64,000 bases of DNA, taken from the NCBI GenBank assembly GCA_003151625.1, contig PLYC01000010.1, forward strand, positions 133,515 through 197,514, read 5' to 3'. The stretch comes from Candidatus Doudnabacteria bacterium (GTDB lineage Bacteria; Patescibacteriota; Doudnabacteria; UBA920). This document shows positions 1-64,000 of this stretch, piece by piece. Within the stretch, counting starts at the first letter, position 1. The number at the start of each line of letters is the position of its first letter. A program made the position numbers and the translations under genes. A model generated the notes under the pieces. That model made no database searches and had not been told where the DNA came from. It saw only the letters and a program-made list of their open reading frames with translations.

Positions 1-36
1 CACGCCAAGGTTAAATATAAAACCATAAGCCACAAG

Positions 37-498
37 GTGGTTTATACGGCTCATGATGCGGCGCAGACGACTAAGAAGAAACTTTCGGAAATAGCTAAGG
101 TAGTTTTGGTTAAGGCTGATAAAGATTTTGTGCTGATAGTTTTACCGGCGGGGAAATACGTGGATTTAAAAGCAGTACAAAAAGCCTTGGCCTCCGCCAA
201 AGGCGGATCCGCCTCCGGCGGAAAAAAAGTCAGTATGGCTTCAGAAAAGGACATTACCAAATATCTTAAGACGAAAGTCGGCTTACTCCATCCTTTTGGC
301 TCCGAATACCCCGCACCAGTCGCTTCGCTCCGGTACGGGGCAAGTAATCTTCAAACACTTCTTGATAAAGGGATGGCGAGATCTAAAAAAATGATTGCAT
401 CTGCCGGAACTTTTACAGACAGCGTGGAAGTAGGGCTAAAAGATTTTCAAAAAATAGTGAAACCGATGCTGGGAAATTTTGCAAAGTCAAAAAAATAA
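37..498 (+). CDS. YbaK/ProX-like aminoacyl-tRNA deacylase domain protein
   Basis: Motifs VVLVKADKDFVLIVLPAGKYVDLKAVQKAL and GLLHPFG are typical of YbaK/ProX trans-editing domains. Complete 153 aa ORF. Confidence 0.6.
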   Translation: MVYTAHDAAQTTKKKLSEIAKVVLVKADKDFVLIVLPAGKYVDLKAVQKALASAKGGSASGGKKVSMASEKDITKYLKTKVGLLHPFGSEYPAPVASLRYGASNLQTLLDKGMARSKKMIASAGTFTDSVEVGLKDFQKIVKPMLGNFAKSKK

Positions 499-501
499 CA
501 A

Positions 502-1224
502 ATGCTCCAAGCCAAAGTAAAACAATTTGAAGGTCCGCTTGATTTACTGCTCAACTTAATCGAGCAGAGACAGCTGGATATTACAACTATTGCCTTGGCC
601 GAAGTGACCGAGCAATTTTTGCAGTATTTAAAACAATTGGAAAAAATTGACCCGACGGTTTTAGCGGATTATTTGTCCATTGCCGCAAAACTTTTAGTAA
701 TAAAGTCTAAAGCAATTCTGCCCACCCTTGAACTGGAAGTTGAGGAAGAAGACGCCGGTTTTGATTTGGAAGCCAGGTTAATTTTGTACAAACAATTCAA
801 AGAAGCCGCTAAGTATTTTAAAAAACTGGACAATAAGAGAAGGCAGGCCTTTTTACGCTCCGTGACCTTCGAGCAAAAAGTCAGCTTTTATCCCGACCCT
901 TCCGTTACCACAAAAGAACTTCACACTGCGATTTTAACGGTTTTAAGCGGACTTAAAGAGCTAGACAATCTGCCTAAGGCCAAACTAAAAGAAGCCATAT
1001 CCATTCAGGAAAAAATTGACCATTTAAGGGATCTCTTAAGCTCCAAAATAGAAACCCGTCTTAGCGATTTAATAAAAACCGCCAAAAATAAAGGCGAAAT
1101 AATTGTGACTTTTTTGGCGTTGCTCGAATTAATTAAACAAAAAGTCTTTGTGGCCGACCAGGAAGCCATGTTTGCCGACGTGGTAATAAAAAAATATGAA
1201 AACAGACCTGTAACAAATGAGTAA
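502..1224 (+). CDS. scpA: Segregation and condensation protein A (ScpA)
   Basis: N-terminus FEGPLDLLLNLIEQRQLDITTIALAEVTEQFLQYL is the ScpA signature. It is followed by scpB. Confidence 0.85.
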   Translation: MLQAKVKQFEGPLDLLLNLIEQRQLDITTIALAEVTEQFLQYLKQLEKIDPTVLADYLSIAAKLLVIKSKAILPTLELEVEEEDAGFDLEARLILYKQFKEAAKYFKKLDNKRRQAFLRSVTFEQKVSFYPDPSVTTKELHTAILTVLSGLKELDNLPKAKLKEAISIQEKIDHLRDLLSSKIETRLSDLIKTAKNKGEIIVTFLALLELIKQKVFVADQEAMFADVVIKKYENRPVTNE

Positions 1225-1456
1225 AACACTTATTGGGTTGATATTTATATTAGCCGGGGTGATTTACGGAGCCATGGCCGTGGACGGAATTTACAACCAC
1301 ACGCTCGGCTGGCTGCTCGCTAATGATTGGATAAAACCGCCGCAACCGGGCAAAAATAACGCGAGCAATTTTTTGGGTCGCAAGCCGCTAATTTTATTAT
1401 ATTCAGCTATTTTAATTATTATTGGCCTATTTATTTTATGGAACAGGAACAACTAA
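1217..1456 (+). CDS. Small two-TM membrane protein (hypothetical)
   Basis: 79 aa ORF between scpA and scpB with two hydrophobic segments. Its ends overlap both neighbours. Confidence 0.35.
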   Translation: MSKTLIGLIFILAGVIYGAMAVDGIYNHTLGWLLANDWIKPPQPGKNNASNFLGRKPLILLYSAILIIIGLFILWNRNN

Positions 1457-2304
1457 ACACGGTTGGCAAAACTAATGATCAATCGGTTGGCAATCAGGAT
1501 GTGGATAGTAAACAAATACTAAAAGAAAAAGCTCCCAAGCTGACCGCAAACGGCGTGAAAAAAATATTAGAGGCGGTACTTTTTGTGGCCAGCAAGCCTT
1601 TTAAGGCGAAAGATTTTGCCAAAATATTTGAATTGGAGGAATCTGCGGTAAAACTGGCGCTCGATGCTTTGGCCGAAGAAAAAAAAGATTCCGGGATTGT
1701 GCTTTTAGAAAATAGGGGTGAGTATCAGCTTTCCACAAACAGCGCCTGCTCAACACAGGTGAAAAATTTTCTTAACGCGGAATTGCGGGAAAAATTAACA
1801 GACGCGACAGTGGAAGTATTAGCTATTATTGCCTATCGCCAGCCTATTTCCAAAGCAGAAATAGAAGCTATTAGAGGTGTAAACTCCCAATACAGCCTAA
1901 GGCATTTACTTATGCGCGGGTTGATAGAAAAAATTAACAACCCGGCCGATGCCCGTAGCTTTTTATACCAAACCACAACGGAATTCTTAATGCACATGGG
2001 CATGATTTCTGTCAGCGAATTGCCGGAATTCGCAAAACTGGTGGAAAACATTAAGCTTCCCCAAACAGCCGGTTTAAACCAGCAAGCTTCCCCTGTGGAG
2101 GCAAATGATAATAACCCGATTGAAGAATTAGAAGTCCTAACTACAAAAATGGGATCACAAGATTCCGTAAAAACGGAAAACAATTTGGAAAAAACACAAA
2201 CCGAAAGTTCAAATATCACGCCGCAGGAGCCTGCTACAGAGGTCATACCTAACAAACAAACAGAAGAAGATGATGATGCTGAAGACGACGATGAAGAAGA
2301 ATAG
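1438..2304 (+). CDS. scpB: Segregation and condensation protein B (ScpB) with acidic C-terminal tail
   Basis: Motifs ILEAVLFVASKP, AYRQPISKAEIEAIRGV and LLMRGLIE. C-terminal run EEDDDAEDDDEEE. Confidence 0.85.
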   Translation: MEQEQLNTVGKTNDQSVGNQDVDSKQILKEKAPKLTANGVKKILEAVLFVASKPFKAKDFAKIFELEESAVKLALDALAEEKKDSGIVLLENRGEYQLSTNSACSTQVKNFLNAELREKLTDATVEVLAIIAYRQPISKAEIEAIRGVNSQYSLRHLLMRGLIEKINNPADARSFLYQTTTEFLMHMGMISVSELPEFAKLVENIKLPQTAGLNQQASPVEANDNNPIEELEVLTTKMGSQDSVKTENNLEKTQTESSNITPQEPATEVIPNKQTEEDDDAEDDDEEE

Positions 2305-2311
2305 CCAAATC

Positions 2312-2448
2312 TATTGCGGCAACTGCTCGTAAGATTCTTTTGGCGATGTGGGGATTTCCTGTTTAAGCTGAACCTTAGCACATCCGACAGCCAATAAGGC
2401 AAGCAAGCTCAAAAGTAAAATAAATCTTTTTTTGTTTGTTATCATAAA
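2312..2448 (-). CDS. Possible small lipoprotein (44 aa)
   Basis: Manual translation gives MITNKKRFILLLSLLALLAVGCAKV..., with a lipobox-like AVGC. Not in the ORF track because it is under 60 aa. Ends are approximate. Confidence 0.25.
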
Positions 2449-2491
2449 TTTCCTGCATATAATAAATTGCGTGGCCGCGTAATTTATTATA

Positions 2492-3250
2492 TCACCTTAT
2501 TAGCAATGCCGCGCCCAAGGCGCCGGCGTTTTTTAATTTGGAAACCACAATACGAGGTTTTACTCTATAAGTTGAAAACATATTGGCGCAAATTGTTTCG
2601 GCATTTTTCACAAATTTGCGTTTACTATCGGTTGAGACTCCCCCGCCCAAAACTATAATATCCGGATCAAGCATGCGGCAAATATTCCACAATAAGAGGC
2701 TTACGATTTGTGACAGCTGCCTGTTATTATGGGAGTCGCGGGCTTTTTGAAAAAGACTTTCAAAAGTGTGCTTGCCGTCGTAAAGCATCCGGCCTACTTC
2801 TCCGGCTCCATAATGCCCTCCGGTATAAACTTTTCCGTCTAAAACAAAACCGCTGCCTACGCCGGTTCCTAAGATTACACCGACAACACTGTTATAATTC
2901 TTTCCTTGCCCTAATTTTGCTTCGGCGTAAGCAAAACACTTGGCATCGTTTGCGACCTCGAGTTTGAATTTATTCCCAAATAATTTTTTAAAATTAAAAT
3001 TGTTAATATACTTAATGTTCGGCGAATAAACGGCCGTTTGCTTTTTTATATTTATCACTCCTGCCATGCCTATGCCAATGCCGGTAATTTTCCGTCCGAC
3101 CGATAAAAAAGCCACCAAATGTTTTAGGCCATATGCAAAATCAGCCGCTGTTTTTGGAGTGACGATGGTCAGTTCTTTAATAACTTTTTTCCCGTCAAAC
3201 AAAATACCGGCGATTTTTGTCCCCCCAATATCTATTCCAATAATGTACAT
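2492..3250 (-). CDS. ROK-family sugar kinase (glucokinase-like)
   Basis: N-terminus YIIGIDIGGTKIAGILFDGK and GILGTGVGSGFVLDGKVYTGGHYGAGEVG are ROK signatures. Confidence 0.75.
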   Translation of the reverse strand: MYIIGIDIGGTKIAGILFDGKKVIKELTIVTPKTAADFAYGLKHLVAFLSVGRKITGIGIGMAGVINIKKQTAVYSPNIKYINNFNFKKLFGNKFKLEVANDAKCFAYAEAKLGQGKNYNSVVGVILGTGVGSGFVLDGKVYTGGHYGAGEVGRMLYDGKHTFESLFQKARDSHNNRQLSQIVSLLLWNICRMLDPDIIVLGGGVSTDSKRKFVKNAETICANMFSTYRVKPRIVVSKLKNAGALGAALLIR

Positions 3251-3255
3251 AGTAC

Positions 3256-3335
3256 TAAATAAAATTGACCAAAATTAAATAAAATTAAATAAAATTTGGA
3301 GATGTCTCTCAATTTTACTTATTTTTACTTAATTT
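3256..3335. repeat. AT-rich inverted-array element R5 (AAATAAAATT direct repeats facing AATTTTACTT repeats). Other copies at 9265-9370 and 57640-57735
   Basis: All three copies share the core aaattgaccaWaattaaRtaaaatt ... aattttacttaattttatttaatt. Confidence 0.5.
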
Positions 3336-3338
3336 TAT

Positions 3339-4328
3339 TTAATTCTTAAATAACTCTCTTGCCCTGTCCCAAAACTCCGGATGCCCGTGTTGCTGCATCC
3401 AATACCACCATTCTACACCCCATAGGTACTGCGGCGAAAACCCGGTTCCCGCGGCATGGGAAATAATTGTATTAAAATTATACATACTCATTGTTTTAAA
3501 CTGCTGGTCTATGGGCGTATTTGGAATGCCGGCGGTTGTCCATGGCTCTGCCTCAAGCTCGACTATCATTACTGGCTTGCCCGGATGAAGCACTCTTAAC
3601 AGCCCTGCTTTGAAACGGTAAAACCACGAAAAAAAATAAAAGTTTGTCCAATAGCGGTGCAGCACATCGGAATAAACATACCGGTAGTATGTTGTGCCAA
3701 ATTCATCTCCTCTGTCGCCCGCTTTAACCCACCAGTTTAGCTCACCGCTGTCGGTAATTAAAACCGAGCGGGACGGATCTAAATTTTTTACCAAAGCAAT
3801 TTCCTTATCAAAAAAGTTGACATCGAGCGGCGGACAGGGGCCAAATGAAGATAAAAATGGTTCGTTTTCCACCTGCCAAGTAGTTACAGAGCTGTCACCC
3901 TGGTATTTTTGTACCACAGTTTCTACATAAGACAACTGGGCATTTTGTTCGTCGGCAATTGATAATTTTGATGCCCATCCAGGTTCGTGACACTCCGGCC
4001 AACGCGGCAGGCGCTTACCAACAGCTAGAACTACCTGGACATGATTTTGCTTAGCCAAATCCAGCATATAATTTATATCATCAAAATTATATTGGTCGCG
4101 AGTATTTTCTACCTCGTCCCAATAAACCGGAATGCGGATTAATTTTACGCCGAGATCTTGGGTTGTGGACGCGTATGCCGCTTTCCAATCTATGCCCAAA
4201 CCCTGGGCGTAAGGCACGCTAAAAGTCACTCCGTACTGGATTTTTTTTGCTTTGGTACCGGCATTAAGCGTTACACACCAAATCGCCAGAACAATTAAAA
4301 TTACGGCAATTAATATTTTTCTTAACAT
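3339..4328 (-). CDS. Secreted glycoside hydrolase, clan GH-A (GH5-like TIM barrel)
   Basis: N-terminal signal peptide MLRKILIAVILIVLAIWCVTLNA. Motif WQVENEP carries the NEP acid/base; YWDEVE is also present. Confidence 0.6.
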   Translation of the reverse strand: MLRKILIAVILIVLAIWCVTLNAGTKAKKIQYGVTFSVPYAQGLGIDWKAAYASTTQDLGVKLIRIPVYWDEVENTRDQYNFDDINYMLDLAKQNHVQVVLAVGKRLPRWPECHEPGWASKLSIADEQNAQLSYVETVVQKYQGDSSVTTWQVENEPFLSSFGPCPPLDVNFFDKEIALVKNLDPSRSVLITDSGELNWWVKAGDRGDEFGTTYYRYVYSDVLHRYWTNFYFFSWFYRFKAGLLRVLHPGKPVMIVELEAEPWTTAGIPNTPIDQQFKTMSMYNFNTIISHAAGTGFSPQYLWGVEWWYWMQQHGHPEFWDRARELFKN

Positions 4329-4331
4329 AAT

Positions 4332-5216
4332 TTATATAAACAAAAATATTGTTCCCAAAAAAATCAAAATTACGCCAAAACTTTTCTGTGTAAAAATGTG
4401 CCGGCCGGAATCTTCTTCTATTAAATGCCGGCGCTTTTTGCTTAAAAACAAACTAAACAGCAGCAAAAATATGTATCTAAAACCCTGTAGGCCGTTTACT
4501 ATGGCAATTTTGCCTAATACCAATAAAAAGCTAAAAAAAACAAAGTTTAAACCGCCTAACAACTGCTTGAATAAAAACATTATCGACGTTCCGGTCTTAT
4601 TTTTTATGGCTTCGGTGGCAAAAACTTTTTTCTTGAACGAGGGAAGAATTAACAGCGCCAATAAAACCAAAGCCGCGCCTAGCCGGTTCCACATTAGATT
4701 ATTTAAAACCGGCCCCACTTGGGAGCTGTATTGCCATAGCGCGTAATAAACGCTAAATAAAAAAGCGCTTAAAACTTTGAGGCTGACATGTTTGCCCCAG
4801 CCGCTGGATTGTTGATGTGAAATTAGCAGAGCGCCGGGAATAAGCAAAAACATCGCCGCCACCTCGTTTACCCGCAAAATGTTCCTGCCGGTTAAAACTG
4901 AAATTAAAATATCAAAAACCGGAACAAGACCAAACACAAATGGTACCACCCGGGAAACTTCTCCTTGTGACAGGGCTTTAAAAAAGACATAAATCGCCAA
5001 CGAAAACATGGCGCCGGAAAGCATGCACAGAAAAATTAAATGCGCCGGGAGGCTGTAGTAACTCCAAGGCCACGCGGCCAACAAAACCAAACCGGTAACC
5101 ACTGTGTAAAAAGTGTATTTAACCGGCTCCAGTTTGCGCGCGGTAATCAAAAACTTATCCATTAAGTCGACAACGGCCTGGATAAGGTACTGAAAAATTG
5201 TAAGAAAAATAATCAT
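4332..5216 (-). CDS. Polytopic membrane protein (possible DMT/EamA-like permease)
   Basis: About eight or more hydrophobic helices. Its start overlaps the GH1 gene stop (ATGA). Family assignment is uncertain. Confidence 0.5.
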   Translation of the reverse strand: MIIFLTIFQYLIQAVVDLMDKFLITARKLEPVKYTFYTVVTGLVLLAAWPWSYYSLPAHLIFLCMLSGAMFSLAIYVFFKALSQGEVSRVVPFVFGLVPVFDILISVLTGRNILRVNEVAAMFLLIPGALLISHQQSSGWGKHVSLKVLSAFLFSVYYALWQYSSQVGPVLNNLMWNRLGAALVLLALLILPSFKKKVFATEAIKNKTGTSIMFLFKQLLGGLNFVFFSFLLVLGKIAIVNGLQGFRYIFLLLFSLFLSKKRRHLIEEDSGRHIFTQKSFGVILIFLGTIFLFI

Positions 5217-6448
5217 GCGGGTTTTGTTTCTACTTCGTATTCAAACTGATTATTTTTACATATCTCCGCGTATTTTAAAGCGCTATAGCGGACTTTGCGG
5301 CGCAATAAATCATTCCTGTCAATTTCTATAAGTCCGAATTTTGGCCCGTGCCCTTCCTCCCATTCAAAATTATCAGTTAACGACCAGTGCAAATAGCCCC
5401 GGACATCCGCGCCGCGTGAAATGGCCTTATAGACATAATACAAGTTGTCTTTTATATATTTCTCCCGCCGGCTGTCTTTGGCGTCTGCCAGCCCATTTTC
5501 CAAAATATATATTGGTTTGCCAAAATCTTTTAATCCCATTAATACAGGCTCCATACCTTCGGGATGAATGCCCCATCCGCGGTCGGTTAATTCGTGTTTG
5601 TGGGCGCTATGTCTCCGCCATCCTAAAATACTTAAGTGGTGATGAAAATAATAATTTACGCCAATAAAGTCGCAAAATTTAATCGTTCTCGACAAAATAT
5701 AACTGTTGGCAAAGTATCGGACTATTCGAACCGCGAACTCGCCCAAAAACCCGCTCGGCTCCAGGTCCACCTGGTTAAAAGCCATACTTACAGGGGCGGG
5801 ATAATTCTGTTTAATGTAAACACTTAACTCGTTATGTGCGGAAATTAAATTATTTACGGTTCGCAAAGTTAAAAATAGGTTCTTTTTTTGGGGAGGAAAA
5901 GTTCCCACCAAATAGGACTGCATTGCGTAAAGCTCTGGCTCGTTAATAGTTACCCAAAAATCCACATATTGGGAATACCGCGCCACCATTTTTTTTGCGT
6001 AATTTAAAAAGTGTATCAAATTTTGTTTTTTACTAAAACCGCCTTTTTTGGCGAACCAAAGAGGGTTGGTATAATGATGCAGGGTTAAAAACACCGTCAA
6101 CCCATGGTATTTAGCCGACTGGAATATTTTTTCATAATGATCCATTACCGCTTCATCGAACACCCCTTCTTTGGGCTGAATTCTCGACCATTCTATGCCA
6201 AACCTTATGGCATTATGGTTTAAATGCTGGGCAAGTGAGAAATCTTCGTCAAAACGGTGGTAAAAATCGCAGGCCTCGCCGGAACAAAAACCGGCAGGAT
6301 CAAGACCCTTAGCTCTAAGCTCCATTTCTCTTTTTTGGCTGTGCTCCCAAGTCCACCAATCGGCATTGGTGTTTCCGCCTTCCGTTTGATACGAACTTGA
6401 GGCCGCGCCCCACAAAAAATCTTTTGGGAATTTTAGTATTTGTTTCAT
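5213..6448 (-). CDS. GH1 beta-glucosidase
   Basis: FLWGAASSSYQTEGG N-terminal signature, TINEP acid/base and YILENG nucleophile motifs. Confidence 0.85.
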   Translation of the reverse strand: MKQILKFPKDFLWGAASSSYQTEGGNTNADWWTWEHSQKREMELRAKGLDPAGFCSGEACDFYHRFDEDFSLAQHLNHNAIRFGIEWSRIQPKEGVFDEAVMDHYEKIFQSAKYHGLTVFLTLHHYTNPLWFAKKGGFSKKQNLIHFLNYAKKMVARYSQYVDFWVTINEPELYAMQSYLVGTFPPQKKNLFLTLRTVNNLISAHNELSVYIKQNYPAPVSMAFNQVDLEPSGFLGEFAVRIVRYFANSYILSRTIKFCDFIGVNYYFHHHLSILGWRRHSAHKHELTDRGWGIHPEGMEPVLMGLKDFGKPIYILENGLADAKDSRREKYIKDNLYYVYKAISRGADVRGYLHWSLTDNFEWEEGHGPKFGLIEIDRNDLLRRKVRYSALKYAEICKNNQFEYEVETKPA

Positions 6449-6690
6449 TGGTTTGTTTATAAGCTTTTACCGAACACCAACCAGGCTAGAAAACTACATT
6501 GGGGTAGAAAATTTTATTTTAGTACTTTTAGTTTCTTTGGCATTCAGTAGAAATATACCTATATATTATGCCACACTTGGCTAAATTATCAAAATCTGAT
6601 AAGATTGGTAAGACCTATAGGTCATATAGGACAAATAAAGACTTTGATTTGCAATCTTAAATCTAAAATCTTTAACCTAATATCAAACAC

Positions 6691-6765
6691 GGCGCTATCA
6701 TCTAATGGTTAGGATAAGTGGTTCTCATCCACTAAATCCGGGTCCGATTCCCGGTAGCGCTACCA
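6691..6765 (+). tRNA. tRNA-Glu (anticodon CUC)
   Basis: Manual cloverleaf: acceptor GGCGCTA/TAGCGCT, anticodon stem AGTGG/CCACT with loop TTCTCAT, T-arm GGGTC-CGATTCC-CGG(T)AGC, 3' CCA encoded. Confidence 0.8.
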
Positions 6766-6772
6766 AAATTAA

Positions 6773-6804
6773 AATACCGCAATGCATGCGGTATTTTAAT
6801 TTTA
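6773..6804 (+). terminator. Rho-independent terminator after tRNA-Glu
   Basis: Hairpin ATACCGC-AATGCAT-GCGGTAT followed by a T-rich run. Confidence 0.6.
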
Positions 6805-7184
6805 TCCCGAGCGAGTCCTGCAAAGCAGGACTAGTCGAGAGGCAAAACTAAATTAATTGTATCGGACAATTTTTCTTAGACCAAATGTCGCTGATGGCCA
6901 GTAAATAGACACGCTACGCTTAATATACGCGGCCGGCCACTAAATTCTAGGCCATAAAACTCCCTTAAACTGACTGTTCACGATTAGTGGGACTCCGCGC
7001 AGGGATTGGACGCGCAGAGAGATTTCCCTTACCGGACAGCGGTGTTGGCGGTTTGAACCGGATGAGCAATGAGCACATAGGCCGGAAAGCTGGGAAAGAA
7101 TATTTTGTTTTATTTTCATCATTTCTGACATATAGTTAAACATTTAGCAGTTAGCAATTAGCCCTTAGCCAACCACTTATTAGT

Positions 7185-7535
7185 TTATCTGTTTATTAAA
7201 AGCACGCTAAGTATTTTCATCACCTCTTCTAGCAAAGAATCAACTTTGGTAAAATTTAAATTTTTTCCCAATGGAAGTTTTTTTGCAATTTCAATTTGAG
7301 TTTCAAGCCCCGCTCCCGAACCAAACGCTATGGATAAAAAATGATAGAATTCTTTATCGGAGCCGCGTCGTCTCCCCTCAGCAATATTTGAAGGCATTGA
7401 TACTCCGCATCGTCTCGACTGAGAAACCAATCCGTACAACTCACTCCTAGGGTAATTCTCTGTAAGTAGATAAACTTCTAATACCAACTCCATCGATTTC
7501 TGCCAGACTATTAAATTTTTATAATTGGGCTGCAT
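7185..7535 (-). CDS. Four-helix-bundle protein (TIGR02436 / 23S rRNA IVS protein family)
   Basis: Motifs NLIVWQKSMELVLEVY, SQSRRCGVSMPSNIAEGRRRGSDKEFYHFLSIAFGS and ETQIEIAKKL. Confidence 0.75.
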   Translation of the reverse strand: MQPNYKNLIVWQKSMELVLEVYLLTENYPRSELYGLVSQSRRCGVSMPSNIAEGRRRGSDKEFYHFLSIAFGSGAGLETQIEIAKKLPLGKNLNFTKVDSLLEEVMKILSVLLINR

Positions 7536-7582
7536 GTGTTTGTTTGGCTGAACGCTACCAGCTAAATGCTAACTGCTAGCAA

Positions 7583-8200
7583 CTACTCTAAGCTTCTAAT
7601 TACACCGACCACTTTACCCTGCACCATCCATTCTTCTTTGGGGTAAATATTTTTGTAGTCCGGGTTTTCCGCTTTTAGATAGGCGCGATTCTTTATTTGA
7701 ATAAAGCGTTTAACCGTGGCTTCGTCGTGGAGCAAGGCTACGACAATGTCATTATTTTTTACATCGTGGGTTGGGCGGACAATAACTAAATCTCCCTCAA
7801 AAATTCCGGCGTTTATCATACTGTCGCCTCTGACTTTTAACAAAAAAACGTCACGGCGGCTTTTAATTAATGTTTGCGGCAAATTAATCCATTCCTCTAT
7901 ATTTTCTTCGGCTAGATGAGGAGTACCGGCCTGAATATTCCCGAGCAGAGGAACTGCCACCAAACCTTTTTGCAAACTTTGGCCAAGGGAATTTAAAACT
8001 TCTATTCCTCTGGCCTTGCCCGTAGTTTTAACAAACCCCTGATCTTCCAAAGCGTTTAACAGCTTTGCAACACCATTTTTGGATTTAACCTTTAAAAAGG
8101 TTGCCATTTCGGAAATACTTGGCGGCAAACTATGATTTCTAATTTGCTCTATAATAAAATGCAACAACTCCTTTTGTCGGTCTGTAATTTCTTTTGGCAT
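7583..8200 (-). CDS. lexA: LexA repressor (S24 peptidase)
   Basis: N-terminal wHTH LTDRQKELLHFI, cleavage-site region VPLLGNIQAG, catalytic GDSM and a downstream Lys. Confidence 0.9.
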   Translation of the reverse strand: MPKEITDRQKELLHFIIEQIRNHSLPPSISEMATFLKVKSKNGVAKLLNALEDQGFVKTTGKARGIEVLNSLGQSLQKGLVAVPLLGNIQAGTPHLAEENIEEWINLPQTLIKSRRDVFLLKVRGDSMINAGIFEGDLVIVRPTHDVKNNDIVVALLHDEATVKRFIQIKNRAYLKAENPDYKNIYPKEEWMVQGKVVGVIRSLE

Positions 8201-8271
8201 ATATTTATTTATTAATGTTTACTTCTAAATAATATACGAACGTTCACCGAGTGTCAAATGCCCATAAACAT

Positions 8272-8285
8272 TGTACATTTGTACA
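8272..8285. promoter_or_regulatory. Candidate LexA operator TGTACATTTGTACA (GTAC-N4-GTAC palindrome) upstream of lexA
   Basis: Perfect palindrome in the lexA 5' region. A second palindrome GAACGTTC lies at 8239-8246. Confidence 0.45.
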
Positions 8286-8408
8286 CCTGAATTGAGTTAT
8301 CCACAGCACCTAGCGATTTGCCCTTAGCATTTAGCCAAACAAAAACCAGCACTTTACTCGTGCTGGCTAACTGCTAAACGCTAATTGCTAAATACTAACT
8401 ACTAAAGC

Positions 8409-8651
8409 CTACTTCGTATTCAGCAAAAACTTAATAAACACAACCAGAGCCTCCCAAACATTTTGCAGAATAGATTTACTTGCCGGCAAAAGAATAACTA
8501 AGGCAATAAGGAAAATCCAGTCCTTTTTTAAGACTTTAAATATAGAGTAAACAATTAACACAGCCAAACCAATGGAAATTAGCGGCCGTAGATTAACCGG
8601 AAAATTATTTAAGAATTGCAAGTATAGATTTTGGATATCGGCTAACGACAT
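8409..8651 (-). CDS. Small membrane protein (hypothetical)
   Basis: 80 aa with two hydrophobic helices. Confidence 0.35.
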   Translation of the reverse strand: MSLADIQNLYLQFLNNFPVNLRPLISIGLAVLIVYSIFKVLKKDWIFLIALVILLPASKSILQNVWEALVVFIKFLLNTK

Positions 8652-8695
8652 ATCTTTAATTCTGGATTATTTTAGGGCTTAAGTCCCATATTCTA

Positions 8696-9304
8696 CTATT
8701 TTTTCTTGCTTAATTCGTCTGTAACCACCAGATGCCTGTAATCAAACACATCTTTAATAAATTTGTCAAAAGTATTGCGGCGCTGTAAAAATTCGTCTAC
8801 CGTCATTACGCTATAATTAATTTCCTGCCCCATCATTTTTTCCGCTGCTTTTAGGAAATCCGATAATTTCTTTAAATTTATTTTACCGACCAGTAAAACG
8901 TCTACCGGTAAATTAGGGTAGCCGGTAAAAATACCGCTCAAAAAAGCCGCGCGAACATCGCCCAGGCGTTTTATCGCGGAGAATAACTCGTCTTTACCCT
9001 TTTGCGAATTTTTTGCCCAAAAATTTTTAATTTCCGGCAGGAGTTTATAGTGCGAGTTAATATAATAATATTTTTTGCTTTTTTTGGAAAAAACAGCCAA
9101 GAGCCCGACACTCGCCAATTTAGCCAGACTATGAGCAGTCTTTAAATACGGGGTATGCAGTCTCCTGGAGACCTCTAAAACCGAGAAGCTCCTTTCAGGC
9201 ATACTAAGAAAAAAACTTAAAATACCGGAATCTGTTTTAGAGTCTATAATTTCTTCAAGCATAAAATAATTGACAAAAATGACATAATTGAACAAAATTG
9301 ACAA
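8696..9304 (-). CDS. Hypothetical protein (possible wHTH regulator)
   Basis: 202 aa ORF. The track start is TTG; the first ATG is at residue 15. No recognisable family. Confidence 0.45.
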   Translation of the reverse strand: MSILFNYVIFVNYFMLEEIIDSKTDSGILSFFLSMPERSFSVLEVSRRLHTPYLKTAHSLAKLASVGLLAVFSKKSKKYYYINSHYKLLPEIKNFWAKNSQKGKDELFSAIKRLGDVRAAFLSGIFTGYPNLPVDVLLVGKINLKKLSDFLKAAEKMMGQEINYSVMTVDEFLQRRNTFDKFIKDVFDYRHLVVTDELSKKK

Positions 9305-9406
9305 AAATGGGGTGCTACATAATTATGTCAATTTTTTAAATTTTACTTAATTTTGCTCAATTCATTTTATTATACCATATCTATGGAGATTATCCCAGGG
9401 CAAATT

Positions 9407-9434
9407 TTGAATTTGGGTATAAATGTGGTATAAT
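9407..9434 (+). promoter_or_regulatory. Sigma70-type promoter (TTGAAT-16-TGgTATAAT)
   Basis: -35 TTGAAT at 9407-9412 and extended -10 TGGTATAAT at 9426-9434, upstream of the structured leader and the 9614 gene. Confidence 0.55.
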
Positions 9435-9447
9435 CAGATTAAAGATT

Positions 9448-9532
9448 TTCCGCCAGCCTAGGCTGGCGGATCCGCCTCCCTTCGAGGGTCTGAGGACCAC
9501 TCAGGGTCTCGAACGACCGGCGGAAAGTACAG
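9448..9532 (+). ncRNA. Candidate structured leader or small RNA
   Basis: GC-rich multi-hairpin segment in an AT-rich spacer: CCGCCAGCC-TAG-GCTGGCGG, CCCTTCGAGGG, CTGAG-GACCA-CTCAG, GGTC-TCGAAC-GACC. Sits directly downstream of a strong promoter. Confidence 0.3.
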
Positions 9533-9613
9533 AAAGATCAAAGTTAAGGATAAAAAAGCATTTTTACTCGGTTTTAATCTTAAATCCTTAATCCTAAATC
9601 TGTTAACTGACTT

Positions 9614-11668
9614 ATGGAAGCCCTGGAATCACAAATTGCTAAAATCCTGCTTGGAAACAATAAATCTTCCCAGACTTATGTTTACGTAATGGCGGAAAAG
9701 GCTCCAATTGGCGAAGCGGAGCTCTATTTAGTCGCGGAACTCCCCCTGTTTAACCCCGCGGCCGAGGAAGCCTGCGAGAGAATTTGCCTGGCCATTGCCT
9801 CCACCTTAAAACGCAGTTACAGGAGAATGCCTTCCGCCGAAAGTAATTTTGAAAATGCCATAAGCCAAATTAACGAGGAGCTTGGCAAACTGGCGGCTAT
9901 GGGCCAAACGCAATGGATAGATAAATTAAACTGCATTATTGGCGTAAAGGAGACTGCGGATTTAAGCATTGCCAGCTGTGGTAAAATTTCCGCATACCTT
10001 TTAAGAAACGGGGAACTAACAGACATTTCCTGTTCCCAGACAAAAAGCCATCCGCTCAAAACCTTTGAAAATTTCGCCGTCGGCAAAATTCGCCTTGGCG
10101 ATTTAATTTTGCTTTCCACCTCCCAGCTGTTTAACTACGTTTCCATGGATCGCCTGCTTGGCATTTTTGGCCACATGGACTTTTTAACGGCGACACAAAC
10201 CGTAATCCAGCTTTTAAAAGAAAACGCAGAGCCGCAAATTAGTTTTGGCACTTTGCTTAATTTGCAAGTCCCGGAGGGCGAAACCCCGGACGCGGAAATG
10301 GATTTGGAAAATTATGTGGTGGAAAAACCTAGCGGTCAGCCTAATGCGCTTAATAAAGTTTTAAGTTACATTAAGAGCGCCTTTGCCATCGGGGGTGTGT
10401 CCCCCGCGCGGATACCAAAAGTCGGCTTACCGGGAATTTCCTTTGGCCAAAAACTAAAAAACTTTTCCGGCAACACCAAAAACTTTTTTTACCGCTTGCC
10501 CCATTGGTGGAATTCTCTAACGGGATTTACCAAGTCTCAAGCAAAAACGGTTAAAGCAAACGCCAATCTTGAAAATTTTAAACAATTAAGCTCAACAAAA
10601 AAATTCTTTTTGGCTTCCGCAATAATTTTATTTATCGCGGTTATCGCCAACATTGGCGTGGCGATCCATTTAAAAAAAATCCGAACAAGCCAAAGCCAAA
10701 CTTTGGGACAACTAACTCAAATTCAGACCCTGTTGTCTAACGCCCAGTCTTCACATTTATATAAAGATGACGCTTCAGCTTCCAATTTTTTGCAGGAAGC
10801 CAAAAGTAAATTGCCCGGTGCAAAAACAATAAATTCCGCGGATCTGGCTCTTTACAATAAACTGGTCAGTCAAATGTCCGATTTAGACACCCAACTGCAA
10901 AAAGTTTTTAAGCCCCAAGTAACTAACCTCGGCAGTTTGGGAGCGGGCACTAATTTAATTAAACTGCCCGATTACGATGCCATCCAGGTAAATTCCACAA
11001 TTATTAGTTACCAAAAAAGCACCGGGCAAATTCAGGATAACGGCCTTAAACTTACCCTGGCCGCACTGGCCAACGCATATATAAGCGGCAACACTGCGGC
11101 TGTTTACGATGGCAGTAATTTATACCTTTGGGATTTTTCCGCCGGCAAAATTCTGGGAGCGGGCTTTGCGCAAGACTTGCCGGCTAAAGATGATTTTGCC
11201 GGGATTGCCCAATACCCTGTAAACGGCCGGGTTTATGTGGCTGACAAAAAAGCTGATCAAATAATAAGTTATTTGCCCGGAAAAATAACCTTTTCCAAAC
11301 TTGTTGTGGCGGTGCGCGACCCAAGCCTTGGACAGGCCGTGGACATTACTATAGACACCAATATTTACGTACTGACTAAAAATGGGGTCAGCAAGTTCCA
11401 GGCAGGCAAGCTGGCCGATTTTTCTCTGCAGAGTTTGCCCACTCCCCTTTCCGGCAGCGGTAAAATTTATACCCAAAAAGATTTTAGCCATATTTATATT
11501 TTAGATGCCGGCAACAACCGCATTTTAATTTTTGACAAAAGCGGTAATCTGGTAAACACTTTGCTGTCCGACAGCTTTACAAACATGAAAGATTTTCAGG
11601 TGGATGAAAAAAATAAAACTGTTTACGTTTTGAATGATGGGAGTTTATTGAAGATATTATTGCCATGA
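9614..11668 (+). CDS. Membrane-anchored protein with N-terminal PP2C-like (possibly degenerate) domain and C-terminal NHL/beta-propeller-like repeats
   Basis: PP2C-like block CIIGVKETADLSIASCGKISAYLLRNGELTDIS. Single TM FFLASAIILFIAVIANIGVAIHL. C-terminal repeats of the type YVADKKADQII and IYILDAGNNRILIFDKSGNLV. Confidence 0.6.
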   Translation: MEALESQIAKILLGNNKSSQTYVYVMAEKAPIGEAELYLVAELPLFNPAAEEACERICLAIASTLKRSYRRMPSAESNFENAISQINEELGKLAAMGQTQWIDKLNCIIGVKETADLSIASCGKISAYLLRNGELTDISCSQTKSHPLKTFENFAVGKIRLGDLILLSTSQLFNYVSMDRLLGIFGHMDFLTATQTVIQLLKENAEPQISFGTLLNLQVPEGETPDAEMDLENYVVEKPSGQPNALNKVLSYIKSAFAIGGVSPARIPKVGLPGISFGQKLKNFSGNTKNFFYRLPHWWNSLTGFTKSQAKTVKANANLENFKQLSSTKKFFLASAIILFIAVIANIGVAIHLKKIRTSQSQTLGQLTQIQTLLSNAQSSHLYKDDASASNFLQEAKSKLPGAKTINSADLALYNKLVSQMSDLDTQLQKVFKPQVTNLGSLGAGTNLIKLPDYDAIQVNSTIISYQKSTGQIQDNGLKLTLAALANAYISGNTAAVYDGSNLYLWDFSAGKILGAGFAQDLPAKDDFAGIAQYPVNGRVYVADKKADQIISYLPGKITFSKLVVAVRDPSLGQAVDITIDTNIYVLTKNGVSKFQAGKLADFSLQSLPTPLSGSGKIYTQKDFSHIYILDAGNNRILIFDKSGNLVNTLLSDSFTNMKDFQVDEKNKTVYVLNDGSLLKILLP

Positions 11669-11740
11669 TATTAATTGATATTAGGATATTAGGATATTCT
11701 TGATAATATCAGCCAATATCTATAATATCTATTAATATCT
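11666..11740. repeat. AT-rich inverted array (GATATTA x4 / TAATATC-type) between convergent genes
   Basis: tGATATTAattGATATTAgGATATTAgGATATT ... ATATCTATAATATCTATTAATATC. Likely a bidirectional terminator hairpin. Confidence 0.5.
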
Positions 11741-13018
11741 TTCCAGGTATCCCAAGACTATATCTTCCGCTTCTTCCAAATCTTTTGCGTTTAAAAGTTT
11801 GGCGCGGAGTTCGTGGGCGCCATTAAAACCACTGCAATAGGTTTTAAACTGTTTGCGCATTATAAAAAAAGATTTATGCTCGCCCAAGGTGTCTTGGAAT
11901 AGTTTGGCATGTTCGAGCATTGCCCGAAATCTCTCATTTAAACCAGGATGATAATCATCGGCGAGGAATAGCCACGGATTGCCAAACGCTCCCCTGCCTA
12001 TCATAACCCCGTCGCATCCGGTTTGCGCCACCCGTTCCAAGCCTTCTTGGCGTGACTTAATATCGCCGTTGCCTATAATTAGCGGCCGCAGGCCAACTTC
12101 TTTCCCTCTCCCTCTGGGAGAGGGTGAAGGGTGAGGGTTCATCGGAAACATTTCATCCCTAATCTCAACCGCCTCTTTAATGGCTTCCCAATGCGCCGGG
12201 GCTTTGGATTTTTCCTGCTTGGTGCGGGCGTGCAAAGTTAAAGCCGCAATGTTGGTTTCCAATAAATTTCTAACCCAATCGCCCATTTCATCGGTTTTAC
12301 TGTATCCCAATCTGGTTTTGACCGATACCGGTAAAAAACCGGCGGCTTTTTTTGTGGCGCTAATAATTTCCTGCGCCAATTTTGGCTCACGAATTAACGC
12401 GGCACAAGCGCCAATGCCGATTTCTTTGTCCTGCGGACAGCCCATATTTATGTCTATTCCGTCAAAACCCAAATCCACAATAATTTTGGCCGCCTCCTCA
12501 AACTTGGCCGGAGAATTTCCCCAAATTTGAGCGACTATCGGCCGCTGGATTTCCGAGTACTTTAAATCTATGGCCAAATTTTTCCTGCCCTCCGGATGCG
12601 TTAACCCGTCTACATTTATAAATTCCGTATACATTACGAAGCTATTACCACCTCCCCCCGCTGCGCGGGGTACTCCTCCTATGATAGGAGGAGATCTCCG
12701 CGTGTCATTCTGGGATAACTGCGGAGCGTTCCCCTCCTTGCTTAGGAGGGGTGGCTCGCGCAGCGAGACGGGGTGGTGACCGCTATAGCGGGCAAACATT
12801 TCCCGAAACGCAAAATCCGTTACCTCCTCCATGGGAGCAAGACAGAAAATCGGTTTACCCAGCACCTTCCAAAAATTATGCCCACCAGCTTCACCCAAAG
12901 CAAAAACCTCTGATTTTACATCAGATTTTCCATTTTGAAAGAAGGTGCTGGGCTTGTTAAGTTTTTGCCAGAAGCTGGACATATAGCTAAGTTTAATCAA
13001 AATACCGCTCCCGTGCAA
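11732..13018 (-). CDS. tRNA-dihydrouridine synthase (Dus family) carrying two in-frame GC-rich insertions
   Basis: Motifs LAPMEEVTDFAFREM, IDINMGCPQ and NGDI fit the Dus family. The probable true start is the Met at 12981, because the first Met lies inside the rplL terminator hairpin. Confidence 0.8.
   Translation of the reverse strand: MHGSGILIKLSYMSSFWQKLNKPSTFFQNGKSDVKSEVFALGEAGGHNFWKVLGKPIFCLAPMEEVTDFAFREMFARYSGHHPVSLREPPLLSKEGNAPQLSQNDTRRSPPIIGGVPRAAGGGGNSFVMYTEFINVDGLTHPEGRKNLAIDLKYSEIQRPIVAQIWGNSPAKFEEAAKIIVDLGFDGIDINMGCPQDKEIGIGACAALIREPKLAQEIISATKKAAGFLPVSVKTRLGYSKTDEMGDWVRNLLETNIAALTLHARTKQEKSKAPAHWEAIKEAVEIRDEMFPMNPHPSPSPRGRGKEVGLRPLIIGNGDIKSRQEGLERVAQTGCDGVMIGRGAFGNPWLFLADDYHPGLNERFRAMLEHAKLFQDTLGEHKSFFIMRKQFKTYCSGFNGAHELRAKLLNAKDLEEAEDIVLGYLERY
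12104..12137. repeat. Short GC-rich palindromic in-frame insertion in the Dus gene
   Basis: CCCTCTCCCTCTGGGAGAGGGTGAAGGGTGAGGG encodes the extra segment PHPSPSPRGRGKEVG. Confidence 0.6.
12648..12778. repeat. GC-rich palindromic element inserted in-frame in the Dus gene (family with 60840-60937 and 12104-12137)
   Basis: Terminal CCACCTCCCC...GGGGTGGTG, internal hairpins CTCCTCCTATGATAGGAGGAG and CCCCTCCTTGCTTAGGAGGGG. GC content far above the surrounding gene. Confidence 0.7.
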
Positions 13019-13035
13019 CGGGAGCGGTATTTGAA
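13000..13035 (-). terminator. Rho-independent terminator downstream of rplL
   Basis: Perfect hairpin ATACCGCTCCCG-TGCAA-CGGGAGCGGTAT followed by TTTTGATT on the minus strand. Confidence 0.7.
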
Positions 13036-13131
13036 TATTCGATGATAATCAATATTGCCTTAGAAGGGATCCTTCGCCCTCGGATGCACTCGGGCTCAGG
13101 ATGACCCTCAAATAATTTTATTGCTGAAAAA

Positions 13132-13527
13132 TTATTTGAGGGTCACTTTGCCACCAGCCTCTTCCAATTTCTTTTTTAAGGCTTCGGCATCGGCTTTCGG
13201 CATGTTTTCTTTGATAATTTTAGGAGCGCCGTCTACCATATCTTTGGCTTCCTTAAGACCGACCTGGGTAACTTCGCGGACAACTTTAATAACGTTAATT
13301 TTGCTGGCACCGGCTTCGGTTAATTCAACCGAGAATTCGGTTTTCTCTTCCGCAACGGCGGCGGCCGGACCTGCGGCCATCATCATAGGAGCGGCGGCAG
13401 AAACGCCAAACTTGCCTTCCAAAACTTTTACCAATTCAGCCAACTCCATAACGGAGAGCTTTTCTACCTGTTCCACGAGAGTTTTAAACTTCTCGGGCAC
13501 AACTACGGATTCTTTTTCTTCACTCAT
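13132..13527 (-). CDS. rplL: Ribosomal protein L7/L12
   Basis: Motifs [20 protein letters not shown] and [26 protein letters not shown]. Confidence 0.92.
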
Positions 13528-13570
13528 AATTTACCTTTCTATTAAAATCAATTAATAATTTACCTTTCCC

Positions 13571-13712
13571 GCTGATTAGTTGCTGATATGTACGCTGACT
13601 TTACGCTGAGCCTCAATACCTTCCTCGTGGATGATAGTTTAGATTCAGCGACTTATCAGCGTCCGCCTCGGCTCGAGTCGAGACGGGTCCCTATCGGCGT
13701 AGGTTCAGCGGC
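13571..13712. repeat. Phased GCTGA(T)/TCAGCG inverted-array element in the rplJ-rplL spacer (paralog of 62313-62433)
   Basis: gctgattagttgctgatatgtacgctgactttacgctga ... ttcagcgacttatcagcg ... ttcagcgg. About 80% identity with the element upstream of mraZ. Confidence 0.6.
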
Positions 13713-14222
13713 CTATACTGCAACAGGTACGCTTTCTCCAAGTTTTTTGGAACGCGCATCCAAAACTCTGACAAACGCGGATATGGTGCCGTTTAAAACA
13801 GACATAAACTGGGCACGCAACTGGTCTTTGGACGGCAGACTGCCCAAATCTTCCACCTGGATTTTGGAAAACAGTTTGCCTTCTACAAAACCTTCCAGAA
13901 TAGAAATAGTCTTAACCTCTTTGGTAAGATTTTTAACAATTCTGGCCGGAGCAACTTCGTCTTCGTTGGAAATTGACAGAATTACCGGGGTTTTATAATC
14001 GGCGATTTCAACCATAAGGCCGGCGTCCTTAATGGCTTTTTTTACCAAAGTCAGTTTATAAACTTTGGAAAAAACTTTTTCGGCGCGCAGGACTTTGCGG
14101 ATTTTATCCATATCTTTTACCGTTGTTCCGCGGTAATCGGTAAACACCACGGCTTTGGCCTCTTTAAGCTTGGCCGTGAGCTCTTTAAGGTCTTCTGTTT
14201 TTTGTGATTTTCCTTTTGGCAT
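13713..14222 (-). CDS. rplJ: Ribosomal protein L10
   Basis: Motifs KAVVFTDYRGTTVKDMDKIRK and EGKLFSKIQVEDLGSLPSK. Confidence 0.92.
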   Translation of the reverse strand: MPKGKSQKTEDLKELTAKLKEAKAVVFTDYRGTTVKDMDKIRKVLRAEKVFSKVYKLTLVKKAIKDAGLMVEIADYKTPVILSISNEDEVAPARIVKNLTKEVKTISILEGFVEGKLFSKIQVEDLGSLPSKDQLRAQFMSVLNGTISAFVRVLDARSKKLGESVPVAV

Positions 14223-14465
14223 AAATTAGTAGTTAGTAGTTAGTATCTAGCTTTTCGACCTTTAATTGTAAATATCTCAAAAATAAAACTCGGGCTTACC
14301 CGAGTGGTTGTAGTTGCCCGATTCATCAGGCCATAAAGCTTCATAAATGAAGCAACTACATATTCCTCGGTGGGCAACCATCTTGCGATGATAATTATGA
14401 CCCTACGGGTCACCAACTGTCTTTGGATATTTTCCCGCAGAGCGGGATCCGCCTTTGGCGGAAAC
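14223..14465 (-). promoter_or_regulatory. Putative rplJ (L10) leader region
   Basis: About 240 nt structured 5' UTR between the mapped promoter and the rplJ start, where the L10(L12)4 autoregulatory leader normally lies. Contains hairpins, for example GGGATCCGCCTTTGGCGG. Confidence 0.4.
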
Positions 14466-14472
14466 TTTTGTT

Positions 14473-14501
14473 ATTATACCAAAACCCTCAAAACCCGTCA
14501 A
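14473..14501 (-). promoter_or_regulatory. Sigma70 promoter for rplJ-rplL (TTGACG-17-TATAAT)
   Basis: Minus-strand reading gives cgTTTGACGggttttgagggttttggTATAATaac. Confidence 0.6.
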
Positions 14502-14535
14502 ACGCTGTATTATCCAGATCGGTAATCCGTAGACA

Positions 14536-15111
14536 CTATCCAAAAATAAATTTGGGAATATAATCTATCATCGCGAACATTTCGCGCATAAAATAGAAGG
14601 CCAGTTCGGGCTTGGTGTAGTAGAAGGGATTTGGGGAGCTCCAATAAATTGGACCAAAGCCTTCGCGCTTGGCCATTAAGACGGCGCGGGCTAAATGGAA
14701 ATCATCACTCACTATAATAAGACTTTTTGCTCCGGGTATTAAGACTTTGGAGTTTACGATATTTCCGTAGGTGGAGTTGGCGTTTTTCTCCAAAATTAAC
14801 GGCGGAACCGTTGAGGCGTTTTGTCTAATTACATTTTGCATATACACAGCCTCCGGTATGGATTTAGGATAATCCACGCCGCCCGTAAGCACTAAGACAT
14901 TGGCCTTTCCCTGATTGTAAAGCTCCAGCCCCTCCAAAGTCCGGTTATACAAAGCCGGCGTATTTATTGCCGCTCCTAAAACCACTATAGCGTCGGCTTT
15001 CTGTATGGGTGGCCGATAGACGCTAAAAAAGACCACCACGGCCAGGTCTATTAATAAAAAACTGATAACGGTGTATGCTAAGTACTTTAAAATTTTTAAC
15101 AGCTTTTTCAT
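14536..15111 (-). CDS. DUF218 (YdcF/SanA/ElyC-like) membrane-anchored protein
   Basis: N-terminal TM, then ADAIVVLGAAIN and LIIVSDDFHLARA typical of DUF218. Confidence 0.7.
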   Translation of the reverse strand: MKKLLKILKYLAYTVISFLLIDLAVVVFFSVYRPPIQKADAIVVLGAAINTPALYNRTLEGLELYNQGKANVLVLTGGVDYPKSIPEAVYMQNVIRQNASTVPPLILEKNANSTYGNIVNSKVLIPGAKSLIIVSDDFHLARAVLMAKREGFGPIYWSSPNPFYYTKPELAFYFMREMFAMIDYIPKFIFG

Positions 15112-15132
15112 GCCAACTAATTATAACATCTT

Positions 15133-15849
15133 TTGTTCAGAGATGGGCACGTTCTCGCAGCGAGAAGGTGCCCATCTCTTTTGCGTGATATAATAAGACT
15201 AACTGCCGACGGCCGAGGGATCGGCAACGGAGAATTTAAGAATAAAAAGGAGACCATAGGAGGTGCTTTATGCCCCTTCAGCAAGGGCGAAAACGTTTTA
15301 GGCAACGGCAAAGAGCTCGGGGGTCGCTTTAGCGGTCTTCTGCAAAACGCCGCGGTGCGATGGATAATTTTGTTTGGTCTGCCAATGTTGTTTTCATCAG
15401 TTGGTACAATTTTTGCCTCCGGGTGGACAAACGGCTGGAAGAACGACTTTGCCATCGTACTCGCCGAATTAATGGTAGAAAATGCCGTGTTTTACCCGGT
15501 AGCCTGGGTATGCTGGCGGTTTCTGCCGAAACAGAAAACAAACAAACAACACGAAAATCTTTTGGAGGGACTGGTTCTCGTGGAAGTATTGGACATAATC
15601 CTCCGACTTGCCTGTTTTTTGTGGGCCTTAAAATTCCCCAGCGTTAAAGGGTGGCTCACGGGATCCGGCAGTCTGCTGTTGGATGGGGTGTTTTTGATCT
15701 CTTTGAGCCAAAGCCATCGGCTCGTGGAGATTGTCCGCTGCTCAAGACAGCGTTTCAGTGTTTCCGGTACGATTATCAAGGCGCGTTGCAAAGCCGCTTT
15801 AGATCGTCCTTATATCTCAGCATGGGTTTTTTCTCGCCCAGCCTGCTGA
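15133..15849 (+). CDS. Hypothetical membrane protein (start uncertain; possibly 15355 or 15385)
   Basis: ORF with four predicted TM helices and higher GC than its neighbours, followed by a canonical terminator. An SD-like AAAGGAG precedes a 20-codon basic upstream mini-ORF in another frame. Confidence 0.35.
   Translation: MFRDGHVLAARRCPSLLRDIIRLTADGRGIGNGEFKNKKETIGGALCPFSKGENVLGNGKELGGRFSGLLQNAAVRWIILFGLPMLFSSVGTIFASGWTNGWKNDFAIVLAELMVENAVFYPVAWVCWRFLPKQKTNKQHENLLEGLVLVEVLDIILRLACFLWALKFPSVKGWLTGSGSLLLDGVFLISLSQSHRLVEIVRCSRQRFSVSGTIIKARCKAALDRPYISAWVFSRPAC
15138..15176. repeat. Near-perfect 39-nt palindrome GAGATGGGCACGTTCTCGC-A-GCGAGAAGGTGCCCATCTC
   Basis: Seen directly. Lies 27 nt upstream of the DUF218 start and shares the ATGGGCAC core with the palindrome at 15926-15968. 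Confidence 0.6.
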
Positions 15850-15873
15850 AGTTCTAAGCCGGAAAACTTTTGG

Positions 15874-15905
15874 GCGGTTTGCGAAGCGAACCGCCCCTTT
15901 TTTAT
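15874..15905 (+). terminator. Rho-independent terminator (GGGCGGTT-loop-AACCGCCC + T-run)
   Basis: Hairpin followed by CTTTTTTATTTT. Confidence 0.65.
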
Positions 15906-15925
15906 TTTGGGGAACCTCTCAACCG

Positions 15926-15968
15926 AATCAATGGGCACCATTGTGCAGCACAATGGTGCCCATTGATT
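15926..15968. repeat. Perfect 21-bp-stem palindrome AATCAATGGGCACCATTGTGC-A-GCACAATGGTGCCCATTGATT
   Basis: Seen directly. Confidence 0.6.
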
Positions 15969-16131
15969 ACAAAAATGGCTTATTCATAAGCTTTTATTAT
16001 ACAACGCTTGACGAAAATATCAAAAAGTGATATAATTATTTTTTATAAAGTCATTTTGACTTTGCTTCGGATCTTGTTTTTAAAGAATACCGCAAGCACC
16101 TTGCTGCACTTGTAGCTTTTCGAAATGACAA

Positions 16132-16293
16132 GGGTTTGTTGCCAAATGTGCTTTTGAGATGAAATTTCAGAATTTTGAGCAGATTGACGCAAATAAATTT
16201 TGACGTTTACCTAAAAGGTAAGCGGATAAATTTTTTGCGGCAAGATGCCAAAGTTATGAAATTTCGGTCAAAATGACATTTGGCAACAAACCC
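16132..16293 (+). promoter_or_regulatory. Long structured 5' UTR of the DEAD-box helicase gene (18-bp long-range stem)
   Basis: GGGTTTGTTGCCAAATGT (16132-16149) is the reverse complement of ACATTTGGCAACAAACCC (16276-16293). Internal repeats ATGAAATTTC occur twice. Confidence 0.5.
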
Positions 16294-16307
16294 AACAAAG
16301 GAAACAC

Positions 16308-17627
16308 ATGACACCAATCACCATACACACATCTTTTAGCGGGCTGGGACTTGCCCCGCGTCTTTTGGAAATTCTCCAAAAAAAAGGCTTTACAATTCCT
16401 ACGCCAATTCAAAGCCAAGCCATTCCCGTTGCCATTTCCGGCAAAGACGTAATGGGCATAGCGCAGACCGGCACGGGAAAAACCTTGGCTTTTGGTTTGC
16501 CAATGATTCAAAGCATTGCCGCCACCAAAAAAATGGGGCTGATTGTTTTGCCGACCCGCGAACTGGCTTTGCAGGTTAACGAAGCTCTGGATAACATCGG
16601 CCGCTCCTTTGGCCTAAAAACCGCGGTGCTAATTGGCGGCGAAAGTATAAACCGCCAGCTTATGGCTTTGCGCAGACAGCCGCACATTATTATTGCCACT
16701 CCCGGAAGATTAATTGACCACCTTGAACAAAGAACTGTCCGTCTTGATAAAGTGGGTATTTTGGTTTTGGACGAAGCCGACCGTATGCTTGATATGGGTT
16801 TTGCCCCCCAGCTTAAACAAATTATGAAAACCGTTCCGGCCGTTCGCCAGACAATGCTTTTTTCCGCGACTATGCCTTCGGAGATTATCAACATCGCCAA
16901 CTCTTATATGAAACTCCCGATAAGAGTGGAAGTCGCTCCGTCCGGAACCACCGTAAACAAAATTACGCAGGAAATTATTTTTGTGGAGAAACACCAAAAG
17001 CCCGAACAGCTAATGAAAATTTTAGCGGAATATAAAGGCAGCACTTTAATTTTTACCCGCACCAAATTTGGCGCAAAAAAACTTGCGCAAATTATCCGCA
17101 ATGCCGGACATTCATCGTCCGAAATCCACAGTAACCGCTCCCTAAACCAGCGCATAGAAGCTTTGCAGGGATTTAAAATGGGCAAATACCGCGTGCTGGT
17201 TGCCACCGACATTGCGGCCAGAGGGATAGACGTTACCGGAATTGAGTTAGTTTTAAACTACGATTTGCCGGAAAACCCCGAAGATTACGTTCACCGCATT
17301 GGCAGGACCGGCCGCGCGGGACTCGAAGGCCACGCCATTTCTTTAGCCACTTCCGACCAGCGCCGCGATGTTATGGATATTGAAAGGCTGATAAAAAAAC
17401 AGCTTCCGGTTTCCAAAGTCGCCTACTCCCCCGCTCCGCCGAGAAGCGCCGCGGATAACGCCCGTCCGCCCTTTGGCCAACGAAGTTCGTTCGCCCGCCG
17501 CAATCCTTTTGCTTCCAGGCCGCCTTCGGAATCCGGCCAACATCGCGGTTTCGGCCACAGCCGTCCCTTTTCTCCCAACCCTCAAGGCCGCGGCAAATTC
17601 AGCCGCCACAGAAGCCAGTCATACTAA
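16308..17627 (+). CDS. DEAD-box ATP-dependent RNA helicase with RG-rich C-terminal tail
   Basis: Q-motif TPIQ, AQTGTGKT, DEAD, SAT and HRIGRTGRAG motifs. C-terminal RGRG-rich tail. Confidence 0.9.
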   Translation: MTPITIHTSFSGLGLAPRLLEILQKKGFTIPTPIQSQAIPVAISGKDVMGIAQTGTGKTLAFGLPMIQSIAATKKMGLIVLPTRELALQVNEALDNIGRSFGLKTAVLIGGESINRQLMALRRQPHIIIATPGRLIDHLEQRTVRLDKVGILVLDEADRMLDMGFAPQLKQIMKTVPAVRQTMLFSATMPSEIINIANSYMKLPIRVEVAPSGTTVNKITQEIIFVEKHQKPEQLMKILAEYKGSTLIFTRTKFGAKKLAQIIRNAGHSSSEIHSNRSLNQRIEALQGFKMGKYRVLVATDIAARGIDVTGIELVLNYDLPENPEDYVHRIGRTGRAGLEGHAISLATSDQRRDVMDIERLIKKQLPVSKVAYSPAPPRSAADNARPPFGQRSSFARRNPFASRPPSESGQHRGFGHSRPFSPNPQGRGKFSRHRSQSY

Positions 17628-17666
17628 CAAAACAAATTAACACAAATTATAGACGAATTAACACAA

Positions 17667-17696
17667 AACACGAATCGTGCGATTCGTGTTTTTTCG
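17667..17696. terminator. Bidirectional terminator hairpin ACACGAATCG-TGC-GATTCGTGT flanked by A and T runs
   Basis: Lies between the convergent helicase (+) and SRPBCC (-) genes. Confidence 0.65.
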
Positions 17697-17711
17697 TTTG
17701 CGGTATTTGTG

Positions 17712-18149
17712 TTAATTTGTTTGTATTTCCAATATTTCCTTCATTTTTCCCAAAACCATTTTCCAGTTGTCGCCAGAGTGTTCGGCGGATTCGGCGGTGG
17801 GGTTATTTTCCTGGGTGATTTTTAAAGTAGTTTGTCCATCTTTTTCTTCCAGTTCGTAGCTGACTTTTTGGTAATTTTCCGGAACATCAGGCTTCCCGGC
17901 AAAGCCGCTCCAATAGGTGCTTACCAATTTCTTATTTGGAACAAACTCCAAAATCACACCCTTGTCCTCATAAGCTTTGCCTTCCCACACGCCTTTATAA
18001 GTAATTGGGCTCCCAACTTTCCAATCCGATTTTGCTTCAGTGCCGAATAAATACTTCTTAATTAATTCCGGCTTGGTCAACGCCTCCCAAACTTTGGCCG
18101 CAGGAACGTTTATGGTTATTTGGCTGTTGGCAATTAAGTTGCTCTCCAT
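17712..18149 (-). CDS. SRPBCC-superfamily protein (Aha1/AHSA1-like domain)
   Basis: Pattern ITINVPAAKVWEALTKPELIKKYLFG...WKVGSPITYKG fits Aha1-domain SRPBCC proteins. Confidence 0.65.
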   Translation of the reverse strand: MESNLIANSQITINVPAAKVWEALTKPELIKKYLFGTEAKSDWKVGSPITYKGVWEGKAYEDKGVILEFVPNKKLVSTYWSGFAGKPDVPENYQKVSYELEEKDGQTTLKITQENNPTAESAEHSGDNWKMVLGKMKEILEIQTN

Positions 18150-18332
18150 AATTACTCCTTTTATTAATTATTATTATTTTTTGCTTCCACTGCTTTTTTG
18201 AGCTTTTCAAATTTTTTCATAAGACTTTCCATTACATTCAAATCTAAATTTTCACCTTCTAAAACCAAAACTTCCAGCTCGTCCAGCGCCGTTTGCAAAG
18301 CTTTTACTATGTTTGATTGTTTTTCCATATAT

Positions 18333-19127
18333 TTATTGGTTTAATGCTAAATAATAACCGGGATAATAGAAGCCGGTTTTGCGTTTTTGGATGTTGGTAA
18401 AATCCAGGTGGCCGTTTGGACCGCCGGAATAAATTTTGCGGTTTAAGGCTTTTGCCGCGTGCAGCGCCACTGTGGCGTCGTAAACATTCAGGTCTTCGGC
18501 GTAAAACCCAGCTGTTTGTTTTAAAATAAACATAGACTGCTCATCGGCATCATCCATGCTGTTTCCCCAGTTAATAAACTTAATACCTTTGTCGGTAAGC
18601 TCTTTATAAATATCCCCTAAGGCTGTTTTGGGGTTGCCTTTATAATAAAGAACCGCATTTTTTTCCGCCAATGTAGATTCAAATTTTGGCTGGATTCCCA
18701 CAGTTGAATAGGTGTTTTTAATAATTTTTATGGTCCAGTCCAAAACCGGAAAATGTTTAAAAGTATAAAGCAGATTTTTTCCATCGTGCAGAGAAACAAT
18801 AACATTAAAAAATTTGCCTCCTCTGGCATAAATAGCCGTCCCATCAATGGGATCAATTGCCAGGTAGTAACCGTTTGTACCGGTAAATTTTGAAACCAAA
18901 GGCGTGTCTTCTTCGGCCAGCAAACGGCAATTAACCAAATCCGTCTTCACCATCTCCCCCAACAAAAATTCCTGCACAGCCAAATCCGCTTCCGTCACAA
19001 TATCAACCACATTTAACCCCGTGTTAGTTTTGTTGTGATGTTTTGCCGTGCTTTGCATTCTGCAAGCTATTTGCCCTGCTTGCATAAACACAGGTTCCAA
19101 TTCAATTAAAGTTTCAATTAAATTCAT
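18333..19127 (-). CDS. Inositol monophosphatase-family phosphatase
   Basis: Motifs EEDT, AIDPIDGT and a downstream WD pattern of the IMPase/FIG fold. Confidence 0.75.
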   Translation of the reverse strand: MNLIETLIELEPVFMQAGQIACRMQSTAKHHNKTNTGLNVVDIVTEADLAVQEFLLGEMVKTDLVNCRLLAEEDTPLVSKFTGTNGYYLAIDPIDGTAIYARGGKFFNVIVSLHDGKNLLYTFKHFPVLDWTIKIIKNTYSTVGIQPKFESTLAEKNAVLYYKGNPKTALGDIYKELTDKGIKFINWGNSMDDADEQSMFILKQTAGFYAEDLNVYDATVALHAAKALNRKIYSGGPNGHLDFTNIQKRKTGFYYPGYYLALNQ

Positions 19128-19327
19128 ATTCCTGTTTATTATAGCACGATTAAGCAGGCTTTTCTTTTTCCCTGTTTTATCTTATAATATACCTTAGTTG
19201 TCTTGTTTCGGATTTCGATTTTCGACATTCGAATTTTTAATACCTTGGGGCGTCGCCAAGCGGCCCGTCTCGGCCGAGGTTATCCGAATTAGCCGAGCCG
19301 AGGTGGATAAGGCAGCACAAAAAAACT

Positions 19328-19582
19328 ATGCCAGGCTATATTTATGTCCTTTTTAGTAACAAGGACAGTAAAACTTATTTGGGCTCAACCGATAATCTTC
19401 AAAGAAGACTGGACGAACATTTTGCGGGAAAAGTAAAAGCAACAAAAAATAGAAGGCCTTTAAAATTAATTTATACTGAAGAATATATGCTTTTGGGAGA
19501 AGCCAGAAAGAGAGAAATGTACTTAAAAACCCACGCCGGAAGAAAAAGATTAAAGGAATTGCTAAAGAATTTTACAAAATAA
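19328..19582 (+). CDS. Small GIY-YIG nuclease-family protein (YhbQ/UPF0213-like)
   Basis: YIYVLFSNKDSKTYLGSTDNLQRRLDEH...GKVKATKNRRPLKLIYTEEY matches the short GIY-YIG family. Confidence 0.8.
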   Translation: MPGYIYVLFSNKDSKTYLGSTDNLQRRLDEHFAGKVKATKNRRPLKLIYTEEYMLLGEARKREMYLKTHAGRKRLKELLKNFTK

Positions 19583-19598
19583 ATTTTTTACTAACGAT

Positions 19599-19673
19599 TG
19601 GGGTGTCGCCAAGCGGTAAGGCAGGGGCCTTTGAAGCCCCCATTCGTAGGTCCGAATCCTACCACCCCAGCCA
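19599..19673 (+). tRNA. tRNA-Gln (anticodon UUG)
   Basis: Manual cloverleaf: acceptor TGGGGTG/CACCCCA (U1-A72 as in E. coli tRNA-Gln), D-arm GCC-AAGCGGTAA-GGC, anticodon arm GGGGC-CTTTGAA-GCCCC, T-arm GTAGG-TCCGAAT-CCTAC, G73, CCA. Confidence 0.8.
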
Positions 19674-19909
19674 TTAGTAAATAATTTATAAAGCATTGGC
19701 GTCGCTCGTCTCGGCTTCGCCGAGCCGAAGTCGGACCAAGCAGCCCGTCTCGGCCGAGGCTATCCGAATTAGCCGAGCCGAGGTCGGATAAGGCAGGGGC
19801 CTTTGAAGCCCCCATTCGTAGGTTCGAATCCTACCGCCCCAGCCAACAACTCTCTCATAATACCGGAGACCGAAGAGTATCAGCGTTTCAAGAGACAGTC
19901 AATGATTTT

Positions 19910-20584
19910 ATGCCGTCAGATAAATTCGAAAAAACAATAGCTGCAATAGTCTGCTGCTACAACGAGGCTCGAACGATTGAACGAGTAATATCCGATTTAC
20001 TCAAAATCCCATTTTTATCGCAAATTATTGTTGTGGATGATGGTTCCTCTGACAATAGCCGGCAAATATTACAAAAATATAAAGAAGAAGTTACTATTCT
20101 TTTCAATGCATCTAATAAAGGAAAAGGTTGTAGTGTTGCCCGTGCATTGGAGATTGCAAATTGCGATATCATCCTACTATTAGACGCTGACATCATTAAC
20201 TATACTGCTGCTGATTTAAAGTTGCTTGTAGAGCCAGTTATGCAGTGGAAGTTCGACTTTAGTGTAAAAGTTCCTGATAGTTATTTTTTTCTTTATGTAA
20301 ACGTTAGCGGAATCCGATGTTATTGGCGTAAAGATTTATTGCCTCTTGCTACCGCTTTTACGCGAACCAGCAAATACGGTATAGAGTTGTTTTTAAACAA
20401 AGCAATGCGGCAAAAAAGCGGGGTATTTATAAAACTAAGCGATTACCGGCACACTGATAAATTCCAGAAGTATCCTTTTTTCAGAGCTGTTTGGGAATAT
20501 GGCAAAGAGGCCGGGAGCCTATTGTATCAGATAATTCTTACTTCCGACCGAGGGGCGTTATACAGTATTAAAAAGAATCCCTAA
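19910..20584 (+). CDS. Family 2 glycosyltransferase (DPM1-like)
   Basis: IVCCYNEARTIERVI, VVDDGSSDNS and LLDADI (DxD) motifs. Confidence 0.75.
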   Translation: MPSDKFEKTIAAIVCCYNEARTIERVISDLLKIPFLSQIIVVDDGSSDNSRQILQKYKEEVTILFNASNKGKGCSVARALEIANCDIILLLDADIINYTAADLKLLVEPVMQWKFDFSVKVPDSYFFLYVNVSGIRCYWRKDLLPLATAFTRTSKYGIELFLNKAMRQKSGVFIKLSDYRHTDKFQKYPFFRAVWEYGKEAGSLLYQIILTSDRGALYSIKKNP

Positions 20585-20649
20585 AAACCCTTTGAAGGCC
20601 GCTAAAATGGTGGTTCTAAACCGGGTTACACAGCCAGTAATTTTATAAA

Positions 20650-21141
20650 ATGGAAGCTACTCAAAATTCATTACCCGAAATTGCCATTAGGGAATATAGA
20701 CTCGATGACTCTTTACAAATAAAAGAGTGTTTGCTTGTATTGCAGGATTTTGTTCACCTTTTGGAGCCAAAAATTGTTGCCACCGGCTCAAAGGTTTTTG
20801 ACAGTTATTTTGAATATTTGATAAATGAAATAAATAAAAAGGATGGTAAAATTTTTGTTGTTGAATCAAGGAATGCAATTGTTGGTTTTGTTGGATTATT
20901 TGTTACACAGGAAGAATGGGAATCGGAAAAATCTTTGTACATTTCCGATCTTGTCGTGTTAGAAAAATACCGTGGTCTAGGCTTAGGAACTAAACTTTTG
21001 GAATATGTTGAAGATTATGCAAAACAACAGGGTGCAAAATTCATAAAAATCGGGGCGCTCGAAAAAAATCACGGCGCACTAGATTTGTATCGCAAAATGG
21101 GTTTTGCTGATTATTTGGTTGTCTTGCTAAAAACGCTATAA
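20650..21141 (+). CDS. GNAT-family N-acetyltransferase
   Basis: Motif LVVLEKYRGLGLGTKLLEYVEDYAKQQGAKFIKIGALEKN is the GNAT A/B motif. Confidence 0.8.
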   Translation: MEATQNSLPEIAIREYRLDDSLQIKECLLVLQDFVHLLEPKIVATGSKVFDSYFEYLINEINKKDGKIFVVESRNAIVGFVGLFVTQEEWESEKSLYISDLVVLEKYRGLGLGTKLLEYVEDYAKQQGAKFIKIGALEKNHGALDLYRKMGFADYLVVLLKTL

Positions 21142-21177
21142 TTTTATAACAAAATTGTTCTAATTTGGTCAAATAAA

Positions 21178-21256
21178 GCCAGCCAACGTTTTTCACCAAT
21201 GTTTATTGGTGATTTTTTGTAAGGCCATATAGTACTTTGGAACCGTGGTATAATAA
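21178..21256 (+). promoter_or_regulatory. Repeated promoter cassette R1: CAGCCAAC...CACCAAT-N5-ATTGGTG palindrome...TGGTATAAT (second copy at 39488-39562)
   Basis: About 85% identity between the two copies. A 7-bp inverted repeat lies 25-30 nt upstream of an extended -10. Confidence 0.5.
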
Positions 21257-21282
21257 ACTTGTTGACTAATTAAAATGTAATT

Positions 21283-21708
21283 ATGCAAACAAACAATTTT
21301 TGGATTTTGGTTTTAATAATTTTATTTATCGTTGCCTATTATTACGGAGGCGCATATTTGATTTATTCTCGGATGAAAGCAAGGAATGACAAAATGGAGA
21401 AACTGGCCTTGGAGTATGGCTTAAAGTTTGAAAATAAAATGCCTCCTTATAATCGGTCGCACTACAGAAACTTTAAGCAGTTAGTCGCCAACTGGGTATC
21501 TGGTAATATAGGCCAGCACTCTATCGAAATCAGCGATGTATATCACGACGAGCTACACCAGGACTTGAAAGATTACTTAAGATTTACACGCACTATCTTT
21601 AAAATCGACGACAAAGAAAAAATGGAAATTAAAGACCAATTGACTCTCCGCTCCTCAAGATTGACCACAATCAATGAACTTCGTTCAGATTTAAAAAAGT
21701 TGTTTTAG
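21283..21708 (+). CDS. Hypothetical protein with N-terminal TM
   Basis: 141 aa ORF immediately downstream of the R1 promoter cassette. Confidence 0.4.
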   Translation: MQTNNFWILVLIILFIVAYYYGGAYLIYSRMKARNDKMEKLALEYGLKFENKMPPYNRSHYRNFKQLVANWVSGNIGQHSIEISDVYHDELHQDLKDYLRFTRTIFKIDDKEKMEIKDQLTLRSSRLTTINELRSDLKKLF

Positions 21709-21737
21709 GAAGCAAGCAGTCGCATCTTTGCTCAATT

Positions 21738-21772
21738 TTTGTTCGAACATCGTCCCACAGCCCCAGCCAACA
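21738..21772 (+). repeat. tRNA-3'-end-like direct repeat TTGTTCGAACATCGTCCCACAGCCCCAGCCA (second copy at 53915-53950)
   Basis: 24-nt identical core plus a CCAGCCA ending. The two copies bracket about 32 kb. Confidence 0.5.
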
Positions 21773-21918
21773 ATTTTGGTTCCTACAGACCTACCAACCC
21801 TGAACCAAAGTTACAAGTCTTAAGAAAATAAGAGCATGGATTTTGCATCCATGCTCTTATTTTTTTCTACATTCAGTAAAAATATGCTAAAATAAGGTCA
21901 TAATTTCAATAGAATTCT

Positions 21919-22914
21919 ATGAACAAAATATATCCGGAAAAATTAAAAGTTGGAGATGAAGTTAGAATTATAGCGCCTTCAAGATCGCTCGGCATTATCT
22001 CAAATAATTTAAGAGAGATAGCCAACCGCCGATTTAGGGATTTAGGGCTTAAAGTCAGTTTTGGCAAGCATGTTGAAGAAAAAGACGAGCTTGATTCTTC
22101 CGGTATAGAATCTCGCATTGAGGACTTGCATGAAGCGTTTGCCGACAAAAACATCAAAGCAATTTTTACCGTCATTGGCGGGTATAATTCCAACCAGTTG
22201 TTGAAGCATATTGATTGGCAATTGATAAAAAATAACCCAAAAATACTTTGTGGCTATTCTGATATTACAATCTTAAATAATGCTATTTACGCCAAGACCG
22301 GATTGATAAGCTACTACGGCCCGCATTATTCCACTTTCGGGCAGGAAAAGCACTTTGACTATACTTTGGATTACTGTAAAAAATGTTTGTTTTCTGACGA
22401 ACCGTTTGAAATTAAACCCAGCGAAAATTGGAGTGATGATTTTTGGTTTAAAGATCAAAACAACCGCACCTTCATTCCTAACGAAGGGTGGTTGGCAGTA
22501 AACGAAGGCGAAGCTGAGGGAACTATCCTCGGAGGTAATCTTTGCACTTTTAATTTGATACAAGGCACGGAATTTTTTCCAGATTTGAACGACAGTATTT
22601 TATGTTTGGAAGACGATGATTTACCAAAAGAAAATTCCGCTGTGGAATTTGACCGCAATCTGCAATCCTTAATTCAGCAACCAAATTTTGAAAAAGTCCA
22701 AGGTTTGGTCATTGGCAGATTCCAAAAAGGCAGCCAAATTACGAACGAAAAGATAAAACAAATTATAAAATCAAAAAAAGAGCTGGCTAATATGCCCATA
22801 ATTGCCAATGTCGATTTTGGCCACACCGATCCCAAAATAACCCTTCCAATTGGCGGAGAAATTCAGATTAAAGCGCATTTTCAGAATTCCCAAATAAACA
22901 TAACTAAACATTAA
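21919..22914 (+). CDS. LD-carboxypeptidase (peptidase S66; LdcA/MccF-like)
   Basis: VRIIAPSRSL, ILCGYSDITILNNAIY (Ser nucleophile) and a C-terminal His/Glu region. Confidence 0.8.
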   Translation: MNKIYPEKLKVGDEVRIIAPSRSLGIISNNLREIANRRFRDLGLKVSFGKHVEEKDELDSSGIESRIEDLHEAFADKNIKAIFTVIGGYNSNQLLKHIDWQLIKNNPKILCGYSDITILNNAIYAKTGLISYYGPHYSTFGQEKHFDYTLDYCKKCLFSDEPFEIKPSENWSDDFWFKDQNNRTFIPNEGWLAVNEGEAEGTILGGNLCTFNLIQGTEFFPDLNDSILCLEDDDLPKENSAVEFDRNLQSLIQQPNFEKVQGLVIGRFQKGSQITNEKIKQIIKSKKELANMPIIANVDFGHTDPKITLPIGGEIQIKAHFQNSQINITKH

Positions 22915-23055
22915 AGTTACCATTCAAGCAAAAAAATAAGGGCATGGACAAAAAATCCAAGCTCTTTTTTATCTAATGTTATTCCAAGTCTTTAAAATAT
23001 AGGACAATAGGGGTCGACGAGAGCCGGCCCCTATTTGGTTTGAGCGCCATTGCGC

Positions 23056-23508
23056 TCAGTTGATGGTGACGGGACGCAGCTCGAGGGGTTCCTGTTCGTA
23101 GGGAACGAAGAACGCTTTGGATCCCGCCACAGCTACGCCCTTTCCGGAAGTCCCGTCCGCCAAGGCGAGACCGATGTTGCAGCGGCAGCCTAATCCTGGA
23201 GTGGTGATGAGTTCGTGATACTGCTGAAAGGCCTCGCTCCACCTCTCCAGGACGATATGGTGACCGTGGTCGTCAGTGTAGACATTGACACCCTCTTCGT
23301 GCAGGAGGCGGAGAACGGCGTTCTCCACAACCTTGCCCGAGAAGGGCTTGTCCGCATTGATTACCAGGTGAAACAGGCGGCCGGTCATCCGGGCGCCGTT
23401 CATGATGATGGTTTCTGGGTTGCCGACAACGAACTTCGTATCCGGTTGGCCGGATCGTAAATGCATTGCCAGCGTTTCCGCAATCTGCCCTTGACGTTCT
23501 GTGAACAT
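23056..23508 (-). CDS. Hypothetical 150-aa protein of the high-GC island
   Basis: High-GC codon usage continuous with the island. No confident family; motifs VVGNPE and TDDHGHH noted. Confidence 0.45.
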   Translation of the reverse strand: MFTERQGQIAETLAMHLRSGQPDTKFVVGNPETIIMNGARMTGRLFHLVINADKPFSGKVVENAVLRLLHEEGVNVYTDDHGHHIVLERWSEAFQQYHELITTPGLGCRCNIGLALADGTSGKGVAVAGSKAFFVPYEQEPLELRPVTIN

Positions 23509-23544
23509 ACACGCTCCTTGGTTGGTTGTCGGTAACTTTCGGTA

Positions 23545-23754
23545 TTAGGCCGAGTGAACGCAGGTGCCGTCGGAATTGTAGGCATAAACTTCAATGCCGA
23601 CGCCGCGGTTGGTGTGAGCGATGTCATCGATCTCCCGTTGGCTTAACGGTGCGTTGTAGTCGCCAATAAAGAAATCTTCGCCATGCTCGTGCCCGATGAA
23701 ACGGATCTTACCATCCGGAGCCTTGGGCTCCGTATCTGACTTTCGGAATAGCAT
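23545..23754 (-). CDS. Hypothetical 69-aa protein of the high-GC island
   Basis: ORF upstream of the 150-aa gene in the same transcription unit. An AT-rich promoter spacer precedes it. Confidence 0.35.
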   Translation of the reverse strand: MLFRKSDTEPKAPDGKIRFIGHEHGEDFFIGDYNAPLSQREIDDIAHTNRGVGIEVYAYNSDGTCVHSA

Positions 23755-23904
23755 GATTCCTCCCCCTTTGCAAATTTATATCGCACGTTTCAAAACATAT
23801 TTATAAACTCTGTGAACCGTAAAATAATGAAAATACTACTTACTGAGAAAATGATCTTGGTTTGAAATAATTATATACCTATTCAATAAATAAAAACAAC
23901 CTGA

Positions 23905-23945
23905 AAAAATCAACCCGGCGCGTCCTCCTTTGCGCCGGGCGTGGT
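23905..23945 (-). terminator. Terminator after HisRS-like paralog 1 (CCCGGCGC-loop-GCGCCGGG + T-run on the minus strand)
   Basis: Seen directly. Confidence 0.6.
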
Positions 23946-23959
23946 TGAAGAACAACAAC

Positions 23960-25285
23960 TTAAACCTCCTGGAGCACCTGCCCCAGGGCATTCCGGACAT
24001 CGGCCTCGAAAGCGGAGCGGCATTCGAGGGCGTGGGTGAGGGTGGCTTCTTTGCCGCTGACGCAGACCACCAACTGGCATCCGCGGAGTTTGGCCTGTTC
24101 TACCGCTCCCGCGGAGGAAAGCGGGTCGTAGCTCAGGTCAACGTTGATGCCAGCATTGCGAAGCTGCTGGGCGAATCGGAAAGCCATGGCTGTACTGTCG
24201 TTATTGCCGCAGTACGCTACCAGGACTTTATCCGGAAGGACAAGCTCGGATTTGAGCATGTCCAATTCCTTCATGACTGCAAGGATGCGGTCGAGGCCGA
24301 AGGCCATGCCGACCGCCGGTTCAGGCGGAGCGCCGAAAGCGCCCACCAGATTGTCGAATCGGCCACCGCCGAGTACCGCGCCGATTGGCACGCCGGGAAT
24401 CACTCCTTCCAGAATGAAACCGGTGTAATAGTCGGCGCCGCGAGCCAACGTAAGGTCGATTCTGACGTGAGATAGCACTTCGTCGGGCAGATAAGAGAAA
24501 ATCTCCCGGAGCTCAGCGATGCCGGTTAATCCGGCCGGCTGGTCGTGAAGATTGTCTTGAAGGTGTTGAAGCATGTCTTCGAGCGAGCCGGAAATAGCGA
24601 TGACGCCCATAATGCTTTCTATCAGGGCGCTGCCAACCCGGCGGCGTTTCAGGTCTTCGCGAATCCCTTCCAGGCCTGCCTTGGTCACCTTGTCGGCGTA
24701 ATCCATAGCGCGTTGCACCTTGAGGATGCCGTCTTTGCCGGTGATACCGGCGCGGGCAGCAATGGCCTGGATGATCATGCGATGATTGACGCGGATGACG
24801 AACTGCCGGAAACCGAGGTCGCAAAGGCCGCGGTATGCTACGGAGATAATATCAGCGTCAGCCAGAAGGCTGGAAGCGCCAATGATGTCCCCATCGCATT
24901 GCATAAACTCGCGGAAGTGCCCCTTGTCCGGTTTGTCATCGCGAAACACATAGCCGAACTGATACCGCTTGTAGGGGCGGGGCAGGTCGGGGTGCATGCT
25001 GGCTACGCGAGCCAGCGGTACCGTTAGGTCGTAGCGGAGAACGAGACGGTGTTTCTTGTTGTCTCCCAGGCGGAAGATGAGCTTCTCGCCCTCGCCGTGG
25101 TGGCCGTCAAATACGACCTCGTTCTCGATGGTGGGGGTATCGTGGGGAGTGAAACCGCTCTTCTCGTAGACAGAACGGAGAATACGGATAACGTAATCAC
25201 GCACCCGCATTCCAAGCCCCAGCTTGTCAGTAGTGCCCGGAGGGACGGCGTTCTTAAGCCGAGACCGGGTCTGTGGATGACCCAT
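23960..25285 (-). CDS. Divergent class-II HisRS-like paralog 1 (full length with anticodon-binding-like domain)
   Basis: Altered motif 2 RDDKPDKGHFREFMQCDGDIIG, histidine-binding ARGADYYTG, motif 3 LGGGRFDNL and a C-terminal alpha/beta ABD-like region. Confidence 0.8.
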   Translation of the reverse strand: MGHPQTRSRLKNAVPPGTTDKLGLGMRVRDYVIRILRSVYEKSGFTPHDTPTIENEVVFDGHHGEGEKLIFRLGDNKKHRLVLRYDLTVPLARVASMHPDLPRPYKRYQFGYVFRDDKPDKGHFREFMQCDGDIIGASSLLADADIISVAYRGLCDLGFRQFVIRVNHRMIIQAIAARAGITGKDGILKVQRAMDYADKVTKAGLEGIREDLKRRRVGSALIESIMGVIAISGSLEDMLQHLQDNLHDQPAGLTGIAELREIFSYLPDEVLSHVRIDLTLARGADYYTGFILEGVIPGVPIGAVLGGGRFDNLVGAFGAPPEPAVGMAFGLDRILAVMKELDMLKSELVLPDKVLVAYCGNNDSTAMAFRFAQQLRNAGINVDLSYDPLSSAGAVEQAKLRGCQLVVCVSGKEATLTHALECRSAFEADVRNALGQVLQEV

Positions 25286-26621
25286 TGTTTGCGCTCTCCT
25301 TGGCGCGGATGAGGCTAATAGCCTCTTTGGTGCTCACGTTGCTGGTTTGTCCTGTGGACATATCCTTGAGGGAAACATAGCCGCCGGCGACTTCGTCGTC
25401 GCCGATCACGATGATGAAAGGAATTCCCAGCCGGCTGGCGTAGGTTACCTTTTTTTTCAGCTTGGCATCATCGAAGTATACGGCCGTAGGTATGCCGCCT
25501 TCGCGCAACTCGGTAGCTGCCTGCAAAGGAACGCGGAGATCGGAAGTTTGCGGAATGACCAGCACTATAGCGGGCGTTGCGGATTTGGGAGTAATGATGC
25601 CCGCTTCGCGAAGCTGGTAAAACAGCCTGGTCAGGCCAATGGAAATTCCGACGCCGGGCAACTGTTTGTTGGTATAGTACCCAGCCAGGTCGTCGTAACG
25701 TCCGCCCGAACAGACACTGCCGATGCCGGGGTAGTCATTCAGCACCGTTTCGTACACGGTGCCCGTGTAATAGTCGAGGCCGCGGGCGATTGTCAGGTCA
25801 ATAGCGTAATTCTGCCCGGGAACCCCAAGCGCCGAGACGTAGGAAATTACCTTCTCCAATTCGTCGACGCCGGTATGGAAAGTGCCGTTGCTGATCTGCA
25901 TCTGCTTGAGCTGGGAGAGGATGGCGGCCGTGTCGCCTGTCAATCCGATGAACGCAAGAACTTCGCGCGCCGCATTGGGTGGCGCTCCTAGACCGGCCAA
26001 CTCCTGCTGAACTGCTTCCTGCCCGGCTTTCTCCAGCCTGTCGACCGAACGGAGGATGTCCGCGGCCTGGCTGGCAAGTCCGAGCGATTCGAAGAAGCCG
26101 TTCAGAATCTTGCGATTGTTGATTTTGATGGTGAAGCGGGAAAAGCCGAGCGCCGTAAAGGTTGCGTAGATGACGCTGGGAATTTCCGCGTCGTTTAGCA
26201 AACTCAAAGCGCCGTCGCCGATGATGTCGATGTCGCACTGGTAGAATTCCCGGAAACGGCCTCTCTGCGGCCGCTCTCCGCGGAACACTTTTCCGATGTG
26301 GTAGCGCCGGAAAGGAAACGCGAGGTCCGGATAGTGCTGCGCTACATAGCGGGCCAACGGAACCGTGAGATCAAACCTCAAGGCCAAATCGCTGTCGCCC
26401 TTGGTGAAGCGGTAAATCTGCTTTTCGGTCTCACCGCCCGCCTTGGCCAAAAGCACTTCGGCCAATTCGATGACGGGGGTATCTAGCGGAATGAACCCGA
26501 ACCGTTCATAGCTTTTCTGGATTACTCCCAACATGCCGTTGAACAGCATTTGGTCTGCCGGGAGCAGTTCCATAAAGCCGGAAAGGATCCGGGGGGTGAC
26601 TTTACTTGGATTGTTGTTCAT
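25254..26621 (-). CDS. Class-II HisRS-like paralog 2 (more canonical)
   Basis: Motif 2 FRGERPQRGRFREFYQCDIDIIG, ARGLDYYTG, CSGGRYDDL and ABD region AIVLVIP...IPFIIVIGDDE. Its 3' end overlaps paralog 1 by 32 nt. Confidence 0.8.
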   Translation of the reverse strand: MNNNPSKVTPRILSGFMELLPADQMLFNGMLGVIQKSYERFGFIPLDTPVIELAEVLLAKAGGETEKQIYRFTKGDSDLALRFDLTVPLARYVAQHYPDLAFPFRRYHIGKVFRGERPQRGRFREFYQCDIDIIGDGALSLLNDAEIPSVIYATFTALGFSRFTIKINNRKILNGFFESLGLASQAADILRSVDRLEKAGQEAVQQELAGLGAPPNAAREVLAFIGLTGDTAAILSQLKQMQISNGTFHTGVDELEKVISYVSALGVPGQNYAIDLTIARGLDYYTGTVYETVLNDYPGIGSVCSGGRYDDLAGYYTNKQLPGVGISIGLTRLFYQLREAGIITPKSATPAIVLVIPQTSDLRVPLQAATELREGGIPTAVYFDDAKLKKKVTYASRLGIPFIIVIGDDEVAGGYVSLKDMSTGQTSNVSTKEAISLIRAKESANNGSSTDPVSA

Positions 26622-26875
26622 AATATTTGATCAATCCTCCTGCATGGTACAAACTACGGAATGACTGGCTCCATAATTCTGCCAATCGATGGTAAAGAAC
26701 AAACAAGCTCATCCTTATTGCACGGATAAACTTATCGTATTACTATAAATCAATTTAGCTTATATTGTCAAGGAGATTGGGTTTGGCCAGAGAAGCCCCT
26801 GACAAAATTTTTTAACTTGATTTTATTGGATAAATAATATATATAAAAGTCGAGTGAACTGTAAAAAAAGATATC

Positions 26876-26920
26876 CGGGCAGCTCCTAAGAGGAACTGCC
26901 CGGAAGATAAAACCTTTGCC
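26876..26920 (-). terminator. Terminator after the MIO-lyase gene (CCGGGCAG...CTGCCCGG + T7 on the minus strand)
   Basis: Seen directly. Confidence 0.6.
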
Positions 26921-26933
26921 AAACGGCTCGGGT

Positions 26934-28589
26934 CTAAGTGGTCAACGCGTTGCAGGCTGACTGCATCAGACTTCCGTCTGCCAGCATGCCCTCGACTGCG
27001 TCCAACTCGGCCTTGAGATACCGGTCATCAAACCAGGTCTGGTGGCCTTTTGCCGTTTCCTTCTGGAATACGCCGCGGATGTGGCCGTAAGCCTCGCTCG
27101 TTCCGAGCCCGAGCTGCTGGAGGTTTTCCGGCAGCAAATGCTGAGTGAGGGTGATCCCTTGCGACGCCATGAACAGTTCGGCGGCAAGCACGCGACGGAT
27201 GATCGGCAGCATGGAGCGAACTTTGAGAGCGCTGTTCATTCCCATGCTCACCCAGTCTTCCTGGTCTGCCGAGGTCGTGATCGAATGAGTCGAGCAGGGA
27301 TTGGCCAGAAGCGCAATCTGATTCACCAAGGAGGCAACCCCATATTGCACGATCATCAGGCCGGTATTGGCCGTATTGGGACCGGCAAGATCCGCAGGCA
27401 AACCGTAGCTTAACCTGGGAGTAGTCAGAGCGAAACCTCGCCGGTCACTGGCGCCGGCAAGCGGCGTCAGGGCTATTGCGAGGTAATCCAGCGGCGCCGC
27501 CAAAGGCTGACCGTGAAAATTGCCGCCTGAAATGGCTATGTATTGCGCGCCGTTCTCATCATCCTCGAACACCAGAGGATTGTCGGTTGCCGAGTTGAGT
27601 TCGACTTCGAGAATCGATTCCAGATGAGAAAGTGCTTGGTATGCCGCCGCATGAATCTGGGGCGCACAGCGGAACGAGTAAGCGTCCTGAACGCGGGGAA
27701 CCTGCTTGCCGTGGCTAAACTTCTTCTGTTCGTCCGGAAAGGCTACGGATCTGGCTTCTTCCGTAATTCTCCTGGATCCTTCGGTAAACTTCCTGATGCG
27801 CGCCGCGGAATGAACCTGACCGGGTAATGGCCTGGCTTCATGGATGCGGGCATCGAAAGCGTTCTGTTCTCCGCGAATAGCCTCTAAAGACAAGGCCGTA
27901 GCGAGGTCGGCGGTTTCCAAGAGAATCCAGCCGTCCACTACCGCAAGACACGCAATTGCCGCAATGAAGTTGGCGCCGTTTGTCAGTGCCATGGCTTCTT
28001 TGGCCGCAAGCGTGAGGGGTTTGAGGCCGTGGTTTTCAAGAACTGTTCTGGCCGGTTGAATTTCGCCCGCCACGAACATTTGACCTTCCTCAAGGCCGAT
28101 TATGCCCGCGGACATGTGAGCCAAGGGAATTAAATCTCCCGAGGCGCCCACCGATCCGAACTCAGGGACTACCGGGGTAAGCCCCAAATTCAGGCAATCG
28201 CGGAGCCTTTCAATCAGGCAAGGTCGCACGCCGGAGTGACCCTTCAAAAAGTTGTTCAGCCGAACAAGCATGGCTGCTCGGGTGACTTCGGGTGAAAGCG
28301 GGTTCCCATAGCCGCAGCAATGGGCCGGGATATAACGCATCTGGTAATCGGACAGTTCGTCCGACGGCAACACTTGGTTCTTGCGGGAGCCACAGCCGGT
28401 ATTGACACCGTACATGATGTCTCCACGGATAGCGGCGGCTTCGAGTCCTTGACGGAAACGTTCGATTTTCGCAAACGTCTCGGGGTTGATCTGAACCTCG
28501 TGATGATGTCTGGCCACGGCTATAACCTGTTCAGTGGTTAAGCTGTGACCGTCTACCTCCACGATTCTCTGCGTAAGCATAGATTTCAC
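26934..28589 (-). CDS. MIO-dependent aromatic amino-acid ammonia-lyase/aminomutase family protein (HAL/PAL-like)
   Basis: Ala-Ser-Gly MIO triad in GSVGASGDLIPLAHM, plus YGVNTGCG and a selectivity-region A-H (IPAHCCGYG) resembling the HAL S-H. 551 aa. Confidence 0.85.
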   Translation of the reverse strand: MKSMLTQRIVEVDGHSLTTEQVIAVARHHHEVQINPETFAKIERFRQGLEAAAIRGDIMYGVNTGCGSRKNQVLPSDELSDYQMRYIPAHCCGYGNPLSPEVTRAAMLVRLNNFLKGHSGVRPCLIERLRDCLNLGLTPVVPEFGSVGASGDLIPLAHMSAGIIGLEEGQMFVAGEIQPARTVLENHGLKPLTLAAKEAMALTNGANFIAAIACLAVVDGWILLETADLATALSLEAIRGEQNAFDARIHEARPLPGQVHSAARIRKFTEGSRRITEEARSVAFPDEQKKFSHGKQVPRVQDAYSFRCAPQIHAAAYQALSHLESILEVELNSATDNPLVFEDDENGAQYIAISGGNFHGQPLAAPLDYLAIALTPLAGASDRRGFALTTPRLSYGLPADLAGPNTANTGLMIVQYGVASLVNQIALLANPCSTHSITTSADQEDWVSMGMNSALKVRSMLPIIRRVLAAELFMASQGITLTQHLLPENLQQLGLGTSEAYGHIRGVFQKETAKGHQTWFDDRYLKAELDAVEGMLADGSLMQSACNALTT

Positions 28590-28774
28590 TCCTAAACCGA
28601 GATTTCAACTGTACTGAGACTTAGAACAGACAACCCAAAAATAGGTGCGTTGATGTTATTTTTCCTCCAAATTCAAGGCAAAACAAACAACTCAACCCTT
28701 TGAGCGGTCTGGTCTGTGCTATATGCATATACCTTTTAACACCCTTCTGTCAAGGGCTTAAATAAAAGAGTTTT

Positions 28775-29374
28775 TTATCTACGCTTACCGACTTCGTCCG
28801 TAATATTTTTAAAAGAGATATCTTTTTCTGCCAGTAAAACGAACAGGTGGTAAATTAAATCCACAGTTTCCTCAATTAATCTGGGTTTGGTTTGTTTTTG
28901 CGCTGCGTGTACAACTTCGAGTGCTTCCTCGGCCACTTTTAGGGAAATTTTGTCCAAACCAGCTTTGAATAAAGAGGCTGTATAGGATTTTTTTGGCATC
29001 TTTAATTTTCGCTCCTGGATTACGCTGAACAACTCCAATAATTTGTTGGGGTCAAAATTTTCTTTAAAACAGGAATAAGCACCCGTATGGCACGTCGGAC
29101 CTACCGGTTTGGCTTTAATTAGTATTGCGTCGTTATCACAGTCTAACTTTATATCAACAAGGTTTAAGATGTTCTTGCTGGTTTCGCCTTTCATCCAGAG
29201 CCGCTGTTTGCTTCGGCTATAAAACCAAACTTTTTTTGTCTTTAAAGTTTTGGCGAAAGATTCCTTATTCATATAACCCAGCATCAAAACAGCGGACGTG
29301 TCGGCATCTTGAATGACGGCCGGTACCAGACCTTGACTTTTTGTCCAATTTATTTTTTTGATTAAATTTTTCAT
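28775..29374 (-). CDS. hisIE: Bifunctional phosphoribosyl-AMP cyclohydrolase / phosphoribosyl-ATP pyrophosphatase
   Basis: N-terminal HisI ([18 protein letters not shown]) and C-terminal HisE helices. Confidence 0.85.
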
Positions 29375-30855
29375 AAGCGTATTGGTATGTTATTAGTTGA
29401 TAAATAATTTTTAACCTGGCTGACGCTAAATTGTCCATAATGGAACAAACTTGCTACCAATGCCGCGTCTGCCTTGCCCTCGGTAAAAGCCAATTTTAAA
29501 TCTTCCAAAGATCCGGCGCCGCCTGATGCGATAACAGGGATTTTTACCGCTTCCGAAACTTTTTTCAAAAGCTCTAAATCATAACCTGATTTTGTGCCGT
29601 CCTTATCCATAGAGGTCAATAAAATTTCTCCCGCTCCTCTTTTTTCAGCTTCTTTGGCCCAGTCGATTGCGTTTAATGAAGTTTCATCGCGGCCGCCCTT
29701 TAGAAATACTTTATATACGCCATCCTTCTTTTTTGCGTCAATTGCTACCACCACGCATTGCCGGCCAAAAGCAAGCGCTGCTTCGGAAATAAATTCGGGG
29801 TTAAGCACGGCCGTGGTATTAATGGAAATTTTGTCAGCGCCTAATTGCAATAATTTGCGAATATCATCAACGGTCTTAATTCCGCCCCCAACGGTGAAAG
29901 GTATAAAGACCTCTTTGGCCACCTGGGCTACCATGTCAAATAACGTCTGCCGATTCTCATGCGACGCGGTAATGTCAAGAAAGACCAGCTCGTCAGCGCC
30001 TTCTTCAGAATACCTGCGACCCAAGGCTACCGGGTCGCCCGCATCCCTCAGGTTTACAAAAGATACGCCCTTAACCACCCTGCCGTCTTTAACGTCCAAG
30101 CAGGGAATAATTCGTTTGGTTAAGTTTGATACAGGTGTTTGAAAATTTAAAGCCTCAGCCAACGTTAGCCTATTTTCATACAAAGCTTTGCCCAAAATGG
30201 CGCCAAAGGCACCCAATGTATTTATTTTTTTCAGAGATTTTAAATCGGAAATTCCTCCGGACGCTATAACATTAAACCCCAAATTTATCAGTTCTTTTAA
30301 AACTATAAAATTTGGCTCGGTTAGGCTGCCGTCTTTTTCCACGTCCGTAAACAAGATTTCGGTTATCCCAAGGGTTTTAAGTTCTTTGGCAAAATCCAAA
30401 TAATTTTTATCAACGGTTTCCTGCCACCCTTTTATCGCAATTTTGCCTTTTTTAATTTCCAGCGCTACTACTATTCGCTTGCTGCCGAACTCTTTAATTA
30501 AAGATGATAATAGGCCAAAATCCGTTAATGCTTTGGTGCCTAAAACAGCACGCCGCACGCCGGAATTTAAATATTTTTGCGCGGTACTTATATCGCGGAT
30601 CCCTCCGCCGACTTCTATGGGAATTTTGACAGCCTTACAAATTTTGGTAATCAGTTCCTGGTTGACCGGCACTCCTGTTTTAGCCGCATCCAAATCAATA
30701 ATATGAAGCATGGCCGCCCCTTGCCGCTCAAAGTCTTGGGCCACGCCTAAAGGATCGGAAGAATAAATTTTTTTCGTGGAAAATTCTCCCTTAGTTAACC
30801 TTACACATTTGCCGTCAATAATGTCTATCGCGGGAATAATTAACATAAATCGCAA
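29371..30855 (-). CDS. hisAF: Fused HisA-HisF protein (ProFAR isomerase + IGP synthase cyclase subunit)
   Basis: The first ~240 aa are HisA-like ([27 protein letters not shown]). The last ~250 aa are HisF-like ([44 protein letters not shown]). Continuous 494-aa ORF. Confidence 0.85.
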
Positions 30856-31430
30856 AAGTTAGATAATAATTTCATTCCCCATTGTCCGGATTTTTCCGGA
30901 TGGAATTGAGTAGCGTAAAAGTTATCTTTCTGTGCGATGGCCGCAAAATCAACATCATAAGCGGTTTGACCGATAACGTATTTTAAGTCCGTTGCCAAAT
31001 AATACGAGTGCACAAAGTAAAAGAAACTACCTGTCGGAATTTCTGTCGTAAGCTTGGATTCTTTAATTAGCTCAACTTTATTCCAGCCCATATGCGGGAC
31101 TTTTAAGTCTGTTTGGAATCTTACTACCCGGCCGGGAATTATAGATAAACATTCGGTGTTATCTTCTTCCGAAAATTCCGCCATCAACTGCATGCCTAGA
31201 CATATCCCTAAAGTAGGAACTTTAAGTTTAGGTAAAACTTTGGCAAAGCCGCTTCCTATTAGTTTCTCCATAGCGCTTCCCGCCGCGCCAACCCCGGGCA
31301 AAATAACCTTATCAAAAGCAGCCAAGCTTTCCGGTTTGTTTACAATCTCAAAAGACTTGCCAAGCGAAGTTAACGCGTTGGCTACGCTTTGTAAGTTACT
31401 CGCGCCATAATCTATAATCGCGATTTTCAT
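30840..31430 (-). CDS. hisH: Imidazole glycerol phosphate synthase glutaminase subunit
   Basis: [22 protein letters not shown] (catalytic Cys) and VHSYY. Confidence 0.9.
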
Positions 31431-32489
31431 TTATAATGACCCTTTCGTGGAAGGCAGTATATCCTTTTGCCGGAAGTCCTTATCAACCGCCATACGCAAA
31501 GCCTTGGCAAAAGCTTTGAAGATTGCCTCTATTTTGTGATGTTCATTCCGGCTATATTTAACATTAATGTGAATATTGGCCTTCATTGTTTCGGCAACTG
31601 AACGGAAAAAGTGTTCTACCATTTCCGTTGGCAGGTCTCCGACCTTCTCTCTTTTAAAATCACAGTTAAACACTAAATACGGTCTGCCGCCCAAGTCTAT
31701 CGCAACCTCCACAAGCGTATCGTCCATTGGCAATAAGAATCCATAACGTTTTATGCCTTTTCTTTCGCCCAATGCCTGTAATAGAGTCTGCCCCAATGTT
31801 AGCCCCACATCTTCTATTGTGTGGTGGTCATCTATCTGTAAATCGCCCTTGGCTTTAATTGTTAAATCAATCAGCGAGTGTTTGGAAAGCTGTTCCAGCA
31901 TGTGGTTGAAAAAATTGATTCCCGTATCAACGCTAAAATTCCCTTGTCCATCCAGATTGCACAAAATAAAAACTTCGGTTTCTTTTGTGCCGCGCTCCAA
32001 GCTTGCGATTCTCGGAAATATTGAATTGGTTTGCATGCCAAAAAACTTCACTCCGATATTTTTGGCAAATCCCGCATCGCTTTCCCTGTCTCCGACCATA
32101 AAAGATTTTTCAAAGTCTATAAGTTCTTTTTGCAAGAAACTTTTCAATAATCCGGCTTTCGGCTTCCTGCAATTGCATTTATCTTTAGCAAAATGAGGGC
32201 AGGTAAATATTCCGTAAAATTCTACCCCTTCCTTTTTTAGCAGTTTCAAAAAAGCATTTTGTACTATTTCAAAATCTTTTTTTGGAAAGGACATTGTACC
32301 CAGGCCGTCCTGATTGGAAACCATAACCAGTTTATAGTTTTGATTTGTCAGATTCTGTAGAACTAAAATTACCCCAGGCAAAATTTTAAGTTTGTCCAGG
32401 CTGTCTACCTGCTCGGTAACCGGCGGTTCAATAATTAGTGTGCCGTCCCTGTCCAAAAAGGCAATTTTTAACAGTTGTCCGGAATTCAT
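31431..32489 (-). CDS. hisB: Bifunctional histidinol-phosphatase / imidazoleglycerol-phosphate dehydratase
   Basis: N-terminal HAD motif FLDRDGTL. C-terminal IGPD motifs (DDHHTIED, RNEHHKIEA). Confidence 0.9.
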   Translation of the reverse strand: MNSGQLLKIAFLDRDGTLIIEPPVTEQVDSLDKLKILPGVILVLQNLTNQNYKLVMVSNQDGLGTMSFPKKDFEIVQNAFLKLLKKEGVEFYGIFTCPHFAKDKCNCRKPKAGLLKSFLQKELIDFEKSFMVGDRESDAGFAKNIGVKFFGMQTNSIFPRIASLERGTKETEVFILCNLDGQGNFSVDTGINFFNHMLEQLSKHSLIDLTIKAKGDLQIDDHHTIEDVGLTLGQTLLQALGERKGIKRYGFLLPMDDTLVEVAIDLGGRPYLVFNCDFKREKVGDLPTEMVEHFFRSVAETMKANIHINVKYSRNEHHKIEAIFKAFAKALRMAVDKDFRQKDILPSTKGSL

Positions 32490-33526
32490 ATAATTGATGA
32501 TAAATTTTTAATTAATAATTGATTTTGCTCCGGTGTGCCAATGGAAATCCTAATGCAGTTTTCGAGTTTGGGTTTGGAATTAAAATCTCTTACGATAATT
32601 CCAAAATCTTCGGCTAATTTTTTCGCTATCAGCGATGCGTTAGGATAACGAACCAGTAAAAAATTGGCTTCGCTGGGAAAAACTTTAAATCCTAATTTAG
32701 TTAATTCCAAAGCCAATTTTTCTCTTTCCCTGAGTATTAAGGTTTTAAATTCCAACATCTTTGGGTATTGCTGCAAGGCCTGTATAGCTATCTTGCTGGA
32801 AACACGGTTTAAATTATATGGCGGCTTAATTTTGTTTAAATATTCAATAGGAGCCTCCTGCGCTACGGCATAACCTACCCGAATACCGGCTAATCCCCAG
32901 GCTTTGGAAAAAGTTCTAAGTATAATCAAATTTTCCAAACTTGATATTTTGCCGATTAAAGACGGCTTTGAAGCAAACTCAACGTAAGCCTCATCAACCA
33001 CTACAATGCCGCGGAAATTGCCGCAAATCTTTTCCAATTCTTCCGGCTTAATTAAAGTTCCGGTAGGGTTGTTTGGGGAGCAACAAAAAATAATCTTTGT
33101 TTTGCTGTTTATTTGGGAAAGCAGGTTTGGAACATCCACTTGGAAATCTGAAGTCAAAGAAATATTTTTTACTGCCACCCCGGCAACTTCGGCCGCAACT
33201 TTGTACATCCCGTATGTGGGTTCCATTATTATAATTTCTTCGTCTGGCTCTACAAAAAGACGAATAAGCAAATCTATGGCCTCGTCCGAACCGTTACCCA
33301 CAAAAATGTTTTTTTCCGAAATTCCCAAAAATTTTCCCAATGCTTTGCGCAAATCAAGGGAGTAGGGATCGGGATAACGGTTAAGTTCGTTGTCGATTGA
33401 TTCGTTAATGACACTGCCAAGCGAGTTTTCGTTGGCGTCCATAAAGACGCCTTTTTGATAAAGGCTGCGGGCCGAACTATAAGGTTTAAAGCCTCTTAAA
33501 TTGGAACGTATTAAATCGGTAATCAT
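32486..33526 (-). CDS. hisC: Histidinol-phosphate aminotransferase
   Basis: Class-II aminotransferase with GSDEAIDLL and the PLP-Lys region TFSKAWGLAGIRVGY. Confidence 0.9.
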   Translation of the reverse strand: MITDLIRSNLRGFKPYSSARSLYQKGVFMDANENSLGSVINESIDNELNRYPDPYSLDLRKALGKFLGISEKNIFVGNGSDEAIDLLIRLFVEPDEEIIIMEPTYGMYKVAAEVAGVAVKNISLTSDFQVDVPNLLSQINSKTKIIFCCSPNNPTGTLIKPEELEKICGNFRGIVVVDEAYVEFASKPSLIGKISSLENLIILRTFSKAWGLAGIRVGYAVAQEAPIEYLNKIKPPYNLNRVSSKIAIQALQQYPKMLEFKTLILREREKLALELTKLGFKVFPSEANFLLVRYPNASLIAKKLAEDFGIIVRDFNSKPKLENCIRISIGTPEQNQLLIKNLSSII

Positions 33527-34818
33527 AAATTTTTCTTGAATCTTATACTTACGGCATTTTTGTGGGCATCAAGGCCTTCTTTTGCAGCCAGGACTTCAAC
33601 CGTGGTTCTTAAATTTTTAATTCCTTCTTTGGTGACTTGTTGAATTTGCATTTTCTTTCCAAAAGATTCTACGGAAAGCGCCGAGAACATTTTAGCATAA
33701 CCGGAGGTAGGCAAGGTGTGATTACTGCCTGTGGCGTAATCTCCCAAAGGCTCGCTGGAATAATTTCCCAAAAATACCGAACCCGCGTTGTTTATTCTTT
33801 TCAGTATGGCATTCTCGTTCTTACAAACTATTTCCAAGTGCTCGGGAGCATAATCGTTAATTAAATCACAAGCTTCCGTTATGGTTTTTGTGATAATAAT
33901 AAAGCTGTTTTTTAAAGACTGCCGCACAATCTGCAACCGGAAAAGTTGCTCGGCCTGTTTTAAAACTTGATCGTAAACCTGTTTTGCCAAAGTTTCGGAT
34001 AAAGTAACCAAAATCGCCTGAGAGTCTTCGCCGTGTTCTAACTGCGAAAGCAGATCCGCGGCAATCCAATCCGGGTCAGCGCTTTCGTCCGCTAAGGCTA
34101 AAACCTCGGAAGGGCCAGCCGGCATATCTATATCCACCTCTCCATATACCATCATTTTTGCAGTGGTAACGTATTGATTCCCGGGACCAAAAATTTTTGA
34201 TACTTTAGGTATGGACTCTGTACCGTAAGCCATGGCCGCAACAGCCTGTGCCCCGCCTACTTTAAAAATTTTTGATATACCGCACAAATCAGCTGCTATC
34301 AGTACCGCGCTTGGAACCTTTCCTTCTTTGTTCGGAGGCACGCAAAGCACAATTTCTTTACAACCGGCAATTTTTGCGGGAATGGCTAACATTAAAACCG
34401 TGGAAGGATAAGCCGCCTTTCCGCCGGGAATATAAAGGCCAACCTTTTCAATCGGGCGAAATTCCCGCCAGATTTGGACGCCTTTGGCGGTTGTGACTTT
34501 TTGTTCCTTAATTTGCACGTTGCTTTTGTGAAATTTTTCAATGTTAGTTTTAGCTACTTTTAGCGCCTTAACCAATTCCTTACTTTCTTGTTTATAAGCC
34601 GTAGCTATTTCTTGTTTAGAGACCGCTAGGACTTTTAAATCCGCCCCTTCAAATTTTTTAGTAAAAGCAAAAAGCGCTTTGTCTTTATTTTTTCGGACAT
34701 CGCCAATTATTTTACTTACTACCGCCTCTACATTTGTTTTTTTGCTTTGCCTTTCCCGGATCAAATTCAGTATAGTTTGAAAGGAATATTGCTTTGTAGA
34801 TATAATTTTCATAAACAT
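33523..34818 (-). CDS. hisD: Histidinol dehydrogenase
   Basis: Typical HisD length and motifs ([22 protein letters not shown]). Confidence 0.9.
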
Positions 34819-35438
34819 TAATTAATACCGCACTTGGATAAGAATTTTGCTTTGGCCTGCTTATTAATCGGGCTTTCGATTAATACGGCTTGGGATTCTA
34901 ATATCGTGAATAACGGCACCAAATTATGCGCTTTTAAAGTAGTGCCGGTTTGCACTATATCGCAAATAGCGTCTGCCAGGTTCAAATCTGGCGTTATTTC
35001 CACGGAACCGGAAATGGGAATTATGGCCGCCTCAAGCTTCTCTTTTTTTAAATAGTCGGTAAGCAGTTTTGGATAGGAAGTGGCGATTCTTTCTCCTTCC
35101 AAATCCTTGGAGGTTTTTATAACGGAGTCTGCCGGAGCCGCTATCATCAGCCTGCATTTGCCAAAATCAAACTTTTTTAATATTTTCGGTTCAAATTCTT
35201 TTTCCGCGAGGACATTTTGTCCCACAATGCCAAAATCCGCCACGCCCCGGCTCACGTATTCCGGAATATCATCGTCCCTAAGATATAATACATCAAGGTC
35301 AAAATTTTGACAGGGCAGAATTAGCGAATGCCCGTTTGGAGCAAAAGTCAGCCCGCAAGAAACAAGGAAGTCCATACTGCCCTGATTCAGCCGGCCGCTT
35401 TTTTGAACGGCAATTCTTAGTCTTTCCGGAGTTTTCAT
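34818..35438 (-). CDS. hisG: ATP phosphoribosyltransferase, short form
   Basis: 206 aa short HisG (LRIAVQKSGRL). Overlaps the upstream HisRS gene by ATGA. Confidence 0.9.
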   Translation of the reverse strand: MKTPERLRIAVQKSGRLNQGSMDFLVSCGLTFAPNGHSLILPCQNFDLDVLYLRDDDIPEYVSRGVADFGIVGQNVLAEKEFEPKILKKFDFGKCRLMIAAPADSVIKTSKDLEGERIATSYPKLLTDYLKKEKLEAAIIPISGSVEITPDLNLADAICDIVQTGTTLKAHNLVPLFTILESQAVLIESPINKQAKAKFLSKCGIN

Positions 35439-36727
35439 AATGAGCTATATCCTTTAAAGTAATTAATAATCTGGTCCTGCGGTATAGTTTTTTGCTTGCC
35501 GGTCTTCATCATTTTAATGGTTACCTCGCCGCGTTCCTTTTCGTCCGATCCGCACATAACAACAAAAGGTATGCTTTTTTTGTCCGCGTATTTTAATTGT
35601 TTCGCAATTTTGGCCGGTTCAAAATAAATTTCCGCTTTTAACCCAGCCGTCTGTATATCACCCAAAATTTTAAGTGAATCCGGCAAGGTGTCCGCGTCAA
35701 AATATGCTACTAATGCCTGCGAATTTAAGCTTATTTCGTCAAGCAGTTTAAGTTGTTCCATCGCTACAATAATACGGTCAAATCCAAAGGCAACGCCCAC
35801 CCCGCTGAATTTTTCAGGGCAAAAAAGTGAGCACAGGTCGTCATACCTGCCTCCGGCGCAAACGGCTCCAATGTCCACTTCCGGTATGTAAACTTCAAAA
35901 ATAACGCCGGTATAATAATCCAGACCCCGCGCCAGACTGGGATCAAAAACCAAAACTTCATCCGGAATTCCAAACCCCTTTGCAATTTTTAAAAACTCCT
36001 GGATTTCAGTAATGTTATATTTTTGAAATAAGTTTAATCTTTCGTTTGAACTGCCTTCTACGCACACTAATTCCAATAATTTTGAAACCTCGGAGTCAGA
36101 AGCTAAAGACTTAAGCTCCTGTTTGATTTCGGCAGGGCTTAACTTATCCATTTTATCCAATATCCTAATCATCCCTGCCTGATTCTCGGCCGGGATTTTT
36201 AGGTCGTTCAAAATACTGTTAATCAATCTGCGGCTGTTAAATTTAATTTTAAACTTGGAAAAGCCCAAGGTAGTAAAAACTTCGGCCATTACTTTGGCGA
36301 TTTCGGCTTCAGCCACCAGGCTCTGTGTGCCGATAATATCTATGTCGCACTGGTAAAATTCCCTATATCTGCCTTTTGCCGGCCTGTCAGCCCGCCAAAC
36401 TCTTCCAATCTGGTACCGCTTAAAAGGCATTGGTAAAGTTTTGTAGTTGGCGGCCACCACTCTGGCAAAGGGGACGGTTTGATCATAACGCAGGCAAATA
36501 TCTCTGTCGCCATTATCCTTAAAACGGTAAACTAGTTTGGATCCCTCTTCGCCATACTTGCCTAATATTGTTTCCGCGTATTCAATTGCCGGAGTTTCGA
36601 TGGCATCGTAGCCAAACTTTGTAAACACAGTTTTAATTTTTTCCAAAACATAATCTCTCTTTGCCATTTGTTCGGGCAAAAAGTCCCTTGTTCCCTGTAA
36701 TATTTTTGGTTCAATAAATTGGTTCAT
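35435..36727 (-). CDS. hisS: Histidyl-tRNA synthetase (catalytically intact), translationally coupled to short hisG; possible dual HisS/HisZ role
   Basis: Motif 2 WRADRPAKGRYREFYQCDIDIIG, ARGLDYYTG, motif 3 GGRYDDL and a complete anticodon-binding domain. Confidence 0.85.
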   Translation of the reverse strand: MNQFIEPKILQGTRDFLPEQMAKRDYVLEKIKTVFTKFGYDAIETPAIEYAETILGKYGEEGSKLVYRFKDNGDRDICLRYDQTVPFARVVAANYKTLPMPFKRYQIGRVWRADRPAKGRYREFYQCDIDIIGTQSLVAEAEIAKVMAEVFTTLGFSKFKIKFNSRRLINSILNDLKIPAENQAGMIRILDKMDKLSPAEIKQELKSLASDSEVSKLLELVCVEGSSNERLNLFQKYNITEIQEFLKIAKGFGIPDEVLVFDPSLARGLDYYTGVIFEVYIPEVDIGAVCAGGRYDDLCSLFCPEKFSGVGVAFGFDRIIVAMEQLKLLDEISLNSQALVAYFDADTLPDSLKILGDIQTAGLKAEIYFEPAKIAKQLKYADKKSIPFVVMCGSDEKERGEVTIKMMKTGKQKTIPQDQIINYFKGYSSL

Positions 36728-36785
36728 AAAAAAAATGTTAATTAAAAATCCACCCTGCTAATTTAGGGTGGGCGGTTTAAGAGCT

Positions 36786-37085
36786 TTAATTCGTCTTAAC
36801 GCCGAGACGTTTAAGCACCAAACCATACCCACCCATGCCATGATGCAGCCAGTGGGCAACACGAGTGATAGTAGCGGTGCTGGAACCGGTTTGTTTGCAA
36901 ATTTCTCTATAAGATTCCTGATTGGAAACTTTCTTGGCTACCTGAAAACGTTCTGCCATAGCTTCAAGCTCGGCAATCGTGCATAAATCTCTAAAGAATT
37001 GTTTGCATTCTTTGGTATTTTTGAGTTTAAGAATACCTAAAAACAACTCCTCAAATTCTTTGGTATTTAACAACTTGTCTTCCAT
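36786..37085 (-). CDS. TrpR-like YerC/YecD-family protein
   Basis: FFRDLCTIAELEAMAERFQVAK and TGSSTATITRV match the YerC/YecD family. Confidence 0.7.
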   Translation of the reverse strand: MEDKLLNTKEFEELFLGILKLKNTKECKQFFRDLCTIAELEAMAERFQVAKKVSNQESYREICKQTGSSTATITRVAHWLHHGMGGYGLVLKRLGVKTN

Positions 37086-37220
37086 AAATATAACTGTTTT
37101 AACGTGTTAATACACTAACACGATTATATTAGCAGGGTGCTAAAAATTTGTCAATAGTTTATCGGCTGTCATTGGCTGGCTCTTAGGACTGGCCCTGAAA
37201 CAATTTAGGAACCGGCGGTA

Positions 37221-37961
37221 TTAAAATTGGCATTGGTTTCTTTCGTAAATTTTGATTTCATTTGTTTCCATATCCTGCACCACGTTTTCAATCCTTCTCT
37301 TATCGCCGTTGGTGGATACAGTATCGTCCAGAGAATATGCTTGTAGCGGTTTTAAACCCCAGCCGCTGTATTCTAATGTTCTAAACAAATAACCGATAAA
37401 CGTTCCTGTGAACCGGTATAGTCGGATGCAGGATTTTATTTTGTCTTCTACGTCATCGCCGTAACCTTTCCACTTCCGTAGCCTCGGCGATAATTCAATC
37501 CACTGGTCAACCATAAAGCGCAACAGTGGTATAAGTTCCTGCTGCGCTTTTATATTACCTTTTTGAGCAAGCCGAACCAAGGCAATACTTATGGCATCAC
37601 GAAACATTCGGTCGTCCGGATCTGCCGGCGCGATAAAAATATACAGCTTTTCTTGGAATGGTTTTAGCACCGCCCGAACTTCCCGGATATTTCTGTACGG
37701 CTTAACTTTTTTCGGTCTGCGCTGCGTCCAGCGCTTTTGAAACTCCCGGTCCAACTTGCGAACCACTGCATCCCAATCAATGTCGCCAAGCGGAGTTTTT
37801 ACCTTTCTCCAGACGTAATGGTAGACCTGCGGGGTTTGGTAATATATCCAAGAACTGCTAAATAAGGCCGGTTGTTGCTTTTGGAGGGTGGTGTTTAGTA
37901 GTTGGATAGCTTCGTTAATATCCATGGTATAATTACACCATAGAGACAGCGGAACAGCCAA
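37221..37961 (-). CDS. Hypothetical protein
   Basis: 246 aa ORF adjacent to the IS3 element. No family recognised. Confidence 0.4.
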   Translation of the reverse strand: MAVPLSLWCNYTMDINEAIQLLNTTLQKQQPALFSSSWIYYQTPQVYHYVWRKVKTPLGDIDWDAVVRKLDREFQKRWTQRRPKKVKPYRNIREVRAVLKPFQEKLYIFIAPADPDDRMFRDAISIALVRLAQKGNIKAQQELIPLLRFMVDQWIELSPRLRKWKGYGDDVEDKIKSCIRLYRFTGTFIGYLFRTLEYSGWGLKPLQAYSLDDTVSTNGDKRRIENVVQDMETNEIKIYERNQCQF

Positions 37962-38071
37962 GTTTGGACACGTGACGCAGGCTTATGATCTGTACCCCGA
38001 AAAGTAGACACTCGTGTCTCTTTTTTTGTATCCGTCTACAATAAGTACAGATCAACTAATTCATACTAACC

Positions 38072-38443
38072 ATGAGCAGAAAACAAGCATTCACCAGCGA
38101 CCAAATCAGACAACTGTCCAAGAACCCCAACATCTCCCGTTGCGGCAGCAATACGGTCCGTTACAGCAGGGCGTTCAAGCAAGAGGCCATGAGGCAGTAC
38201 GAGGCAGGATTATCCGCAGTGGAGATATTCCAAAATGCCGGAATTGATTTGGATACCATCGGCAAGTACGCCCCCAACCACTTAATGCACCAATGGCGGG
38301 CATCACTTCGGGCCAAGTCCGGAGAAAAGGTCGATCCCTTAACAAGGCCAAACAACAACCTGGAAATGCTGAAGGCCCAGGTGGCCTACCTGAAGGCGGA
38401 AAACGATTTTTTAGCCAAGCTCCGGGCACGGAAAAGAAAATAG
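38072..38443 (+). CDS. IS3-family transposase OrfA (HTH + leucine zipper)
   Basis: LEMLKAQVAYLKAENDFLAKL zipper. Ends in the A-rich frameshift window CGGAAAAGAAAATAG. Confidence 0.85.
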   Translation: MSRKQAFTSDQIRQLSKNPNISRCGSNTVRYSRAFKQEAMRQYEAGLSAVEIFQNAGIDLDTIGKYAPNHLMHQWRASLRAKSGEKVDPLTRPNNNLEMLKAQVAYLKAENDFLAKLRARKRK

Positions 38444-39315
38444 GCTTAAGGCCTTGCCAGCAGTTTGCCATTATCAAAAAGCTTGGCGGAAACCTCAAGC
38501 TCCTCTGCGGGATCGCCCGGGTCTCGCGGGCCGGTTACTACAAATGGCTCAAGGGGCAAGGCAAGCAGCCCAAAGATTATGAGGATTATCTGCTGGTTAA
38601 GAAAATCTTTGACCAAGGCAAGGGCAAGTGGGGCTGGAGAACCATCCAGATGCATTTAAAGGATGATTACGGTATAATTATGAACCACAAGAAGATTGAG
38701 AGGATCAAAAATGACTACGGCTTAATTACCAAAATCAGGAGGAAAAATCCGTACAAGGCCATGCTCAAAAAGACTCTTGAGCACCGGGTGTACCCCAATA
38801 TCTTAAATCGGCAGTTCCGGCAAACTCAGCCCAAGACGGTTTTTTGCACGGACATTACCTATTTGCCTTTTAGCGACAAGCTGACCTACCTTTCTGCGGT
38901 CAAAGACATCGCCAGCCGGGAAATCGTAGGCTGGAGCATGTCACAAAATATCCAGATGGATTTAGTCTTAAACACCTTGGACAATTTAAAACAAAACATG
39001 CCTGGAAAAGAGGTACTCCTGCATTCGGATCAAGGTTCTCATTACACCAGCCCGGACTTCGCCTTAAAGGCCAAGGCGCTTAATCTGATCCAGTCCATGT
39101 CCCGGAAAGGCAACTGCACGGATAACGGTCCCATGGAATCGTTCTTCGGCCACTTCAAGGACGAGGTGGATTTTAAGGACTGCAAAACCTTCGCGGAGCT
39201 GGAAGAGTTGACCGCCGCCTACATGGACTATTACAATACCAAAAGGAAGCAGTGGAACTTAAACAAAATGACGCCGGAACAATACCGGCAATACCTGATA
39301 GAAAAAAGCGGCTAA
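38293..39315 (+). CDS. IS3-family transposase OrfB (DDE integrase core)
   Basis: ARVSRAGYYKW, CTDITYLP and SDQGSHYTS are DDE motifs. The likely product is an OrfAB fusion via a -1 frameshift near 38430-38445. Confidence 0.85.
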   Translation: MAGITSGQVRRKGRSLNKAKQQPGNAEGPGGLPEGGKRFFSQAPGTEKKIGLRPCQQFAIIKKLGGNLKLLCGIARVSRAGYYKWLKGQGKQPKDYEDYLLVKKIFDQGKGKWGWRTIQMHLKDDYGIIMNHKKIERIKNDYGLITKIRRKNPYKAMLKKTLEHRVYPNILNRQFRQTQPKTVFCTDITYLPFSDKLTYLSAVKDIASREIVGWSMSQNIQMDLVLNTLDNLKQNMPGKEVLLHSDQGSHYTSPDFALKAKALNLIQSMSRKGNCTDNGPMESFFGHFKDEVDFKDCKTFAELEELTAAYMDYYNTKRKQWNLNKMTPEQYRQYLIEKSG

Positions 39316-39487
39316 AACCAGGCCGCCGATCGTGTCTACTAAATGGGGTACGCATCACATTAAGGCGTGTTCCAAGTGTTCCAAAACGGTCCAGCGCGGC
39401 GCGACCTACCAACCCTGGCCGCCATTGGTCAAGACTCCAAAAACCCCTTATAATGGTTGTAACGGACGGGTACTAGACCTGTACGTT

Positions 39488-39562
39488 CAGCCAACACTTT
39501 TCACCAATGTCTATTGGTGTTTTTTGTTAGGCCACAAATTACTTTGGAACTATGGTATAATA
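39488..39562 (+). promoter_or_regulatory. Second copy of the R1 promoter cassette (CACCAATGTCTATTGGTG...TGGTATAAT)
   Basis: See 21178-21256. Confidence 0.5.
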
Positions 39563-39678
39563 CAATTACAAAATATTAAGTCTTAAAACTAACATGTCAG
39601 CAGAAAAATCAACAAACTCTGAATACTCAAGGGCCCAGGATGAAGCTCGAGAGGTCAGGGCGGACATCATTCCATAAG

Positions 39679-39794
39679 GCCAGCCAACAACTTTTTTTAT
39701 CGTAGAGACCGAGGAGCATTGTAGATAAGCCAGATTTTTAGTTCTTATCCTAGGTGCGTGACTGCTCCCCCATTTAGGATTCGAACCAAAATAA
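39679..39794 (+). repeat. tRNA-fragment-like repeat R2 (CAGCCAACAAC...AGACCGAGGAG...TAGGATTCGAACCAAAAT)
   Basis: About 115 nt, closely similar to 49778-49893. Partial copies at 19846-19885, 44620-44760 and 53769-53795. Confidence 0.55.
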
Positions 39795-39894
39795 CACTAA
39801 AATAATCATATGATTTAATAGTTTGCGATCAAAACTTGCGTTGTTTAGGAATAATTACAAATAATTCTTTATTTAAATTAATTTCAATGGCCTT

Positions 39895-41376
39895 ATGAAG
39901 CTAAACGAACCGTTAAAAATTCTGTTTGTCGGATCCGAAGCGTCACCTTTTGTAAAAATCGGAGGGTTGGGCGAGTTTCTTTATACTTTGCCAAAAGCGC
40001 TTCGGGAGCTGAATCATGACGTTCGCGTGATAATTCCCAAATACGCGAGCGTTGATGCGGAAAAATTTCCCATGACCACCGTGATCGAAGGATTAATAGT
40101 TCCCAATCCGGGGCACGAGGACATCGTTTGCAACATTAAAAAATATAATAACGACAACCCGCTGGATCCGATCAATTATTTTTTGGAAAATGAAGAATAT
40201 TACGAGAAACGCGGTAGTGTTTATGGCTACGACGATGATGCTGACCGTTGGGCTCTTCTGTCCCGCGGTACGATAGAATTTATTCGAAACCAGAACGAGT
40301 GGCGGCCGGATATTATTGTAGCCAACGATTGGCAGGGGGGACTTCTCCCTAATTATATGAAAACTGAATATAAGGATGATCCGGTAATTTCCAAAATTGC
40401 GACCGTGTTTGTAATTCACAATTTATACTTCCAGGGAATGTTTGACCACCATCACATCAGTGAGCTTAATTATGACGATGGCAAGTCAGATGTCCCACCG
40501 ATCACCGACCCGAGGCTGTTAAAGACAAATTTCATGAGCCGCGGCATACGTTTTGCGGATGTGGTTAGCACTGTCTCAGCCAACTACGCCCGTGAAATTA
40601 CCACTCCTGAGTACGGCGAGCGCCTCGACACTTTGTTGCAGGAGCGAAGGTCCCATCTGTATGGGATACTTAACGGTATCAGCTATCAGCGGTATAACCC
40701 CGAAACTAACCCTTATGTTGAATTTAAATACAACGCCGAAAGTTTAAACGAACGGAGCAGAAATAAAAAGATTCTTCAACAAAAATTCAATTTGGCGGAG
40801 CAGGGCGATGTTTTTGTGGTCGCGATTGTTTCCCGATTGAATGATCAAAAGGGATTGGATTTGGTGACCGGGACGATTGAGCCTCTCTTGGATAATTTTG
40901 ATTTTCAATTTGTGGTGGTGGGGTCGGGCGAGTCCAAGTATCTTACATTTTTCGAAGACCTCGACAAAAAGTACCCGCAAGTGGCGACTCATCTTTCGTA
41001 TGACGAAATTTTACCCCAAGTAATTTATTCCGGCGCTGATATGATTCTTATCCCATCCAAGTTTGAGCCGTCGGGTTTAACCCAAATGGAGGCCATGCGC
41101 TATGGCATGATTCCTTTGGTGCGCAAAACCGGAGGGCTGGCCGACAGTGTCGAGGATTACAATCCGATTACTCAGACCGGAACCGGTTTCGTGTTTGAAA
41201 AATATGAGCAATACGCCTTCTTCGGGACATTCGTTCGCGCGCTTGAGACATATAAATATCATAACATTTGGCAGGGTATCCAAAAACGCGCCATGGCCGC
41301 CAATTTTTCCTGGGAAAAATCCGCTAAAGAATACGTCAAGCTTTTCAAACGCGCACTGGACCAATTTAACCTGTAA
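39895..41376 (+). CDS. glgA: Glycogen synthase (GT5)
   Basis: KILFVGSEASPFVKIGGLGEF N-terminal signature. Length fits. Confidence 0.9.
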   Translation: MKLNEPLKILFVGSEASPFVKIGGLGEFLYTLPKALRELNHDVRVIIPKYASVDAEKFPMTTVIEGLIVPNPGHEDIVCNIKKYNNDNPLDPINYFLENEEYYEKRGSVYGYDDDADRWALLSRGTIEFIRNQNEWRPDIIVANDWQGGLLPNYMKTEYKDDPVISKIATVFVIHNLYFQGMFDHHHISELNYDDGKSDVPPITDPRLLKTNFMSRGIRFADVVSTVSANYAREITTPEYGERLDTLLQERRSHLYGILNGISYQRYNPETNPYVEFKYNAESLNERSRNKKILQQKFNLAEQGDVFVVAIVSRLNDQKGLDLVTGTIEPLLDNFDFQFVVVGSGESKYLTFFEDLDKKYPQVATHLSYDEILPQVIYSGADMILIPSKFEPSGLTQMEAMRYGMIPLVRKTGGLADSVEDYNPITQTGTGFVFEKYEQYAFFGTFVRALETYKYHNIWQGIQKRAMAANFSWEKSAKEYVKLFKRALDQFNL

Positions 41377-41394
41377 TCATTAAGACTAATATGT

Positions 41395-42888
41395 ATGCGG
41401 TGGGCAAATTTTTTGCACATGTACCAGCCGGCAGAACAGCAGCCGGATATTCTGGAGGCGATTGTCGTCCAAAGCTACCGGCCAATTATCGAAGGCTTGC
41501 TTAAGCATAAGCAGGTACGTCTGACGCTGAACATCAACGGCGCTTTATTGGAATTATTGGATAAGTATAATCATCGCGATATTATCGACAATCTTCGAGA
41601 GCTTGGGTCACAAAAGCGGATTGAGTTTACATCCTCGGCCAAATACCATGCTTTGCTGCCTTTTTTAAATGGCCAGGAAATCGACCGTCAAATTAGGCTT
41701 AATAATGAATCACTGGAATTTTTTCTCGGGAAAGATGTCAAACCCCAAGGTTTTTTTGCGCCAGAAATGGCCTATGATGAAAAAATTCTGTCGATTGTCG
41801 AAAGTTTGGGTTTTAAATGGCTGATCTTGGACGAAATTTCCTGCGGAGGGGAAGTCGGCCATGTCGATTATAATAAAATTTACAAGATTACTGGCACCAA
41901 CCTGAGCGTCTTTTTCCGCGACCGGAGGTTGAGCAATTTAATTATGAGCGCGGTGGTACGGTCCAGGGAGACTCTGCTTGAAGCCATGCGCGACAACCTC
42001 AACAGCGGCCGCTACATTGTGACTGCCATGGATATGGAAACCTTTGGCCACCATCGCCCAGGCCTGGAAAAAATGCTGTTTGAAGTATTTGACACTCCCG
42101 AATTCGAGCTAATTCAAATTTCGGATATTGCCGGGTATTACAAAGAAACCAAAGAAATAATTCCTGCCAAAGCGACCTGGGCCTCAAGCAAGCAGGACAT
42201 TGATAATGGAAGCCAATTCCTCTCGTGGTCGGATCCGGAAAATATTATCCATAAATGGCAGTGGGCATTCACTGGCATGGTGCTCAAAGAAGTATACGCA
42301 ATGGATAAAATCCATCCAAGATATAATTTGGTCCGTAAAAAAATGGATATTGCCCTAGCCTCAGACCAATTTTGGTGGGCCTCAGCCAAGCCATGGTGGA
42401 GCTTGGAAATGATTGAGGATGGGGCTTACCGTCTCCTTGATACGTTGCGCTACATTCCTGATGTCGGGAAAGAGAAACTTGAGCAAGGGCGTGATTTTTA
42501 TGAGCATATTATCGCTACCGCCTTCAATTGGCAAAGAACCGGAAAAATCCGTCAGATGATGGCGGAGCAGGGAGCCATTTTGCGCATACCGTTTAAGGAC
42601 CGAACCATCGGCCGGGGCGGCGCGGAAGAAGGGGTATACTGGGCGTTTATTGATATAATGAAGCGGCTGGAAAAAACGGCCGCTTCAAGTGGCGAGTACG
42701 AGAAAGCGATTCTTTGGCGCGATGCGATCTACAAGCTTGAAAATAAACTGGATATTTACGACACCATCAACGCCATCGATCTTTTGCGCGTTGAAATCCC
42801 TCATAATGAAGTCGAAGCCACGATTGAAAAATACAAGGCGAAATATTACGCCATTCGTGGCGGCCAGCCGGAACAGCGCGGCACGTAA
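41395..42888 (+). CDS. GH57-family alpha-glucan-active enzyme (amylase / 4-alpha-glucanotransferase / branching type)
   Basis: N-terminal HMYQP and typical GH57 blocks. Sits in the glycogen gene cluster. Confidence 0.75.
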   Translation: MRWANFLHMYQPAEQQPDILEAIVVQSYRPIIEGLLKHKQVRLTLNINGALLELLDKYNHRDIIDNLRELGSQKRIEFTSSAKYHALLPFLNGQEIDRQIRLNNESLEFFLGKDVKPQGFFAPEMAYDEKILSIVESLGFKWLILDEISCGGEVGHVDYNKIYKITGTNLSVFFRDRRLSNLIMSAVVRSRETLLEAMRDNLNSGRYIVTAMDMETFGHHRPGLEKMLFEVFDTPEFELIQISDIAGYYKETKEIIPAKATWASSKQDIDNGSQFLSWSDPENIIHKWQWAFTGMVLKEVYAMDKIHPRYNLVRKKMDIALASDQFWWASAKPWWSLEMIEDGAYRLLDTLRYIPDVGKEKLEQGRDFYEHIIATAFNWQRTGKIRQMMAEQGAILRIPFKDRTIGRGGAEEGVYWAFIDIMKRLEKTAASSGEYEKAILWRDAIYKLENKLDIYDTINAIDLLRVEIPHNEVEATIEKYKAKYYAIRGGQPEQRGT

Positions 42889-42896
42889 TTCCATTT

Positions 42897-44600
42897 ATGA
42901 ATATATCAACTGATTATAAGACTTGGTTTGATGGTTTTAAAACCAGACAGGAGTACGGGGATTTTTTAAAAAAACCGGTGGCTTACTTTTGCGCAGAGTA
43001 CGAGCTGTTTGCCTATCTGCCTACTTATGCCGGAGGATTGGGAATCCTGGCCGGAGATTATGCCAGGGAAGCCGGAATTCGAAAATTCCCTCTGCTCTTT
43101 GTCGGTCTTTACTATCGCAACGCGCAAAATAGCCTAACCCCATCAAGCAGTTCACGCGGGGATTTTTTAGAGGAAGCCGGGCTTAAATTGGTGACAAACA
43201 GGCACAATGAGCGCCTGCTCATCAGCCTCCCCATCCACGATCGCGTAATTCATGCACAGGCCTGGGCGTGGACCAGGGAGGGGGCCACAGTGTATCTGCT
43301 GGATACCAATATAGAAGAAAACCAGCCGCACGACCGCGTTATCACCGCCCGCCTTTACACAGACGACCGTGAAATGCGCCTAAAGCAGGAAATACTTCTT
43401 GGCATAGGGGGCTTCCGCCTGCTGGAGCAGCTTGATTATCACTGTTCCGTTTACCACTTAAATGAGGGGCATTCAGCGTTTTTGGCTTTGGAATTAATCC
43501 ATCATGAAATGAAGCACCAGCGCGTTGATTTTCAGACCGCTGTCGTATACGCACGCCAGCATATTGTTTTTACCAACCACACCCTGATTGCTGCCGGGCA
43601 AGAGCAATTTACCACCGAGCTGATCTCGGCAATGATGATTGAATACGCCAAAGAAATGGAAGTTAGCGTGGCTGACATCATTTCTTTGGGCACGATTGAA
43701 GGTTCAAATCTTTTTTCTATGACTGTGCTGTCTTTCCGTCTGGCCAGCAGAATAAGCGGTGTGAGCAAACTTCACGCCGCTAAAGCGCATGAAATTTGGC
43801 CCCAGCACCCGATGAATTACGTGACCAACGGCATTTTTTTGCCGCATTGGGACAAAATCGGCAGTCGGGATGGCGCAAATTTTTGGGAACAGCACCAGGA
43901 AAATAAAAAAAGGCTTCTCTCTCATATCAAAGATAAAACAGGCGAGGTCTGGGACGAAAACATTTTGCTTTTCGGCTGGGCGCGGCGCGTCGTTCCTTAT
44001 AAACGGCCGTTGGTGTTTTTGGAACCGCTCGAACAGTTTTTGGCGCTTGCAAAAGATGCAAGTAAACCGCTCAGAGTTGTCTTTGCCGGACCCACTGATA
44101 ATGACAACGGATTAAATAACGAGCTGTTAGTTAAGCTTAAAAAAATTATTGAAGAAAAATTAAAAGGCATCGGAGTATTTTTACCGAACTACAATGTGGA
44201 ACTGGCGAAACTGATGACTGCCGGCTCGGATGTTTGGCTCAATACTCCAGTGGTCGGTTCTGAAGCGTGCGGCACCAGCGGCATGAAGGCATTACTCAAC
44301 GGCGTACTTCCGCTGTCCACTCGCGACGGCTGGGTTGACGAGGTTGACCTCTCGGCTATCGGTTGGGTTGTTGATGAACCAAATGTCGGGGTAAAGATGC
44401 TTGATGTCGCGGCCAAGGAAATTATCCCGGCCTATTACGGGCATCGTGCCAACCCCAATGGATCAAAGTGGCTAAATCGCATGCAAAATGGCCGTCGGAT
44501 CATTATTGAGCAATTTTCAACCTCGCGCGTGCTTAAACAATATATTGAGGAACTGTATATCCCTACTCTGGCCCAAAAGCACGAGCATAAGTATGAATAA
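42897..44600 (+). CDS. glgP: Alpha-glucan (glycogen/maltodextrin) phosphorylase, short GT35 type
   Basis: AEYELFAYLPTYAGGLGILAGD and the PLP-Lys region ACGTSGMKALLNG. Confidence 0.85.
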   Translation: MNISTDYKTWFDGFKTRQEYGDFLKKPVAYFCAEYELFAYLPTYAGGLGILAGDYAREAGIRKFPLLFVGLYYRNAQNSLTPSSSSRGDFLEEAGLKLVTNRHNERLLISLPIHDRVIHAQAWAWTREGATVYLLDTNIEENQPHDRVITARLYTDDREMRLKQEILLGIGGFRLLEQLDYHCSVYHLNEGHSAFLALELIHHEMKHQRVDFQTAVVYARQHIVFTNHTLIAAGQEQFTTELISAMMIEYAKEMEVSVADIISLGTIEGSNLFSMTVLSFRLASRISGVSKLHAAKAHEIWPQHPMNYVTNGIFLPHWDKIGSRDGANFWEQHQENKKRLLSHIKDKTGEVWDENILLFGWARRVVPYKRPLVFLEPLEQFLALAKDASKPLRVVFAGPTDNDNGLNNELLVKLKKIIEEKLKGIGVFLPNYNVELAKLMTAGSDVWLNTPVVGSEACGTSGMKALLNGVLPLSTRDGWVDEVDLSAIGWVVDEPNVGVKMLDVAAKEIIPAYYGHRANPNGSKWLNRMQNGRRIIIEQFSTSRVLKQYIEELYIPTLAQKHEHKYE

Positions 44601-44887
44601 AGAGTCTCTTTATAATTTTCCTGCTAGGGTTCGAACCAATTTTTTGATAATTGGTAGAAAGCATTCCGCATATTTAAGACAATTTAGATTCTGAACCGAG
44701 CAGGGTTCGAATACTAGCGCCGCAGCCATCAACACTTTTTATCGAGTGACCGAGGTGCGTCTCAAAAAGTCCACATCCGAGACGCGTCACCACACAGTGA
44801 TGCGTGCAATCGTACCGAGAGGTGTCAGCCCCGCGTGGCCAAATTTTTACACCCCGACAGGGATGGAGCCACAAAGATAGAGAATAA

Positions 44888-44916
44888 AAAAAATCCGGAT
44901 GCCCCGGATTTTTTTG
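44888..44916. terminator. Bidirectional terminator AAAAAAAATCCGG-ATGCC-CCGGATTTTTTT
   Basis: Seen directly. Confidence 0.65.
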
Positions 44917-45192
44917 TTGAGAAGTTTTAGTTAGTCATCCCCGCGATGCTGAGTAAATAATCTTTTTAAATAATAAATACATCCCTCCTTTAAGTAACAC
45001 TGCTTGAATTCCCTGATGCTACGGCCGTAAGGCCGTAGTACTTCACTTTCTTAAATCTTGAACGCAAAATAAACAGAAAGCTCCTAATAAGTGCATAACT
45101 TACCTTTGGGCTATATACTGTATCTAAAATAGGGAGTATGCTTAAAGCCGATGGTATGAATAGTTAAATTATTAGCCAATCGTTTAATTAGT

Positions 45193-45810
45193 GTGCTTAA
45201 TTATAATTATATGAACAATTCAAAACTGGAGTTATTAACTCCAAAAAACAGCCTCTTGCTGTTGGTTGATTACCAGTCCGCCATGTTTAACGGCGTCGGT
45301 TCGGGAGACCGGACAAACATCAAAAATAACGCCGTAGCAACAGCCAAGGCCGCCAGTATATTAAGCGTGCCAACAGTGTTTACTTCCATTTACCCTAAAG
45401 GGAATGGAGAATTTATTAAAGAACTTACCGATATCTTTCCCAAACTCAAAGTCATTGCCCGTAAATTGCCCGGCTTTGATGCCTTGGAAGATAAGGCGGT
45501 GCTTTCAGCCGTCAAAGCTACCGGACATAAAAAATTGGTTATTTCGGGTTTATGGACCAGTATGTGTTTTGCCTTCACGGCTCTGCATGGTTTGAGCGAG
45601 GGAATGGATGTTTATGGTCTTATGGACGCTGCCGGGGACGCGACACGGGACGCCCACAAGTACGGCATTAAGCGGATGATGCAGGCGGGCGTAATACCCA
45701 TTACTTGGGAGACAGTAACTTCCGAATGGATGCATGACTGGAATAATCCTAAAGCGTCGCGGTTGAAAAAGGAAGTCTATGGAAAATATGATGTGATGTT
45801 GGGAATATAA
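45193..45810 (+). CDS. Isochorismatase-family cysteine hydrolase (YcaC-like)
   Basis: LLLVDYQSAMF (Asp), a Lys, and SGLWTSMCF (catalytic Cys). Confidence 0.8.
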   Translation: MLNYNYMNNSKLELLTPKNSLLLLVDYQSAMFNGVGSGDRTNIKNNAVATAKAASILSVPTVFTSIYPKGNGEFIKELTDIFPKLKVIARKLPGFDALEDKAVLSAVKATGHKKLVISGLWTSMCFAFTALHGLSEGMDVYGLMDAAGDATRDAHKYGIKRMMQAGVIPITWETVTSEWMHDWNNPKASRLKKEVYGKYDVMLGI

Positions 45811-45870
45811 TTTTTAGCGTGAAGAAGTAATAAAATAGGATAGAGCAGCGACATTATTAATTCAAAAATT

Positions 45871-46926
45871 ATGACCAAAAAAATTAAAGGCTACGCGGCG
45901 ATTGGCGCGGATAAACCGCTGGAGTTCTACGAATTCGAACGCCGCGAACTGCGCCCTCATGATATTGAATTCGACATACTCTATTGTGGTGTATGTCATT
46001 CAGACGTTCATCAGGCGCGTAATGAATGGGGTATTTCGGTATATCCGATGGTGCCGGGTCACGAACTGGTCGGACACGTAACGCGTATTGGCAAAGAGGT
46101 ATCAAAATTCAAAGTTGACGACATGGCGGGTGTCGGCTGCATGGTGGATTCATGCCGTAAGTGCGCTGCGTGTCTGGCCGGTCTTGAACAATATTGTGAA
46201 CACGACATGCTGCAAACCTACAATGCCGTTGATCCGATTGACGGCATGAAAATCCAGGGAGGTTATTCACAGACAGAAGTTGTTGATGAAAATTACGCGT
46301 TGCATATTCCGAAATCAATAGATCCCGCCAAGGCCGCGCCGTTGCTTTGCGCCGGCATCACAACGTATTCTCCGCTCCGGCATTGGAAAGTCGGCTCGGG
46401 CCATAAAGTCGGTGTTGTCGGCATCGGCGGTCTTGGTCATATGGCGGTGCAATACGCAAAATCTTTCGGTGCTGAGGTTTATATGATTACGACGACTTCC
46501 GGAAAAGCTTCCGATGCCGCAGAGCTTGGCGCGGACGGCGCCATTATTGCAACTGATATGGCTGCCATGGAAGCGCAGGCAAAGAGCTTTGATTTTCTTT
46601 TAAGCACCATTCCGCAAAGCCATGACTTGCAGCTTTATCTTAATCTCTTGAAGCAAGGCGGTACTCTGATCATTGTCGGTGCGCTGACGCAGATAGAGCC
46701 GGGAATCAACGGTATGAATATGGCAGCCAGGCGCTTGAGCATCGGTACTTCGCTCATTGGAGGTATTAAAGAAACTCAGGAAATGCTTGATTACAGTGCA
46801 AAAAATAATATTGCTCCCGCAATCGAACTTATCAAAATAGAAGATATTAATAAAGCCTTTGATCGTATGGTAAATAAAGATGTGCGCTACCGTTTTGTTA
46901 TCGACCTCAAGGCTTCGTTTAAATAA
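45871..46926 (+). CDS. yahK: NADPH-dependent zinc alcohol/aldehyde reductase (YahK / CAD family); elevated GC and proteobacterial-like codon usage
   Basis: Strong colinearity with E. coli YahK: YCGVCHSD, VPGHE, GGYSQ, PLLCAGITTYSPL, VGVVGIGGLGHM, IGGIPETQEMLDF, VRYRFVID. Confidence 0.9.
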   Translation: MTKKIKGYAAIGADKPLEFYEFERRELRPHDIEFDILYCGVCHSDVHQARNEWGISVYPMVPGHELVGHVTRIGKEVSKFKVDDMAGVGCMVDSCRKCAACLAGLEQYCEHDMLQTYNAVDPIDGMKIQGGYSQTEVVDENYALHIPKSIDPAKAAPLLCAGITTYSPLRHWKVGSGHKVGVVGIGGLGHMAVQYAKSFGAEVYMITTTSGKASDAAELGADGAIIATDMAAMEAQAKSFDFLLSTIPQSHDLQLYLNLLKQGGTLIIVGALTQIEPGINGMNMAARRLSIGTSLIGGIKETQEMLDYSAKNNIAPAIELIKIEDINKAFDRMVNKDVRYRFVIDLKASFK

Positions 46927-47061
46927 TATGAAATTGACCAGTCCGCGACTTTTATATTTGCCGTTGTTTGCGCACTACTTTCGCTGATAATATTTGCCGG
47001 CATTAAAACCAATAGCCCAAAGTCCTATTAGGACACGGGTGCTATAATTTAATAAGAAAAC

Positions 47062-47490
47062 TTGCTAATAATTAAACTTAATTTTATGAAAGGATTTAAC
47101 ACCAATATCGAAAAAGCGACTTTAGAAAATAATAATTTTCGTAAAGTCTTGTATACGGCTAAACATAGCCAATTAGTACTAATGAGCCTTTTACCAAACG
47201 AGGAGATTGGTATGGAGGTACACAAGGATAATGACCAATTCTTCCGTTTTGAACAGGGCCAAGGCAAGTGCATTATTGACGGCAATGAATATCAAGTTAC
47301 GGATGGCTCGGCCATAATAGTTCCGGCCGGAGCGGAGCATAATGTAATTAATACCTCCGAAACCGAGGAGCTAAAGCTCTACACCATTTATTCCCCGGCT
47401 CACCATAGAGACGGAGTGGTGCGGATGACTAAAGAACAGGCCGAAGCAAAAGAAAATGAAGAAGAGTTTGATGGGGTGACGACGGAATAA
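47062..47490 (+). CDS. Cupin-domain protein (paralog of 55173-55577)
   Basis: About 80% amino-acid identity with the minus-strand copy 8 kb away. Cupin motifs G(X)5HxH...G and PAGxxH. Confidence 0.7.
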   Translation: MLIIKLNFMKGFNTNIEKATLENNNFRKVLYTAKHSQLVLMSLLPNEEIGMEVHKDNDQFFRFEQGQGKCIIDGNEYQVTDGSAIIVPAGAEHNVINTSETEELKLYTIYSPAHHRDGVVRMTKEQAEAKENEEEFDGVTTE

Positions 47491-47605
47491 GCGATTTATA
47501 GTCCTATTTTGCCTTAATCAAACAATGAGCCCCGTGAATCTCCCCGAAGATACCGTGAGTCCGGTATGGGGGCTCAAATAAGAGCAATTTTGTTATCCTT
47601 TAATT

Positions 47606-48739
47606 ATGGTAAAAATCGCAAAAGAAAAGGAAATAATAAGCCAACTGCTGGCCTTTGGCAATATCACCCCCAATGGCAATAAGCCGTGGGATATTACCAT
47701 TCATAATGAAGCATTTTACGGCAGGGTTTTAAGCCGGGGCAGTTTGGGCTTGGGTGAATCTTACATGGAAGGCTGGTGGGATTGCCGGGAGCTGGACCAA
47801 TTTTTTTATCAGCTTATGCACGGAAGCCTAAACCATAAGTTAAAGCTTAACTTAACCATGGTGGCTCATTATTTAAAAAACCGAATCCTAAATTTGGAAA
47901 AGAAAAGCCGCGCTTTTAACCTTAAGCACTATGACATAGGCAATAACCTTTATGTCAAAATGTTGGATAAACGAATGACCTATACCTGCGGCTGTTGGGA
48001 GAATGCGGAAAATTTGGATCAAGCCCAGGAAGCAAAATTGGAACTGGTTTGCCGTAAAATCGGATTAAAACCCGGAATGAAAATTTTGGACATTGGTTGT
48101 GGTTGGGGTAGTTTTATGAAATATGCCGCGGAAAGGTACGGGGTTACCTGCGTAGGCATTACCATTTCTCAATCGCAAATTGATTTAGGCAAGCAAATGT
48201 GCCAAGGTCTCCCTATTGAATTTAGGTTACAAGATTATAGGGATACGCAAGGGCAATACGACGCTGTGGTTTCTTTGGGTATGTTTGAGCATGTAGGTTT
48301 TAAAAATTACCGGACATATATGAAGCTGGTGCATAAATGTTTAAAGGATGACGGACTATTTTTGCTCCAGACTATTGGCAGTAACAGCTCAAACCCGGCT
48401 CATACCTCCGATCCGTGGATTAAAAAGTATGTTTTTACTACCGGCGCACTGCCTTCCGCTAAGCAAATTTCCGGCTCCGTGGAAAATTTGTTCATTATGG
48501 AAGACTGGCATAATTTCGGCGCGGATTATGATAAAACTTTAATGGCTTGGTGCCGTAATTTTGAAACTCACTGGCCGGAGTTTGAAAAAGATTATGGGGC
48601 TGTTTTTTATAGGATGTGGAGGTATTACCTGCTGTCCTGCGCCGGATCATTCCGCAACCGGTCTATCCAATTGGGGCAGGTCGTGTTTTCCAAAACAGGG
48701 GTGCCTGGAGGGTATAAATTGGTCAGGTCTTTAAACTAA
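47606..48739 (+). CDS. cfa: Cyclopropane-fatty-acyl-phospholipid synthase
   Basis: ILDIGCGWGSF SAM motif and a full Cfa-family alignment (YEHVG, FYRMWRYYL). Confidence 0.9.
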   Translation: MVKIAKEKEIISQLLAFGNITPNGNKPWDITIHNEAFYGRVLSRGSLGLGESYMEGWWDCRELDQFFYQLMHGSLNHKLKLNLTMVAHYLKNRILNLEKKSRAFNLKHYDIGNNLYVKMLDKRMTYTCGCWENAENLDQAQEAKLELVCRKIGLKPGMKILDIGCGWGSFMKYAAERYGVTCVGITISQSQIDLGKQMCQGLPIEFRLQDYRDTQGQYDAVVSLGMFEHVGFKNYRTYMKLVHKCLKDDGLFLLQTIGSNSSNPAHTSDPWIKKYVFTTGALPSAKQISGSVENLFIMEDWHNFGADYDKTLMAWCRNFETHWPEFEKDYGAVFYRMWRYYLLSCAGSFRNRSIQLGQVVFSKTGVPGGYKLVRSLN

Positions 48740-48768
48740 AATTATTAATAATTAATTTAGATAAAAAT

Positions 48769-49050
48769 ATGCTTTCAAAAACGCCAATGGATTTTAAGAA
48801 TATAAATATAAAAGATGCCGATAAAGAGATTTTGCGACTGGGGATAATCTCCGAGTTGGATGCAATCAACCTGTATGAACAGTTGTCCGCAACAACAAAA
48901 AACAAAAATCTAAAGGTAATACTTTTGGATATAGCGAAAGAGGAAAAAACCCACATGGGAGAATTTCAGGCGCTGCTGTTAAAACTGGATAAGGAACAAG
49001 TTGAAGAACTGGAAGCGGGCAAAAAAGAGGTTGAAGAAAAAACGGAATAA
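48769..49050 (+). CDS. Small ferritin/rubrerythrin-like domain protein (tentative)
   Basis: DAINLYEQLS...AKEEKTHMGEFQ resembles an ExxH diiron helix pair. Confidence 0.35.
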   Translation: MLSKTPMDFKNINIKDADKEILRLGIISELDAINLYEQLSATTKNKNLKVILLDIAKEEKTHMGEFQALLLKLDKEQVEELEAGKKEVEEKTE

Positions 49051-49070
49051 GGTTTTGAATTAAATCATTT

Positions 49071-49743
49071 ATGCTTCCTCGAGCTATGGTCAAAGAGTTG
49101 GCCGATTTGCCAATAGAAAATTTGGACGAATTTAATTCGTCGGTGCAGTATTTTAAAAAAACAAATAAATTGTTTTTTAATTACTGGTTAATTTATTTCA
49201 ATTTATGCCCATTCCTTAATAAGGAAACCATCAACAAAATTGTTGATTTTGGAACGGGAATCGGCGACTTGCCAGTTTATTTAGCGGAAAAGTTGGAGCA
49301 AAAGAAAATAAATTATTTTATAACTGGCATAGATACTAATGTCCAAGTCATTTCATTGGCAAAAAATGAAGTGAAAAATTACCGAAATATAAAAGTTGTT
49401 TGTTGTAATCTAAATGATTTGGTTGAACGGTTTGATATCGCATTGCCTCGCAGGTTTTTCATCATTTATCGCCAGAAGAAGCCGTTGATTTTTTAAAAAC
49501 AGCTTATACAAAAGTTAACAATGTTTTAATTATTTCGGATTTAATTAGAAGCAAGTTAGTTTATTGGCTGGTCAAAGGGTTTGTTTTCTTGACAACCACA
49601 AATAAAATCAACAGATATGACGGTGCTATTTCGGTTTTACGGTGCTACAATGATGGTGAAATTAAGCAGTTACTACACCAAGCAGACATAAAAAATTTTA
49701 AAATCCGTAATATATTTTTTAGAAAATTCATCATCATCCCAAA
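49071..49743 (+). pseudogene. Class I SAM-dependent methyltransferase interrupted by a frameshift near 49440-49460
   Basis: The N-terminal part (motif I VDFGTGIGD) ends at 49496. The continuation VFHHLSPEEAVDFLKTAYTKV...IIIPKQ runs in another frame to 49743. The shift lies at a T5 run. Confidence 0.5.
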
Positions 49744-49777
49744 ACAATAGTGGACGGCAGGGTGGGCACCCGTGCCA

Positions 49778-49893
49778 CACAGCCACCTACTTTTGTTATC
49801 GTACAGACCGAGAGGCGTTGTAGATAAGACATAAATTCGAGTTCTAATCCGAGAGGGATCATAAGGATCCTGCTAGGGTTCGAACCAAAATCA
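49778..49893 (+). repeat. R2 tRNA-fragment-like repeat, second full copy
   Basis: See 39679-39794. Confidence 0.55.
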
Positions 49894-50246
49894 GACGATT
49901 AAAAAGTTGATTCCCGTCCCCGGTAGTTAATAAAATATTGTTTTTTATAGATAAAAAGTTGCAGACGTTTCGTCTGTAATTTTTTTTGGCTATGTTCTTT
50001 AAATGTCCTGCCAATTCGTAACAGGTGGAAAACTTATCTGGCTTTGGTTAAAGAAATTTTTGAATGCTTTAGCGATGGCTACTGTTCTATGCGCTTTGTA
50101 CTGAAAAACTTGCATGAAGAAAAGAACAATAAAAAACCCCAGGGTTGCGCCCCGAATTTTTGTTTTGCATAAATGCCTAATCTTTTGAAGAATTACCCCA
50201 AACCCTTACATCCTGCATATGGAAAAAATGCGTATTAAAACATTAC

Positions 50247-50412
50247 AGCCAGAGCTAAGCCTTAAGAAATGTTTAACGCCGTAGTTAAGCTTTTAAATAG
50301 TTATTTAATTAAAATATCGAACATAAAAGAGCTAAAAACTTCATAATTAAGTGCATAACCCCCCCAGCTATATACTATATTCACAATAAGGAACATACTT
50401 AGGGCTATAGTA
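50247..50412 (+). repeat. Conserved upstream element R3 (GCTAAGCCTTAAGAAAT...AAGTGCATAAC...GCTATATACT...ACTTAGGGCT). Other copies at 55833-55990 and a partial copy at 45085-45150
   Basis: Three copies. Each lies 10-40 nt upstream of a plus-strand start codon (isochorismatase, ArsR, and the 68-aa ORF). Confidence 0.5.
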
Positions 50413-50425
50413 ATAAAATAAAAAT

Positions 50426-50734
50426 ATGCTCACTGATAAACAAATAACAAACATCCGCGAAGCGTTTAACGGTACCGACCAAAGAGTAATTCTTAAGGCT
50501 CTCGGCGACACCAACCGTTATCGCATTTTTGAAATGCTGGGCAAGCTGCCAAGATTGGCCGTCAGCGATATTGCCAAAGTCCTAAAAATCTCCGTACTTT
50601 TGGCATCGCAGCATCTTAAAATTTTAGAGCAAGGCAAAATGCTAGAAAAAGAAGAACAAGGCCAAAAAATTTATTATAAACTCAAGGCCGATAGGATTGT
50701 CCAATCTTTTATTCCAGTACTCAAAATTAAATAA
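50426..50734 (+). CDS. ArsR/SmtB-family transcriptional regulator
   Basis: LGDTNRYRIFEML and ASQHLKIL HTH motifs. Confidence 0.8.
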   Translation: MLTDKQITNIREAFNGTDQRVILKALGDTNRYRIFEMLGKLPRLAVSDIAKVLKISVLLASQHLKILEQGKMLEKEEQGQKIYYKLKADRIVQSFIPVLKIK

Positions 50735-50742
50735 TTCTTTTT

Positions 50743-51060
50743 ATGCTTTCAAGCCAAGAAATAAAAAAAGTGCAGAGCTATCTCGAAGATGGGGATGTGG
50801 ATACGGCATTGACCAAGATTTTTAAAAGCCTGAGCGACATAAATCGCTGCAAAATTTTTAGAATGCTCGCGGTCCAGCCCCAGCTCTCTGTTAGCAGTGT
50901 GGCCAAGGTACTTAATATTTCCACGCCTTTGGCATCGCAGCATCTTAAAATTCTTATGCAAAACGGACTATTGACCAAAGAAAAGGTGGGGATAAGGGTC
51001 TACTATAAATTAAAAGACAAAAATCCAATTATAGCCACCATTCTTAAAGTAATTAAATAA
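50743..51060 (+). CDS. ArsR/SmtB-family transcriptional regulator (tandem paralog)
   Basis: LSDINRCKIFRML and ASQHLKIL. Confidence 0.8.
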   Translation: MLSSQEIKKVQSYLEDGDVDTALTKIFKSLSDINRCKIFRMLAVQPQLSVSSVAKVLNISTPLASQHLKILMQNGLLTKEKVGIRVYYKLKDKNPIIATILKVIK

Positions 51061-51087
51061 TTTTTTTATAACTGAAACTCCACCGGT

Positions 51088-51483
51088 ATGAAAACACAAA
51101 AAATAATATTGGTGGTTGAAGATGAAAAAAGTCTGCGTGAAGCCATTGTGGATATTCTTCGCCGCAAAAACTACAACCCTCTTGAAGCAAAAAACGGCAG
51201 AGAAGGCGTAGAGATAGCGCTCTCTAAACATCCCGACCTTATTTTGCTTGACCTTATTATGCCGGAGATGGACGGCATGACTGCTCTTAAAAAGATTCGG
51301 CAAGACGTTTGGGGGGCAAAAGTTCCCATTATTATTCTGACGAATTTAAGCATGAACAACAAACAGCTGGCGGACGATATGGCAAAGCATAAGCCAATAT
51401 TTTATTTAATAAAATCAGACTGGAAGATCCATGATGTCGTAGATAAGGTTGCAAAGATATTAGAAGAAACAAATTCTTTATGA
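51088..51483 (+). CDS. Stand-alone response-regulator receiver domain
   Basis: VVEDE...LILLDLIMPEMDG...TNLS matches the CheY-like phosphoacceptor fold. Confidence 0.85.
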   Translation: MKTQKIILVVEDEKSLREAIVDILRRKNYNPLEAKNGREGVEIALSKHPDLILLDLIMPEMDGMTALKKIRQDVWGAKVPIIILTNLSMNNKQLADDMAKHKPIFYLIKSDWKIHDVVDKVAKILEETNSL

Positions 51484-51770
51484 ATAAAAAAAATGTTAAA
51501 TCTTCATCCTATAACATAACCTTTAAGCTAAAAGCTTTGGCTAAGGAAAAGGAAGAAGTCAGACACAGGCTGGTAATAACCGCAAAAAACCTCAGCCTCA
51601 AAGCTAAACAACTGGTTAAGATAGCCAAGGAAAAAGAAGACGTTAGGCTCAGGCTGGCGGTAACGGCCAAAAACCTTAGCCTTAAAGCCAAACAACTCGT
51701 GGTAACGGCCAAGGAAAAGGAAGAAGTCAGACGCAGGTTGGTAGTAACGGCAAAGAACCTCAGCCTTTAA
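51480..51770 (+). CDS. N-terminal coiled-coil tandem-repeat segment of the histidine kinase, cut off by a 1-nt indel
   Basis: 27-aa repeats KAKQLV(K/V)IAKEKEDVRLRLAVTAKNLSL x3.5. Removing one T at about 51766 fuses this frame to the kinase ORF. Confidence 0.5.
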   Translation: MNKKNVKSSSYNITFKLKALAKEKEEVRHRLVITAKNLSLKAKQLVKIAKEKEDVRLRLAVTAKNLSLKAKQLVVTAKEKEEVRRRLVVTAKNLSL

Positions 51771-51786
51771 AGCTAAGCAGCTACTT

Positions 51787-53118
51787 GTGATAGCCAAGGA
51801 AAAAGAAGACGTTAGGCTCAAGCTGGCGGTAACGGCAAATGAATTGAAAAAGTCGCGCGAAACGCTCGAGAAAAAAGTTCTTGAACGGACCAAAAACCTT
51901 GAGCGGATTACAGCCAGAAACGAAGCCATGCTTGCGAGTGTTGGCGATGGTTTGGTGGTGGTGGATAAAGAAGGTAAAATAACTTATATTAACAAATCTT
52001 TTGAGGAGACGCTTGGTTTGAAAGTGCAGGAAGTAATCGGCAGGAGCATGGTTAAAGTGGTGCCCAGGGAAGACCAGAGCGGGACAGAGGTGCAATTTAA
52101 AGAAAGAATTTTAACTCAAGTCTTGCTGGGAAAAAAGTTTGTAGCCGATTTAACCAACCCTTTTTATTATATCCGTAAAGATAAAAGCAGATTCCCTGTC
52201 AGTAGTATTATAACGCCTGTCGTTCTGGACGGAAAAATTATTGGGGCGGTAGAAACGTTTAGAGATATTACCAAAGAAAAAGATATTGACAAAGCCAAAT
52301 CGGAATTCGTCTCGCTGGCTTCGCACCAGCTCCGTACCCCGCTTTCTACCATTAATTGGTATACGGAGATGCTTCTGGCGGAAGACGTCGGCAAAATCAT
52401 GCCTGAACAGAAAAAATATCTGGACGAGGTCTACCGCGGTACTCAAAGAATGACTGAGCTGGTCAACGCTCTTTTGAATATTTCCAGCATTGAATTAGGG
52501 ACATTTGTTGTTGACCCGGAACCAACAGACATAATCAAACTCGCGCAAGGCGAAATTGAGGAACAAAAACTGCAAATTGACGCCAAGCGTATAAAATTTT
52601 CTTCCTCATTCAAAAAGGATATTCCCGTGATTCTCGCCGATCCGAAACTCCTGCATATGGTCATGCAAAATCTTTTGACTAACGTCGTGAAATATACTCC
52701 CGAAGGGGGCAAGGTTACGCTTGAGATTGTCTTATCAGATGACCAAGGACGAACGACTCTCCCGAGTAAAATTAAAAGGTCACATGTCCTGATTAAAGTT
52801 TCCGATACGGGTTATGGCATTCCAAAGAACCAACAGGACAAAATTTTTACCAAGCTGTTCCGTGCCGATAACGTGCGGGACAAAGATACCGAAGGAACAG
52901 GCCTCGGGCTTTACATTGTAAAATCAATTATTGAACATTCCGGCGGCAAGATTTGGTTTGAGTCTCCGGGAGATGCACCTGTGGGAGGGAAGGATTTAGC
53001 CTTGGAGGGCAACCCCGGCACCACTTTTTATGCAACGCTTCCTTTGAATTCGGTGAAAAAGTCCGTCGAACGTGGATCTGTCTCTGATAAAAAAGAAGCC
53101 GCCAAGACAAATGATTAA
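51787..53118 (+). CDS. Sensor histidine kinase (PAS + HisKA + HATPase_c), cytoplasmic
   Basis: H-box FVSLASHQLRTPLSTI, N-box LLTNVVKYTPEGG and G-boxes DTGYGIP and GTGLGLYIVK. Confidence 0.85.
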   Translation: MIAKEKEDVRLKLAVTANELKKSRETLEKKVLERTKNLERITARNEAMLASVGDGLVVVDKEGKITYINKSFEETLGLKVQEVIGRSMVKVVPREDQSGTEVQFKERILTQVLLGKKFVADLTNPFYYIRKDKSRFPVSSIITPVVLDGKIIGAVETFRDITKEKDIDKAKSEFVSLASHQLRTPLSTINWYTEMLLAEDVGKIMPEQKKYLDEVYRGTQRMTELVNALLNISSIELGTFVVDPEPTDIIKLAQGEIEEQKLQIDAKRIKFSSSFKKDIPVILADPKLLHMVMQNLLTNVVKYTPEGGKVTLEIVLSDDQGRTTLPSKIKRSHVLIKVSDTGYGIPKNQQDKIFTKLFRADNVRDKDTEGTGLGLYIVKSIIEHSGGKIWFESPGDAPVGGKDLALEGNPGTTFYATLPLNSVKKSVERGSVSDKKEAAKTND

Positions 53119-53151
53119 TAAACGCTCCAAAGGTGTAGTATACTAAAACAT

Positions 53152-53553
53152 ATGATAAACGAATCTACAAAAGATAAAATGCAAATATTAGTCATTGAAG
53201 ACGAGCTTCCTCTAATGGAAGCAATAAAGGCAAAACTTGAAAAAAATGGCTTTGAGGTTATTACTGCACGTAGTATCACATTCAGCTCTCTTCTGGATTT
53301 GGGGCAGGTTGACGCAATCTGGCTGGATCACTATCTCTTGGGAAAAGAAAATGGCCTTGATTTTGTAAAAAAATTAAAAGCTAAAGGCAGCCGATTGAAT
53401 AAGACTCCTATCTTTGTTGTCTCCAATACGGCATCTCCTGCTGAAATAAAATCATACAAACGGTTGGGAATAACTAAATACTACGTTAAAGCCGAACATC
53501 GAATTGCCGCGATTGTCGACGAAATAAAATTGTTTCTGGATCGTAGTAAATAA
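53152..53553 (+). CDS. Stand-alone receiver-domain protein
   Basis: ILVIEDE...AIWLDHYL...VVSNT matches the receiver fold. Confidence 0.75.
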   Translation: MINESTKDKMQILVIEDELPLMEAIKAKLEKNGFEVITARSITFSSLLDLGQVDAIWLDHYLLGKENGLDFVKKLKAKGSRLNKTPIFVVSNTASPAEIKSYKRLGITKYYVKAEHRIAAIVDEIKLFLDRSK

Positions 53554-53942
53554 ATAACCGGACACGACCATTTATTTTAACATCTAGATCATTAACCAAA
53601 AATTATGCAAAAACCTCCACTCAAACTTTATGTAATTGCGGTAATCATCCTTTGGACGCTTAACTAAATCAATAAATAAAAAAACTGCGGACATTTGCTC
53701 ATAGTTTTTTTATTTTTATTTTTGGCTATCATATTTTTGCAGGCTTATCACTTTGTGGGGCTATTTACCCATTTAGGATTAGAACCACAATAAAAGAAGC
53801 CGCTCCGCATAATTAAGATAAAGTTGTGGTGGGGTCAAGTCTGAATATTCAACAAATTATTTCAACATAAACCAAAATGTCAAAAATTCAGACTTGACCC
53901 TCTGTTTTGTTTTTTGTTCGAACATCGTCCCACAAGTCCAGC

Positions 53943-53980
53943 CAGAAAATACTCAAGCAAAAGCTTGAGTATTTTGTTTT
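53943..53980. terminator. Perfect 13-bp hairpin AAAATACTCAAGC-AAAA-GCTTGAGTATTTT flanked by A and T runs
   Basis: Seen directly. Confidence 0.6.
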
Positions 53981-54001
53981 AAAGTATGTTAAAATTTATG
54001 T

Positions 54002-54679
54002 ATGATTGAATTAAACAAAAAAGCCTTTGGGGGATTATTTTTCTTGATTGTTGCCTTGGCGCTGCTCATATTCCTTCCGGCGTGGACGGTTTATTACTGG
54101 CAGGCTTGGATTTTTTTGGCTGTGTTTTCGGTAACGGTGCTGGCAATTACTTTTTATTTAATGAAAAAAGACCCCAAACTGTTGGAGCGCAGGGTAAATG
54201 CGGGGGCGGCGGCAGAGAAGGAAAAGAGCCAAAAAGTAATTCAGTTTGTGGCTCAATTAGCTTTTATAACCGTTATTGTTTTCCCGCCCGTAGATCACCG
54301 CTTTAACTGGTCGCTTGTGTCCCCTTTTGTATCTGTTATTGGAGACGTTATGGTCTTTTTGGGACTCCTGTTTGTATTTTTTGTTTTTAAGGAAAATTCC
54401 TTTACCTCGGCTATTATTGAAGTCGCCAAAGAACAAAAAATTATCACCACCGGCCCATACGCGTTGGTGCGGCACCCCATGTATTTGGGGGCTTTAGTAA
54501 TGCTGTTTGGAGTACCTTTGGCGCTTGGTTCATACTGGGGATTACTGGCTGTCATCCCTATCGATCTAGTGATTGTCTGGAGGCTGCTTGATGAGGAAAA
54601 ATTTTTAGCAAAGAACCTGCCGGGATATTTGGAGTATAAAAATAAAGTGAGATGCCGCTTAATACCTTTCATCTGGTAA
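54002..54679 (+). CDS. Isoprenylcysteine carboxyl methyltransferase (ICMT/PEMT)-family membrane methyltransferase
   Basis: Multi-TM protein with the C-terminal motif ITTGPYALVRHPMYLG...EE. Confidence 0.8.
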   Translation: MIELNKKAFGGLFFLIVALALLIFLPAWTVYYWQAWIFLAVFSVTVLAITFYLMKKDPKLLERRVNAGAAAEKEKSQKVIQFVAQLAFITVIVFPPVDHRFNWSLVSPFVSVIGDVMVFLGLLFVFFVFKENSFTSAIIEVAKEQKIITTGPYALVRHPMYLGALVMLFGVPLALGSYWGLLAVIPIDLVIVWRLLDEEKFLAKNLPGYLEYKNKVRCRLIPFIW

Positions 54680-54682
54680 CTT

Positions 54683-54922
54683 TTACTCTACGCCGGTATT
54701 AGCATCTTTCTCGGTGGCGCTGTATATTTCTTCCGCCAGTTGTATGGGATCTGTGGTCCGGTCGTAAGGAAGGTTATTGTCATCGGCTAATCCGCGCAAG
54801 CGCTCCAAGGATTCTGAAGTACCGGCCTGCGCAAGCTCTTGTAACTCTTTGTAATTTATCTGCCCATGGTCACTAAGCCAGTCATTAGCATTACTAATTT
54901 GTTTTTGGTCTGAATTGGGCAT
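54683..54922 (-). CDS. Hypothetical small protein
   Basis: 79 aa ORF. No family recognised. Confidence 0.3.
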   Translation of the reverse strand: MPNSDQKQISNANDWLSDHGQINYKELQELAQAGTSESLERLRGLADDNNLPYDRTTDPIQLAEEIYSATEKDANTGVE

Positions 54923-55172
54923 AATATTTTTTTAAATAAACTACCTAATCCACCTTTGGCTTACGCATTCTTTGGGTGGCTTTTGTCCTGTATTTTCCTT
55001 GTTTCAAATTTTTCAACTGGAGCTGGGCGACATTAATAATATCTTCAAGCCGGTTGCGGTTATCTTCCGGATTTTCTATTATTGTCCTGGCGCTTCTGAC
55101 AATATTTTCCAGCCCCTTAGCCAAATCATTTACCGCTTTGTCGTCCATTGTATACATAAAATTTTTTATTAT

Positions 55173-55577
55173 TTATTCAGTTGTAACACCGTCAAACTCT
55201 TCGTCATTTTCCTTTGCTTCAGCTTGTTGTTTGGTCGTACGTACAATGCTGTCTTTATGATGGGGCGGAGAATAAAGGGTGTACATTTTAAGATCTTCTT
55301 TTTTTGAAGTGTTAATAATATTGTGTTGCGATCCAGCAGGCACAATAACAGCTGACCCGTCAGCAATCGGGTATTCGTTGCCGTCAATAACGCATTTGCC
55401 CTGACCCTGTTCAAAACGGAAAAACTGGTCGTTGTCTTCATGGACCTCCATGCCGATTTCCTCTTGCGGCTTCAAACACATCAATACCAGCTGGCTGCGT
55501 TTAGCTGTATAAAGCACTTTGCGGAAATTATTGTTTCCCAAAGTATTTTTTTCAATGTCCGTTTTAAATCCCTTCAT
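55173..55577 (-). CDS. Cupin-domain protein (inverted paralog of 47062-47490)
   Basis: See the plus-strand copy. Confidence 0.7.
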   Translation of the reverse strand: MKGFKTDIEKNTLGNNNFRKVLYTAKRSQLVLMCLKPQEEIGMEVHEDNDQFFRFEQGQGKCVIDGNEYPIADGSAVIVPAGSQHNIINTSKKEDLKMYTLYSPPHHKDSIVRTTKQQAEAKENDEEFDGVTTE

Positions 55578-56037
55578 AAAAAATTTAATTTATTATACTT
55601 CCACGCAATAAGTTTGTTCACAAAATTATTATTTTATATTAATATAGTTTTAGTTTTCGGCCTTTGCTTTTACCGGTATAAGTTTTCTGTAGCCGCTCCA
55701 TCGTGTTGGAAATGATTTTAAATCCAATAGCCATTTTTTAATTTTCGTAAAGTTTTTTTCCTTGGCTCCTTAAGCATAGAATTTATTATAACTTCTGTAT
55801 ACGGCAAAAATCTGTATTACAACATTAAAGCCTCAGCTAAGCCTTAAGAAATATTTAATAGCCTAGTTAAATAACTTATTAATTGTTTAACTGAAGATAT
55901 TACCCATAAAATAGGTAGAAGGTTCACAACAAGTGGATAATTAACCTTGTAGCTATATCTATCCTCCATAATAGAGAGTACGCTTAAGGCTCTGGATATA
56001 AAGCAACAAAGGTCGAAAATAATAAGGAGAAAAATAT

Positions 56038-56244
56038 ATGGATTCCAAAAAATCAATACTACCCGCCAAAAAAAGGCAACACAAAATATCTTTTCATGAA
56101 GGCGGATTGCACGCCTCTACCGGTACTCCTTTGTCAAAAAAGATTTCACCCGCAAAGCACGCCTCGGCAAAATCCGGAAAACTAGGTTCAAAGGCCCAAA
56201 AACAGGAAATGTTTTATGAAAATGTTTTAAAACGCCGAAAATAA
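56038..56244 (+). CDS. Hypothetical small basic protein
   Basis: 68 aa ORF downstream of an R3 element. Confidence 0.3.
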   Translation: MDSKKSILPAKKRQHKISFHEGGLHASTGTPLSKKISPAKHASAKSGKLGSKAQKQEMFYENVLKRRK

Positions 56245-56681
56245 AGGTTTCCCCGCCGCAAGCAGCGGAGTATTACCGCAAGGACATTTCTGTAAATTCG
56301 CGGCAAGCCGCGGGGTATTAAACCTTTCTTAGCTCCTCGGCTCGCAAAGTAATGCCTTAAGGCATTACTTTGTCTCGCCTACGTCGCGAATAACAAAGAA
56401 TTAAAGCACACACAATCGGCATAAAACTATGGGCATTTGAGCAATCCGACGGCTTTATAAAAGCTTTTGCCTTAGGTTTTACGCTAGTTAAACTTTTCTG
56501 CCGATATCTCCGTACCAGATTTAACCACCGGTTGCTGGAATTACAATAAATTTTGGGTACGCACATTCCAATTTTATCAAATAGAGCCAGCCAAACAAAA
56601 ATCGCAAGTGGCGGTTTTTTTAGTTTTACAAAACTATGCCCGCTCTATTTATGATATAATGTAGTAAATTAATCCAACAAA

Positions 56682-57230
56682 ATGAAACAAAATAATATTG
56701 AATTTTTAGAGCCTCCGTTTTCACGGTTTTTGTTTGCTAATACAAAAATGGCTTGGTTATGGCTAATTATTCGTCTTTATGTGGGATGGCAATGGGTGGA
56801 AGCCGGCTGGGGCAAGGTGCATAGCAATTTATGGGTGGGTAGCCAGGCCGGCGTAGCTTTACGGGGGTTTTTACAAAGCTCACTGGTTAAGGCCGCGGGC
56901 GCGCATCCGGACGTACAGGGGTGGTACGCAGGATACATCCAAAACTTTGTAATGCCCCATGCCGCGGGTTTTGGCTATTTGGTGGCCTATGGCGAGCTTT
57001 TGGTGGGTATTGCCCTAATTTTGGGCATTTTTACGGGTATTGCGGCATTTTTTGGCACCTTTATGAACCTTAATTATCTGTTAGCCGGAGCTGTGAGCAT
57101 AAACCCCATTTTACTGTTATTACAATTATTTTTAATACTGGCCTGGCGGGTGGCCGGCTGGTATGGATTTGACCGTTGGGCACTCCCCGCTCTCGGGACG
57201 CCCTGGCAAAAAGGAAGTGTGTTTAAATAA
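56682..57230 (+). CDS. DoxX-family membrane protein
   Basis: WLWLIIRLYVGWQWVEAGWGKV is the DoxX signature. Four TM segments. Confidence 0.8.
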   Translation: MKQNNIEFLEPPFSRFLFANTKMAWLWLIIRLYVGWQWVEAGWGKVHSNLWVGSQAGVALRGFLQSSLVKAAGAHPDVQGWYAGYIQNFVMPHAAGFGYLVAYGELLVGIALILGIFTGIAAFFGTFMNLNYLLAGAVSINPILLLLQLFLILAWRVAGWYGFDRWALPALGTPWQKGSVFK

Positions 57231-57256
57231 AGAGATTAGAGATTAAAGATTAAAGT

Positions 57257-57634
57257 ATGGATCAGGACAAAGATTTAGAAAAAAAAATAAATTTATATCA
57301 AGATGTGGCAAAAGACAACCCCAATGTGGATGTAGGGATGTTAATGTTAAATGCTCTGCAGAATGAAGATAAAAACAAAGTTTCGTCTAAAATGAAACGC
57401 TGGTCGTATTTAATTTCCCTGAGCGCGCCGCCTTTTGGTCTGCTGTTTGCTTTAAAACTTTATTTTAGCGACGAGGACGATGCCAAAGATGTGGCCTGGA
57501 TGTGCGTAACTTTAACAGCGGTATCTATATTGCTGTTTGCCATTGGCGCCAAAATGTTGTTTTCCAGTTCCGGTGCCAGCGTCAGCCAAATTGAAAAAAT
57601 TACTCCCCAGCAAATTCAGGAGCTGGGACAATAA
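57257..57634 (+). CDS. Hypothetical membrane protein
   Basis: 125 aa with two hydrophobic segments. Confidence 0.4.
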   Translation: MDQDKDLEKKINLYQDVAKDNPNVDVGMLMLNALQNEDKNKVSSKMKRWSYLISLSAPPFGLLFALKLYFSDEDDAKDVAWMCVTLTAVSILLFAIGAKMLFSSSGASVSQIEKITPQQIQELGQ

Positions 57635-57741
57635 AAAGTATTAAGTAAAATTGACCATAATTAAGTAAAATTAAATAAAATTTACTTCAGCCCAATTTTA
57701 CTTAATTTTATTTATTTTTATTTATTTTTAATTAATACTCT

Positions 57742-59475
57742 TTATTTTCCCGCCGTTCGTGTGGGAGCTACCTGCATATAATTTAAAATAAATTGCGCCA
57801 ATTGGCCCCAGGGCGGCACAGCCGTGCTTTCGGCAAAGTTGGCGTCACGCGGATGGTCCACCCGAATAAGCATGACAAACTGGGGATTTTCCACCGGCGC
57901 GAAACCAATAAAAGATCCGATGTTGTCGTTGACAATATATTTACCGTTTTGAACAACTTGAGCGGTGCCGGTTTTCCCCGCCACATAATAACCCGGCACT
58001 GCGGCTTTTTTTCCAAAACCGTTTTCCACTACATCCACCAGCATCGCGTCTATTGTGGCGGCAGTTTGAGGCGAAATTACCTGGCTAACAACCTGGGCTT
58101 GGGTGTTTTTGATAGTTCCATCGGGATAAATTTTAGACTGAACAATATACGGCTTCATCATTTTCCCGCCGTTGGCCAGGGCTCCGTAAGCCTGAAGCAT
58201 TTGGATTGGCGTAGCGGAAATCCCCTGCCCAAAACTCGCCGTGTCATAATTTACCGCAACATTGCCGTTAAGCCCGCTTAAGTCGCCTCTGGTCTCCGGC
58301 AGTTCAATGCCGGTGGGTTTGCCAAACCCGAACTTTTGTACATATTTTAAAAAGTCCGGGTTGCCCAATTGATTTTCCGTGTAAATCGCGCCAGTGTTAA
58401 GCGACCAATCCAAAACCTGGGTCATAGTTTGTACGCCACGCGCGCCGGGTTCCGCATTTTTAATTACATAATTATCCACCGCGACCTTCCCGGTATCGGT
58501 GTAAGTGGTGTCCGGGGTAATTTTCCCCTCGTCCAAAGCCGCGGCCATAGTAATGGCTTTAAAAGTTGAGCCCGGCTCGTAAGCCCCGGTTACAGCCTGG
58601 TTGTTGAACACCGAGGGGTCAGTAACTTTTCCGTAATTATTAGGGTCAAAATCGGGATAACTGGCAATGGCTAAAATCGCTCCGGTTTTGGGATTCATAA
58701 CAATAACATCACCGCTGTCCGCGCCGTTTTTGGTTACCATATCTTTAAGCACGCTCTCGGCCTGAAACTGGATGGTCTTGTCCACGGTCAAAATTAAATT
58801 CACACCGTCTTCGGCCGGTTTTTCGTTATTCGTCGCTCCAAAAATTTGCGCTCCGGATGGATCTTGCTCCGCTACCAGTTCACCGGGCGTGCCGGCTAGC
58901 TCTTTATCAAAATATCTTTCCAGCCCGTACAAACCCGATTTTTGCCCCGCGGCGTTAAAGCCCACAAAACCCAAAGTCTGGCTTAGCAACGTGTTTTGCG
59001 GGTATATTCTGGTGTCCTCGGAATCAAAATAAATTCCCGGGAGAGCCAAATCTTTTATTTTTTGCTGTTCGCTGTCCGTGAGCTGTTTTTTTAACGGGAC
59101 ATATTTTTTGTCCGTTTGAATAATTTTTGCCAGAACATCTTTTGAATTTAAATTTAAAACCGATGCCAAACTGCTGGCGGCTAAATTGGGATTTAAAATG
59201 TCGTTTGGCACAGCGTAAACTAAATAGCTTTTGGTATTGGTGGCCACCGGAACGGTTTGCTCGGAAAATTTGTCCGCCAATTTAATTTCGCCGCGGCTGG
59301 GAAATAATTTTAAATATATGCTGTGTTGTTGGTTGGCTTCCAGCCTGGCCTGGGCGCCGCGAATCACCTGCAAATAAAATAATCTATAAACTATAACGGC
59401 AAAAAACAGCAATAAAAAAGCAGTCAAAAGGCTGCTTCTGTGGTTAAAGGAACTTTGAACTATTTTACGAGCCAT
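57742..59475 (-). CDS. ftsI: Peptidoglycan D,D-transpeptidase (class B PBP, FtsI-like)
   Basis: N-terminal TM anchor, STFK active-site motif, SLN and KTGTA. dcw-cluster context with ftsL, rsmH and mraZ. Confidence 0.9.
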   Translation of the reverse strand: MARKIVQSSFNHRSSLLTAFLLLFFAVIVYRLFYLQVIRGAQARLEANQQHSIYLKLFPSRGEIKLADKFSEQTVPVATNTKSYLVYAVPNDILNPNLAASSLASVLNLNSKDVLAKIIQTDKKYVPLKKQLTDSEQQKIKDLALPGIYFDSEDTRIYPQNTLLSQTLGFVGFNAAGQKSGLYGLERYFDKELAGTPGELVAEQDPSGAQIFGATNNEKPAEDGVNLILTVDKTIQFQAESVLKDMVTKNGADSGDVIVMNPKTGAILAIASYPDFDPNNYGKVTDPSVFNNQAVTGAYEPGSTFKAITMAAALDEGKITPDTTYTDTGKVAVDNYVIKNAEPGARGVQTMTQVLDWSLNTGAIYTENQLGNPDFLKYVQKFGFGKPTGIELPETRGDLSGLNGNVAVNYDTASFGQGISATPIQMLQAYGALANGGKMMKPYIVQSKIYPDGTIKNTQAQVVSQVISPQTAATIDAMLVDVVENGFGKKAAVPGYYVAGKTGTAQVVQNGKYIVNDNIGSFIGFAPVENPQFVMLIRVDHPRDANFAESTAVPPWGQLAQFILNYMQVAPTRTAGK

Positions 59476-59623
59476 GGTGTTACATAGTTAAGACTTCCGG
59501 GCGATCGGGTTGTAGCGGAGGGCATTGCCCTCCATTATGTGACGGCCAGCGGTGGCCGCCGCTACATCGCCAATAAATCCACCTCGGCTTCGCGAGAGCG
59601 AGACGGGTCGGCATGCTACATGC

Positions 59624-59995
59624 TTATCTCTCCGCCACCCGCGTTGCCTGTAAAAATTTTGGCGTGCCGGCCGGAACAAAATTTGCGGCTGTAAAATCGT
59701 TTTGGATTTGCACCATAGAAGAGGCTTCGGAGACCTGCAAGTTAATAGATTTATTACTGCTGTTTAAAACATTCAACTGTTTTTGCATAATGGCTATTTG
59801 ATACCCGGTGTCCGCAAACTGGTTTACCCCGTAAATGTAACTCATTAGCAAAACCGCGTTTACGGCAATTAGTGAAATGGAAAACCAAAATTTTAAATTG
59901 CTTTGGGTTTCGACTTTTTTAATTACGCGTATCCCGGGAGCTTTACGGGCGGAAAACGACTGCCAAAAATTATCTAGAACTAAGGCTTTTAACAT
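59624..59995 (-). CDS. ftsL: FtsL-like cell-division protein (single TM + coiled coil)
   Basis: Size, topology and position between rsmH and ftsI. Confidence 0.55.
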   Translation of the reverse strand: MLKALVLDNFWQSFSARKAPGIRVIKKVETQSNLKFWFSISLIAVNAVLLMSYIYGVNQFADTGYQIAIMQKQLNVLNSSNKSINLQVSEASSMVQIQNDFTAANFVPAGTPKFLQATRVAER

Positions 59996-60121
59996 AGACT
60001 CATTTGCTGACGATTTTAATTTTTATTTTTTGTTTTGAGCTTTTGGCTTGTTTTATTTTTATTTTTCCGGCGGAGCCGGATCCCGTTCCGCGGGACATAT
60101 CCATAATCATTTATTTGCGTG

Positions 60122-61168
60122 TTAAAGTTTTGTAATCGCTCTTAGCTTTGCCGGTTTGCTTTTACTATTCAGTGCTAATTCGTGCGAATTAGCACTCACC
60201 GGTTTTTTTGTTAAAATTCTGCCCCTAGGGTCTCGCCCGCAAATACATTGGGGGAAATCTGGAGGGCAAACACAGCCTTTGGTTAACCCAACAAAAAATT
60301 GTTTAACAATTCTGTCTTCCAGAGAATGAAAGCTTACCACCACAAGCCTACCGCCGGGAACTAACAAATCAAAGGCTTTGGGCAAAAATTCCTGCAAATT
60401 TTCCAACTCGTGATTAACCTCTATCCTCAAGGCCTGGAAAATTCTCCTGGCACTGTCATCGGCCTTATGCTTTACCGGCTTTGGCAGCGCCTCTTCGATA
60501 ATCTGATAAAGTTGGTCTGTGTGCGTTATTTGGTTCCTGGTTCTTGAGTCTTGAATCTTCCGGCCTATTTGCCGGGCAAACTTCTCCTCGCCGTAATCTT
60601 CAAAAATTTTTATCAGCCGTTTTTCGTCGTAACTATTTAAAATAAACTTTGCATCTTCCGGCTGGCTTTGGTTAAACCTCATATCCAGCGGCTGGTTTGT
60701 CTGGAAGCTAATTCCGCGATGTTCTAATTCGTACGATGACAGTCCGAGATCTGCGACAATCCCGTCAGGAGCGGGAAAATTATGATTCTTTACTATGTGA
60801 TCTATCTTGGCAAAATTCCCCTGGATTATCATCGCGTTTCCACCCTCCCCTAGCCCCTCCCCTGAAGGGAGGGGAAAAGAACCCCCTAGATGTTCTGCAG
60901 TTTCCTCTCCCTTTAGGGGGGAGGTTAGGTGGGGGTGATTTTTGATATTTAAAATTTGAAGTTTAAAATTTTCTACCGCATCTTTATCCAAATCAATGGC
61001 CAGTAATTTCCCAGTTTTACCAATTTCTTTTAATATCGCTTTACTGTATCCCCCACCTCCTAAAGTCGCGTCCACGATATTCTGACCAGAACCGGGACTA
61101 AGATACTCCAAAACCTCGTTAAGTAGGACTGGAATGTGTTCATAGGTGTTCATTATGATATTAACCAA
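60122..61168 (-). CDS. rsmH: 16S rRNA (cytosine1402-N4)-methyltransferase RsmH with an in-frame GC-rich insertion
   Basis: HIPVLLNEVLEYL, VDATLGGGGYS and FHSLEDRIVK motifs. Extra segment HLTSPLKGEETAEHLGGSFPLPSGEGLGEGG. Confidence 0.9.
   Translation of the reverse strand: MVNIIMNTYEHIPVLLNEVLEYLSPGSGQNIVDATLGGGGYSKAILKEIGKTGKLLAIDLDKDAVENFKLQILNIKNHPHLTSPLKGEETAEHLGGSFPLPSGEGLGEGGNAMIIQGNFAKIDHIVKNHNFPAPDGIVADLGLSSYELEHRGISFQTNQPLDMRFNQSQPEDAKFILNSYDEKRLIKIFEDYGEEKFARQIGRKIQDSRTRNQITHTDQLYQIIEEALPKPVKHKADDSARRIFQALRIEVNHELENLQEFLPKAFDLLVPGGRLVVVSFHSLEDRIVKQFFVGLTKGCVCPPDFPQCICGRDPRGRILTKKPVSANSHELALNSKSKPAKLRAITKL
60840..60937. repeat. GC-rich palindromic element inserted in-frame in rsmH (same family as 12648-12778)
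   Basis: CCACCCTCCCC...GGTGGGGGTG termini. Internal hairpins CCCCTCCCC-TGAA-GGGAGGGG and CCTCTCCC-TTTA-GGGGGGAGG. Confidence 0.7.
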
Positions 61169-61854
61169 AGCATGAAGATGTTTGTAAAATAAACTTCCAA
61201 TTTAAACTTGGAATCCAAATTCCTTTATAATTACACACTGATGCATAGCCTTCTCCTGATTTTAGGGTATCGGTAGTATTCCAGGAAAAGCGAATTCTAT
61301 TTGTCCAAACCAACGCTATTAAAAAAATCAAAATGATTATCGTACCGGTTATCTTTGTAGATTTTTTCATTTTTGTTTTTCCCTGTCATTCCGGAATTTG
61401 GAGTGCGCCCGACAAATATCCGGAATCCAGGTATCCCAGAACGTCGCTAAATAAAACCGGAATGTGGCCATAGTTGTTCATTACTTAAACATTAGTTTTT
61501 TTATTGCCCCGATTTAAAAGGATAAAAACTGCTCCCAAAATACCAGTTATGGGCACAAAGATAGCGATACCAATCCATCCGCTTCCTTGTGTAGAAGGCC
61601 GAAATAATATCACGATAGACCATAACAAATACCCCAAACTAACAATAAAAAAAAGTAGTACTATGATTCTTAAAACTTTTTTAATTTTTTGCCACATTAT
61701 TTTTATTTTTTTGTTTATTTGTCATCCCGCCCGAGTGCATCCGAGAGCCGGGATCTAGTTCAAGCAAGAATCTGGATCCCGGATATTTTTTACGGCTGAC
61801 GATGTGCTTTGGCGTAAAAAATTCCGGGATGACACACCTTTTTTTAAAAAACGG

Positions 61855-62286
61855 CTAAACTCCTAAAGACCCCAACTGTTCCGCTATCTGGTTTGAAGCC
61901 GCTTCGGTTTGCGCTTTGTAGGCTGTCCAGAGTTCTTCGCTCCAAATTTCTATACGGTTGTAGAGGCCGACCACAATAACTTTTTTGTTGATTTTGGCGA
62001 ATGTTTTTAAATAGCCGGGAATGATTATGCGCCCCTGCTTGTCAATTTCACAATCCATGGCGCCGGCCAACATGAGCCTGGAAAAAGCGCGGGTATTGGC
62101 GGTAGAAATTGGGAGACTAGCCAACTTTTCCGCAAGCTTTTTCCACTCATCCATACTATACAAAAAAAGTGAATTGTCTAACCCCCTGGTAACAACAATT
62201 TTTGATTTCAAACTCGGGCGAAACTTTGCCGGAATGGAAATTCTGCCTTTGTCGTCAATACTGGCTTGATATTCGCCGATGAACAT
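61855..62286 (-). CDS. mraZ: Transcriptional regulator MraZ
   Basis: MFIGEYQASIDDKGRISIPAKFR and a second SpoVT/AbrB-like half. Confidence 0.9.
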   Translation of the reverse strand: MFIGEYQASIDDKGRISIPAKFRPSLKSKIVVTRGLDNSLFLYSMDEWKKLAEKLASLPISTANTRAFSRLMLAGAMDCEIDKQGRIIIPGYLKTFAKINKKVIVVGLYNRIEIWSEELWTAYKAQTEAASNQIAEQLGSLGV

Positions 62287-62312
62287 TTTTCTAGTTTAGT
62301 TCTTGTTAGACC

Positions 62313-62433
62313 GCTGATTGGTCGCTGATAGGTACGCTGATCTTGCCGCTGAATTTTACCACCCTACTCGGGGAGAATGCTTAGACTCAGCGACTTTTCA
62401 GCGGTTACAGTCATTCAGCGGCTATTTCAGCGG
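62313..62433. repeat. Phased GCTGAT x4 / TCAGCG x5 inverted-array element upstream of mraZ (paralog of 13571-13712)
   Basis: ccGCTGATtggtcGCTGATaggtacGCTGATcttgccGCTGAA ... acTCAGCGacttTTCAGCGgttacagtcatTCAGCGgctatTTCAGCGG. Repeat period 11-12 bp. Confidence 0.6.
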
Positions 62434-62646
62434 AGTAGGGATATCCACAAGTCACACCACTTATCCCCACTTTTATCCACTTTTTACCATTGCTTATACA
62501 TTATATACCACAAAGACCCATAAGTCAAAGCTCGTAAAACTTTGTCAAACAATTAAAATACCCCTTAATTAAGGAGTATCTTAATACTTTTATAATTGTC
62601 TCTAAACTATATCCACAGCTATAAAAAAATTACTTGTTTTATGTCT

Positions 62647-63129
62647 TTATCCACTGATTATTTTGTAAGCCGCGATGCCAAAGGCCACGGAAACATTTAG
62701 GCTTTCCTTTTTACCGAGCATCGGGATTTCCACTACCGCATCGCAAAGCTTAAGCAATGACTTCTGTATCCCCTCCCGTTCCTCGCCTAAGATTAAAGCC
62801 AACGGAGACTTTGGTTTAAATTTATTTAGCGCCTTGGCTTTTACATTATTTTCCAAGCCGATGACTGTAAGTTTTGGGTATTGCTTGCGAAGTGACCTAA
62901 TAACCGCAAAAGCCGTGGGACTTTTTTCCCATGGTATCCAGGTTTCCGCTCCCAGCGCCACTTTGGATATTTTTGCAAGATGCGCGGGGTTTACAGGCGT
63001 ACCGGTATAGCCGGTTAAATAAATTTTATTGACATTAAAAGCGTCGGCAGTGCGAAAAATTGAGCCGACATTGTATAAAGATCTAATATTATTGGCAATT
63101 ACAAAAAATTCTTTGCCTGATTTTGGCAT
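62647..63129 (-). CDS. SpoU/TrmH-family RNA 2'-O-methyltransferase (SPOUT)
   Basis: GSIFRTADAF, LILGEEREG and VEIPMLG SPOUT motifs. Confidence 0.8.
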   Translation of the reverse strand: MPKSGKEFFVIANNIRSLYNVGSIFRTADAFNVNKIYLTGYTGTPVNPAHLAKISKVALGAETWIPWEKSPTAFAVIRSLRKQYPKLTVIGLENNVKAKALNKFKPKSPLALILGEEREGIQKSLLKLCDAVVEIPMLGKKESLNVSVAFGIAAYKIISG

Positions 63130-63325
63130 TTTTGTATTAGTAGGAATTACGCGCTTGGCCGAGTACGAGGCATTTTGGGAGGATTTTTGGAGGCGTAGTT
63201 CGACTACGTCGGCAAAAACCGCAGCAAAATAACGAAGTAATCGGCCAAGTCCTTGTGGTTTGAGGCAACAAGATATAATTTTTGTTCATTTTTGCCTCAA
63301 ACGCGTAAGTCCTAATTAGGACAAA

Positions 63326-63724
63326 CTATTTTTGAGAAGACCCGGCGTTACAAATTCTGTCAATTCGTTTTGTTAAGATCCCCATTGTGACATCGGACTT
63401 CATAAAATAAGCTTCAACTTTGTATTTAGTGACCTTCTCAATGCTTTCATTATCGCTCAAGTTACTGACCACTAACACGGGAGTTTTTGCCAAAACCTGC
63501 TCCGGCATGGCTCGCAATTTTTCCAGGAACTTGAAACCATCAAGTTTAGGCAAAAGCAAATCCAATACTATTAAGTCCGGCCGACTGGCCTCCACTTGAT
63601 GCAGGGCTTCTTCCCCGTCTTTGGCCGGCACTACCAAATATCTGCCGATTAATTGGCTAAGAATTACGTTTCTTAACATATCATCGTCCTCCACTACTAA
63701 AATTTTTTTATCTGAATAGCTCAT
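63326..63724 (-). CDS. Stand-alone response-regulator receiver domain
   Basis: ILVVEDDD...LIVLDLLLPKLDG...VVSNL. Confidence 0.8.
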   Translation of the reverse strand: MSYSDKKILVVEDDDMLRNVILSQLIGRYLVVPAKDGEEALHQVEASRPDLIVLDLLLPKLDGFKFLEKLRAMPEQVLAKTPVLVVSNLSDNESIEKVTKYKVEAYFMKSDVTMGILTKRIDRICNAGSSQK

Positions 63725-63742
63725 ATTTAAGGTCGATTATTT

Positions 63743-63967
63743 TTATACCAATAAACTTAAATTAACTCCGTCGTCCAACCTGCGGTCAAGCGTGCCATCC
63801 ATTTGAGTTAGAAAAATTTCACAGGTAATTGAAACTGCCATTTTAGATACATGGCCTCCGATGGTGGAAAAATCGGTTCGACCAAACATACCGTGGGAAT
63901 GTAGCACCGGCTGTCCGTCTTTTAAACCGCCGTTGCCGCTGAACGAAATAATTTCCAAATCTTCCAC
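63743..63967 (-). CDS. PPC/DUF296-like small protein (tentative)
   Basis: The HSHGMFGRTDF...GGHV pattern resembles DUF296. Confidence 0.35.
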   Translation of the reverse strand: MEDLEIISFSGNGGLKDGQPVLHSHGMFGRTDFSTIGGHVSKMAVSITCEIFLTQMDGTLDRRLDDGVNLSLLV

Positions 63968-64000
63968 AAAAGGTTTTGTGCGCCAATTTTTTATATGGGT

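Follow-up and report, generated by a model that had tools for sequence, protein, structure and literature searches.

GC-rich palindromic repeats lie in frame within essential genes of Patescibacteria and bracket DUF559 nuclease genes, possible agents of their mobility

In-frame palindromic repeats within essential genes are usually seen as a peculiarity of Rickettsia. The Rickettsia palindromic elements (RPE-1 etc.; Ogata et al. 2000) are palindromes of ~100-150 bp that lie in frame in housekeeping ORFs (PMC10969869, PMC3733652), and their ends are CGTC (PMC3733652). Intragenic GTAG/CGTC REPs and RPEs are the closest precedent (PMC10969869, PMC3733652); CGTC REPs have a stem of 8-9 bp with A-T in the first two pairs and a loop of 4-5 nt, and no dedicated transposase has been reported for CGTC REPs or RPEs (PMC3733652). 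Palindromes are also found within organelle coding regions of Nematomorpha (PMC6649704), and I-Bth0305I, a Vsr-like homing endonuclease, is grouped with VSR/DUF559 (PMC3424549). As intragenic REP/RPE-type repeats are known in several phyla (PMC3733652), the kind of element described here is not new. A previous sequence-only reading of this DNA had been aware of no such case in a CPR-like genome, and this narrower statement stood: no literature on such repeats in the candidate phyla radiation (CPR)/Patescibacteria was found, although coverage was incomplete and this is weak evidence.

The window analysed here was a single stretch of 64 kb with 43% GC. On its minus strand, an ORF at 11732..13018, with a likely ATG at 12982 (416 aa), was identified as the tRNA-dihydrouridine synthase gene dus (Pfam PF01207, E 2.9e-61), which was also backed by orthologues with the L10-L7/L12-dus synteny kept. 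Element A, at 12647..12777 on the minus strand within this ORF, is a 131-nt palindrome made of inverted units (U + loop + U'), as judged from sequence, fold and a covariance model (127.9 bits on the sense strand). The sequence-only reading had placed it at 12648-12778, right to within 1 nt, and the sharp composition contrast that it had described was confirmed by the 63% GC of the element. The dus ORF was open, without a stop, through both 12104-12137 and 12647-12777, and the in-frame peptides quoted previously were reproduced; element A reads ..HHPVSLREPPLLSKEGNAPQLSQNDTRRSPPIIGGVPRAAGGGGN.. in the host frame.

On the minus strand, the 5' terminal arm of element A (ACCACCCC, sense; 12770..12777; alignments A3 and A5) is the partner of the 3' terminal arm (GGAGGTGGT, 12647..12655; alignment A5). 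Hairpin h1 (CTCGC TGC GCGAG, 12755..12767), with the invariant CCCCGTC tag before it and a CCA tail after it, corresponds to helix 2 of the family model, where 4/7 pairs had double changes. It is followed by h2 (CCCCTCCT AAGCA AGGAGGGG, 12731..12751), a perfect hairpin (helix 3, 97.5% paired), and by h3 (GCTCCGC ... GCGGAG, 12696..12727), defined by helix 4 and the unit analysis, which with its 19-nt loop L1 is where the two inverted units join. Hairpin h4 (CTCCTCCT ATCAT AGGAGGAG, 12673..12693) is again perfect (helix 5), 9 copies having double changes from U-A to C-G, and h5 (CCCCGC GCA GCGGGG, 12656..12670), with an invariant GAGTA(C) just before it, is helix 6 (98.2% paired; double changes in 3/6 pairs). 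These last two perfect hairpins, h4 and h2, are the ones quoted by the sequence-only reading: on the forward strand, 12673-12693 reads CTCCTCCT ATGAT AGGAGGAG and 12731-12751 reads CCCCTCCT TGCTT AGGAGGGG.

A 146-nt stretch at element A folded with -83.4 kcal/mol in the sense and -91.6 kcal/mol in the antisense direction (z-scores of -7.6 and -8.4, respectively; shuffles equally stable 0/200). Nested hairpins had been proposed for this segment. The strong fold was upheld, but the conserved form consists of five local hairpins with a closing stem and not only of one long hairpin; U' is close to a reverse-complemented U, and the element as a whole also folds into one hairpin. Perfect hairpins with a pyrimidine arm and a purine arm and a stem of at least 7 bp numbered four in the window vs 0.04 expected from shuffles, and all four fell within element A, a second dus insert (C) or an insert in rsmH. 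With Rfam 15, three tRNAs alone reached gathering scores in the window, and 12000-13150 gave only sub-threshold chance matches.

Insert C (12101..12154, minus strand) was delimited by pairwise DNA alignment as a 54-nt block missing from L003, a relative with ~96% DNA identity. The core of this block, 12104-12137 on the minus strand, is a single-hairpin unit reading in the sense direction CCCTCACCC-TTCA- and then the hairpin CCCTCTCCC AGA GGGAGAGGG; the forward strand has the perfect hairpin CCCTCTCCC TCT GGGAGAGGG, then GTGAAGGGTGAGGG, and the peptide includes ..MFPMNPHPSPSPRGRGK... The unit recurred in the dus gene of L004, with a compensatory stem change, and had an intergenic sister copy at L003:7464-7500. 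The two dus segments had been presented as one type of insert; both are palindromic inserts, but they belong to separate sub-families, an inverted dimer and a single-hairpin unit.

The rsmH gene (16S rRNA m4C1402 methyltransferase; Pfam PF01795, E 1.5e-93) lies at 60122..61168 on the minus strand. It contains in frame a divergent palindromic element of ~100 nt at 60837..60941 (plus strand; sequence and covariance model), with the hairpin CCCCTCCC CTGAA GGGAGGGG at 60854-60874 and the peptide ..HPHLTSPLKGEETAEHLGGSFPLPSGEGLGEGGN... The covariance model of the dus-type element picked it up with 34.1 bits (E 1.4e-7) on the plus strand, antisense to rsmH, vs 22.0 bits on the minus strand. The suggestion that the same element type sits in rsmH was correct in that the two are related and the insert keeps the frame, but the copy is divergent and scores better antisense. 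A half-unit sister was present at L003:6285-6330. Most rsmH orthologues were of 308-315 aa without the insert, which was missing in the closest orthologue (P0123) and present in another (P0122). The insert at dus site C is a single-hairpin relative of the basic unit, and that in rsmH is a dimer that has diverged.

In the basic unit U (~55 nt), the conserved tag ACCACCCCGTC is followed by a GC hairpin of variable sequence, then by a (C)CA tail and last by the pyrimidine/purine hairpin CCCCTCCT..AGGAGGGG; two units placed head to head form element A. Unit pairs were head-to-head in 23 and tail-to-tail in 9 of the cases counted. A 25-base pattern, drawn from six dus copies, was scanned exactly against 185,579 species genomes and gave 61 matches, confined to six genomes. 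Five of these are Patescibacteria MAGs, of which three carry the label Doudnabacteria, and the sixth is from a Bacteroidota isolate. Covariance model R1 detected 89 distinct sites in 518 kb (0.52 Mb), and the multi-copy family anticipated by the sequence-only reading was thereby recovered. Viral contigs scanned with the element pattern gave 0 matches, so there was no evidence of a phage vector.

The alignment for R1 was built from a hand-written structure with model-based realignment, and is therefore fitted to that structure. A plain MAFFT alignment put h1 out of register, and RNAalifold failed to detect h1. The repeat family has a covarying five-hairpin structure: over 30 copies, 92.4% of pair cells were paired vs 85.7% in shuffles (0/500 as high) and 52-57% in slid controls, and 96 pair cells had double changes vs 33±5. 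The closing-helix pairs between the 5' and 3' terminal arms were invariant among the 30 copies, the terminal ends CTCCAACCACCCC and GGGGnGGTTGGAG were paired in most copies, and element length was 94-167 nt. CCCCGTC 5' of h1 was invariant in 26 aligned copies, with the caveat that G, T and C of the CGTC tag are partly paired in the model. CCA or ACA was found between h1 and h2 in nearly all copies, and the h1 stems were G-C rich and of 5-7 bp, with loops of 3-4 nt; the CGTC tag and CCA tail at h1 resemble those of CGTC-type REPs.

Copy identity was 0.763 within genomes vs 0.759 between genomes, no pair exceeded 90%, and copies at the same insertion site were only slightly closer (0.69-0.83). 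As copies are ~76% identical and none is above 90%, no recent burst is apparent; with equal identities within and between genomes, concerted evolution was likewise unsupported. In 34 copies, flanking direct repeats of 2-6 nt were no commoner than expected by chance, giving no target-site duplication, and no target motif was seen at insertion sites except upstream A/T richness.

Host genes of the copies in relatives include dozens of essential genes, and Pfam domains were found on both flanks of copies (AlaRS, GatB, RF1, ATP synthase, MnmA, Mur ligase, TatD, RseP and others), with several domain matches cut in two by a copy. These intragenic calls rest on ORF heuristics and Pfam, without curated gene calls, in genomes that are mostly MAGs. 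Long sense ORFs housed 25/35 full copies defined by the pattern and 32/89 covariance-model sites, namely the full-length high-scoring ones; there were 32-35 full-length copies with a long sense ORF around them and Pfam domains to either side. The host ORF ran unbroken through at least ~80% of full-length copies and extended for dozens to hundreds of codons (at least 36-40) to either side, and loop-length shifts within elements offset one another, restoring the frame. The entry phase TTPS.. was common to 22/25. The same arms were translated as GGVP or EEYP, and elsewhere as GEVVG or GGGGG. As identical DNA is read in different frames, it is the DNA and not the peptide that is conserved.

High-scoring intragenic copies were oriented 32:1 in the sense direction. 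The consensus has three open frames in sense and one in antisense, so that ~3:1 would be expected from stop codons, and one antisense frame was open in 22/33 real copies. Stop-codon filtering as the only cause of the sense bias was insufficient, and the phase bias was likewise beyond it. Full-length copies are strongly confined to sense, stop-free and frame-keeping spots in real genes. Translation of the inserts is inferred from this conservation of frame, without transcript or peptide data.

In an AlphaFold2 model of Dus, three segments alone (residues 1-42, 70-112 and 283-296) had a pLDDT below 50, and the barrel was confident. The inserts were the sole internal low-confidence stretches, each between a helix and the next strand. 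The surface loops suggested previously are thus supported by the model, which places the dus inserts in alpha-to-beta loops, predicted to be disordered, at the non-catalytic face of the TIM barrel. The solved Thermotoga Dus (1VHN) is without both segments, as are insert-free orthologues.

Site A of Dus has 48 residues in the window vs 12 in the closest relative and 0-2 in some orthologues, and site C has 25 residues vs 7. The dus element was present at site A in the window, L001 and L002 and at a further site, B, in L002, L006 and L007; the remaining dus orthologues had unrelated palindromes at these sites, or nothing. L003, with 94-99% DNA identity to the window, lacked the N-terminal, A and C dus inserts, but had C-type and rsmH-type units at other loci. 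Presence or absence of the repeats thus differs between near-identical genomes, in agreement with the lineage-specific insertion expected from the sequence-only reading. Differences between the window and L003 coincided with patches of raised divergence, which points to allelic recombination rather than to clean insertion or excision. The dus insert recurred in independent NCBI, ENA, JGI and Logan assemblies.

The same units were also observed in intergenic DNA and bracketing DUF559 nuclease genes, which goes beyond the sequence-only reading. DUF559 is a very common domain of unknown function. Units in opposite order (U' ... U) enclosed either a 20-nt spacer or a gene of ~118 codons identified as DUF559 (Pfam PF04480, E 1.5e-32), with a Vsr-like PD-(D/E)xK fold, and the gaps of tail-to-tail dimers were ~20 nt or ~370-420 nt. 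DUF559 was exactly bracketed by units in L036, L017, L033 and L059, and D54, E65, D67 and H71 are conserved residues of the protein (A7 numbering); no DUF559 gene was found in the window itself, which is of 64 kb only. Metagenome loci sampled protein first confirmed the bracketing. A ACCACCCC-like tag lay no more than 32 nt from the DUF559 stop in 40/76 of these loci and abutted the stop in 22, and by a strict pattern units were present on both sides in 19/69 DUF559 loci vs ~1.7% chance per window. Many of the flanking units in metagenomes had ACCACCCCGGC in place of CCCCGTC, and the metagenomes with exact bracketing spanned 29-67% GC.

No DDE transposase with element ends was seen; only DUF559 had such ends, in opposite order. 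The DUF559 link is a new but untested lead to the mobilising enzyme of the repeats. 'Empty' and 'occupied' sites differed in end subtype (..GGTGGTA vs ..GGTGGTTGGAG), so homing was not demonstrated. A literature search for a link between DUF559 and repeats found nothing, which, given incomplete coverage, is weak evidence. It remains a tentative proposal, which we would not yet call probable, that the unit ACCACCCC-hairpin-CCCCTCCT..AGGAGGGG and the bracketed DUF559 form a widespread cross-phylum mobile system, a REPtron counterpart on a different nuclease fold, whose non-autonomous dimers colonised essential genes of Doudnabacteria-like Patescibacteria.

Like RPEs, the elements are palindromes of ~100-150 bp in a host-dependent bacterium with a reduced genome, lying in frame in many unrelated housekeeping ORFs (a criterion met in the window by dus and rsmH) and adding a peptide tolerated by the fold (met by the Dus model and by solved structures without the segments). 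Intergenic copies also occur in both, a dedicated transposase is known for neither, and CGTC is shared, at the end of RPEs and in the invariant CCCCGTC tag of the present unit. Unlike RPEs, the present elements have a high GC content against a genome of 43% GC, are built as inverted dimers in which five hairpins are held by a closing stem, and bracket DUF559 genes, which has not been seen reported for RPEs. Their hosts are Patescibacteria and one Bacteroidota genome, and no sequence relationship was apparent, although no RPE consensus was compared. As the host belongs to the Patescibacteria by homologue labels, and not to the Rickettsiales, the family is an RPE analogue and not a member.

GTAG/CGTC REPs, BIMEs and REPINs share with these units a short GC-rich stem-loop that has a conserved, unpaired tag on one side and a CCA-like tail on the opposite side, head-to-head and tail-to-tail dimers, mosaic clusters, copies just past stops and some intragenic copies. 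REPs are mainly extragenic, whereas most full-length dimers here are intragenic. Terminal CGTC and a CCA-like tail, both criteria for CGTC REPs, were met, but the shorter stems and loops of h1 do not match the CGTC REP definition and each unit has an extra pyrimidine/purine hairpin; on account of the h1 mismatch, the units were not filed under CGTC-1 to CGTC-4. The inverted doublet folding into a long hairpin that defines a REPIN was present, but in the loci inspected no RAYT gene lay between the units. As in a REPtron, a small nuclease gene lies between inverted units; unlike in the RAYT REPtron, this gene is DUF559 and not an HUH/Y1 transposase.

Bacterial MITEs (Correia/NEMIS, ERIC, RUP, Nezha) are similar in small size, terminal inverted repeats, long-hairpin folding and occasional in-frame fusions, but here target-site duplication is missing, an IS with matching ends was not found, and copies are old (~76%) and not near-identical. 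Coding hairpins of organelles (yeast mitochondrial GC clusters, Allomyces double-hairpin elements, Magnusiomyces byp) are also GC-rich or perfect palindromes in genes, some of them translated; they have other sequences, belong to organelle genomes and lack a nuclease cassette, and byp is bypassed and not translated. DUF559 resembles the free-standing and intron-borne homing endonucleases of Vsr-like fold as a small selfish-looking nuclease ORF that, with identical repeats at its flanks, is present (~370-420 nt gap) or absent (~20-nt spacer), but has no intron or intein context and no known cleavage site. Inteins, group I/II introns and CRISPR were dropped from consideration because the segments are too short and there are no catalytic domains and no spacer-repeat array.

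The segments are probably non-coding REP/RPE-like repeat copies that reached permissive surface loops of essential genes by insertion or recombination, and that are today transcribed and translated with the host protein. The conserved core could instead mean function, the segments being modules selected by the host in which multi-hairpin DNA/RNA or a Pro/Gly-rich peptide acts locally, in translational pausing between folding units, in mRNA protection or decay control, or as a factor binding site. This appears rather unlikely, but has some support: core positions were invariant over copies from different genes and genomes while host proteins were 55-65% identical, all copies share the ~76% identity plateau, and the sense and phase biases exceed stop-codon filtering. 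In addition, intergenic copies had the same orientation as the upstream gene in 33/43 cases, often 1-20 nt past its stop, and by direct sequence reading the arms resemble Shine-Dalgarno (GGAGG) and anti-Shine-Dalgarno (CCTCC) sequences. Yet the inserts are dispensable, as the ~96%-identical relative does without all three in dus and the closest orthologue of rsmH without the one in that gene, and the same hotspots are filled by unrelated palindromes. No single peptide is conserved, since frames differ over the same DNA, and templated repair can also produce covariation in palindromes. A wobble test on the sense strand counted 41 G-T pairs vs 38 A-C pairs; as G-T was not above A-C, no RNA- or strand-specific signature was present.

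This lack of wobble bias toward the RNA strand, and of any Rfam family or intron signature, also makes it very unlikely that the segments are absent from the protein, whether excised as an intron-like intervening sequence or bypassed as in mitochondrial byp and T4 gene 60. A closing stem that joins both ends, a very stable structure (-83 kcal/mol) and the nearly exclusive sense orientation of intragenic copies are what RNA-level elements would have; but removal would need no avoidance of frameshifts or stops, and the host ORF reads on through most full-length copies, with compensating loop-length changes that restore the frame. That the segments are low-complexity linkers, either ancestral or of local origin, or else artefacts of assembly, is scarcely credible, even if many orthologues have variable linkers at the insertion sites and the source genomes are mostly metagenome assemblies. 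It is opposed by DNA homology among copies in unrelated genes and genomes, by the same insert in independent assemblies, by presence or absence varying between near-identical genomes and by the excess of perfect hairpins in the window. Mobile palindromes colonising coding sequence in frame, in the RPE-like manner first proposed, are supported by the orthologue, copy-number and loop analyses.

Under this reading of the segments as inserted repeat copies, units would move via hairpin or single-strand intermediates without target duplication, although this is inferred and no transposition event has been shown. The DUF559 PD-(D/E)xK protein might be the mobilising enzyme, or a homing nuclease living in the repeats, in a RAYT-like role for which no enzyme activity has been shown. 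Spread from strain to strain may occur by homologous recombination of flanking gene segments, and purifying selection would spare only frame-keeping, stop-free copies with a benign Pro/Gly/Ser/Thr-rich loop. Protein loops would then be safe havens for elements in gene-dense reduced genomes; these last steps are likewise inferences.

A structurally different GC-rich family thus does in ultra-small CPR bacteria what RPEs do in Rickettsia, in genes for ATP synthase, a release factor, aminoacyl-tRNA synthetases, GatB, Dus and RsmH, which suggests a general rule that selfish DNA survives in protein surface loops of gene-dense reduced genomes. The protein lengths and 'lineage-specific insertions' of CPR bacteria may often derive from repeats, and these can lead alignments, phylogenies and structure prediction astray; the insertion hotspots, on the other hand, mark permissive loops that are usable for protein engineering. 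The bracketing of DUF559 provides a testable candidate function for the domain and a candidate enzyme for repeats that lack a known agent. If the proposed cross-phylum system is real, a class of tagged palindromic repeats would have in DUF559 its long-missing enzyme of mobilisation or homing, which would possibly be relevant also to CGTC REPs and RPEs.

The tRNA-dihydrouridine synthase gene dus (open reading frame at 11732-13018, minus strand; Pfam PF01207, E 2.9e-61; likely ATG at 12982) contains two segments whose composition and symmetry are unlike the remainder of the gene. Element A (12647-12777) is 131 nt long with 63% GC, against 43% for the window, and with its neighbourhood (146 nt) it folds at -83.4 kcal/mol in the sense and -91.6 kcal/mol in the antisense direction (z-scores -7.6 and -8.4; 0 of 200 shuffles as stable). 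The core of element C (12104-12137) consists of a perfect 9-bp hairpin and, after it, a purine tail in which the 3' arm of the hairpin recurs. A scan of the 64 kb for perfect hairpins with a pyrimidine arm and a purine arm returned four, against 0.04 in shuffles, all confined to elements A and C and a segment of rsmH (60854-60874). No stop codon was present in the three palindromic segments, and the dus and rsmH frames were continuous across them. The two unusual dus segments had been picked out in the sequence-only reading, which was confirmed to within 1 base.

The dus N-terminus (12860-12982, minus strand) is seemingly duplicated (MSSFWQKLNKP ... GHNFWKVLGKP), with about 25 codons and an AT-rich hairpin, AAATCTGATGTAAAATCAGAGGTTT, between the copies. 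This extension is common to the orthologues P0003, P0038 and P0042, and the gene of the closest relative, L003, begins directly at MINFWQNLPKP; the extension may represent one more kind of insertion, involving either a long duplication or a start codon that has been displaced. The dus-rplL spacer (12990-13118), which is not alignable to L003, holds a perfect hairpin ATACCGCTCCCGTGCAACGGGAGCGGTAT and a second GC-rich palindromic block GATCCTTCGCCCTCGGATGCACTCGGGCTCAGGATGACC, then an AT-rich inverted repeat CCCTCAAATAATTTT...AAATTATTTGAGGG.

Thousands of Patescibacteria Dus proteins (303-462 aa) were retrieved by search, and alignment of 25 orthologues revealed four length-variable hotspots: site A after ..FARYS, site B after ..ATKxG, site C after ..IRDE and site D after ..NPWFF. 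The gene order L10, L7/L12, dus, ~680-aa protein was conserved in the fetched loci, and their dus genes were therefore taken as orthologues. In DNA, the site-A element of the window recurred at site A of L001 and L002, and the same type was found at site B of L002, L006 and L007; other orthologues had unrelated palindromes at these sites, or none. The solved Thermotoga Dus (1VHN) aligned in three pieces, with both inserts skipped. L003, which is 94-99% identical to the window in DNA across 7.9 kb, lacks the N-terminal extension and elements A and C, with a 36-nt AT-rich linker in place of element A. Mismatches between the two dus genes were concentrated beside the insert sites, and other parts of the gene were almost identical. 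Conversely, a C-type unit lies 8 nt past the stop of the LexA-like gene in L003, where a different spacer holds a unit of the rsmH type; both are absent at the syntenic places of the window. RsmH orthologues are mostly 308-315 aa long; the closest, P0123, lacks the insert, which the window shares with P0122, and in P0133 this site is occupied by the 5' half of the dus-type element. Between near-identical genomes, turnover appears to proceed largely via recombination of short gene segments.

In the AlphaFold2 model of the window's Dus (mean pLDDT 72, pTM 0.73), the TIM barrel and helical domain were confident, and pLDDT fell below 50 only at residues 1-42 (N-terminal extension), 70-112 (element A) and 283-296 (element C). 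In the model every insert follows a helix and precedes the next strand, and the same holds for site B of other orthologues; site D forms the linker that leads into the helical domain. In TIM barrels, such insert positions are the alpha-to-beta turns on the barrel face opposite the catalytic one. The expectations that the inserts would be restricted to some lineages and would occupy loops were thus met, the former by L003 and 1VHN and the latter at the level of the predicted structure.

Other, unrelated palindromic or repeat-derived inserts occur at the same dus hotspots: site A in L004, L006 and L007, site C in P0006, P0037, P0052 and P0098, and site D in P0003, P0016, P0026, P0036, P0042 and P0052. 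Peptide examples are VIARSASDEAIL...RND and AQPNQNINAGTPRSFSEGGG; in DNA, L004 has an AT-rich inverted repeat and L006 a CCCGCCTTCGCTAAAGCTTCGGCGGGC hairpin, which recurs as an extra module within elements of L039 and L050.

A 25-base pattern derived from six dus copies gave 61 matches in 54 stretches, from only 6 of 185,579 species genomes: the MAG MFD03726.bin.1.241, three MAGs labelled Candidatus Doudnabacteria, one labelled Saccharibacteria, and the Bacteroidota isolate Labilibacter marinus. No match was found in the viral contigs scanned. About 40 copies were full-length (94-167 nt, commonest 128-131 nt) and about 24 half-length. A covariance model whose structure was written by hand, comprising a closing stem CTCCAACCACCCC/GGGGnGGTTGGAG and five hairpins, detected 89 distinct sites in 518 kb. 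Element A scored 127.9 bits and the rsmH insert 34.1 bits antisense to rsmH (22.0 bits sense), so that both the multi-copy family and the related element in rsmH, as proposed from the sequence alone, were recovered. A search of Rfam yielded no family matching the element.

Among 30 copies, 92.4% of pair cells were paired, compared with 85.7% in shuffles (0/500 as high) and 52-57% in slid controls, and 96 pair cells were changed on both sides against 33±5 in the control, mainly in hairpins h1 and h5; the alignment counted had been fitted to the covariance model. Mispairs of G-T (41) and A-C (38) were equally common, and the palindrome is therefore kept as DNA or on both strands rather than as sense RNA specifically. 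Copy identity was about 76% within and between genomes alike and never above 90%, which indicates an old, constrained family and not a recent burst. Target-site duplications were not present at the copies.

The 131-nt element consists of two inverted units, U then U', separated by a loop of 15-20 nt. U reads (CTCCA)ACCACCCCGTC, hairpin h1, (C)CA, CCCCTCCT..AGGAGGGG, AA, GCTCCGC, and U' approximates its reverse complement. With its invariant CGTC ahead of h1 and its CCA tail, the unit resembles the CGTC-tagged REPs, short palindromic repeats among which Rickettsia RPE-4 and RPE-6 are counted and for which no dedicated transposase is reported (PMC3733652); since its stems and loops differ in size from theirs, membership in those families is not claimed. 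The opposite order, U' ... U, was also found in intergenic DNA, enclosing either a gene of ~118 codons or a spacer of ~20 nt (L010:4985-5125, L015:1157-1276, L036:4457-4569, L042:7503-7616). These 'empty' tail-to-tail dimers have ends ..GGTGGTA / TACCACC.., and their spacer carries a ATCGGCAA-like motif in either orientation, which also follows many solo U' copies.

Of the pattern-defined copies with both ends present, 25/35 lay in long sense ORFs (40 or more codons to either side), and 22 of these 25 shared the entry phase ACC ACC CCG = TTP. Model matches in ORFs were 32 sense and 6 antisense, only one of the latter being high-scoring and full-length, and an independent greedy gene call placed 35 copies on the same strand and 5 on the opposite strand. 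Pfam domains were found on either side of the insert in host ORFs, with several domain matches split in two; the hosts encode alanyl-tRNA synthetase, a class I aminoacyl-tRNA synthetase, transketolase, GatB, an RseP-type M50 protease and TatD (these last three in two genomes each), Mur ligase, MnmA, a release factor, GrpE, ATP synthase alpha/beta, an FAD oxidase and glycosyltransferases. Identical DNA arms were read in differing frames by copy (GGVP or EEYP; GEVVG or GGGGG), and loop-length differences within an element offset each other and restored the host frame; the conserved entity is therefore the DNA and not the peptide. The peptide of the preferred frame is the richest in Pro/Gly/Ser/Thr and the least hydrophobic, which fits a tolerance filter without proving one. 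Weak and half-length copies were mostly intergenic; 33 of 43 intergenic copies were co-oriented with the upstream gene, often 1-20 nt past its stop.

The best-supported explanation is a selfish palindromic repeat of RPE/REP type (RPE, Rickettsia palindromic element), which would persist within coding sequences wherever it keeps the reading frame, carries no stop and falls in a permissive loop. The conserved core and the orientation and phase biases support an alternative, a function of the structure or peptide selected by the host, but this possibility is weakened by the dispensability of the inserts in close relatives. Removal or bypass of the segments at the RNA level is contradicted by the conservation of frame, for which translation of the element would be the only simple reading, as judged from the sequences. 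The existence of a repeat family and the presence of inserts in independent assemblies contradict an artefact or an ancestral linker. Palindromic repeats inside genes have been described from Rickettsia, Opitutus, Stenotrophomonas and others (PMC3733652, PMC10969869); a literature search, with incomplete coverage, found no report of them in candidate-phyla-radiation bacteria.

Several other repeats were noticed in the window. Tandem GC hairpins TCCGCCAAAGGCGGA TCCGCCTCCGGCGGA AAA form a separate small family (D7, I9) in spacers, in both orientations (193-224, 14433-14464, 60066-60097, 9449-9490). AT-rich arrays repeating every 10 nt, TTTTACTTAATTTTATTTA... (D1, D3, I2), occur at 3236-3354, 9328-9372 and 57632-57747, those at ~3.3 kb and ~57.7 kb being mutually inverted, 54 kb apart. 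Two adjacent tRNA genes (19599-19670, 19776-19834) are 96% identical over a 57-nt 3' part and share a 49-nt upstream repeat; the second matched the Rfam tRNA model only partially (35.5 bits, model positions 9-63). An 84-nt unit is repeated four times in tandem (51516-51839; 61-89% identical) inside overlapping ORFs (D2, D5). The 409-nt inverted pair I1 (47082-47490, 55173-55581), 73% complementary and 7.7 kb apart, coincides on each side with an ORF of ~135-142 aa, and its segments are probably inverted paralogues.

The ~118-codon gene enclosed by U' and U starts directly after ..GGTTGGAG, and its stop is followed immediately by CTCCAACCACCCCGTC... It encodes DUF559 (PF04480, E 1.5e-32), a family with a Vsr-like PD-(D/E)xK fold grouped with Vsr and a group I intron homing endonuclease (PMC3424549). 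Such genes, of ~118 aa, lie exactly between element halves at L036:3016-3372, L017:2215-2568, L033:2118-2459, L059:6255-6605 and L059:1451-1798, and at metagenome loci L062-L141; none is present in the 64-kb window. As the L036, L017, L033 and L059 loci had been selected by repeat, the test was redone protein-first on 80 metagenome DUF559 loci (78 distinct coding sequences, GC 29-67%). A ACCACCCC-like tag lay at most 32 nt past the DUF559 stop in 40/76 loci, abutting or overlapping it in 22, and the stop codon often overlapped the first base of ACCACCCC (TGAccacccc). Under the strict unit pattern, U was just downstream in 27/72, the inverted unit just upstream in 25/75, and units were on both sides in 19/69 (chance ~1.7% per window); 26 tail-to-tail pairs surrounded gaps of 356-430 nt.

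Two intergenic copies in Labilibacter marinus Y11 (L056:2498-2615, L058:6972-7075), one in a 1-kb spacer beside a porin-like gene, have the module order and exact core motifs of the Patescibacteria element, which implies that the unit has spread across phyla. Genes for 23S rRNA intervening-sequence proteins (PF05635), a further type of small gene that is typical of inserts flanked by palindromes, were also seen near dus, at a different position in each of three relatives (L001:7560-7928, L002:15619-15972, L006:8217-8573).

The association of DUF559 with the units is real and crosses phyla, which explains the Labilibacter copies; the unit probably spread between phyla together with DUF559 cassettes. 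No work tying DUF559 to repeats was found in the literature searched, the coverage of which was incomplete. DUF559 could mobilise the units or be a homing nuclease living in them, and although the meaning of the association is not shown, DUF559 represents a new, testable lead on the mobilising enzyme.

What the first reader, a model, noticed from the sequence alone, without database searches (positions are those of the whole stretch)
19246..19845. tRNA-Gln locus: an intact tRNA-Gln plus a YhbQ-like GIY-YIG gene, nested between two halves of a second tRNA-Gln
The sequence TGGGGCGTCGCCAAGCGG (19246-19263) is an exact tRNA-Gln 5' portion (acceptor, D-stem and D-loop start). The sequence TAAGGCAGGGGCCTTTGAAGCCCCCATTCGTAGGTTCGAATCCTACCGCCCCAGCCA (19789-19845) is the matching remainder. 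Its acceptor is complementary to the 5' piece and not to the intervening intact copy, whose acceptor is TGGGGTG/CACCCCA. Joined, they make a flawless 75-nt tRNA-Gln(UUG). Between them lie a 52-nt GC-rich hairpin unit present twice, a GIY-YIG nuclease gene and a full tRNA-Gln. Possible explanations: an interrupted (non-canonical intron-containing or split) tRNA; a tRNA gene disrupted by a GIY-YIG-associated mobile cassette with a long duplication; or a rearrangement intermediate.
Basis: seen in the sequence. Interest (0 to 1): 0.7.

Follow-up and report, generated by a model that had tools for sequence, protein, structure and literature searches.

The report
tRNA gene split by nuclease cassette
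A glutamine tRNA gene of an uncultured ultra-small (CPR/Patescibacteria-type) bacterium was cut in two by a small selfish-looking insert carrying a tiny GIY-YIG nuclease gene, GC-rich hairpins and its own replacement tRNA, and the same layout recurs in many bacteria, hinting at what this widespread uncharacterised nuclease family does.

Summary
Window 19246-19263 and 19789-19845 are the two parts of one tRNA-Gln(UUG); joined, ARAGORN calls a perfect 75-nt tRNA. Between them lie a 44-nt hairpin, an 84-aa GIY-YIG gene, an intact tRNA-Gln and further hairpins. A relative has an uninterrupted tRNA-Gln at the same site, 72/75 identical and with the same acceptor pair. So the halves are the resident gene, broken in the D-loop after G18 by about 525 bp.

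The layout is not unique. In protein-seeded loci from many genomes, 33 of 78 relatives of this nuclease lie within 400 nt of a tRNA, 39 of 41 on the same strand. In 15 of 18 "nuclease then tRNA" loci a copy of the tRNA 5' part sits upstream, usually positions 1-18/19 followed by a GC-rich hairpin. The nuclease is a minimal UPF0213/Slx1-like domain under purifying selection.

Best reading: a homing-like nuclease cassette that nests in tRNA genes and brings a replacement tRNA. The nested copy is the working gene and the halves are pseudogene remnants. A functional split or intron-containing tRNA is not supported. Nuclease specificity and the role of the hairpins are inferred, not shown. I found no description in the papers searched; T4 SegB is the closest known system.

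The parts
19206..19236 (+). Array of 7-nt repeats (about 4.4 copies, TTTCGAA-like) in the leader just upstream of the resident tRNA-Gln. It belongs to the native locus, not to the insert.
   Evidence: TRF. A similar 7-nt array precedes the uninterrupted tRNA-Gln of relative L203 and the window's tRNA-Glu.
19246..19263 (+). Fragment A: positions 1-18 of the resident tRNA-Gln (acceptor strand TGGGGCG, D-stem, D-loop up to G18).
   Evidence: Its acceptor strand pairs with CGCCCCA at 19835-19841 and matches relative L203.
19264..19307 (+). GC-rich hairpin 1 (CCCGTCTCGG...CCGAGGTGGA), inserted in the D-loop after G18.
   Evidence: Fold of 19264-19308: -21.4 kcal/mol, z = -3.4. Homologous hairpins sit at the same tRNA position in L001, L005, L048, L055, L122, L124-126, L129 and L130.
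19308..19315 (+). TAAGGCAG: tRNA positions 19-26, repeated at 19789-19796. It ends the upstream pseudo-fragment.
   Evidence: families D2/D4.
19328..19582 (+). 84-aa minimal GIY-YIG nuclease gene (UPF0213 / YhbQ / bacterial Slx1-like). There is no DNA-binding domain.
   Evidence: Pfam PF01541 8.8e-17. Profile hits to PDB 1ywl and 1zg2 (UPF0213) and weakly to SLX1. Residues invariant across homologs. dN/dS about 0.15-0.36.
19599..19673 (+). Copy B: intact tRNA-Gln(UUG) with acceptor TGGGGTG/CACCCCA and T-loop TCCGAAT. This is the presumed working gene. It is flanked by an AT-rich inverted repeat (19579-19605 / 19663-19689).
   Evidence: ARAGORN, Rfam 60.4 bits, inverted repeat I1, fold of 19570-19700 z = -3.6.
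19696..19705 (+). Decayed 5' end (TTGGCGTCGC, 2 nt missing from the acceptor strand) of downstream pseudo-copy C. It is the resident C6 allele type.
   Evidence: by alignment to 19246-19256.
19706..19735 (+). Hairpin of a second type (TCGTCTCGGCTTCGCCGAGCCGAAGTCGGA), inserted in the D-stem of copy C.
   Evidence: Fold of 19707-19735: -12 kcal/mol. The same hairpin type sits next to the main hairpin in L122 and L098.
19736..19743 (+). CCAAGCAG: D-arm/D-loop remnant of copy C (GCGG changed to GCAG).
   Evidence: D2.
19744..19788 (+). GC-rich hairpin 2, near-identical to hairpin 1, at the same D-loop position.
   Evidence: Fold -24.8 kcal/mol, z = -3.65. Repeat D2, 96%.
19789..19845 (+). Positions 19-76 plus CCA of the resident tRNA-Gln: anticodon arm, canonical T-arm TTCGAAT, acceptor CGCCCCA.
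   Evidence: Together with fragment A it is 72/75 identical to the uninterrupted gene of L203.
44702..44770 (+). Third, distant copy of the tRNA-Gln 3' end (GGGTTCGAATACTAGCGCCGCAGCCA) plus about 40 nt of downstream flank. It looks like an att-type direct repeat, suggesting that 19846-44701 is an old island integrated at the resident gene.
   Evidence: 0 expected by chance; aligns with the flank of copy C and, by my count from that alignment, better with the flank of L203. No recombinase was found among the ten ORFs I scanned in and around this stretch.

Best explanation
The locus is a resident tRNA-Gln(UUG) gene interrupted in its D-loop, between G18 and U19 of the gene as counted here. The insert is about 525 bp (19264-19788).

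The insert consists of:
- a GC-rich palindromic hairpin and a short repeat of tRNA positions 19-26;
- an 84-aa minimal GIY-YIG nuclease gene;
- a complete replacement tRNA-Gln;
- a decayed copy of the tRNA 5' part carrying two more hairpins.

The nested copy (19599-19673) supplies tRNA-Gln. The two flanking halves are pseudogene remnants.

The insert belongs to a widespread class of small nuclease cassettes that sit inside or against tRNA (and tmRNA) genes, on the same strand, and restore the part of the tRNA they displace.

Proposed mechanism (homing-like):
1. The nuclease breaks an uninterrupted tRNA gene in or near a conserved loop (the D-loop GG, or the T-loop).
2. The break is repaired by copying a cassette-bearing allele, using the tRNA sequence itself as homology on both sides.
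3. This leaves the resident halves flanking the cassette.
4. The cassette is probably transcribed from the tRNA promoter.

Shown: the anatomy, the empty site in a relative, the recurrence of the layout and of the breakpoint, the link between nuclease lineage and tRNA type, and purifying selection on the nuclease.

Inferred: that the nuclease makes the break, where it cuts, that spread is by recombinational repair, and what the hairpins do.
For: **Anatomy and joined tRNA:**

**Empty site.** L203 encodes the neighbouring inositol-monophosphatase-like gene at 70% identity. It has an uninterrupted tRNA-Gln in the same divergent position behind a 7-nt repeat leader. That gene is 72/75 identical to A plus the 3' part of C and shares C6:G67. 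Copy B differs at positions 6, 55 and 67.

**Recurrence.** The layout '5' fragment + hairpin, nuclease, intact tRNA' is seen for:
- tRNA-Gln in L001/2, L005, L048, L055, L098, L115, L121-126, L129;
- tRNA-Gln in L128, with a different hairpin and a different tRNA-Gln sequence type;
- tRNA-Asp (L130), tRNA-Pro (L160) and tRNA-Cys (L153, L163, L165).

**Counts.**
- 15 of 18 such loci keep an exact copy of at least 10 nt of the tRNA 5' part upstream of the ORF (controls 0/17). Most of these copies span positions 1-18/19.
- In the mirror type (tRNA, nuclease, 3' fragment), 6 of 22 keep a 3' copy of at least 10 nt (control 1/18). In those six it starts in or just before the T-arm/T-loop in all but one.
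- In protein-seeded genome loci, 33 of 78 have a tRNA within 400 nt. Density is 0.49 per kb near the ORF against 0.056 per kb further out, and 39 of 41 are on the same strand.
- The nearest protein relative shares tRNA type and orientation in 22 of 40 cases; permutation mean 4.8, maximum 12.

**The nuclease is maintained.** pS 0.69-0.89 with pN 0.16-0.29; dN/dS 0.15-0.36.

**Presence/absence and decay states.**
- L034 has the dnaX-like gene followed directly by the tRNA.
- L047 keeps fragment and hairpin but has lost the ORF.
- L095 shows the same nested layout for tRNA-Leu without a nuclease gene.

**Precedent.** The T4 SegB GIY-YIG homing endonuclease sits in a tRNA cluster and recognises the T-arm motif GGTTCRANTCC in tRNA genes (PMC2330249).
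Against: - There are no cleavage or expression data.
- The protein is only a catalytic domain, with no DNA-binding domain. Sequence-specific homing of the SegB/I-TevI kind is therefore not expected without a partner or structure recognition.
- The nested intact tRNA keeps an unchanged D-loop (AAGCGGTAAGG, the same as in the uninterrupted relative). No immunity of the cassette-bearing allele is visible.
- The C55 variant of B is not specific to nuclease-linked tRNAs: 6/36 near against 6/58 elsewhere.
- Copy B differs from the resident gene at only 3 of 75 positions, so a local duplication cannot be excluded.
- More than half of the homolog loci have no tRNA within 400 nt.
- The hairpins also occur far from any nuclease gene.
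- Only one empty-site relative was found, and it is distant.
Confidence: 0.68

Rival explanations
1. Hairpin-ended transposon-like element. The minimal GIY-YIG domain is a structure-specific nuclease (like Slx1) acting on the extruded GC-rich hairpins or on folded single-stranded tRNA-gene DNA. The unit 'hairpin, nuclease, tRNA, hairpin' is the autonomous element. The solo hairpins found in intergenic DNA, pseudo-tRNAs and protein genes are its non-autonomous, MITE-like derivatives. Insertion goes into loop-coding positions of tRNA genes.
For: - In the window the insert is bounded on both sides by the same hairpin (19264-19307 and 19744-19788). L121 is similar.
- The hairpin termini CCCGTCTCG...CCGAGGCGGA are kept across CPR phyla while synonymous sites of the adjacent ORF are saturated.
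- Insertions fall in the D-loop, anticodon loop and T-loop, often right after the conserved D-loop GG or after the TTC of the T-loop (my reading).
- 56 of 90 nuclease ORFs have a strong hairpin within 160 nt upstream, against 7 of 79 controls. Other phyla have other hairpin families, for example a GCTNAGC core with co-varying stems.
- Solo hairpins occur in MiaA, TsaD, GatA, Tgt and intergenic DNA.
- The protein family is Slx1-like.
Against: - No target-site duplication is seen around hairpins.
- I know of no precedent for a GIY-YIG transposase.
- The window has no solo hairpins outside this locus.
- Genome-level co-occurrence of solo hairpins and the nuclease could not be tested.
- Many canonical loci have a hairpin only on the upstream side.
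- The upstream-hairpin statistic is inflated by tRNA genes lying upstream in some loci, and its controls are mostly coding sequence.
Confidence: 0.18
2. No mobility of the nuclease. A local tandem duplication of tRNA-Gln decayed, unrelated small palindromic elements settled in the dead copies, and the GIY-YIG gene is an ordinary host gene (for example a repair nuclease) that is co-transcribed with tRNA genes.
For: - B and the resident gene differ at only 3 of 75 positions.
- The nuclease is under purifying selection, like a host gene.
- The hairpins behave as independent elements.
- No relatives were found in viral contigs.
- More than half of the homologs are not next to a tRNA.
Against: - It does not explain why the ORF lies exactly between a 5' (or 3') tRNA fragment and the intact gene in 15/18 and 6/22 loci.
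- It does not explain the same breakpoint after the D-loop GG in tRNA-Gln and tRNA-Asp, and in the D-loop for tRNA-Pro and tRNA-Cys, across distant phyla.
- It does not explain presence/absence at syntenic sites (L203 against the window; L034 and L047 against L001 and L005).
- It does not explain why nuclease lineages track tRNA type across phyla.
Confidence: 0.1
3. The two halves are a working split or intron-containing tRNA-Gln. The hairpin acts as an excised intervening sequence, or as a pairing handle for trans-joining.
For: - The joined halves give a flawless tRNA.
- The hairpin sits in the D-loop, where an outward-pointing extension is conceivable.
- Two copies of a palindromic hairpin could pair with each other.
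Against: - U1:A72, a bacterial tRNA-Gln feature (my own knowledge), points to a bacterium. No archaeal-type splicing motif or intron family is detected.
- Related loci usually have only the 5' fragment.
- The downstream copy carries further lesions.
- An intact tRNA-Gln always lies alongside.
- The relative has the plain gene.
Confidence: 0.02
4. The 5' tRNA fragment plus hairpin is a cis-regulatory leader (a partial tRNA mimic). It would control translation of the nuclease, or maturation of the downstream tRNA, from a shared transcript.
For: - The fragment is identical to the 5' part of the adjacent tRNA in each lineage although lineages differ.
- The hairpin lies 5-30 nt upstream of the start codon.
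- The ORF often ends inside the tRNA, with the stop codon at tRNA positions 8-10.
Against: - The identity can come from gene conversion or from the insertion itself.
- In the window the fragment differs from the adjacent tRNA at position 6 and matches the downstream pseudo-copy instead.
- The same hairpins occur in contexts with no ORF.
Confidence: 0.05

Closest known systems
Phage T4 SegB, a free-standing GIY-YIG homing endonuclease in the tRNA gene cluster (PMC2330249)
   Same: - A GIY-YIG nuclease gene embedded among tRNA genes.
- It cuts inside tRNA genes by recognising a conserved tRNA motif (the T-arm GGTTCRANTCC).
- The gene and the neighbouring tRNA genes are inherited preferentially.
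- Related genomes lack the gene at the same place.
   Different: - From my own knowledge, SegB is a larger protein with a separate DNA-binding part. It is phage-borne and lies between tRNA genes.
- Here the protein is an 84-aa catalytic domain of the Slx1/UPF0213 branch, on a cellular chromosome.
- It is nested inside one tRNA gene, with both displaced halves kept, GC-rich hairpins at the junctions and a private replacement tRNA.
- No relatives were found in 2.9 million viral contigs.
- Cleavage is untested.
UPF0213 / YhbQ / bacterial Slx1-like minimal GIY-YIG proteins (PDB 1ywl EF2693, 1zg2 BH0048; PMC1564403)
   Same: - The same sequence family (profile E = 4e-12 and 7e-10).
- The same minimal size with no auxiliary domain.
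   Different: - In the papers I could search, the family has no assigned role and no described link to tRNA genes.
- PMC1564403 notes only a fusion to a TrmH (Gm18) tRNA methyltransferase as a hint of RNA metabolism.
Integrase-driven genomic islands and prophages in tRNA genes, with att-site tRNA fragments (PMC9897764)
   Same: - A tRNA gene is the target.
- A partial tRNA copy is left at one end while the gene is restored.
- Annotation tools may call the fragment a tRNA.
- The window also seems to hold such an island (3' copy at 44702-44770).
   Different: - No integrase lies in the 525-bp insert.
- The duplicated part is the 5' part, with the break in the D-loop rather than the usual 3' segment.
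- The element is tiny and carries a whole tRNA.
Homing-endonuclease cassettes that bring a replacement piece of the target gene (the mobile GIY-YIG ORF in Allomyces mitochondrial atp6, recalled from memory) and 'fractured genes' with a homing endonuclease between gene halves (PMC2677866, title and abstract only)
   Same: - An endonuclease gene sits between two parts of one gene.
- The displaced resident part persists as a remnant.
   Different: - Those are protein-coding genes in mitochondria or environmental phage-like DNA.
- In fractured genes the halves are rejoined by split inteins, whereas here the halves appear dead.
Small palindromic mobile repeats: Rickettsia palindromic elements, REP/RAYT, yeast mitochondrial GC clusters (PMC4478555 for the last; the others from memory)
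   Same: GC-rich hairpins scattered in an AT-rich genome, found in RNA genes, in intergenic DNA and in frame in protein genes.
   Different: - The sequence family is different.
- Here the hairpins sit at fixed loop positions of pseudo-tRNAs next to a GIY-YIG gene.
- No tyrosine transposase partner is seen in the loci held.
Archaeal split and intron-containing tRNA genes (Nanoarchaeum-type halves, bulge-helix-bulge introns; from memory)
   Same: Two separated pieces would make one perfect tRNA, with GC-rich sequence at the junction.
   Different: - This is a bacterial tRNA-Gln.
- The junction sequences are identical, not complementary.
- An intact copy lies between the halves.
- The halves carry extra lesions.
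- The relative has the plain gene.

Membership tests
GIY-YIG nuclease superfamily, UPF0213/YhbQ/bacterial Slx1-like branch | GIY-YIG catalytic domain detectable by profile. | tested here: met
   Pfam PF01541 E = 8.8e-17, residues 3-72.
GIY-YIG nuclease superfamily, UPF0213/YhbQ/bacterial Slx1-like branch | Closest solved relatives are UPF0213 proteins or SLX1. Minimal size with no extra domain. | tested here: met
   1ywl 3.8e-12, 1zg2 7.3e-10, SLX1 7wme 5e-3. The protein is 84 aa, and the top library hits are mostly 80-130 aa.
GIY-YIG nuclease superfamily, UPF0213/YhbQ/bacterial Slx1-like branch | Conserved catalytic Tyr/Tyr/Arg/His/Glu positions. | tested here: met
   Y17, R27, H31 and E63 are invariant in the alignment of 9 homologs, and the first Tyr (Y7) is present in all full-length members. 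Their catalytic role is assumed from the family.
Free-standing homing endonuclease (SegB-like) | Site-specific cleavage of the allele that lacks the gene. | not testable with these tools
   Needs purified protein and DNA substrates.
Free-standing homing endonuclease (SegB-like) | Presence/absence polymorphism at otherwise homologous sites. | tested here: met
   Window against L203. dnaX-tRNA-Gln loci with the gene (L001, L005, L048, L055, L122), without it (L034), and with a deleted ORF (L047).
Free-standing homing endonuclease (SegB-like) | Separate DNA-binding domain giving a long recognition site. | tested here: not met
   Only the catalytic domain is present.
Free-standing homing endonuclease (SegB-like) | The target site is altered or split in the allele that carries the gene. 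| tested here: inconclusive
   The resident gene is split at the D-loop and hairpins occupy the junctions. The nested intact tRNA, however, keeps an unchanged D-loop and, in many loci, an unchanged T-loop.
Integrase-mediated island in a tRNA gene | Tyrosine or serine recombinase gene inside the element. | tested here: not met
   The 525-bp insert holds only the 84-aa ORF and a tRNA. None was found among the ten ORFs scanned in and around 19.8-47 kb.
Integrase-mediated island in a tRNA gene | Direct repeat of the tRNA 3' segment at the far end. | tested here: not met
   For the nuclease insert, the repeat is the 5' part plus hairpin. A 3' repeat does exist 24.9 kb away, but it belongs to a different, larger insertion.
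Split or intron-containing tRNA | No intact copy is needed. The halves carry complementary junction sequences or a recognised intron. | tested here: not met
   An intact copy lies between the halves. The junction sequences are identical. Rfam finds no intron family at E up to 10.
Split or intron-containing tRNA | A mature joined tRNA exists. | not testable with these tools
   Needs small-RNA sequencing.
Miniature palindromic mobile repeats (RPE/REP/MITE-like), for the hairpins | Many dispersed copies in unrelated contexts. | tested here: met
   About 28 low-GC metagenome loci hold copies: pseudo-tRNA-Gln, -Arg and -Leu, intergenic DNA, and MiaA, TsaD, GatA and Tgt genes. Within the window, copies occur only at this locus.
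Miniature palindromic mobile repeats (RPE/REP/MITE-like), for the hairpins | Target-site duplication and a partner transposase. | tested here: inconclusive
   No simple duplication is seen at the hairpin ends. Solo copies are flanked by locus-specific 7-nt repeats. The partner enzyme is unknown.

The most novel reading that the evidence does not exclude
The minimal GIY-YIG nuclease and the GC-rich hairpins form a new kind of bacterial mobile system.

- A structure-specific, Slx1-like nuclease acts on hairpins or on folded tRNA-gene DNA.
- It inserts 'hairpin, nuclease, tRNA' units into loop-coding positions of tRNA genes, typically right after the conserved D-loop GG or after the TTC of the T-loop. 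These are the nucleotides that meet at the tRNA elbow.
- Solo hairpins are its non-autonomous offspring, and they have spread into pseudo-tRNAs, leaders and even reading frames of housekeeping genes.

This would give the large UPF0213/YhbQ family a function. To my knowledge it would also be the first DNA element mobilised by a bare GIY-YIG domain.
Probability: 0.22. Interest if true: 0.85.

Novelty: new variant of a known kind. Interest (0 to 1): 0.64.

Why it matters
1. **A lead on an uncharacterised family.** Minimal GIY-YIG proteins of the UPF0213/YhbQ type are very common: 4,621 clusters at 50% identity score E <= 1e-10. I found no established role for them. The systematic nesting in tRNA genes seen here, with displaced fragments and hairpins, gives a concrete hypothesis that can be tested with a simple cleavage assay and a two-plasmid homing assay.

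2. **A different way of colonising a tRNA gene.** Classical islands integrate at the 3' end using a recombinase. Here there is no recombinase, the break is in the D-loop or T-loop, and the element carries its own tRNA or tRNA part.

3. **Practical annotation problems.** Such loci produce false or missed tRNA calls. The pseudo-copy at 19776-19834 passes the Rfam threshold. They also produce wrong gene starts: the source's own gene call of 67 aa lacks the GIY motif. tRNA counts and gene-essentiality inferences for reduced CPR genomes should take this into account.

Tried and rejected
- **Group I/II intron or any known RNA family in the insert or hairpins.** Rfam at E up to 10 on 19000-20000, and at gathering thresholds on the window and 20 related loci, gave only tRNA and one tmRNA.
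- **C55 in the T-loop of copy B as an immunity mutation** (by analogy with the SegB site). Rejected: C55 occurs in 6/36 nuclease-adjacent and 6/58 other tRNAs, including the window's tRNA-Glu. One search used a faulty register and was redone.
- **Phage origin.** No relative with the NRRPLKLI motif was found in viral contigs. PHROGs gave only a weak generic hit.
- **Exact look-ups of the window's nuclease and of the source's gene call.** Both found nothing.
- **Promoter and terminator consensus scan of 19050-20000.** No sites.
- **The metagenome hairpin pattern.** Most of the 113 hits were high-GC coding sequences (chance matches, by eye encoding PVSAEVV-type peptides). These were discarded and only low-GC loci were used.
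- **Orphan T-arm motifs near nuclease genes lacking a called tRNA.** Only 4 were found, so this did not raise the tRNA-associated fraction much.
- **Eight literature searches** (GIY-YIG with tRNA genes, fragments, CPR, YhbQ/UPF0213, tmRNA, hairpins). None returned a description of this arrangement. The Patescibacteria tRNA-intron paper does not mention it. The library is incomplete, so this is not proof of novelty.
Full report
**What is in the sequence**

On the + strand the locus reads as follows.

| Coordinates | Feature |
|---|---|
| 19206-19236 | 7-nt repeat leader |
| 19246-19263 | fragment A, tRNA-Gln positions 1-18 (TGGGGCGTCGCCAAGCGG) |
| 19264-19307 | 44-nt GC-rich hairpin |
| 19308-19315 | TAAGGCAG (tRNA positions 19-26) |
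| 19316-19327 | 12 nt spacer |
| 19328-19582 | 84-aa ORF |
| 19599-19673 | intact tRNA-Gln(UUG), copy B |
| 19696-19845 | copy C |

Copy C consists of:
- a damaged 5' end (TTGGCGTCGC);
- a 30-nt hairpin of a second type (19706-19735);
- CCAAGCAG;
- a second copy of the main hairpin (19744-19788);
- the complete remainder of a tRNA-Gln (19789-19845).

Supporting measurements:
- ARAGORN and Rfam call B (60.4 bits). Rfam also scores part of C above threshold, at 35.5 bits.
- The 45-nt stretches holding the main hairpins fold at -21.4 and -24.8 kcal/mol, z about -3.5.
- Joining 19246-19263 to 19789-19845 gives a 75-nt tRNA-Gln with a perfect acceptor stem containing C6:G67. B has T6:A67 and differs from the joined sequence at 3 positions.
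- The 18-nt 5' piece has only these two occurrences in 64 kb, against 0.03 expected by chance.

I add that A continues past the hairpin and that C is a near full-length pseudo-copy with extra lesions.

**The same site in a relative is uninterrupted**

The gene upstream, on the opposite strand, is an inositol-monophosphatase-like protein. Its homolog at 70% identity (P0013, locus L203) has the following, in the same divergent position and behind a comparable 7-nt repeat leader: a plain tRNA-Gln(UUG), 72/75 identical to A plus the 3' part of C, with the same C6:G67 pair.

So A and the 3' part of C are the resident gene, and about 525 bp (19264-19788) has been inserted after G18. Two other relatives (L201, L205) have no tRNA-Gln at this place.

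A further copy of the tRNA-Gln 3' end with about 40 nt of flank lies at 44702-44770. By my count from the alignment, it matches the flank of L203 better than the flank after C does. This suggests that the resident gene had earlier served as the attachment site of a roughly 25-kb island.

**The protein**

- The ORF is a GIY-YIG domain (Pfam 8.8e-17).
- A profile of it and eight homologs hits the UPF0213 proteins EF2693 and BH0048, and weakly SLX1, in the PDB.
- This is the minimal "Slx1 non-eukaryote" branch described in PMC1564403, which has no auxiliary domain.
- Catalytic-type residues are invariant.
- Between lineages, synonymous sites are saturated (pS 0.69-0.89) while pN is 0.16-0.29. dN/dS is 0.15-0.36 where it can be estimated. 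The gene is therefore maintained.
- The family is large: 4,621 clusters at 50% identity score E <= 1e-10, mostly 80-130 aa among the top hits.
- No relative was found in viral contigs.
- The source's own gene call (P0001, 67 aa) appears to start at an internal TTG and lacks the GIY motif.

**The arrangement recurs**

*Close homologs.* Homologs at 55-68% identity show [quoted passage not shown]. They come from metagenome contigs and from MAGs labelled Moraniibacteriota, Parcubacteria, Doudnabacteria and Saccharibacteria. The ORF often ends inside the tRNA.

*Other tRNAs and other hairpins.* The same design occurs with:
- a different hairpin in an Elusimicrobia MAG (L128);
- tRNA-Asp (L130), tRNA-Pro (L160) and tRNA-Cys (L153, L163, L165).

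A mirror design "tRNA, hairpins, nuclease, 3' fragment" occurs for tRNA-Glu, tRNA-Cys and others (L004, L134, L147, L034, L100).

*Counts.*
- 15 of 18 "nuclease then tRNA" loci keep an exact 5' copy of at least 10 nt upstream (controls 0/17), mostly spanning positions 1-18/19.
- 6 of 22 mirror loci keep a 3' copy of at least 10 nt (control 1/18). In those six it starts in or just before the T-arm/T-loop in all but one.
- In the 78 protein-seeded genome loci, 33 have a tRNA within 400 nt. Density is 0.49 per kb against 0.056 per kb in the outer flanks, and 39 of 41 are on the same strand. One locus has a tmRNA instead.
- Nuclease lineages track tRNA type and orientation: 22 of 40 nearest neighbours agree, against a permutation mean of 4.8 and maximum of 12.

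*Decay and absence states.*
- L047 keeps fragment and hairpin but has lost the ORF.
- L034 has the tRNA directly after the dnaX-like gene.
- L095 shows an intact tRNA-Leu nested between matching halves of another tRNA-Leu allele, with the same hairpin and no nuclease.
- L121, the best protein match in genomes, has a hairpin-bearing pseudo-copy on both sides of "nuclease + intact tRNA", as the window does.

**The hairpins**

- In the window they occur only at this locus.
- Elsewhere the same hairpin is found in a pseudo-tRNA-Arg anticodon loop (L026), in a pseudo-tRNA-Leu (L095) and in AT-rich leaders.
- Flanked by locus-specific 7-nt repeats, it is also found in frame inside MiaA, TsaD (twice), GatA and Tgt genes, and in a RuvC-like gene (identified by eye only).
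- They are thus small palindromic elements in their own right.
- Their fixed position after the D-loop GG in the upstream fragments of tRNA-Gln and tRNA-Asp cassettes points to a real link with the nuclease. So do their conserved termini next to an ORF whose silent sites are saturated, and the general excess of strong hairpins upstream of homologous ORFs (56/90 against 7/79; other phyla use other hairpin families). The link is unresolved.
- Rfam has no family for them.

**How it most likely works**

The best-supported account is a homing-like cassette:
1. The nuclease breaks an uninterrupted tRNA gene in or near a conserved loop.
2. Repair copies a cassette-bearing allele, using tRNA sequence as homology on both sides.

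For the window, a donor of the L121 type would yield exactly the observed order. That donor has the form: fragment-hairpin, nuclease, tRNA, pseudo-copy with hairpins. Synthesis would start from resident positions 11-18 and be resolved at TAAGGCAG. The resident halves would end up outside, and the donor's hairpins, ORF, tRNA B and decayed 5' copy inside.

- Shown: the anatomy, the empty site, the recurrent breakpoints, the tRNA-type specificity of nuclease lineages, and selection on the ORF.
- Inferred: the cut, its position, repair-mediated spread, co-transcription from the tRNA promoter (no consensus promoter or terminator was found), and any role of the hairpins.

Weak points:
- The protein has no DNA-binding domain.
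- The nested tRNA keeps an unchanged D-loop, so immunity is unexplained. T4 itself also carries SegB sites.
- B is only 3 nt from the resident gene.
- More than half of the homologs are not beside a tRNA.

The main rival keeps the cassette but makes the hairpins its ends and the nuclease structure-specific. A non-mobile duplication-and-decay account and a regulatory-leader account are less likely. A functional split tRNA is very unlikely.

**Comparison with what is known**

- Functionally closest is T4 SegB. It is a GIY-YIG homing endonuclease in a tRNA cluster, and it recognises the T-arm motif and cuts many tRNA genes.
- By sequence the protein belongs to UPF0213/Slx1-like, not to the SegB/I-TevI branch.
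- Known sources of tRNA gene fragments in prokaryotes are att sites of integrative elements, CRISPR spacers and tmRNA (PMC9897764). This mechanism is not among them.
- Eight literature searches and a check of the Patescibacteria tRNA-intron paper found no description. The library is incomplete.

I therefore rate it a new variant of a known kind: a tRNA-targeting free-standing GIY-YIG element. There is a moderate chance that the hairpin-nuclease pairing is something more unusual.

**Caveats**

- Part of the locus set was seeded with the hairpin pattern and is biased toward tRNA-Gln. The enrichment figures quoted for tRNA adjacency use only the protein-seeded genome loci.
- ORF starts in related loci are approximate.
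- The hairpin excess upstream of ORFs is partly inflated by upstream tRNA genes, and its controls are mostly coding sequence.
- Organism labels are those of MAG records.
- The tRNA position numbers are counted along this gene, not standard tRNA numbering.

Noticed in passing
window 44702-44770 (with 19846-44701): A third copy of the tRNA-Gln 3' end plus about 40 nt of flank lies 24.9 kb downstream of copy C. It looks like an att-type repeat bounding an old island. The island would hold GT2, GNAT and LD-carboxypeptidase genes, HisRS-like genes, an aromatic lyase, an IS3-type transposase and glycogen genes. No recombinase was found among the ten ORFs scanned in and around this stretch.
   Followed up: partly
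L072 (hairpin at 7656-7683, as oriented), L024, L028, L040, L114, L075: The same GC-rich hairpin, flanked by locus-specific 7-nt tandem repeats, sits in frame inside conserved protein genes: MiaA, TsaD (twice), GatA, Tgt and a RuvC-like gene. The RuvC-like gene was identified by eye only. This recalls the Rickettsia palindromic elements. Five of the six hosts act on tRNA.
   Followed up: partly
window 6653-6684 and 19206-19236; L203 about 2905-2935 (minus strand): Short arrays of 7-nt repeats lie directly upstream of both tRNA loci of the window and of the relative's tRNA-Gln. Many other 7-nt arrays occur in the window's intergenic DNA (for example 9576-9600, 14226-14245, 57233-57255). Their role is unknown; they may be leader or promoter elements.
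   Followed up: partly
window 19599-19673 and 6691-6765; L001, L055, L125, L131, L173 and others: T-loops read TCCGA (C at position 55 instead of the near-universal U) in 12 of 94 distinct tRNAs of these loci, including both window tRNAs. The variant is not specific to nuclease-linked tRNAs.
   Followed up: partly
window 23960-28589 and 35435-36727: A high-GC stretch (0.54-0.58 against about 0.41) holds two tandem HisRS-like genes and an aromatic amino acid lyase. A third HisRS gene lies at 35435-36727. The stretch was probably acquired horizontally.
   Followed up: partly
window 19278-19296 and 19758-19776: The top of the main hairpin is a 5-bp stem with the 7-nt loop TCCGAAT. This is the same loop as the T-loop of copy B, so it is a T-arm look-alike. 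It is not seen in the hairpins of other loci.
   Followed up: no
window 19579-19605 / 19663-19689: An AT-rich inverted repeat (27 nt, 85%) extends the acceptor stem of copy B into its flanks. The fold of 19570-19700 has z = -3.6. No counterpart was noticed in related loci.
   Followed up: no
L004 2895-2945; L148, L155, L156, L158, L189, L144, L183, L151, L177 (within 160 nt upstream of the nuclease ORF): A second hairpin family lies upstream of homologous nuclease genes in other phyla. Pairs of perfect hairpins have a GCTNAGC centre and stems that differ between loci but stay complementary.
   Followed up: partly
L122 2907-3040; L123 2853-3000; L125 2865-2930; L001 1188-1215: A conserved GC-rich structured insertion of roughly 110-150 nt (starting CGGGCAG[AC]AG[TC]GAGA) sits in the T-loop of a 3' pseudo-fragment downstream of the intact tRNA-Gln. 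It is absent from the window and matches no Rfam family.
   Followed up: no
L183 1969-2345: A tmRNA gene lies directly upstream of a homologous nuclease ORF. The association therefore extends to the tRNA-like end of tmRNA.
   Followed up: no
L121 2284-2470 and 2872-3085: The hairpin is tandemly repeated (at least 3 copies visible, the rest masked as N) at the D-loop site of both pseudo-copies flanking the nuclease and intact tRNA-Gln.
   Followed up: no
window 19379-19582 (source gene call P0001): The public annotation of this contig calls a 67-aa product that appears to start at an internal TTG, which removes the GIY motif. Homolog alignment supports the ATG at 19328.
   Followed up: partly

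Follow-up and report, generated by a model that had tools for sequence, protein, structure and literature searches.

The tyrS-tdcA-tyrP tyramine clusters are analogous to the HDC islands, and the EpmA (PoxA)/EpmB pair combines a LysRS paralog with a lysine 2,3-aminomutase, EpmB being a radical-SAM enzyme. The HDC islands of lactobacilli (hdcP-hdcA-hdcB-hisS) are horizontally transferred, and their extra synthetase has been proposed to serve as a charging buffer (PMC5313534, PMC4122935). HisZ is the sole HisRS paralog in a review of aminoacyl-tRNA synthetase (aaRS) paralogs (PMC9437257), and the hutH/hutU genes of Oscillibacter are regulated by a TrpR-family HisR paralog (PMC9413887). Here we analysed a 64,000 nt stretch of DNA from a Candidatus Doudnabacteria bacterium (the window), in which a GC-rich island was horizontally acquired next to the host histidine-biosynthesis operon. 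A first-pass annotation, made from the window alone, had described five minus-strand genes between ldcA and hisIE with a histidine-centred cargo, and both points were confirmed, the former by gene calls and identification of the flanks, and the latter by the assignment of a HAL-type MIO enzyme and two HisRS homologs, HisRS1 and HisRS2 (Table 1).

Table 1. Features of the island and of the neighbouring host histidine genes, in window coordinates.
Feature	Position	Strand	Remarks
ldcA	21919-22914	+	flank, confirmed
Direct repeat, copy 1 (TTTTTTATCTA)	22965..22975	+	ldcA-side border, exact 11-mer
Terminator hairpin 3' of orf150	23006..23035	-	last structure of the island; 11-nt arms, then T-rich tail
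orf150	23056..23508	-	orphan, 150 aa
orf69	23545..23754	-	small protein, beta-beta-alpha-beta-beta fold
Terminator hairpin 3' of HisRS2	23914..23939	-	arms GCGCCGGG/CCCGGCGC, then T-run
HisRS2	23960..25285	-	uncharacterised HisRS paralog family
HisRS1	25254..26621	-	canonical histidyl-tRNA synthetase
Promoter-like site, HisRS1-HisRS2 unit	26742..26771	-	TTGACA-18-TATAGT, 11/12 positions match
Terminator 3' of MIO gene	26874..26904	-	14-bp stem, 9 GC pairs, then T-run
Putative MIO histidine ammonia-lyase	26934..28580	-	HutH-like, divergent clade; PF00221 3.6e-161
Direct repeat, copy 2 (TTTTTTATCTA)	28771..28781	+	overlaps hisIE stop codon; indel-polymorphic site
hisIE	28775-29374	-	flank, confirmed
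Host HisRS	35435..36727	-	third HisRS homolog in the window, heads his operon; 404 bits vs hisS (286.75)
HisR-like regulator, TrpR family	36786..37085	-	heads his operon; GC 0.40
Candidate HisR operator	37103..37122	.	perfect 20-bp palindrome CGTGTTA-N6-TAACACG, unique in the window

The GC content was approximately 0.57 over positions 22976-28770 (~5.8 kb) versus 0.34-0.40 in the flanks, and ranged within the island from 0.55 to 0.61, with 0.41-0.46 at both internal spacers. The reported rise and fall in GC over ~5.7 kb is thus real, with a contrast slightly smaller than the claimed 38% versus 60%, since the window without the island has a mean GC of 0.42. The GC3 of the island genes (0.64-0.70) also departed from that of the flanking genes (0.38-0.43), and the tetranucleotide signature, a check that the annotation had recommended, correlated better with that of the related locus L016 (0.83) than with the host (0.63), supporting the proposal of a foreign segment. 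The 11-nt direct repeat noted at both borders has exactly two exact copies in the 64 kb, versus 0.21 expected, while the empirical probability that two random AT-rich 100-nt host windows share an exact string of at least 11 nt is ~0.0125. This repeat is only partly conserved in L002, which has a 3-nt deletion in copy 1, and copy 1 is kept in L023. At copy 2, L002 has 426 bp extra containing a second TrpR-family gene, with repeat-like copies on either side, and L023 has a prs gene at that position. No recombinase or integrase was found in the island or in the rest of the 64-kb window, and the island is not inserted at a tRNA gene, a tRNA-Gln being located 3.3 kb away; in L002, a large serine recombinase is located beside tRNA-Gln.

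The same island junctions were present in L001, L002 and a 425-kb contig. Nucleotide identity with L002 was 96.4% in the island versus 96.0% in the flanks, that with L023 was 89.4% versus 89.3%, and in the junction-sharing assemblies the substitutions were evenly spread across island and flanks. The suggested search of sister genomes gave a full island in L001 and L002 and an internal deletion derivative in L023 and L003, which lack 4.66 kb (window 23024-27680) and keep both island ends, leaving the N-terminal 303 MIO codons and half of the last terminator, with the L023 deletion junction inside the hairpin of that terminator. The island ORFs are intact in every full-length copy, and purifying selection acts on each of the five genes, with dN/dS values of 0.08-0.18 between lineages at dS 0.03-0.21. 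The module is dispensable, since histidine biosynthesis and a HisRS are encoded by the host itself, and a sister lineage has deleted most of the island. On the donor side, the MIO protein (73% identity), HisR (77-79%) and orf69 (70%) match the genes of one cluster found in L016 and L064, with a GC content of 0.58-0.59 for the MIO genes of these loci; in L064, a large serine recombinase lies beside the MIO-HisR unit.

The five genes are arranged in three transcription units, each ending in a hairpin and T-run, so that all three terminators described in the first-pass annotation are present. A promoter-like match was found for the second unit (HisRS1-HisRS2) only, in which the two genes overlap by 32 nt. 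The MIO ORF extends from 26934 to 28589, with translation likely starting at the ATG at 28580, which an AGGAG sequence precedes, giving a protein of 548 aa which matches the calls in other assemblies, and a ribosome-binding site (AAGGAG) precedes the start of orf150. An Rfam scan of positions 19000-38500 (E≤1), which included the HisRS1-HisRS2 leader, detected no T-box and no other element.

The MIO protein scored below the cut-offs of the hutH models TIGR01225 (472.5, cut-off 539.15) and NF006871 (488.4, cut-off 524), and of the Tyr 2,3-aminomutase model (335, cut-off 501), with HALs as its best PDB matches. The MIO-forming triad A149-S150-G151 is located in the sequence GSVGASGDL and is invariant in a 16-sequence alignment of the clade, as are Y60, H90, N204, Y304, R307, F358 and E444, which align to solved HALs. 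H90 is equivalent to HAL His83, the reference residues of the P. putida HAL being Y53, H83, N195, Y280, R283, F329 and E414. At the selectivity position, A-H is found, which corresponds to the S-H type of HALs, and the clade further displays invariant Cys substitutions near the active site (C66, C91/C92) and a 15-residue insertion. A canonical hisS was present within 4 kb of the MIO-clade gene in 21/21 distinct Patescibacteria-type loci, mostly as a hisS-MIO tandem, and in 0/15 loci of a high-GC outgroup. The clade is surrounded by a recurrent conserved array (HisR-like / CntK-like / GNAT / M15 / hisS / MIO), and urocanase (HutU) adjoins the MIO-clade gene in four loci (L028, L035, L052 and L054). 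Neither urocanase nor any other hut gene (including hutU, hutI and hutG) was found in the window, nor did the regions around the most closely related MIO genes (L016, L017, L019, L021, L022, L024 and L064) contain any. The catalytic residues, the HAL-specific histidine and the gene neighbourhood make a histidine ammonia-lyase the best reading of this enzyme; the sequence falls short of proving its substrate, or lyase rather than aminomutase activity, because the hutH cut-off is missed and the clade carries the Cys substitutions and the insertion.

The annotation had counted two complete HisRS enzymes in the island, which is correct for the canonical HisRS1, while HisRS2 has a degenerate C-terminal domain and falls just under the hisS cut-off. 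HisRS1 passes the hisS model (391.6 bits, cut-off 286.75) with an HGTP_anticodon match of 7.5e-14, and possesses motifs 1-3 as well as HisA and HisB, with canonical residues at every key position. HisRS2 scores 283.2 bits with hisS TIGR00442 (cut-off 286.75) and 185.1 with hisZ TIGR00443 (cut-off 271.65), and its HGTP_anticodon match is weak (1.2e-4). The 117 sequences of the HisRS2 family retain R113, R123, Q127, R259, Y263, Y264, GGR and R311 (E. coli numbering) and share an F-x-G-H-H-G-x-G-E motif, with R121H and L261A in 117/117 and Q118D in 110/117; the motif-2 loop (positions 118 and 121) is therefore non-canonical. Pairwise identity within the family was 0.22 in the C-terminal domain versus 0.56 in the core, compared with 0.31 versus 0.45 in a canonical HisRS set, and a single residue is invariant past position 345. 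The dN/dS of HisRS2 is 0.08. These features indicate a widespread, undescribed family of HisRS paralogs with an apparently intact catalytic core and a degenerate C-terminal domain, which looks still able to bind histidine and ATP. HisRS2 is most likely either a histidine-binding accessory or sensor protein associated with HisRS1, or a ligase which does not charge tRNA.

Genes of the HisRS2 family lie next to hisS, an M42 peptidase, EamA or LdcA, and never next to hisG. Most often they directly follow a canonical hisS, as is the case in the window, L010, L060/61 and L062/63, with the pair being syntenic in L010 (84% identity for HisRS1 and 81% for HisRS2, gene GC 0.54-0.58), and HisRS1 being 55-59% identical to the paired HisRS of L060 and L062 (relationships among HisRS sequences come from a rapid NJ analysis); the pair moves as a unit. 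The first-pass annotation had named ordinary orthologs, syntenic in relatives of similar GC, as the finding that would speak against a special module, and this is largely what the donor lineages display, both in the 21/21 lyase-hisS loci, L016 and L064 among them, and in the L010 pair. The gene neighbourhood is, judging from these comparisons, a common one in Patescibacteria and probably not a new biosynthetic pathway.

The third unit encodes two small proteins. No match to orf150 was found in Pfam, NCBIfam, PHROG or PADLOC, and an exhaustive HMMER search returned nothing beyond fragments of its own lineage and a spurious TPR match. Five variants of orf150 share 95-98% identity, with a single in-frame codon indel separating them, its dN/dS versus L002 is 0.18 (based on 8 substitutions only), and its AF2 model was unusable (pLDDT 44.6). 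The predicted fold of orf69 resembles that of a Dmd-like small binder, and orf69-orf150 may be a candidate antitoxin/toxin pair.

The host HisRS gene overlaps the short-form hisG (206 aa) by 4 nt, and its product has fully canonical catalytic residues and is 34-38% identical to the island copies. The host HisR shares 79% identity with the HisR that L016 encodes between its MIO and HisRS genes, and 77% with the L064 protein, suggesting that it shares its origin with the donor cluster of the island; hisR is GC-poor in the donors too (0.42-0.46). The palindrome upstream of hisR closely follows a TTGACA-17-TATAAT promoter, and has the 7-6-7 architecture of published HisR sites (PMC9413887). No copy of this palindrome was found ahead of the island genes. 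Co-regulation of the island genes by histidine is unsupported, as there is neither a matching candidate HisR operator nor a T-box.

Our preferred reading, which we hold with moderate confidence, is that the island represents a transplanted module for histidine catabolism and charging, analogous to the hdcA-hisS islands. The donor would have been a higher-GC Patescibacteria-type bacterium, of which L016 and L064 are the closest sampled relatives, with entry into the ancestor shared by at least three of the lineages sampled, followed by vertical inheritance. The cargo may be a piece of a donor-type histidine neighbourhood in three separately terminated units. In the first of these, the HutH-type MIO lyase would convert L-histidine to urocanate and ammonia, the formation of these products in the host being our inference. 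The second unit would provide the translationally coupled HisRS1 and HisRS2, the latter with its altered motif-2 loop and decayed anticodon-binding domain, and the third the Dmd-like orf69 together with the orphan orf150; any role for HisRS2, orf69 and orf150 is likewise conjectural. By analogy with hdcA-hisS and tdcA-tyrS, HisRS1 may maintain the charging of tRNA-His as the lyase depletes the histidine pool. The donor-like HisR, the his operon and the island could then constitute one contiguous histidine super-locus, combining regulation, synthesis, charging and degradation.

Other explanations were considered. The island may be neutral or decaying cargo, with donor synteny transferred without an integrated function in the host, as might be expected from the 4.66-kb loss in L023/L003, the loss by the window lineage of the second TrpR-family gene kept by L002, the HisRS and histidine biosynthesis already present in the host, and the lack of GC3 amelioration. 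We consider this unlikely given the dN/dS values of all five genes, the ORFs remaining intact in all full-length copies, and the predicted ribosome-binding sites, promoter-like site and terminators being intact in the window. The annotation had itself raised an undescribed metabolite pathway based on aaRS paralogs and the MIO enzyme, and in such a dedicated histidine-modifying pathway the MIO protein would be a lyase or 2,3-aminomutase, with HisRS2 (maybe also HisRS1) activating the product or histidine for a non-tRNA acceptor, as in EpmB/EpmA. The retained adenylation residues, degenerate anticodon-binding domain and altered motif-2 loop of HisRS2 are indeed reminiscent of aaRS paralogs which acylate other acceptors (PMC9437257), and the missed hutH cut-off, the clade-specific Cys residues near the active site and the purifying selection on all five genes would also fit. 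However, an H121-type HisRS occurs in 0/21 MIO loci and a MIO gene in 0/7 other HisRS2 contexts, and since the two families co-occur nowhere else in the sample, chemistry dedicated to MIO and HisRS2 is disfavoured. A strong terminator separates the MIO gene and the HisRS pair into different transcription units, no carrier protein, condensation enzyme, transferase or exporter is present, urocanase is linked to the MIO clade in four loci, and both the hisS synteny and the described HDC-hisS analogue point away from a new pathway, which leaves this explanation decidedly unlikely.

HisRS2 could also be a HisZ-type subunit for the short-form ATP phosphoribosyltransferase of the host, allowing the island to tune histidine biosynthesis; the NCBI/PGAP name of P0001, the L002 ortholog, is "ATP phosphoribosyltransferase regulatory subunit", the host hisG is of the short form, and the island adjoins the his operon. 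We regard this as highly improbable, as the hisZ score is below the cut-off (185 versus 271.65), HisRS2, unlike HisZ (PMC9437257), has retained its catalytic arginines and its histidine-binding motifs in full, the family adjoins hisS rather than hisG and is also present in loci without his genes, and the host hisG already overlaps a HisRS-type gene of its own. Even less can be said for the extra HisRS copies providing self-resistance or immunity against a natural HisRS inhibitor, another suggestion of the first reading: duplicated aaRS genes can confer such resistance, as IleRS2 does against mupirocin (PMC9437257), but inhibitor-biosynthesis genes are absent, HisRS1 is fully canonical, and the pairing of hisS with hisS2 or with MIO reflects widely conserved synteny instead of the make-up of a biosynthetic cluster, so that the chance of this is very slim. 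Finally, an assembly chimera or binning artefact, which the sharp GC discontinuity and the L003 contig ending exactly at the island border might suggest, is effectively refuted, as both junctions recur in independent assemblies at 96% and ~89% nucleotide identity and the deletion derivative retains both island ends; the contig is therefore not chimeric.

Of the described systems, the HDC islands provide the analogue for the reading that we prefer. The EpmA/EpmB system resembles the idea of an aaRS paralog that lacks the usual tRNA recognition and is found beside an enzyme which could isomerise the cognate amino acid, but MIO chemistry is not radical-SAM chemistry, and MIO and HisRS2 genes do not follow a common distribution, making this a lead only. 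HisZ shares with HisRS2 a derivation from HisRS, a reduced or degenerate C-terminal domain and a histidine context, whereas HisRS2 has retained its residues for adenylation and histidine binding, adjoins hisS instead of hisG and misses the hisZ cut-off. The Hut system has in common with the MIO clade the full HutH catalytic set, with urocanase and a TrpR-family regulator in related clusters, but the island protein scores below the hutH cut-off, and genes of the clade are found among hisS and the genes for a CntK-like racemase-fold protein, a GNAT protein and an M15 peptidase. The HDC islands differ in using a pyruvoyl decarboxylase instead of a MIO ammonia-lyase, and the island described here lacks a histidine/histamine antiporter and a T-box before hisS, adds HisRS2 and two orphan genes, and resides in a histidine-prototroph host from an uncultured small-genome lineage, with a Patescibacteria-type donor. 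As in the HDC islands, a transferred segment of deviating GC combines a histidine-consuming enzyme, here the putative HAL, with a second, catalytically complete HisRS (HisRS1) besides the housekeeping hisS encoded elsewhere, and peptidases are located nearby in related loci.

The high GC content that had led the first-pass annotation to propose a foreign segment between ldcA and hisIE was reproduced: in 400-nt windows GC is 0.34–0.40 up to 22.9 kb, 0.55–0.61 at 23.0–28.4 kb (falling to 0.45 and 0.41 in two internal spacers) and 0.38 from 28.6 kb, with a mean of 0.42 in the rest of the window. The GC3 rises in parallel, being 0.64–0.70 in the island genes versus 0.38–0.43 in the flanking genes. 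Also found as claimed were the five minus-strand genes, the hairpin/T-run terminators and an 11-nt repeat at each border. The MIO gene likely starts at the ATG at 28580, which is preceded by AGGAG and called likewise in other assemblies, and a near-consensus promoter-like site precedes HisRS1; no riboswitch or T-box was found in the island spacers. The 11-mer TTTTTTATCTA has exactly two copies in the window, one per island border (p ~0.0125 for an exact shared string of this length in random AT-rich host windows). Since the hisIE border varies between lineages, the copy at 28771 may equally be a scar left by recombination or a target-site duplication. A defence or phage origin was discarded, as PADLOC and PHROG returned no meaningful matches.

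Features of the island and of the neighbouring host histidine locus (window positions)
Feature	Position	Strand	Description
ldcA	21919-22914	+	island neighbour
Terminator after orf150	23006-23035		hairpin + T-run
orf150	23056-23508	-	ORF
orf69	23545-23754	-	ORF
Terminator after HisRS2	23914-23939		hairpin + T-run
HisRS2	23960-25285	-	441-aa HisRS homolog; Pfam and NCBIfam family match
HisRS1	25254-26621	-	455 aa; 32-nt overlap with HisRS2; Pfam and NCBIfam family match
Terminator after MIO gene	26874-26904		hairpin + T-run
MIO-family protein	26934-28589	-	551-aa ORF; Pfam and NCBIfam family match
hisIE	28775-29374	-	island neighbour
Host his operon	36727-28775	-	
HisA-HisF-like ORF	29371-30855	-	494 aa, single ORF; two His_biosynth domains
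hisG	34818-35438	-	206 aa, short form
Host HisRS-type gene	35435-36727	-	430 aa, first gene of the operon; overlaps hisG by 4 nt
Hairpin + T-run	36728-36790		between hisR and hisS
hisR	36786-37085		TrpR family
Palindrome	37103-37122		20 bp, perfect; CGTGTTA-N6-TAACACG (7-6-7)

An assembly chimera is ruled out by the junctions in independent assemblies and by a deletion derivative. The arrangement is identical in L001, an ENA contig with single-residue differences from the window, and in a 425-kb contig, and it is shared by a distinct strain (L002, JARLHZ010000034; 96.4% identity over ldcA and the island, 96.0% over the his genes). The comparison of sister lineages that had been put forward with the original proposal thus shows the island in these assemblies, and an internal deletion in a Hainich groundwater contig (L023, ~89% nucleotide identity). 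There the order is hisAF-hisIE-prs-[first 303 codons of MIO]-ldcA, and window positions 23024–27680 are missing; because the junctions fall inside MIO and inside the terminal hairpin after orf150, L023 represents an internal island deletion (~4.7 kb). The sequence of L003, from the same lineage, stops at the deletion junction. Together, the shared island and the L023 deletion place the island in the common ancestor and make it dispensable in one descendant, so that it predates the sampled strains. All five island genes have a dN/dS of 0.08–0.18 between the window and L002, with low counts for orf69 and orf150. The hisIE/island junction holds a second AT-rich TrpR-family gene in L002 (GC 0.32; 16859–17134), located between repeat-like copies and 44–48% identical to those of the clusters in L028–L054, and prs (PRPP synthetase, 944–1885) in L023, while the window has neither. 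The locus records how a histidine super-locus was assembled and eroded in steps across three sampled lineages, through gain, regulator loss and the 4.7-kb deletion.

On the other side of ldcA, the interval from tRNA-Gln carries strain-specific cargo, consisting of GT2, GNAT and 141-aa orphan genes in the window and of a 511-aa large serine recombinase and three small genes in L002 (6006–9803), and looks like a second plasticity zone directly beside the island. About 100 nt beyond the tRNA-Gln (19599–19849 region), Rfam detects a partial tRNA-like repeat (35.5 bits).

The nearest solved structures to the MIO enzyme are histidine ammonia-lyases (HAL), and it has the ASG triad and equivalents of HAL Y53, H83, N195, Y280, R283, F329 and E414, all invariant within its clade (16-member alignment), with a HAL-type A-H at the selectivity position. 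It scores below the curated hutH cut-off (472.5 versus 539.15), and the clade has invariants of its own (C66, C91/C92, W446 and a 15-residue insertion). The closest relatives, at 57–73% identity, are from metagenome-assembled genomes labelled Patescibacteria. Metagenome contigs were scanned with the clade alignment, and the recovered loci were then searched by tblastn. A canonical HisRS was present within 4 kb of the MIO gene in 21/21 distinct loci (MIO at least 41% identical, GC 0.33–0.58), in most of them as the preceding, co-oriented gene some 10–90 nt away; in the high-GC loci serving as internal control (GC 0.66–0.71, MIO 37–42% identical) it was found near MIO in 0/15. Neighbour clustering and annotation further identified a recurrent array of a TrpR-family regulator, a CntK-like racemase-fold protein, a GNAT, an M15 peptidase, hisS and MIO. 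The array has an intact hisS in five loci (L032, L034, L035, L036 and L054) and a hisS reading frame broken into two in L028, while L016 has its gene set in a different order. Urocanase adjoins the array in L028, L035, L052 and L054, in the order hutU-hisS-MIO in L035 and L052. TrpR-family HisR proteins are histidine-responsive repressors, with one paralog located beside hutH (PMC9413887). From residues and gene neighbourhood we conclude that the MIO gene probably encodes a HutH-type HAL of a histidine regulon-like cluster, rather than a natural-product enzyme.

In the Patescibacteria clusters (L028, L032, L034, L035, L036, L054 and L016) the racemase-fold protein is of a two-Cys type and the M15 peptidase is VanX-like, and urocanase and a methyltransferase sometimes join them. 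The 250-aa protein of L016 is precomputed in Pfam as CntK_N, which was not reproduced by our own Pfam run (a weak DAP_epimerase match only), and is therefore named only as CntK-like or racemase fold. The gene content hints at salvage of D-/L-histidine or His-peptides. A literature search on a hisS-HAL link in CPR bacteria or on histidine aminomutase found nothing relevant; the near-universal hisS linkage of a divergent HAL in Patescibacteria, often together with a HisR-like regulator, racemase-fold protein, GNAT, M15 peptidase and urocanase, is an apparently undescribed and testable regularity.

HisRS1 passes the hisS equivalog model (391.6 bits), with a good anticodon-binding domain and all canonical residues, whereas HisRS2 scores slightly below the hisS cut-off (283.2) and also failed the hisZ model. 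Homologs of HisRS2 number in the hundreds (44–57% identity), and the family comprises >100 clusters, mostly from uncultured bacteria. Conserved across 117 members are R113, R123, Q127, R259, Y263/Y264, GGR and R311 (E. coli numbering), while R121 is always replaced by H, L261 always by A, and Q118 by D in 110/117. The family has its own loop, F-x-G-H-H-G-x-G-E, and a pairwise identity of 0.22 in the C-terminal domain versus 0.56 in the core, compared with 0.31 versus 0.45 in a canonical HisRS set. The motif-2 loop of canonical HisRS touches the acceptor end of tRNA-His, and this pattern therefore suggests that HisRS2 has kept histidine and ATP binding, with tRNA recognition altered or lost.

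A canonical hisS is located immediately upstream of the HisRS2-family gene in the window, L010, L060/61 and L062/63, and a single M42 peptidase gene separates the two in L011; the family gene is solitary in Lysinibacillus (L013–15) and in L058. The HisRS genes partnered in this way are those most like HisRS1 (84% in L010, 55–59% in L060 and L062). A quick neighbour-joining tree recovers the HisRS2 family as monophyletic and places HisRS1 with the HisRS of L010, L016 and L011 beside the MIO-adjacent clade, with the host 430-aa HisRS apart from both. HisZ is the sole HisRS paralog of known function in a recent review (PMC9437257). The HisRS2 family, being neither HisRS nor HisZ, represents widespread, apparently undescribed paralogs amenable to testing.

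Several loci contain two or three HisRS homologs inside 9–12 kb, such as L025 (9980–15613; MIO, then two HisRS genes), L054 (8578–20066; a second HisRS ~7 kb away from the hisS-MIO pair) and L060 (4614–13305; hisS, hisS2 and a third hisS), and the hisS partnered with MIO or HisRS2 may therefore in some cases be a copy other than the housekeeping one. In L058 (6001–8514), an LdcA (S66) homolog 46% identical to the window ldcA directly follows the HisRS2-family gene, recalling ldcA as island neighbour, although the one case may be due to chance.

The first gene of the host his operon encodes a full-length, catalytically complete HisRS-type protein (hisS score 404 bits) with an anticodon-binding domain. 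As no separate hisZ is visible, this protein may combine HisRS and HisZ functions or be a HisZ in which every HisRS feature persists. Immediately upstream lies hisR, whose product is 79% identical to HisR of the L016 cluster and 77% to that of L064, both donor-like loci; its GC of 0.40 is host-like, yet the gene is GC-poor in both donors as well (0.42–0.46). The his operon is therefore flanked on either side by donor-type histidine genes, namely the island and this HisR. Upstream of hisR are a perfect promoter (TTGACA-17-TATAAT) and the perfect palindrome, the latter without a copy before the island genes; the published HisR operator consensus, which is that of Firmicutes, showed no enrichment in the window. 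The hairpin between hisR and hisS may be a terminator or attenuator. Within the operon, one ORF resembles a HisA-HisF fusion and hisB is a fused HAD and IGPD gene, and just past the locus GC peaks locally at ~0.50–0.53 (38150–38600 and 39050–39500).

In L016 (GC 0.53) a single cluster holds MIO (73% identity), HisR, HisRS (47% to HisRS1), GNAT, M15, the CntK-like protein and an unannotated, full-length orf69 homolog (70%); translated comparison with the window matched only MIO, HisR, orf69 and, more weakly, HisRS. The MIO-HisR unit recurs in L064 (73% and 77%), adjoining a large serine recombinase, and two overlapping genes of L010 match HisRS1 and HisRS2 at 84% and 81% identity. The tetranucleotide signature of the island correlates better with L016 (0.83), L021 (0.83) and L022 (0.81) than with the host (0.63), so that the earlier call of horizontal transfer is upheld by GC, GC3 and tetranucleotides alike. 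As no sampled locus unites all parts, the island either is composite or came from a direct donor outside the sample. The L010 pair (1957–6373) has a GC of 0.54–0.58 versus 0.31–0.50 in its neighbours (HIT 0.31, M42 0.39), and may therefore be a transferred cassette there too.

Exhaustive HMMER searches with orf150 retrieved its own lineage and one TPR protein, the latter spurious as the match covers one TPR helix; its AF2 model has a pLDDT of 44.6 and was discarded. In the high-GC loci L040, L043 and L047, the orf69-like matches close to MIO lie inside an RNase Z-like (metallo-beta-lactamase) gene and were likewise rejected as spurious.

The proposal of an unknown system combining aminoacyl-tRNA synthetase paralogs with a MIO enzyme is not supported, because the MIO and HisRS2 families do not occur together at sampled loci other than the island. 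Two by-products are worth following up, the Patescibacteria hisS-HAL cluster and the HisRS2 family. It is conceivable, but rather unlikely in our estimate, that the family forms a new functional class of histidine- and ATP-binding HisRS partners, with an intact adenylation and histidine pocket, a decayed anticodon-binding domain and genes typically coupled in translation to a preceding canonical hisS. Such partners would either sense histidine to tune charging or catabolism, or pass activated histidine to a non-tRNA acceptor, and the hisS-hutH(-hutU)-HisR-racemase-GNAT-M15 cluster would represent an unrecognised histidine salvage and homeostasis system of Patescibacteria, mobilisable as a unit. 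The data show the origin of the island, the synteny and family membership of its genes, and the selection acting on them. For the island we infer a flux logic in which HAL would drain histidine, HisRS1 would supply added charging capacity, and HisRS2, co-translated with HisRS1, would be a histidine- and ATP-binding accessory; any roles of orf69 and orf150 are likewise putative.

The closest known analogues come from lactobacilli, whose HDC islands (hdcP-hdcA-hdcB-hisS), spread by horizontal transfer, carry a second HisRS that is catalytically complete and is proposed to keep tRNA-His charged under histidine drain (PMC5313534, PMC4122935). Both share the logic of a histidine-consuming enzyme with an extra HisRS, with a lyase here in place of the decarboxylase. 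Lactic acid bacteria pair a catabolic enzyme with a cognate synthetase copy in their histamine and tyramine islands; the present island extends this design to an ammonia-lyase and to uncultured bacteria with small genomes, a pattern suggesting that mobile modules which consume amino acids follow a general rule.
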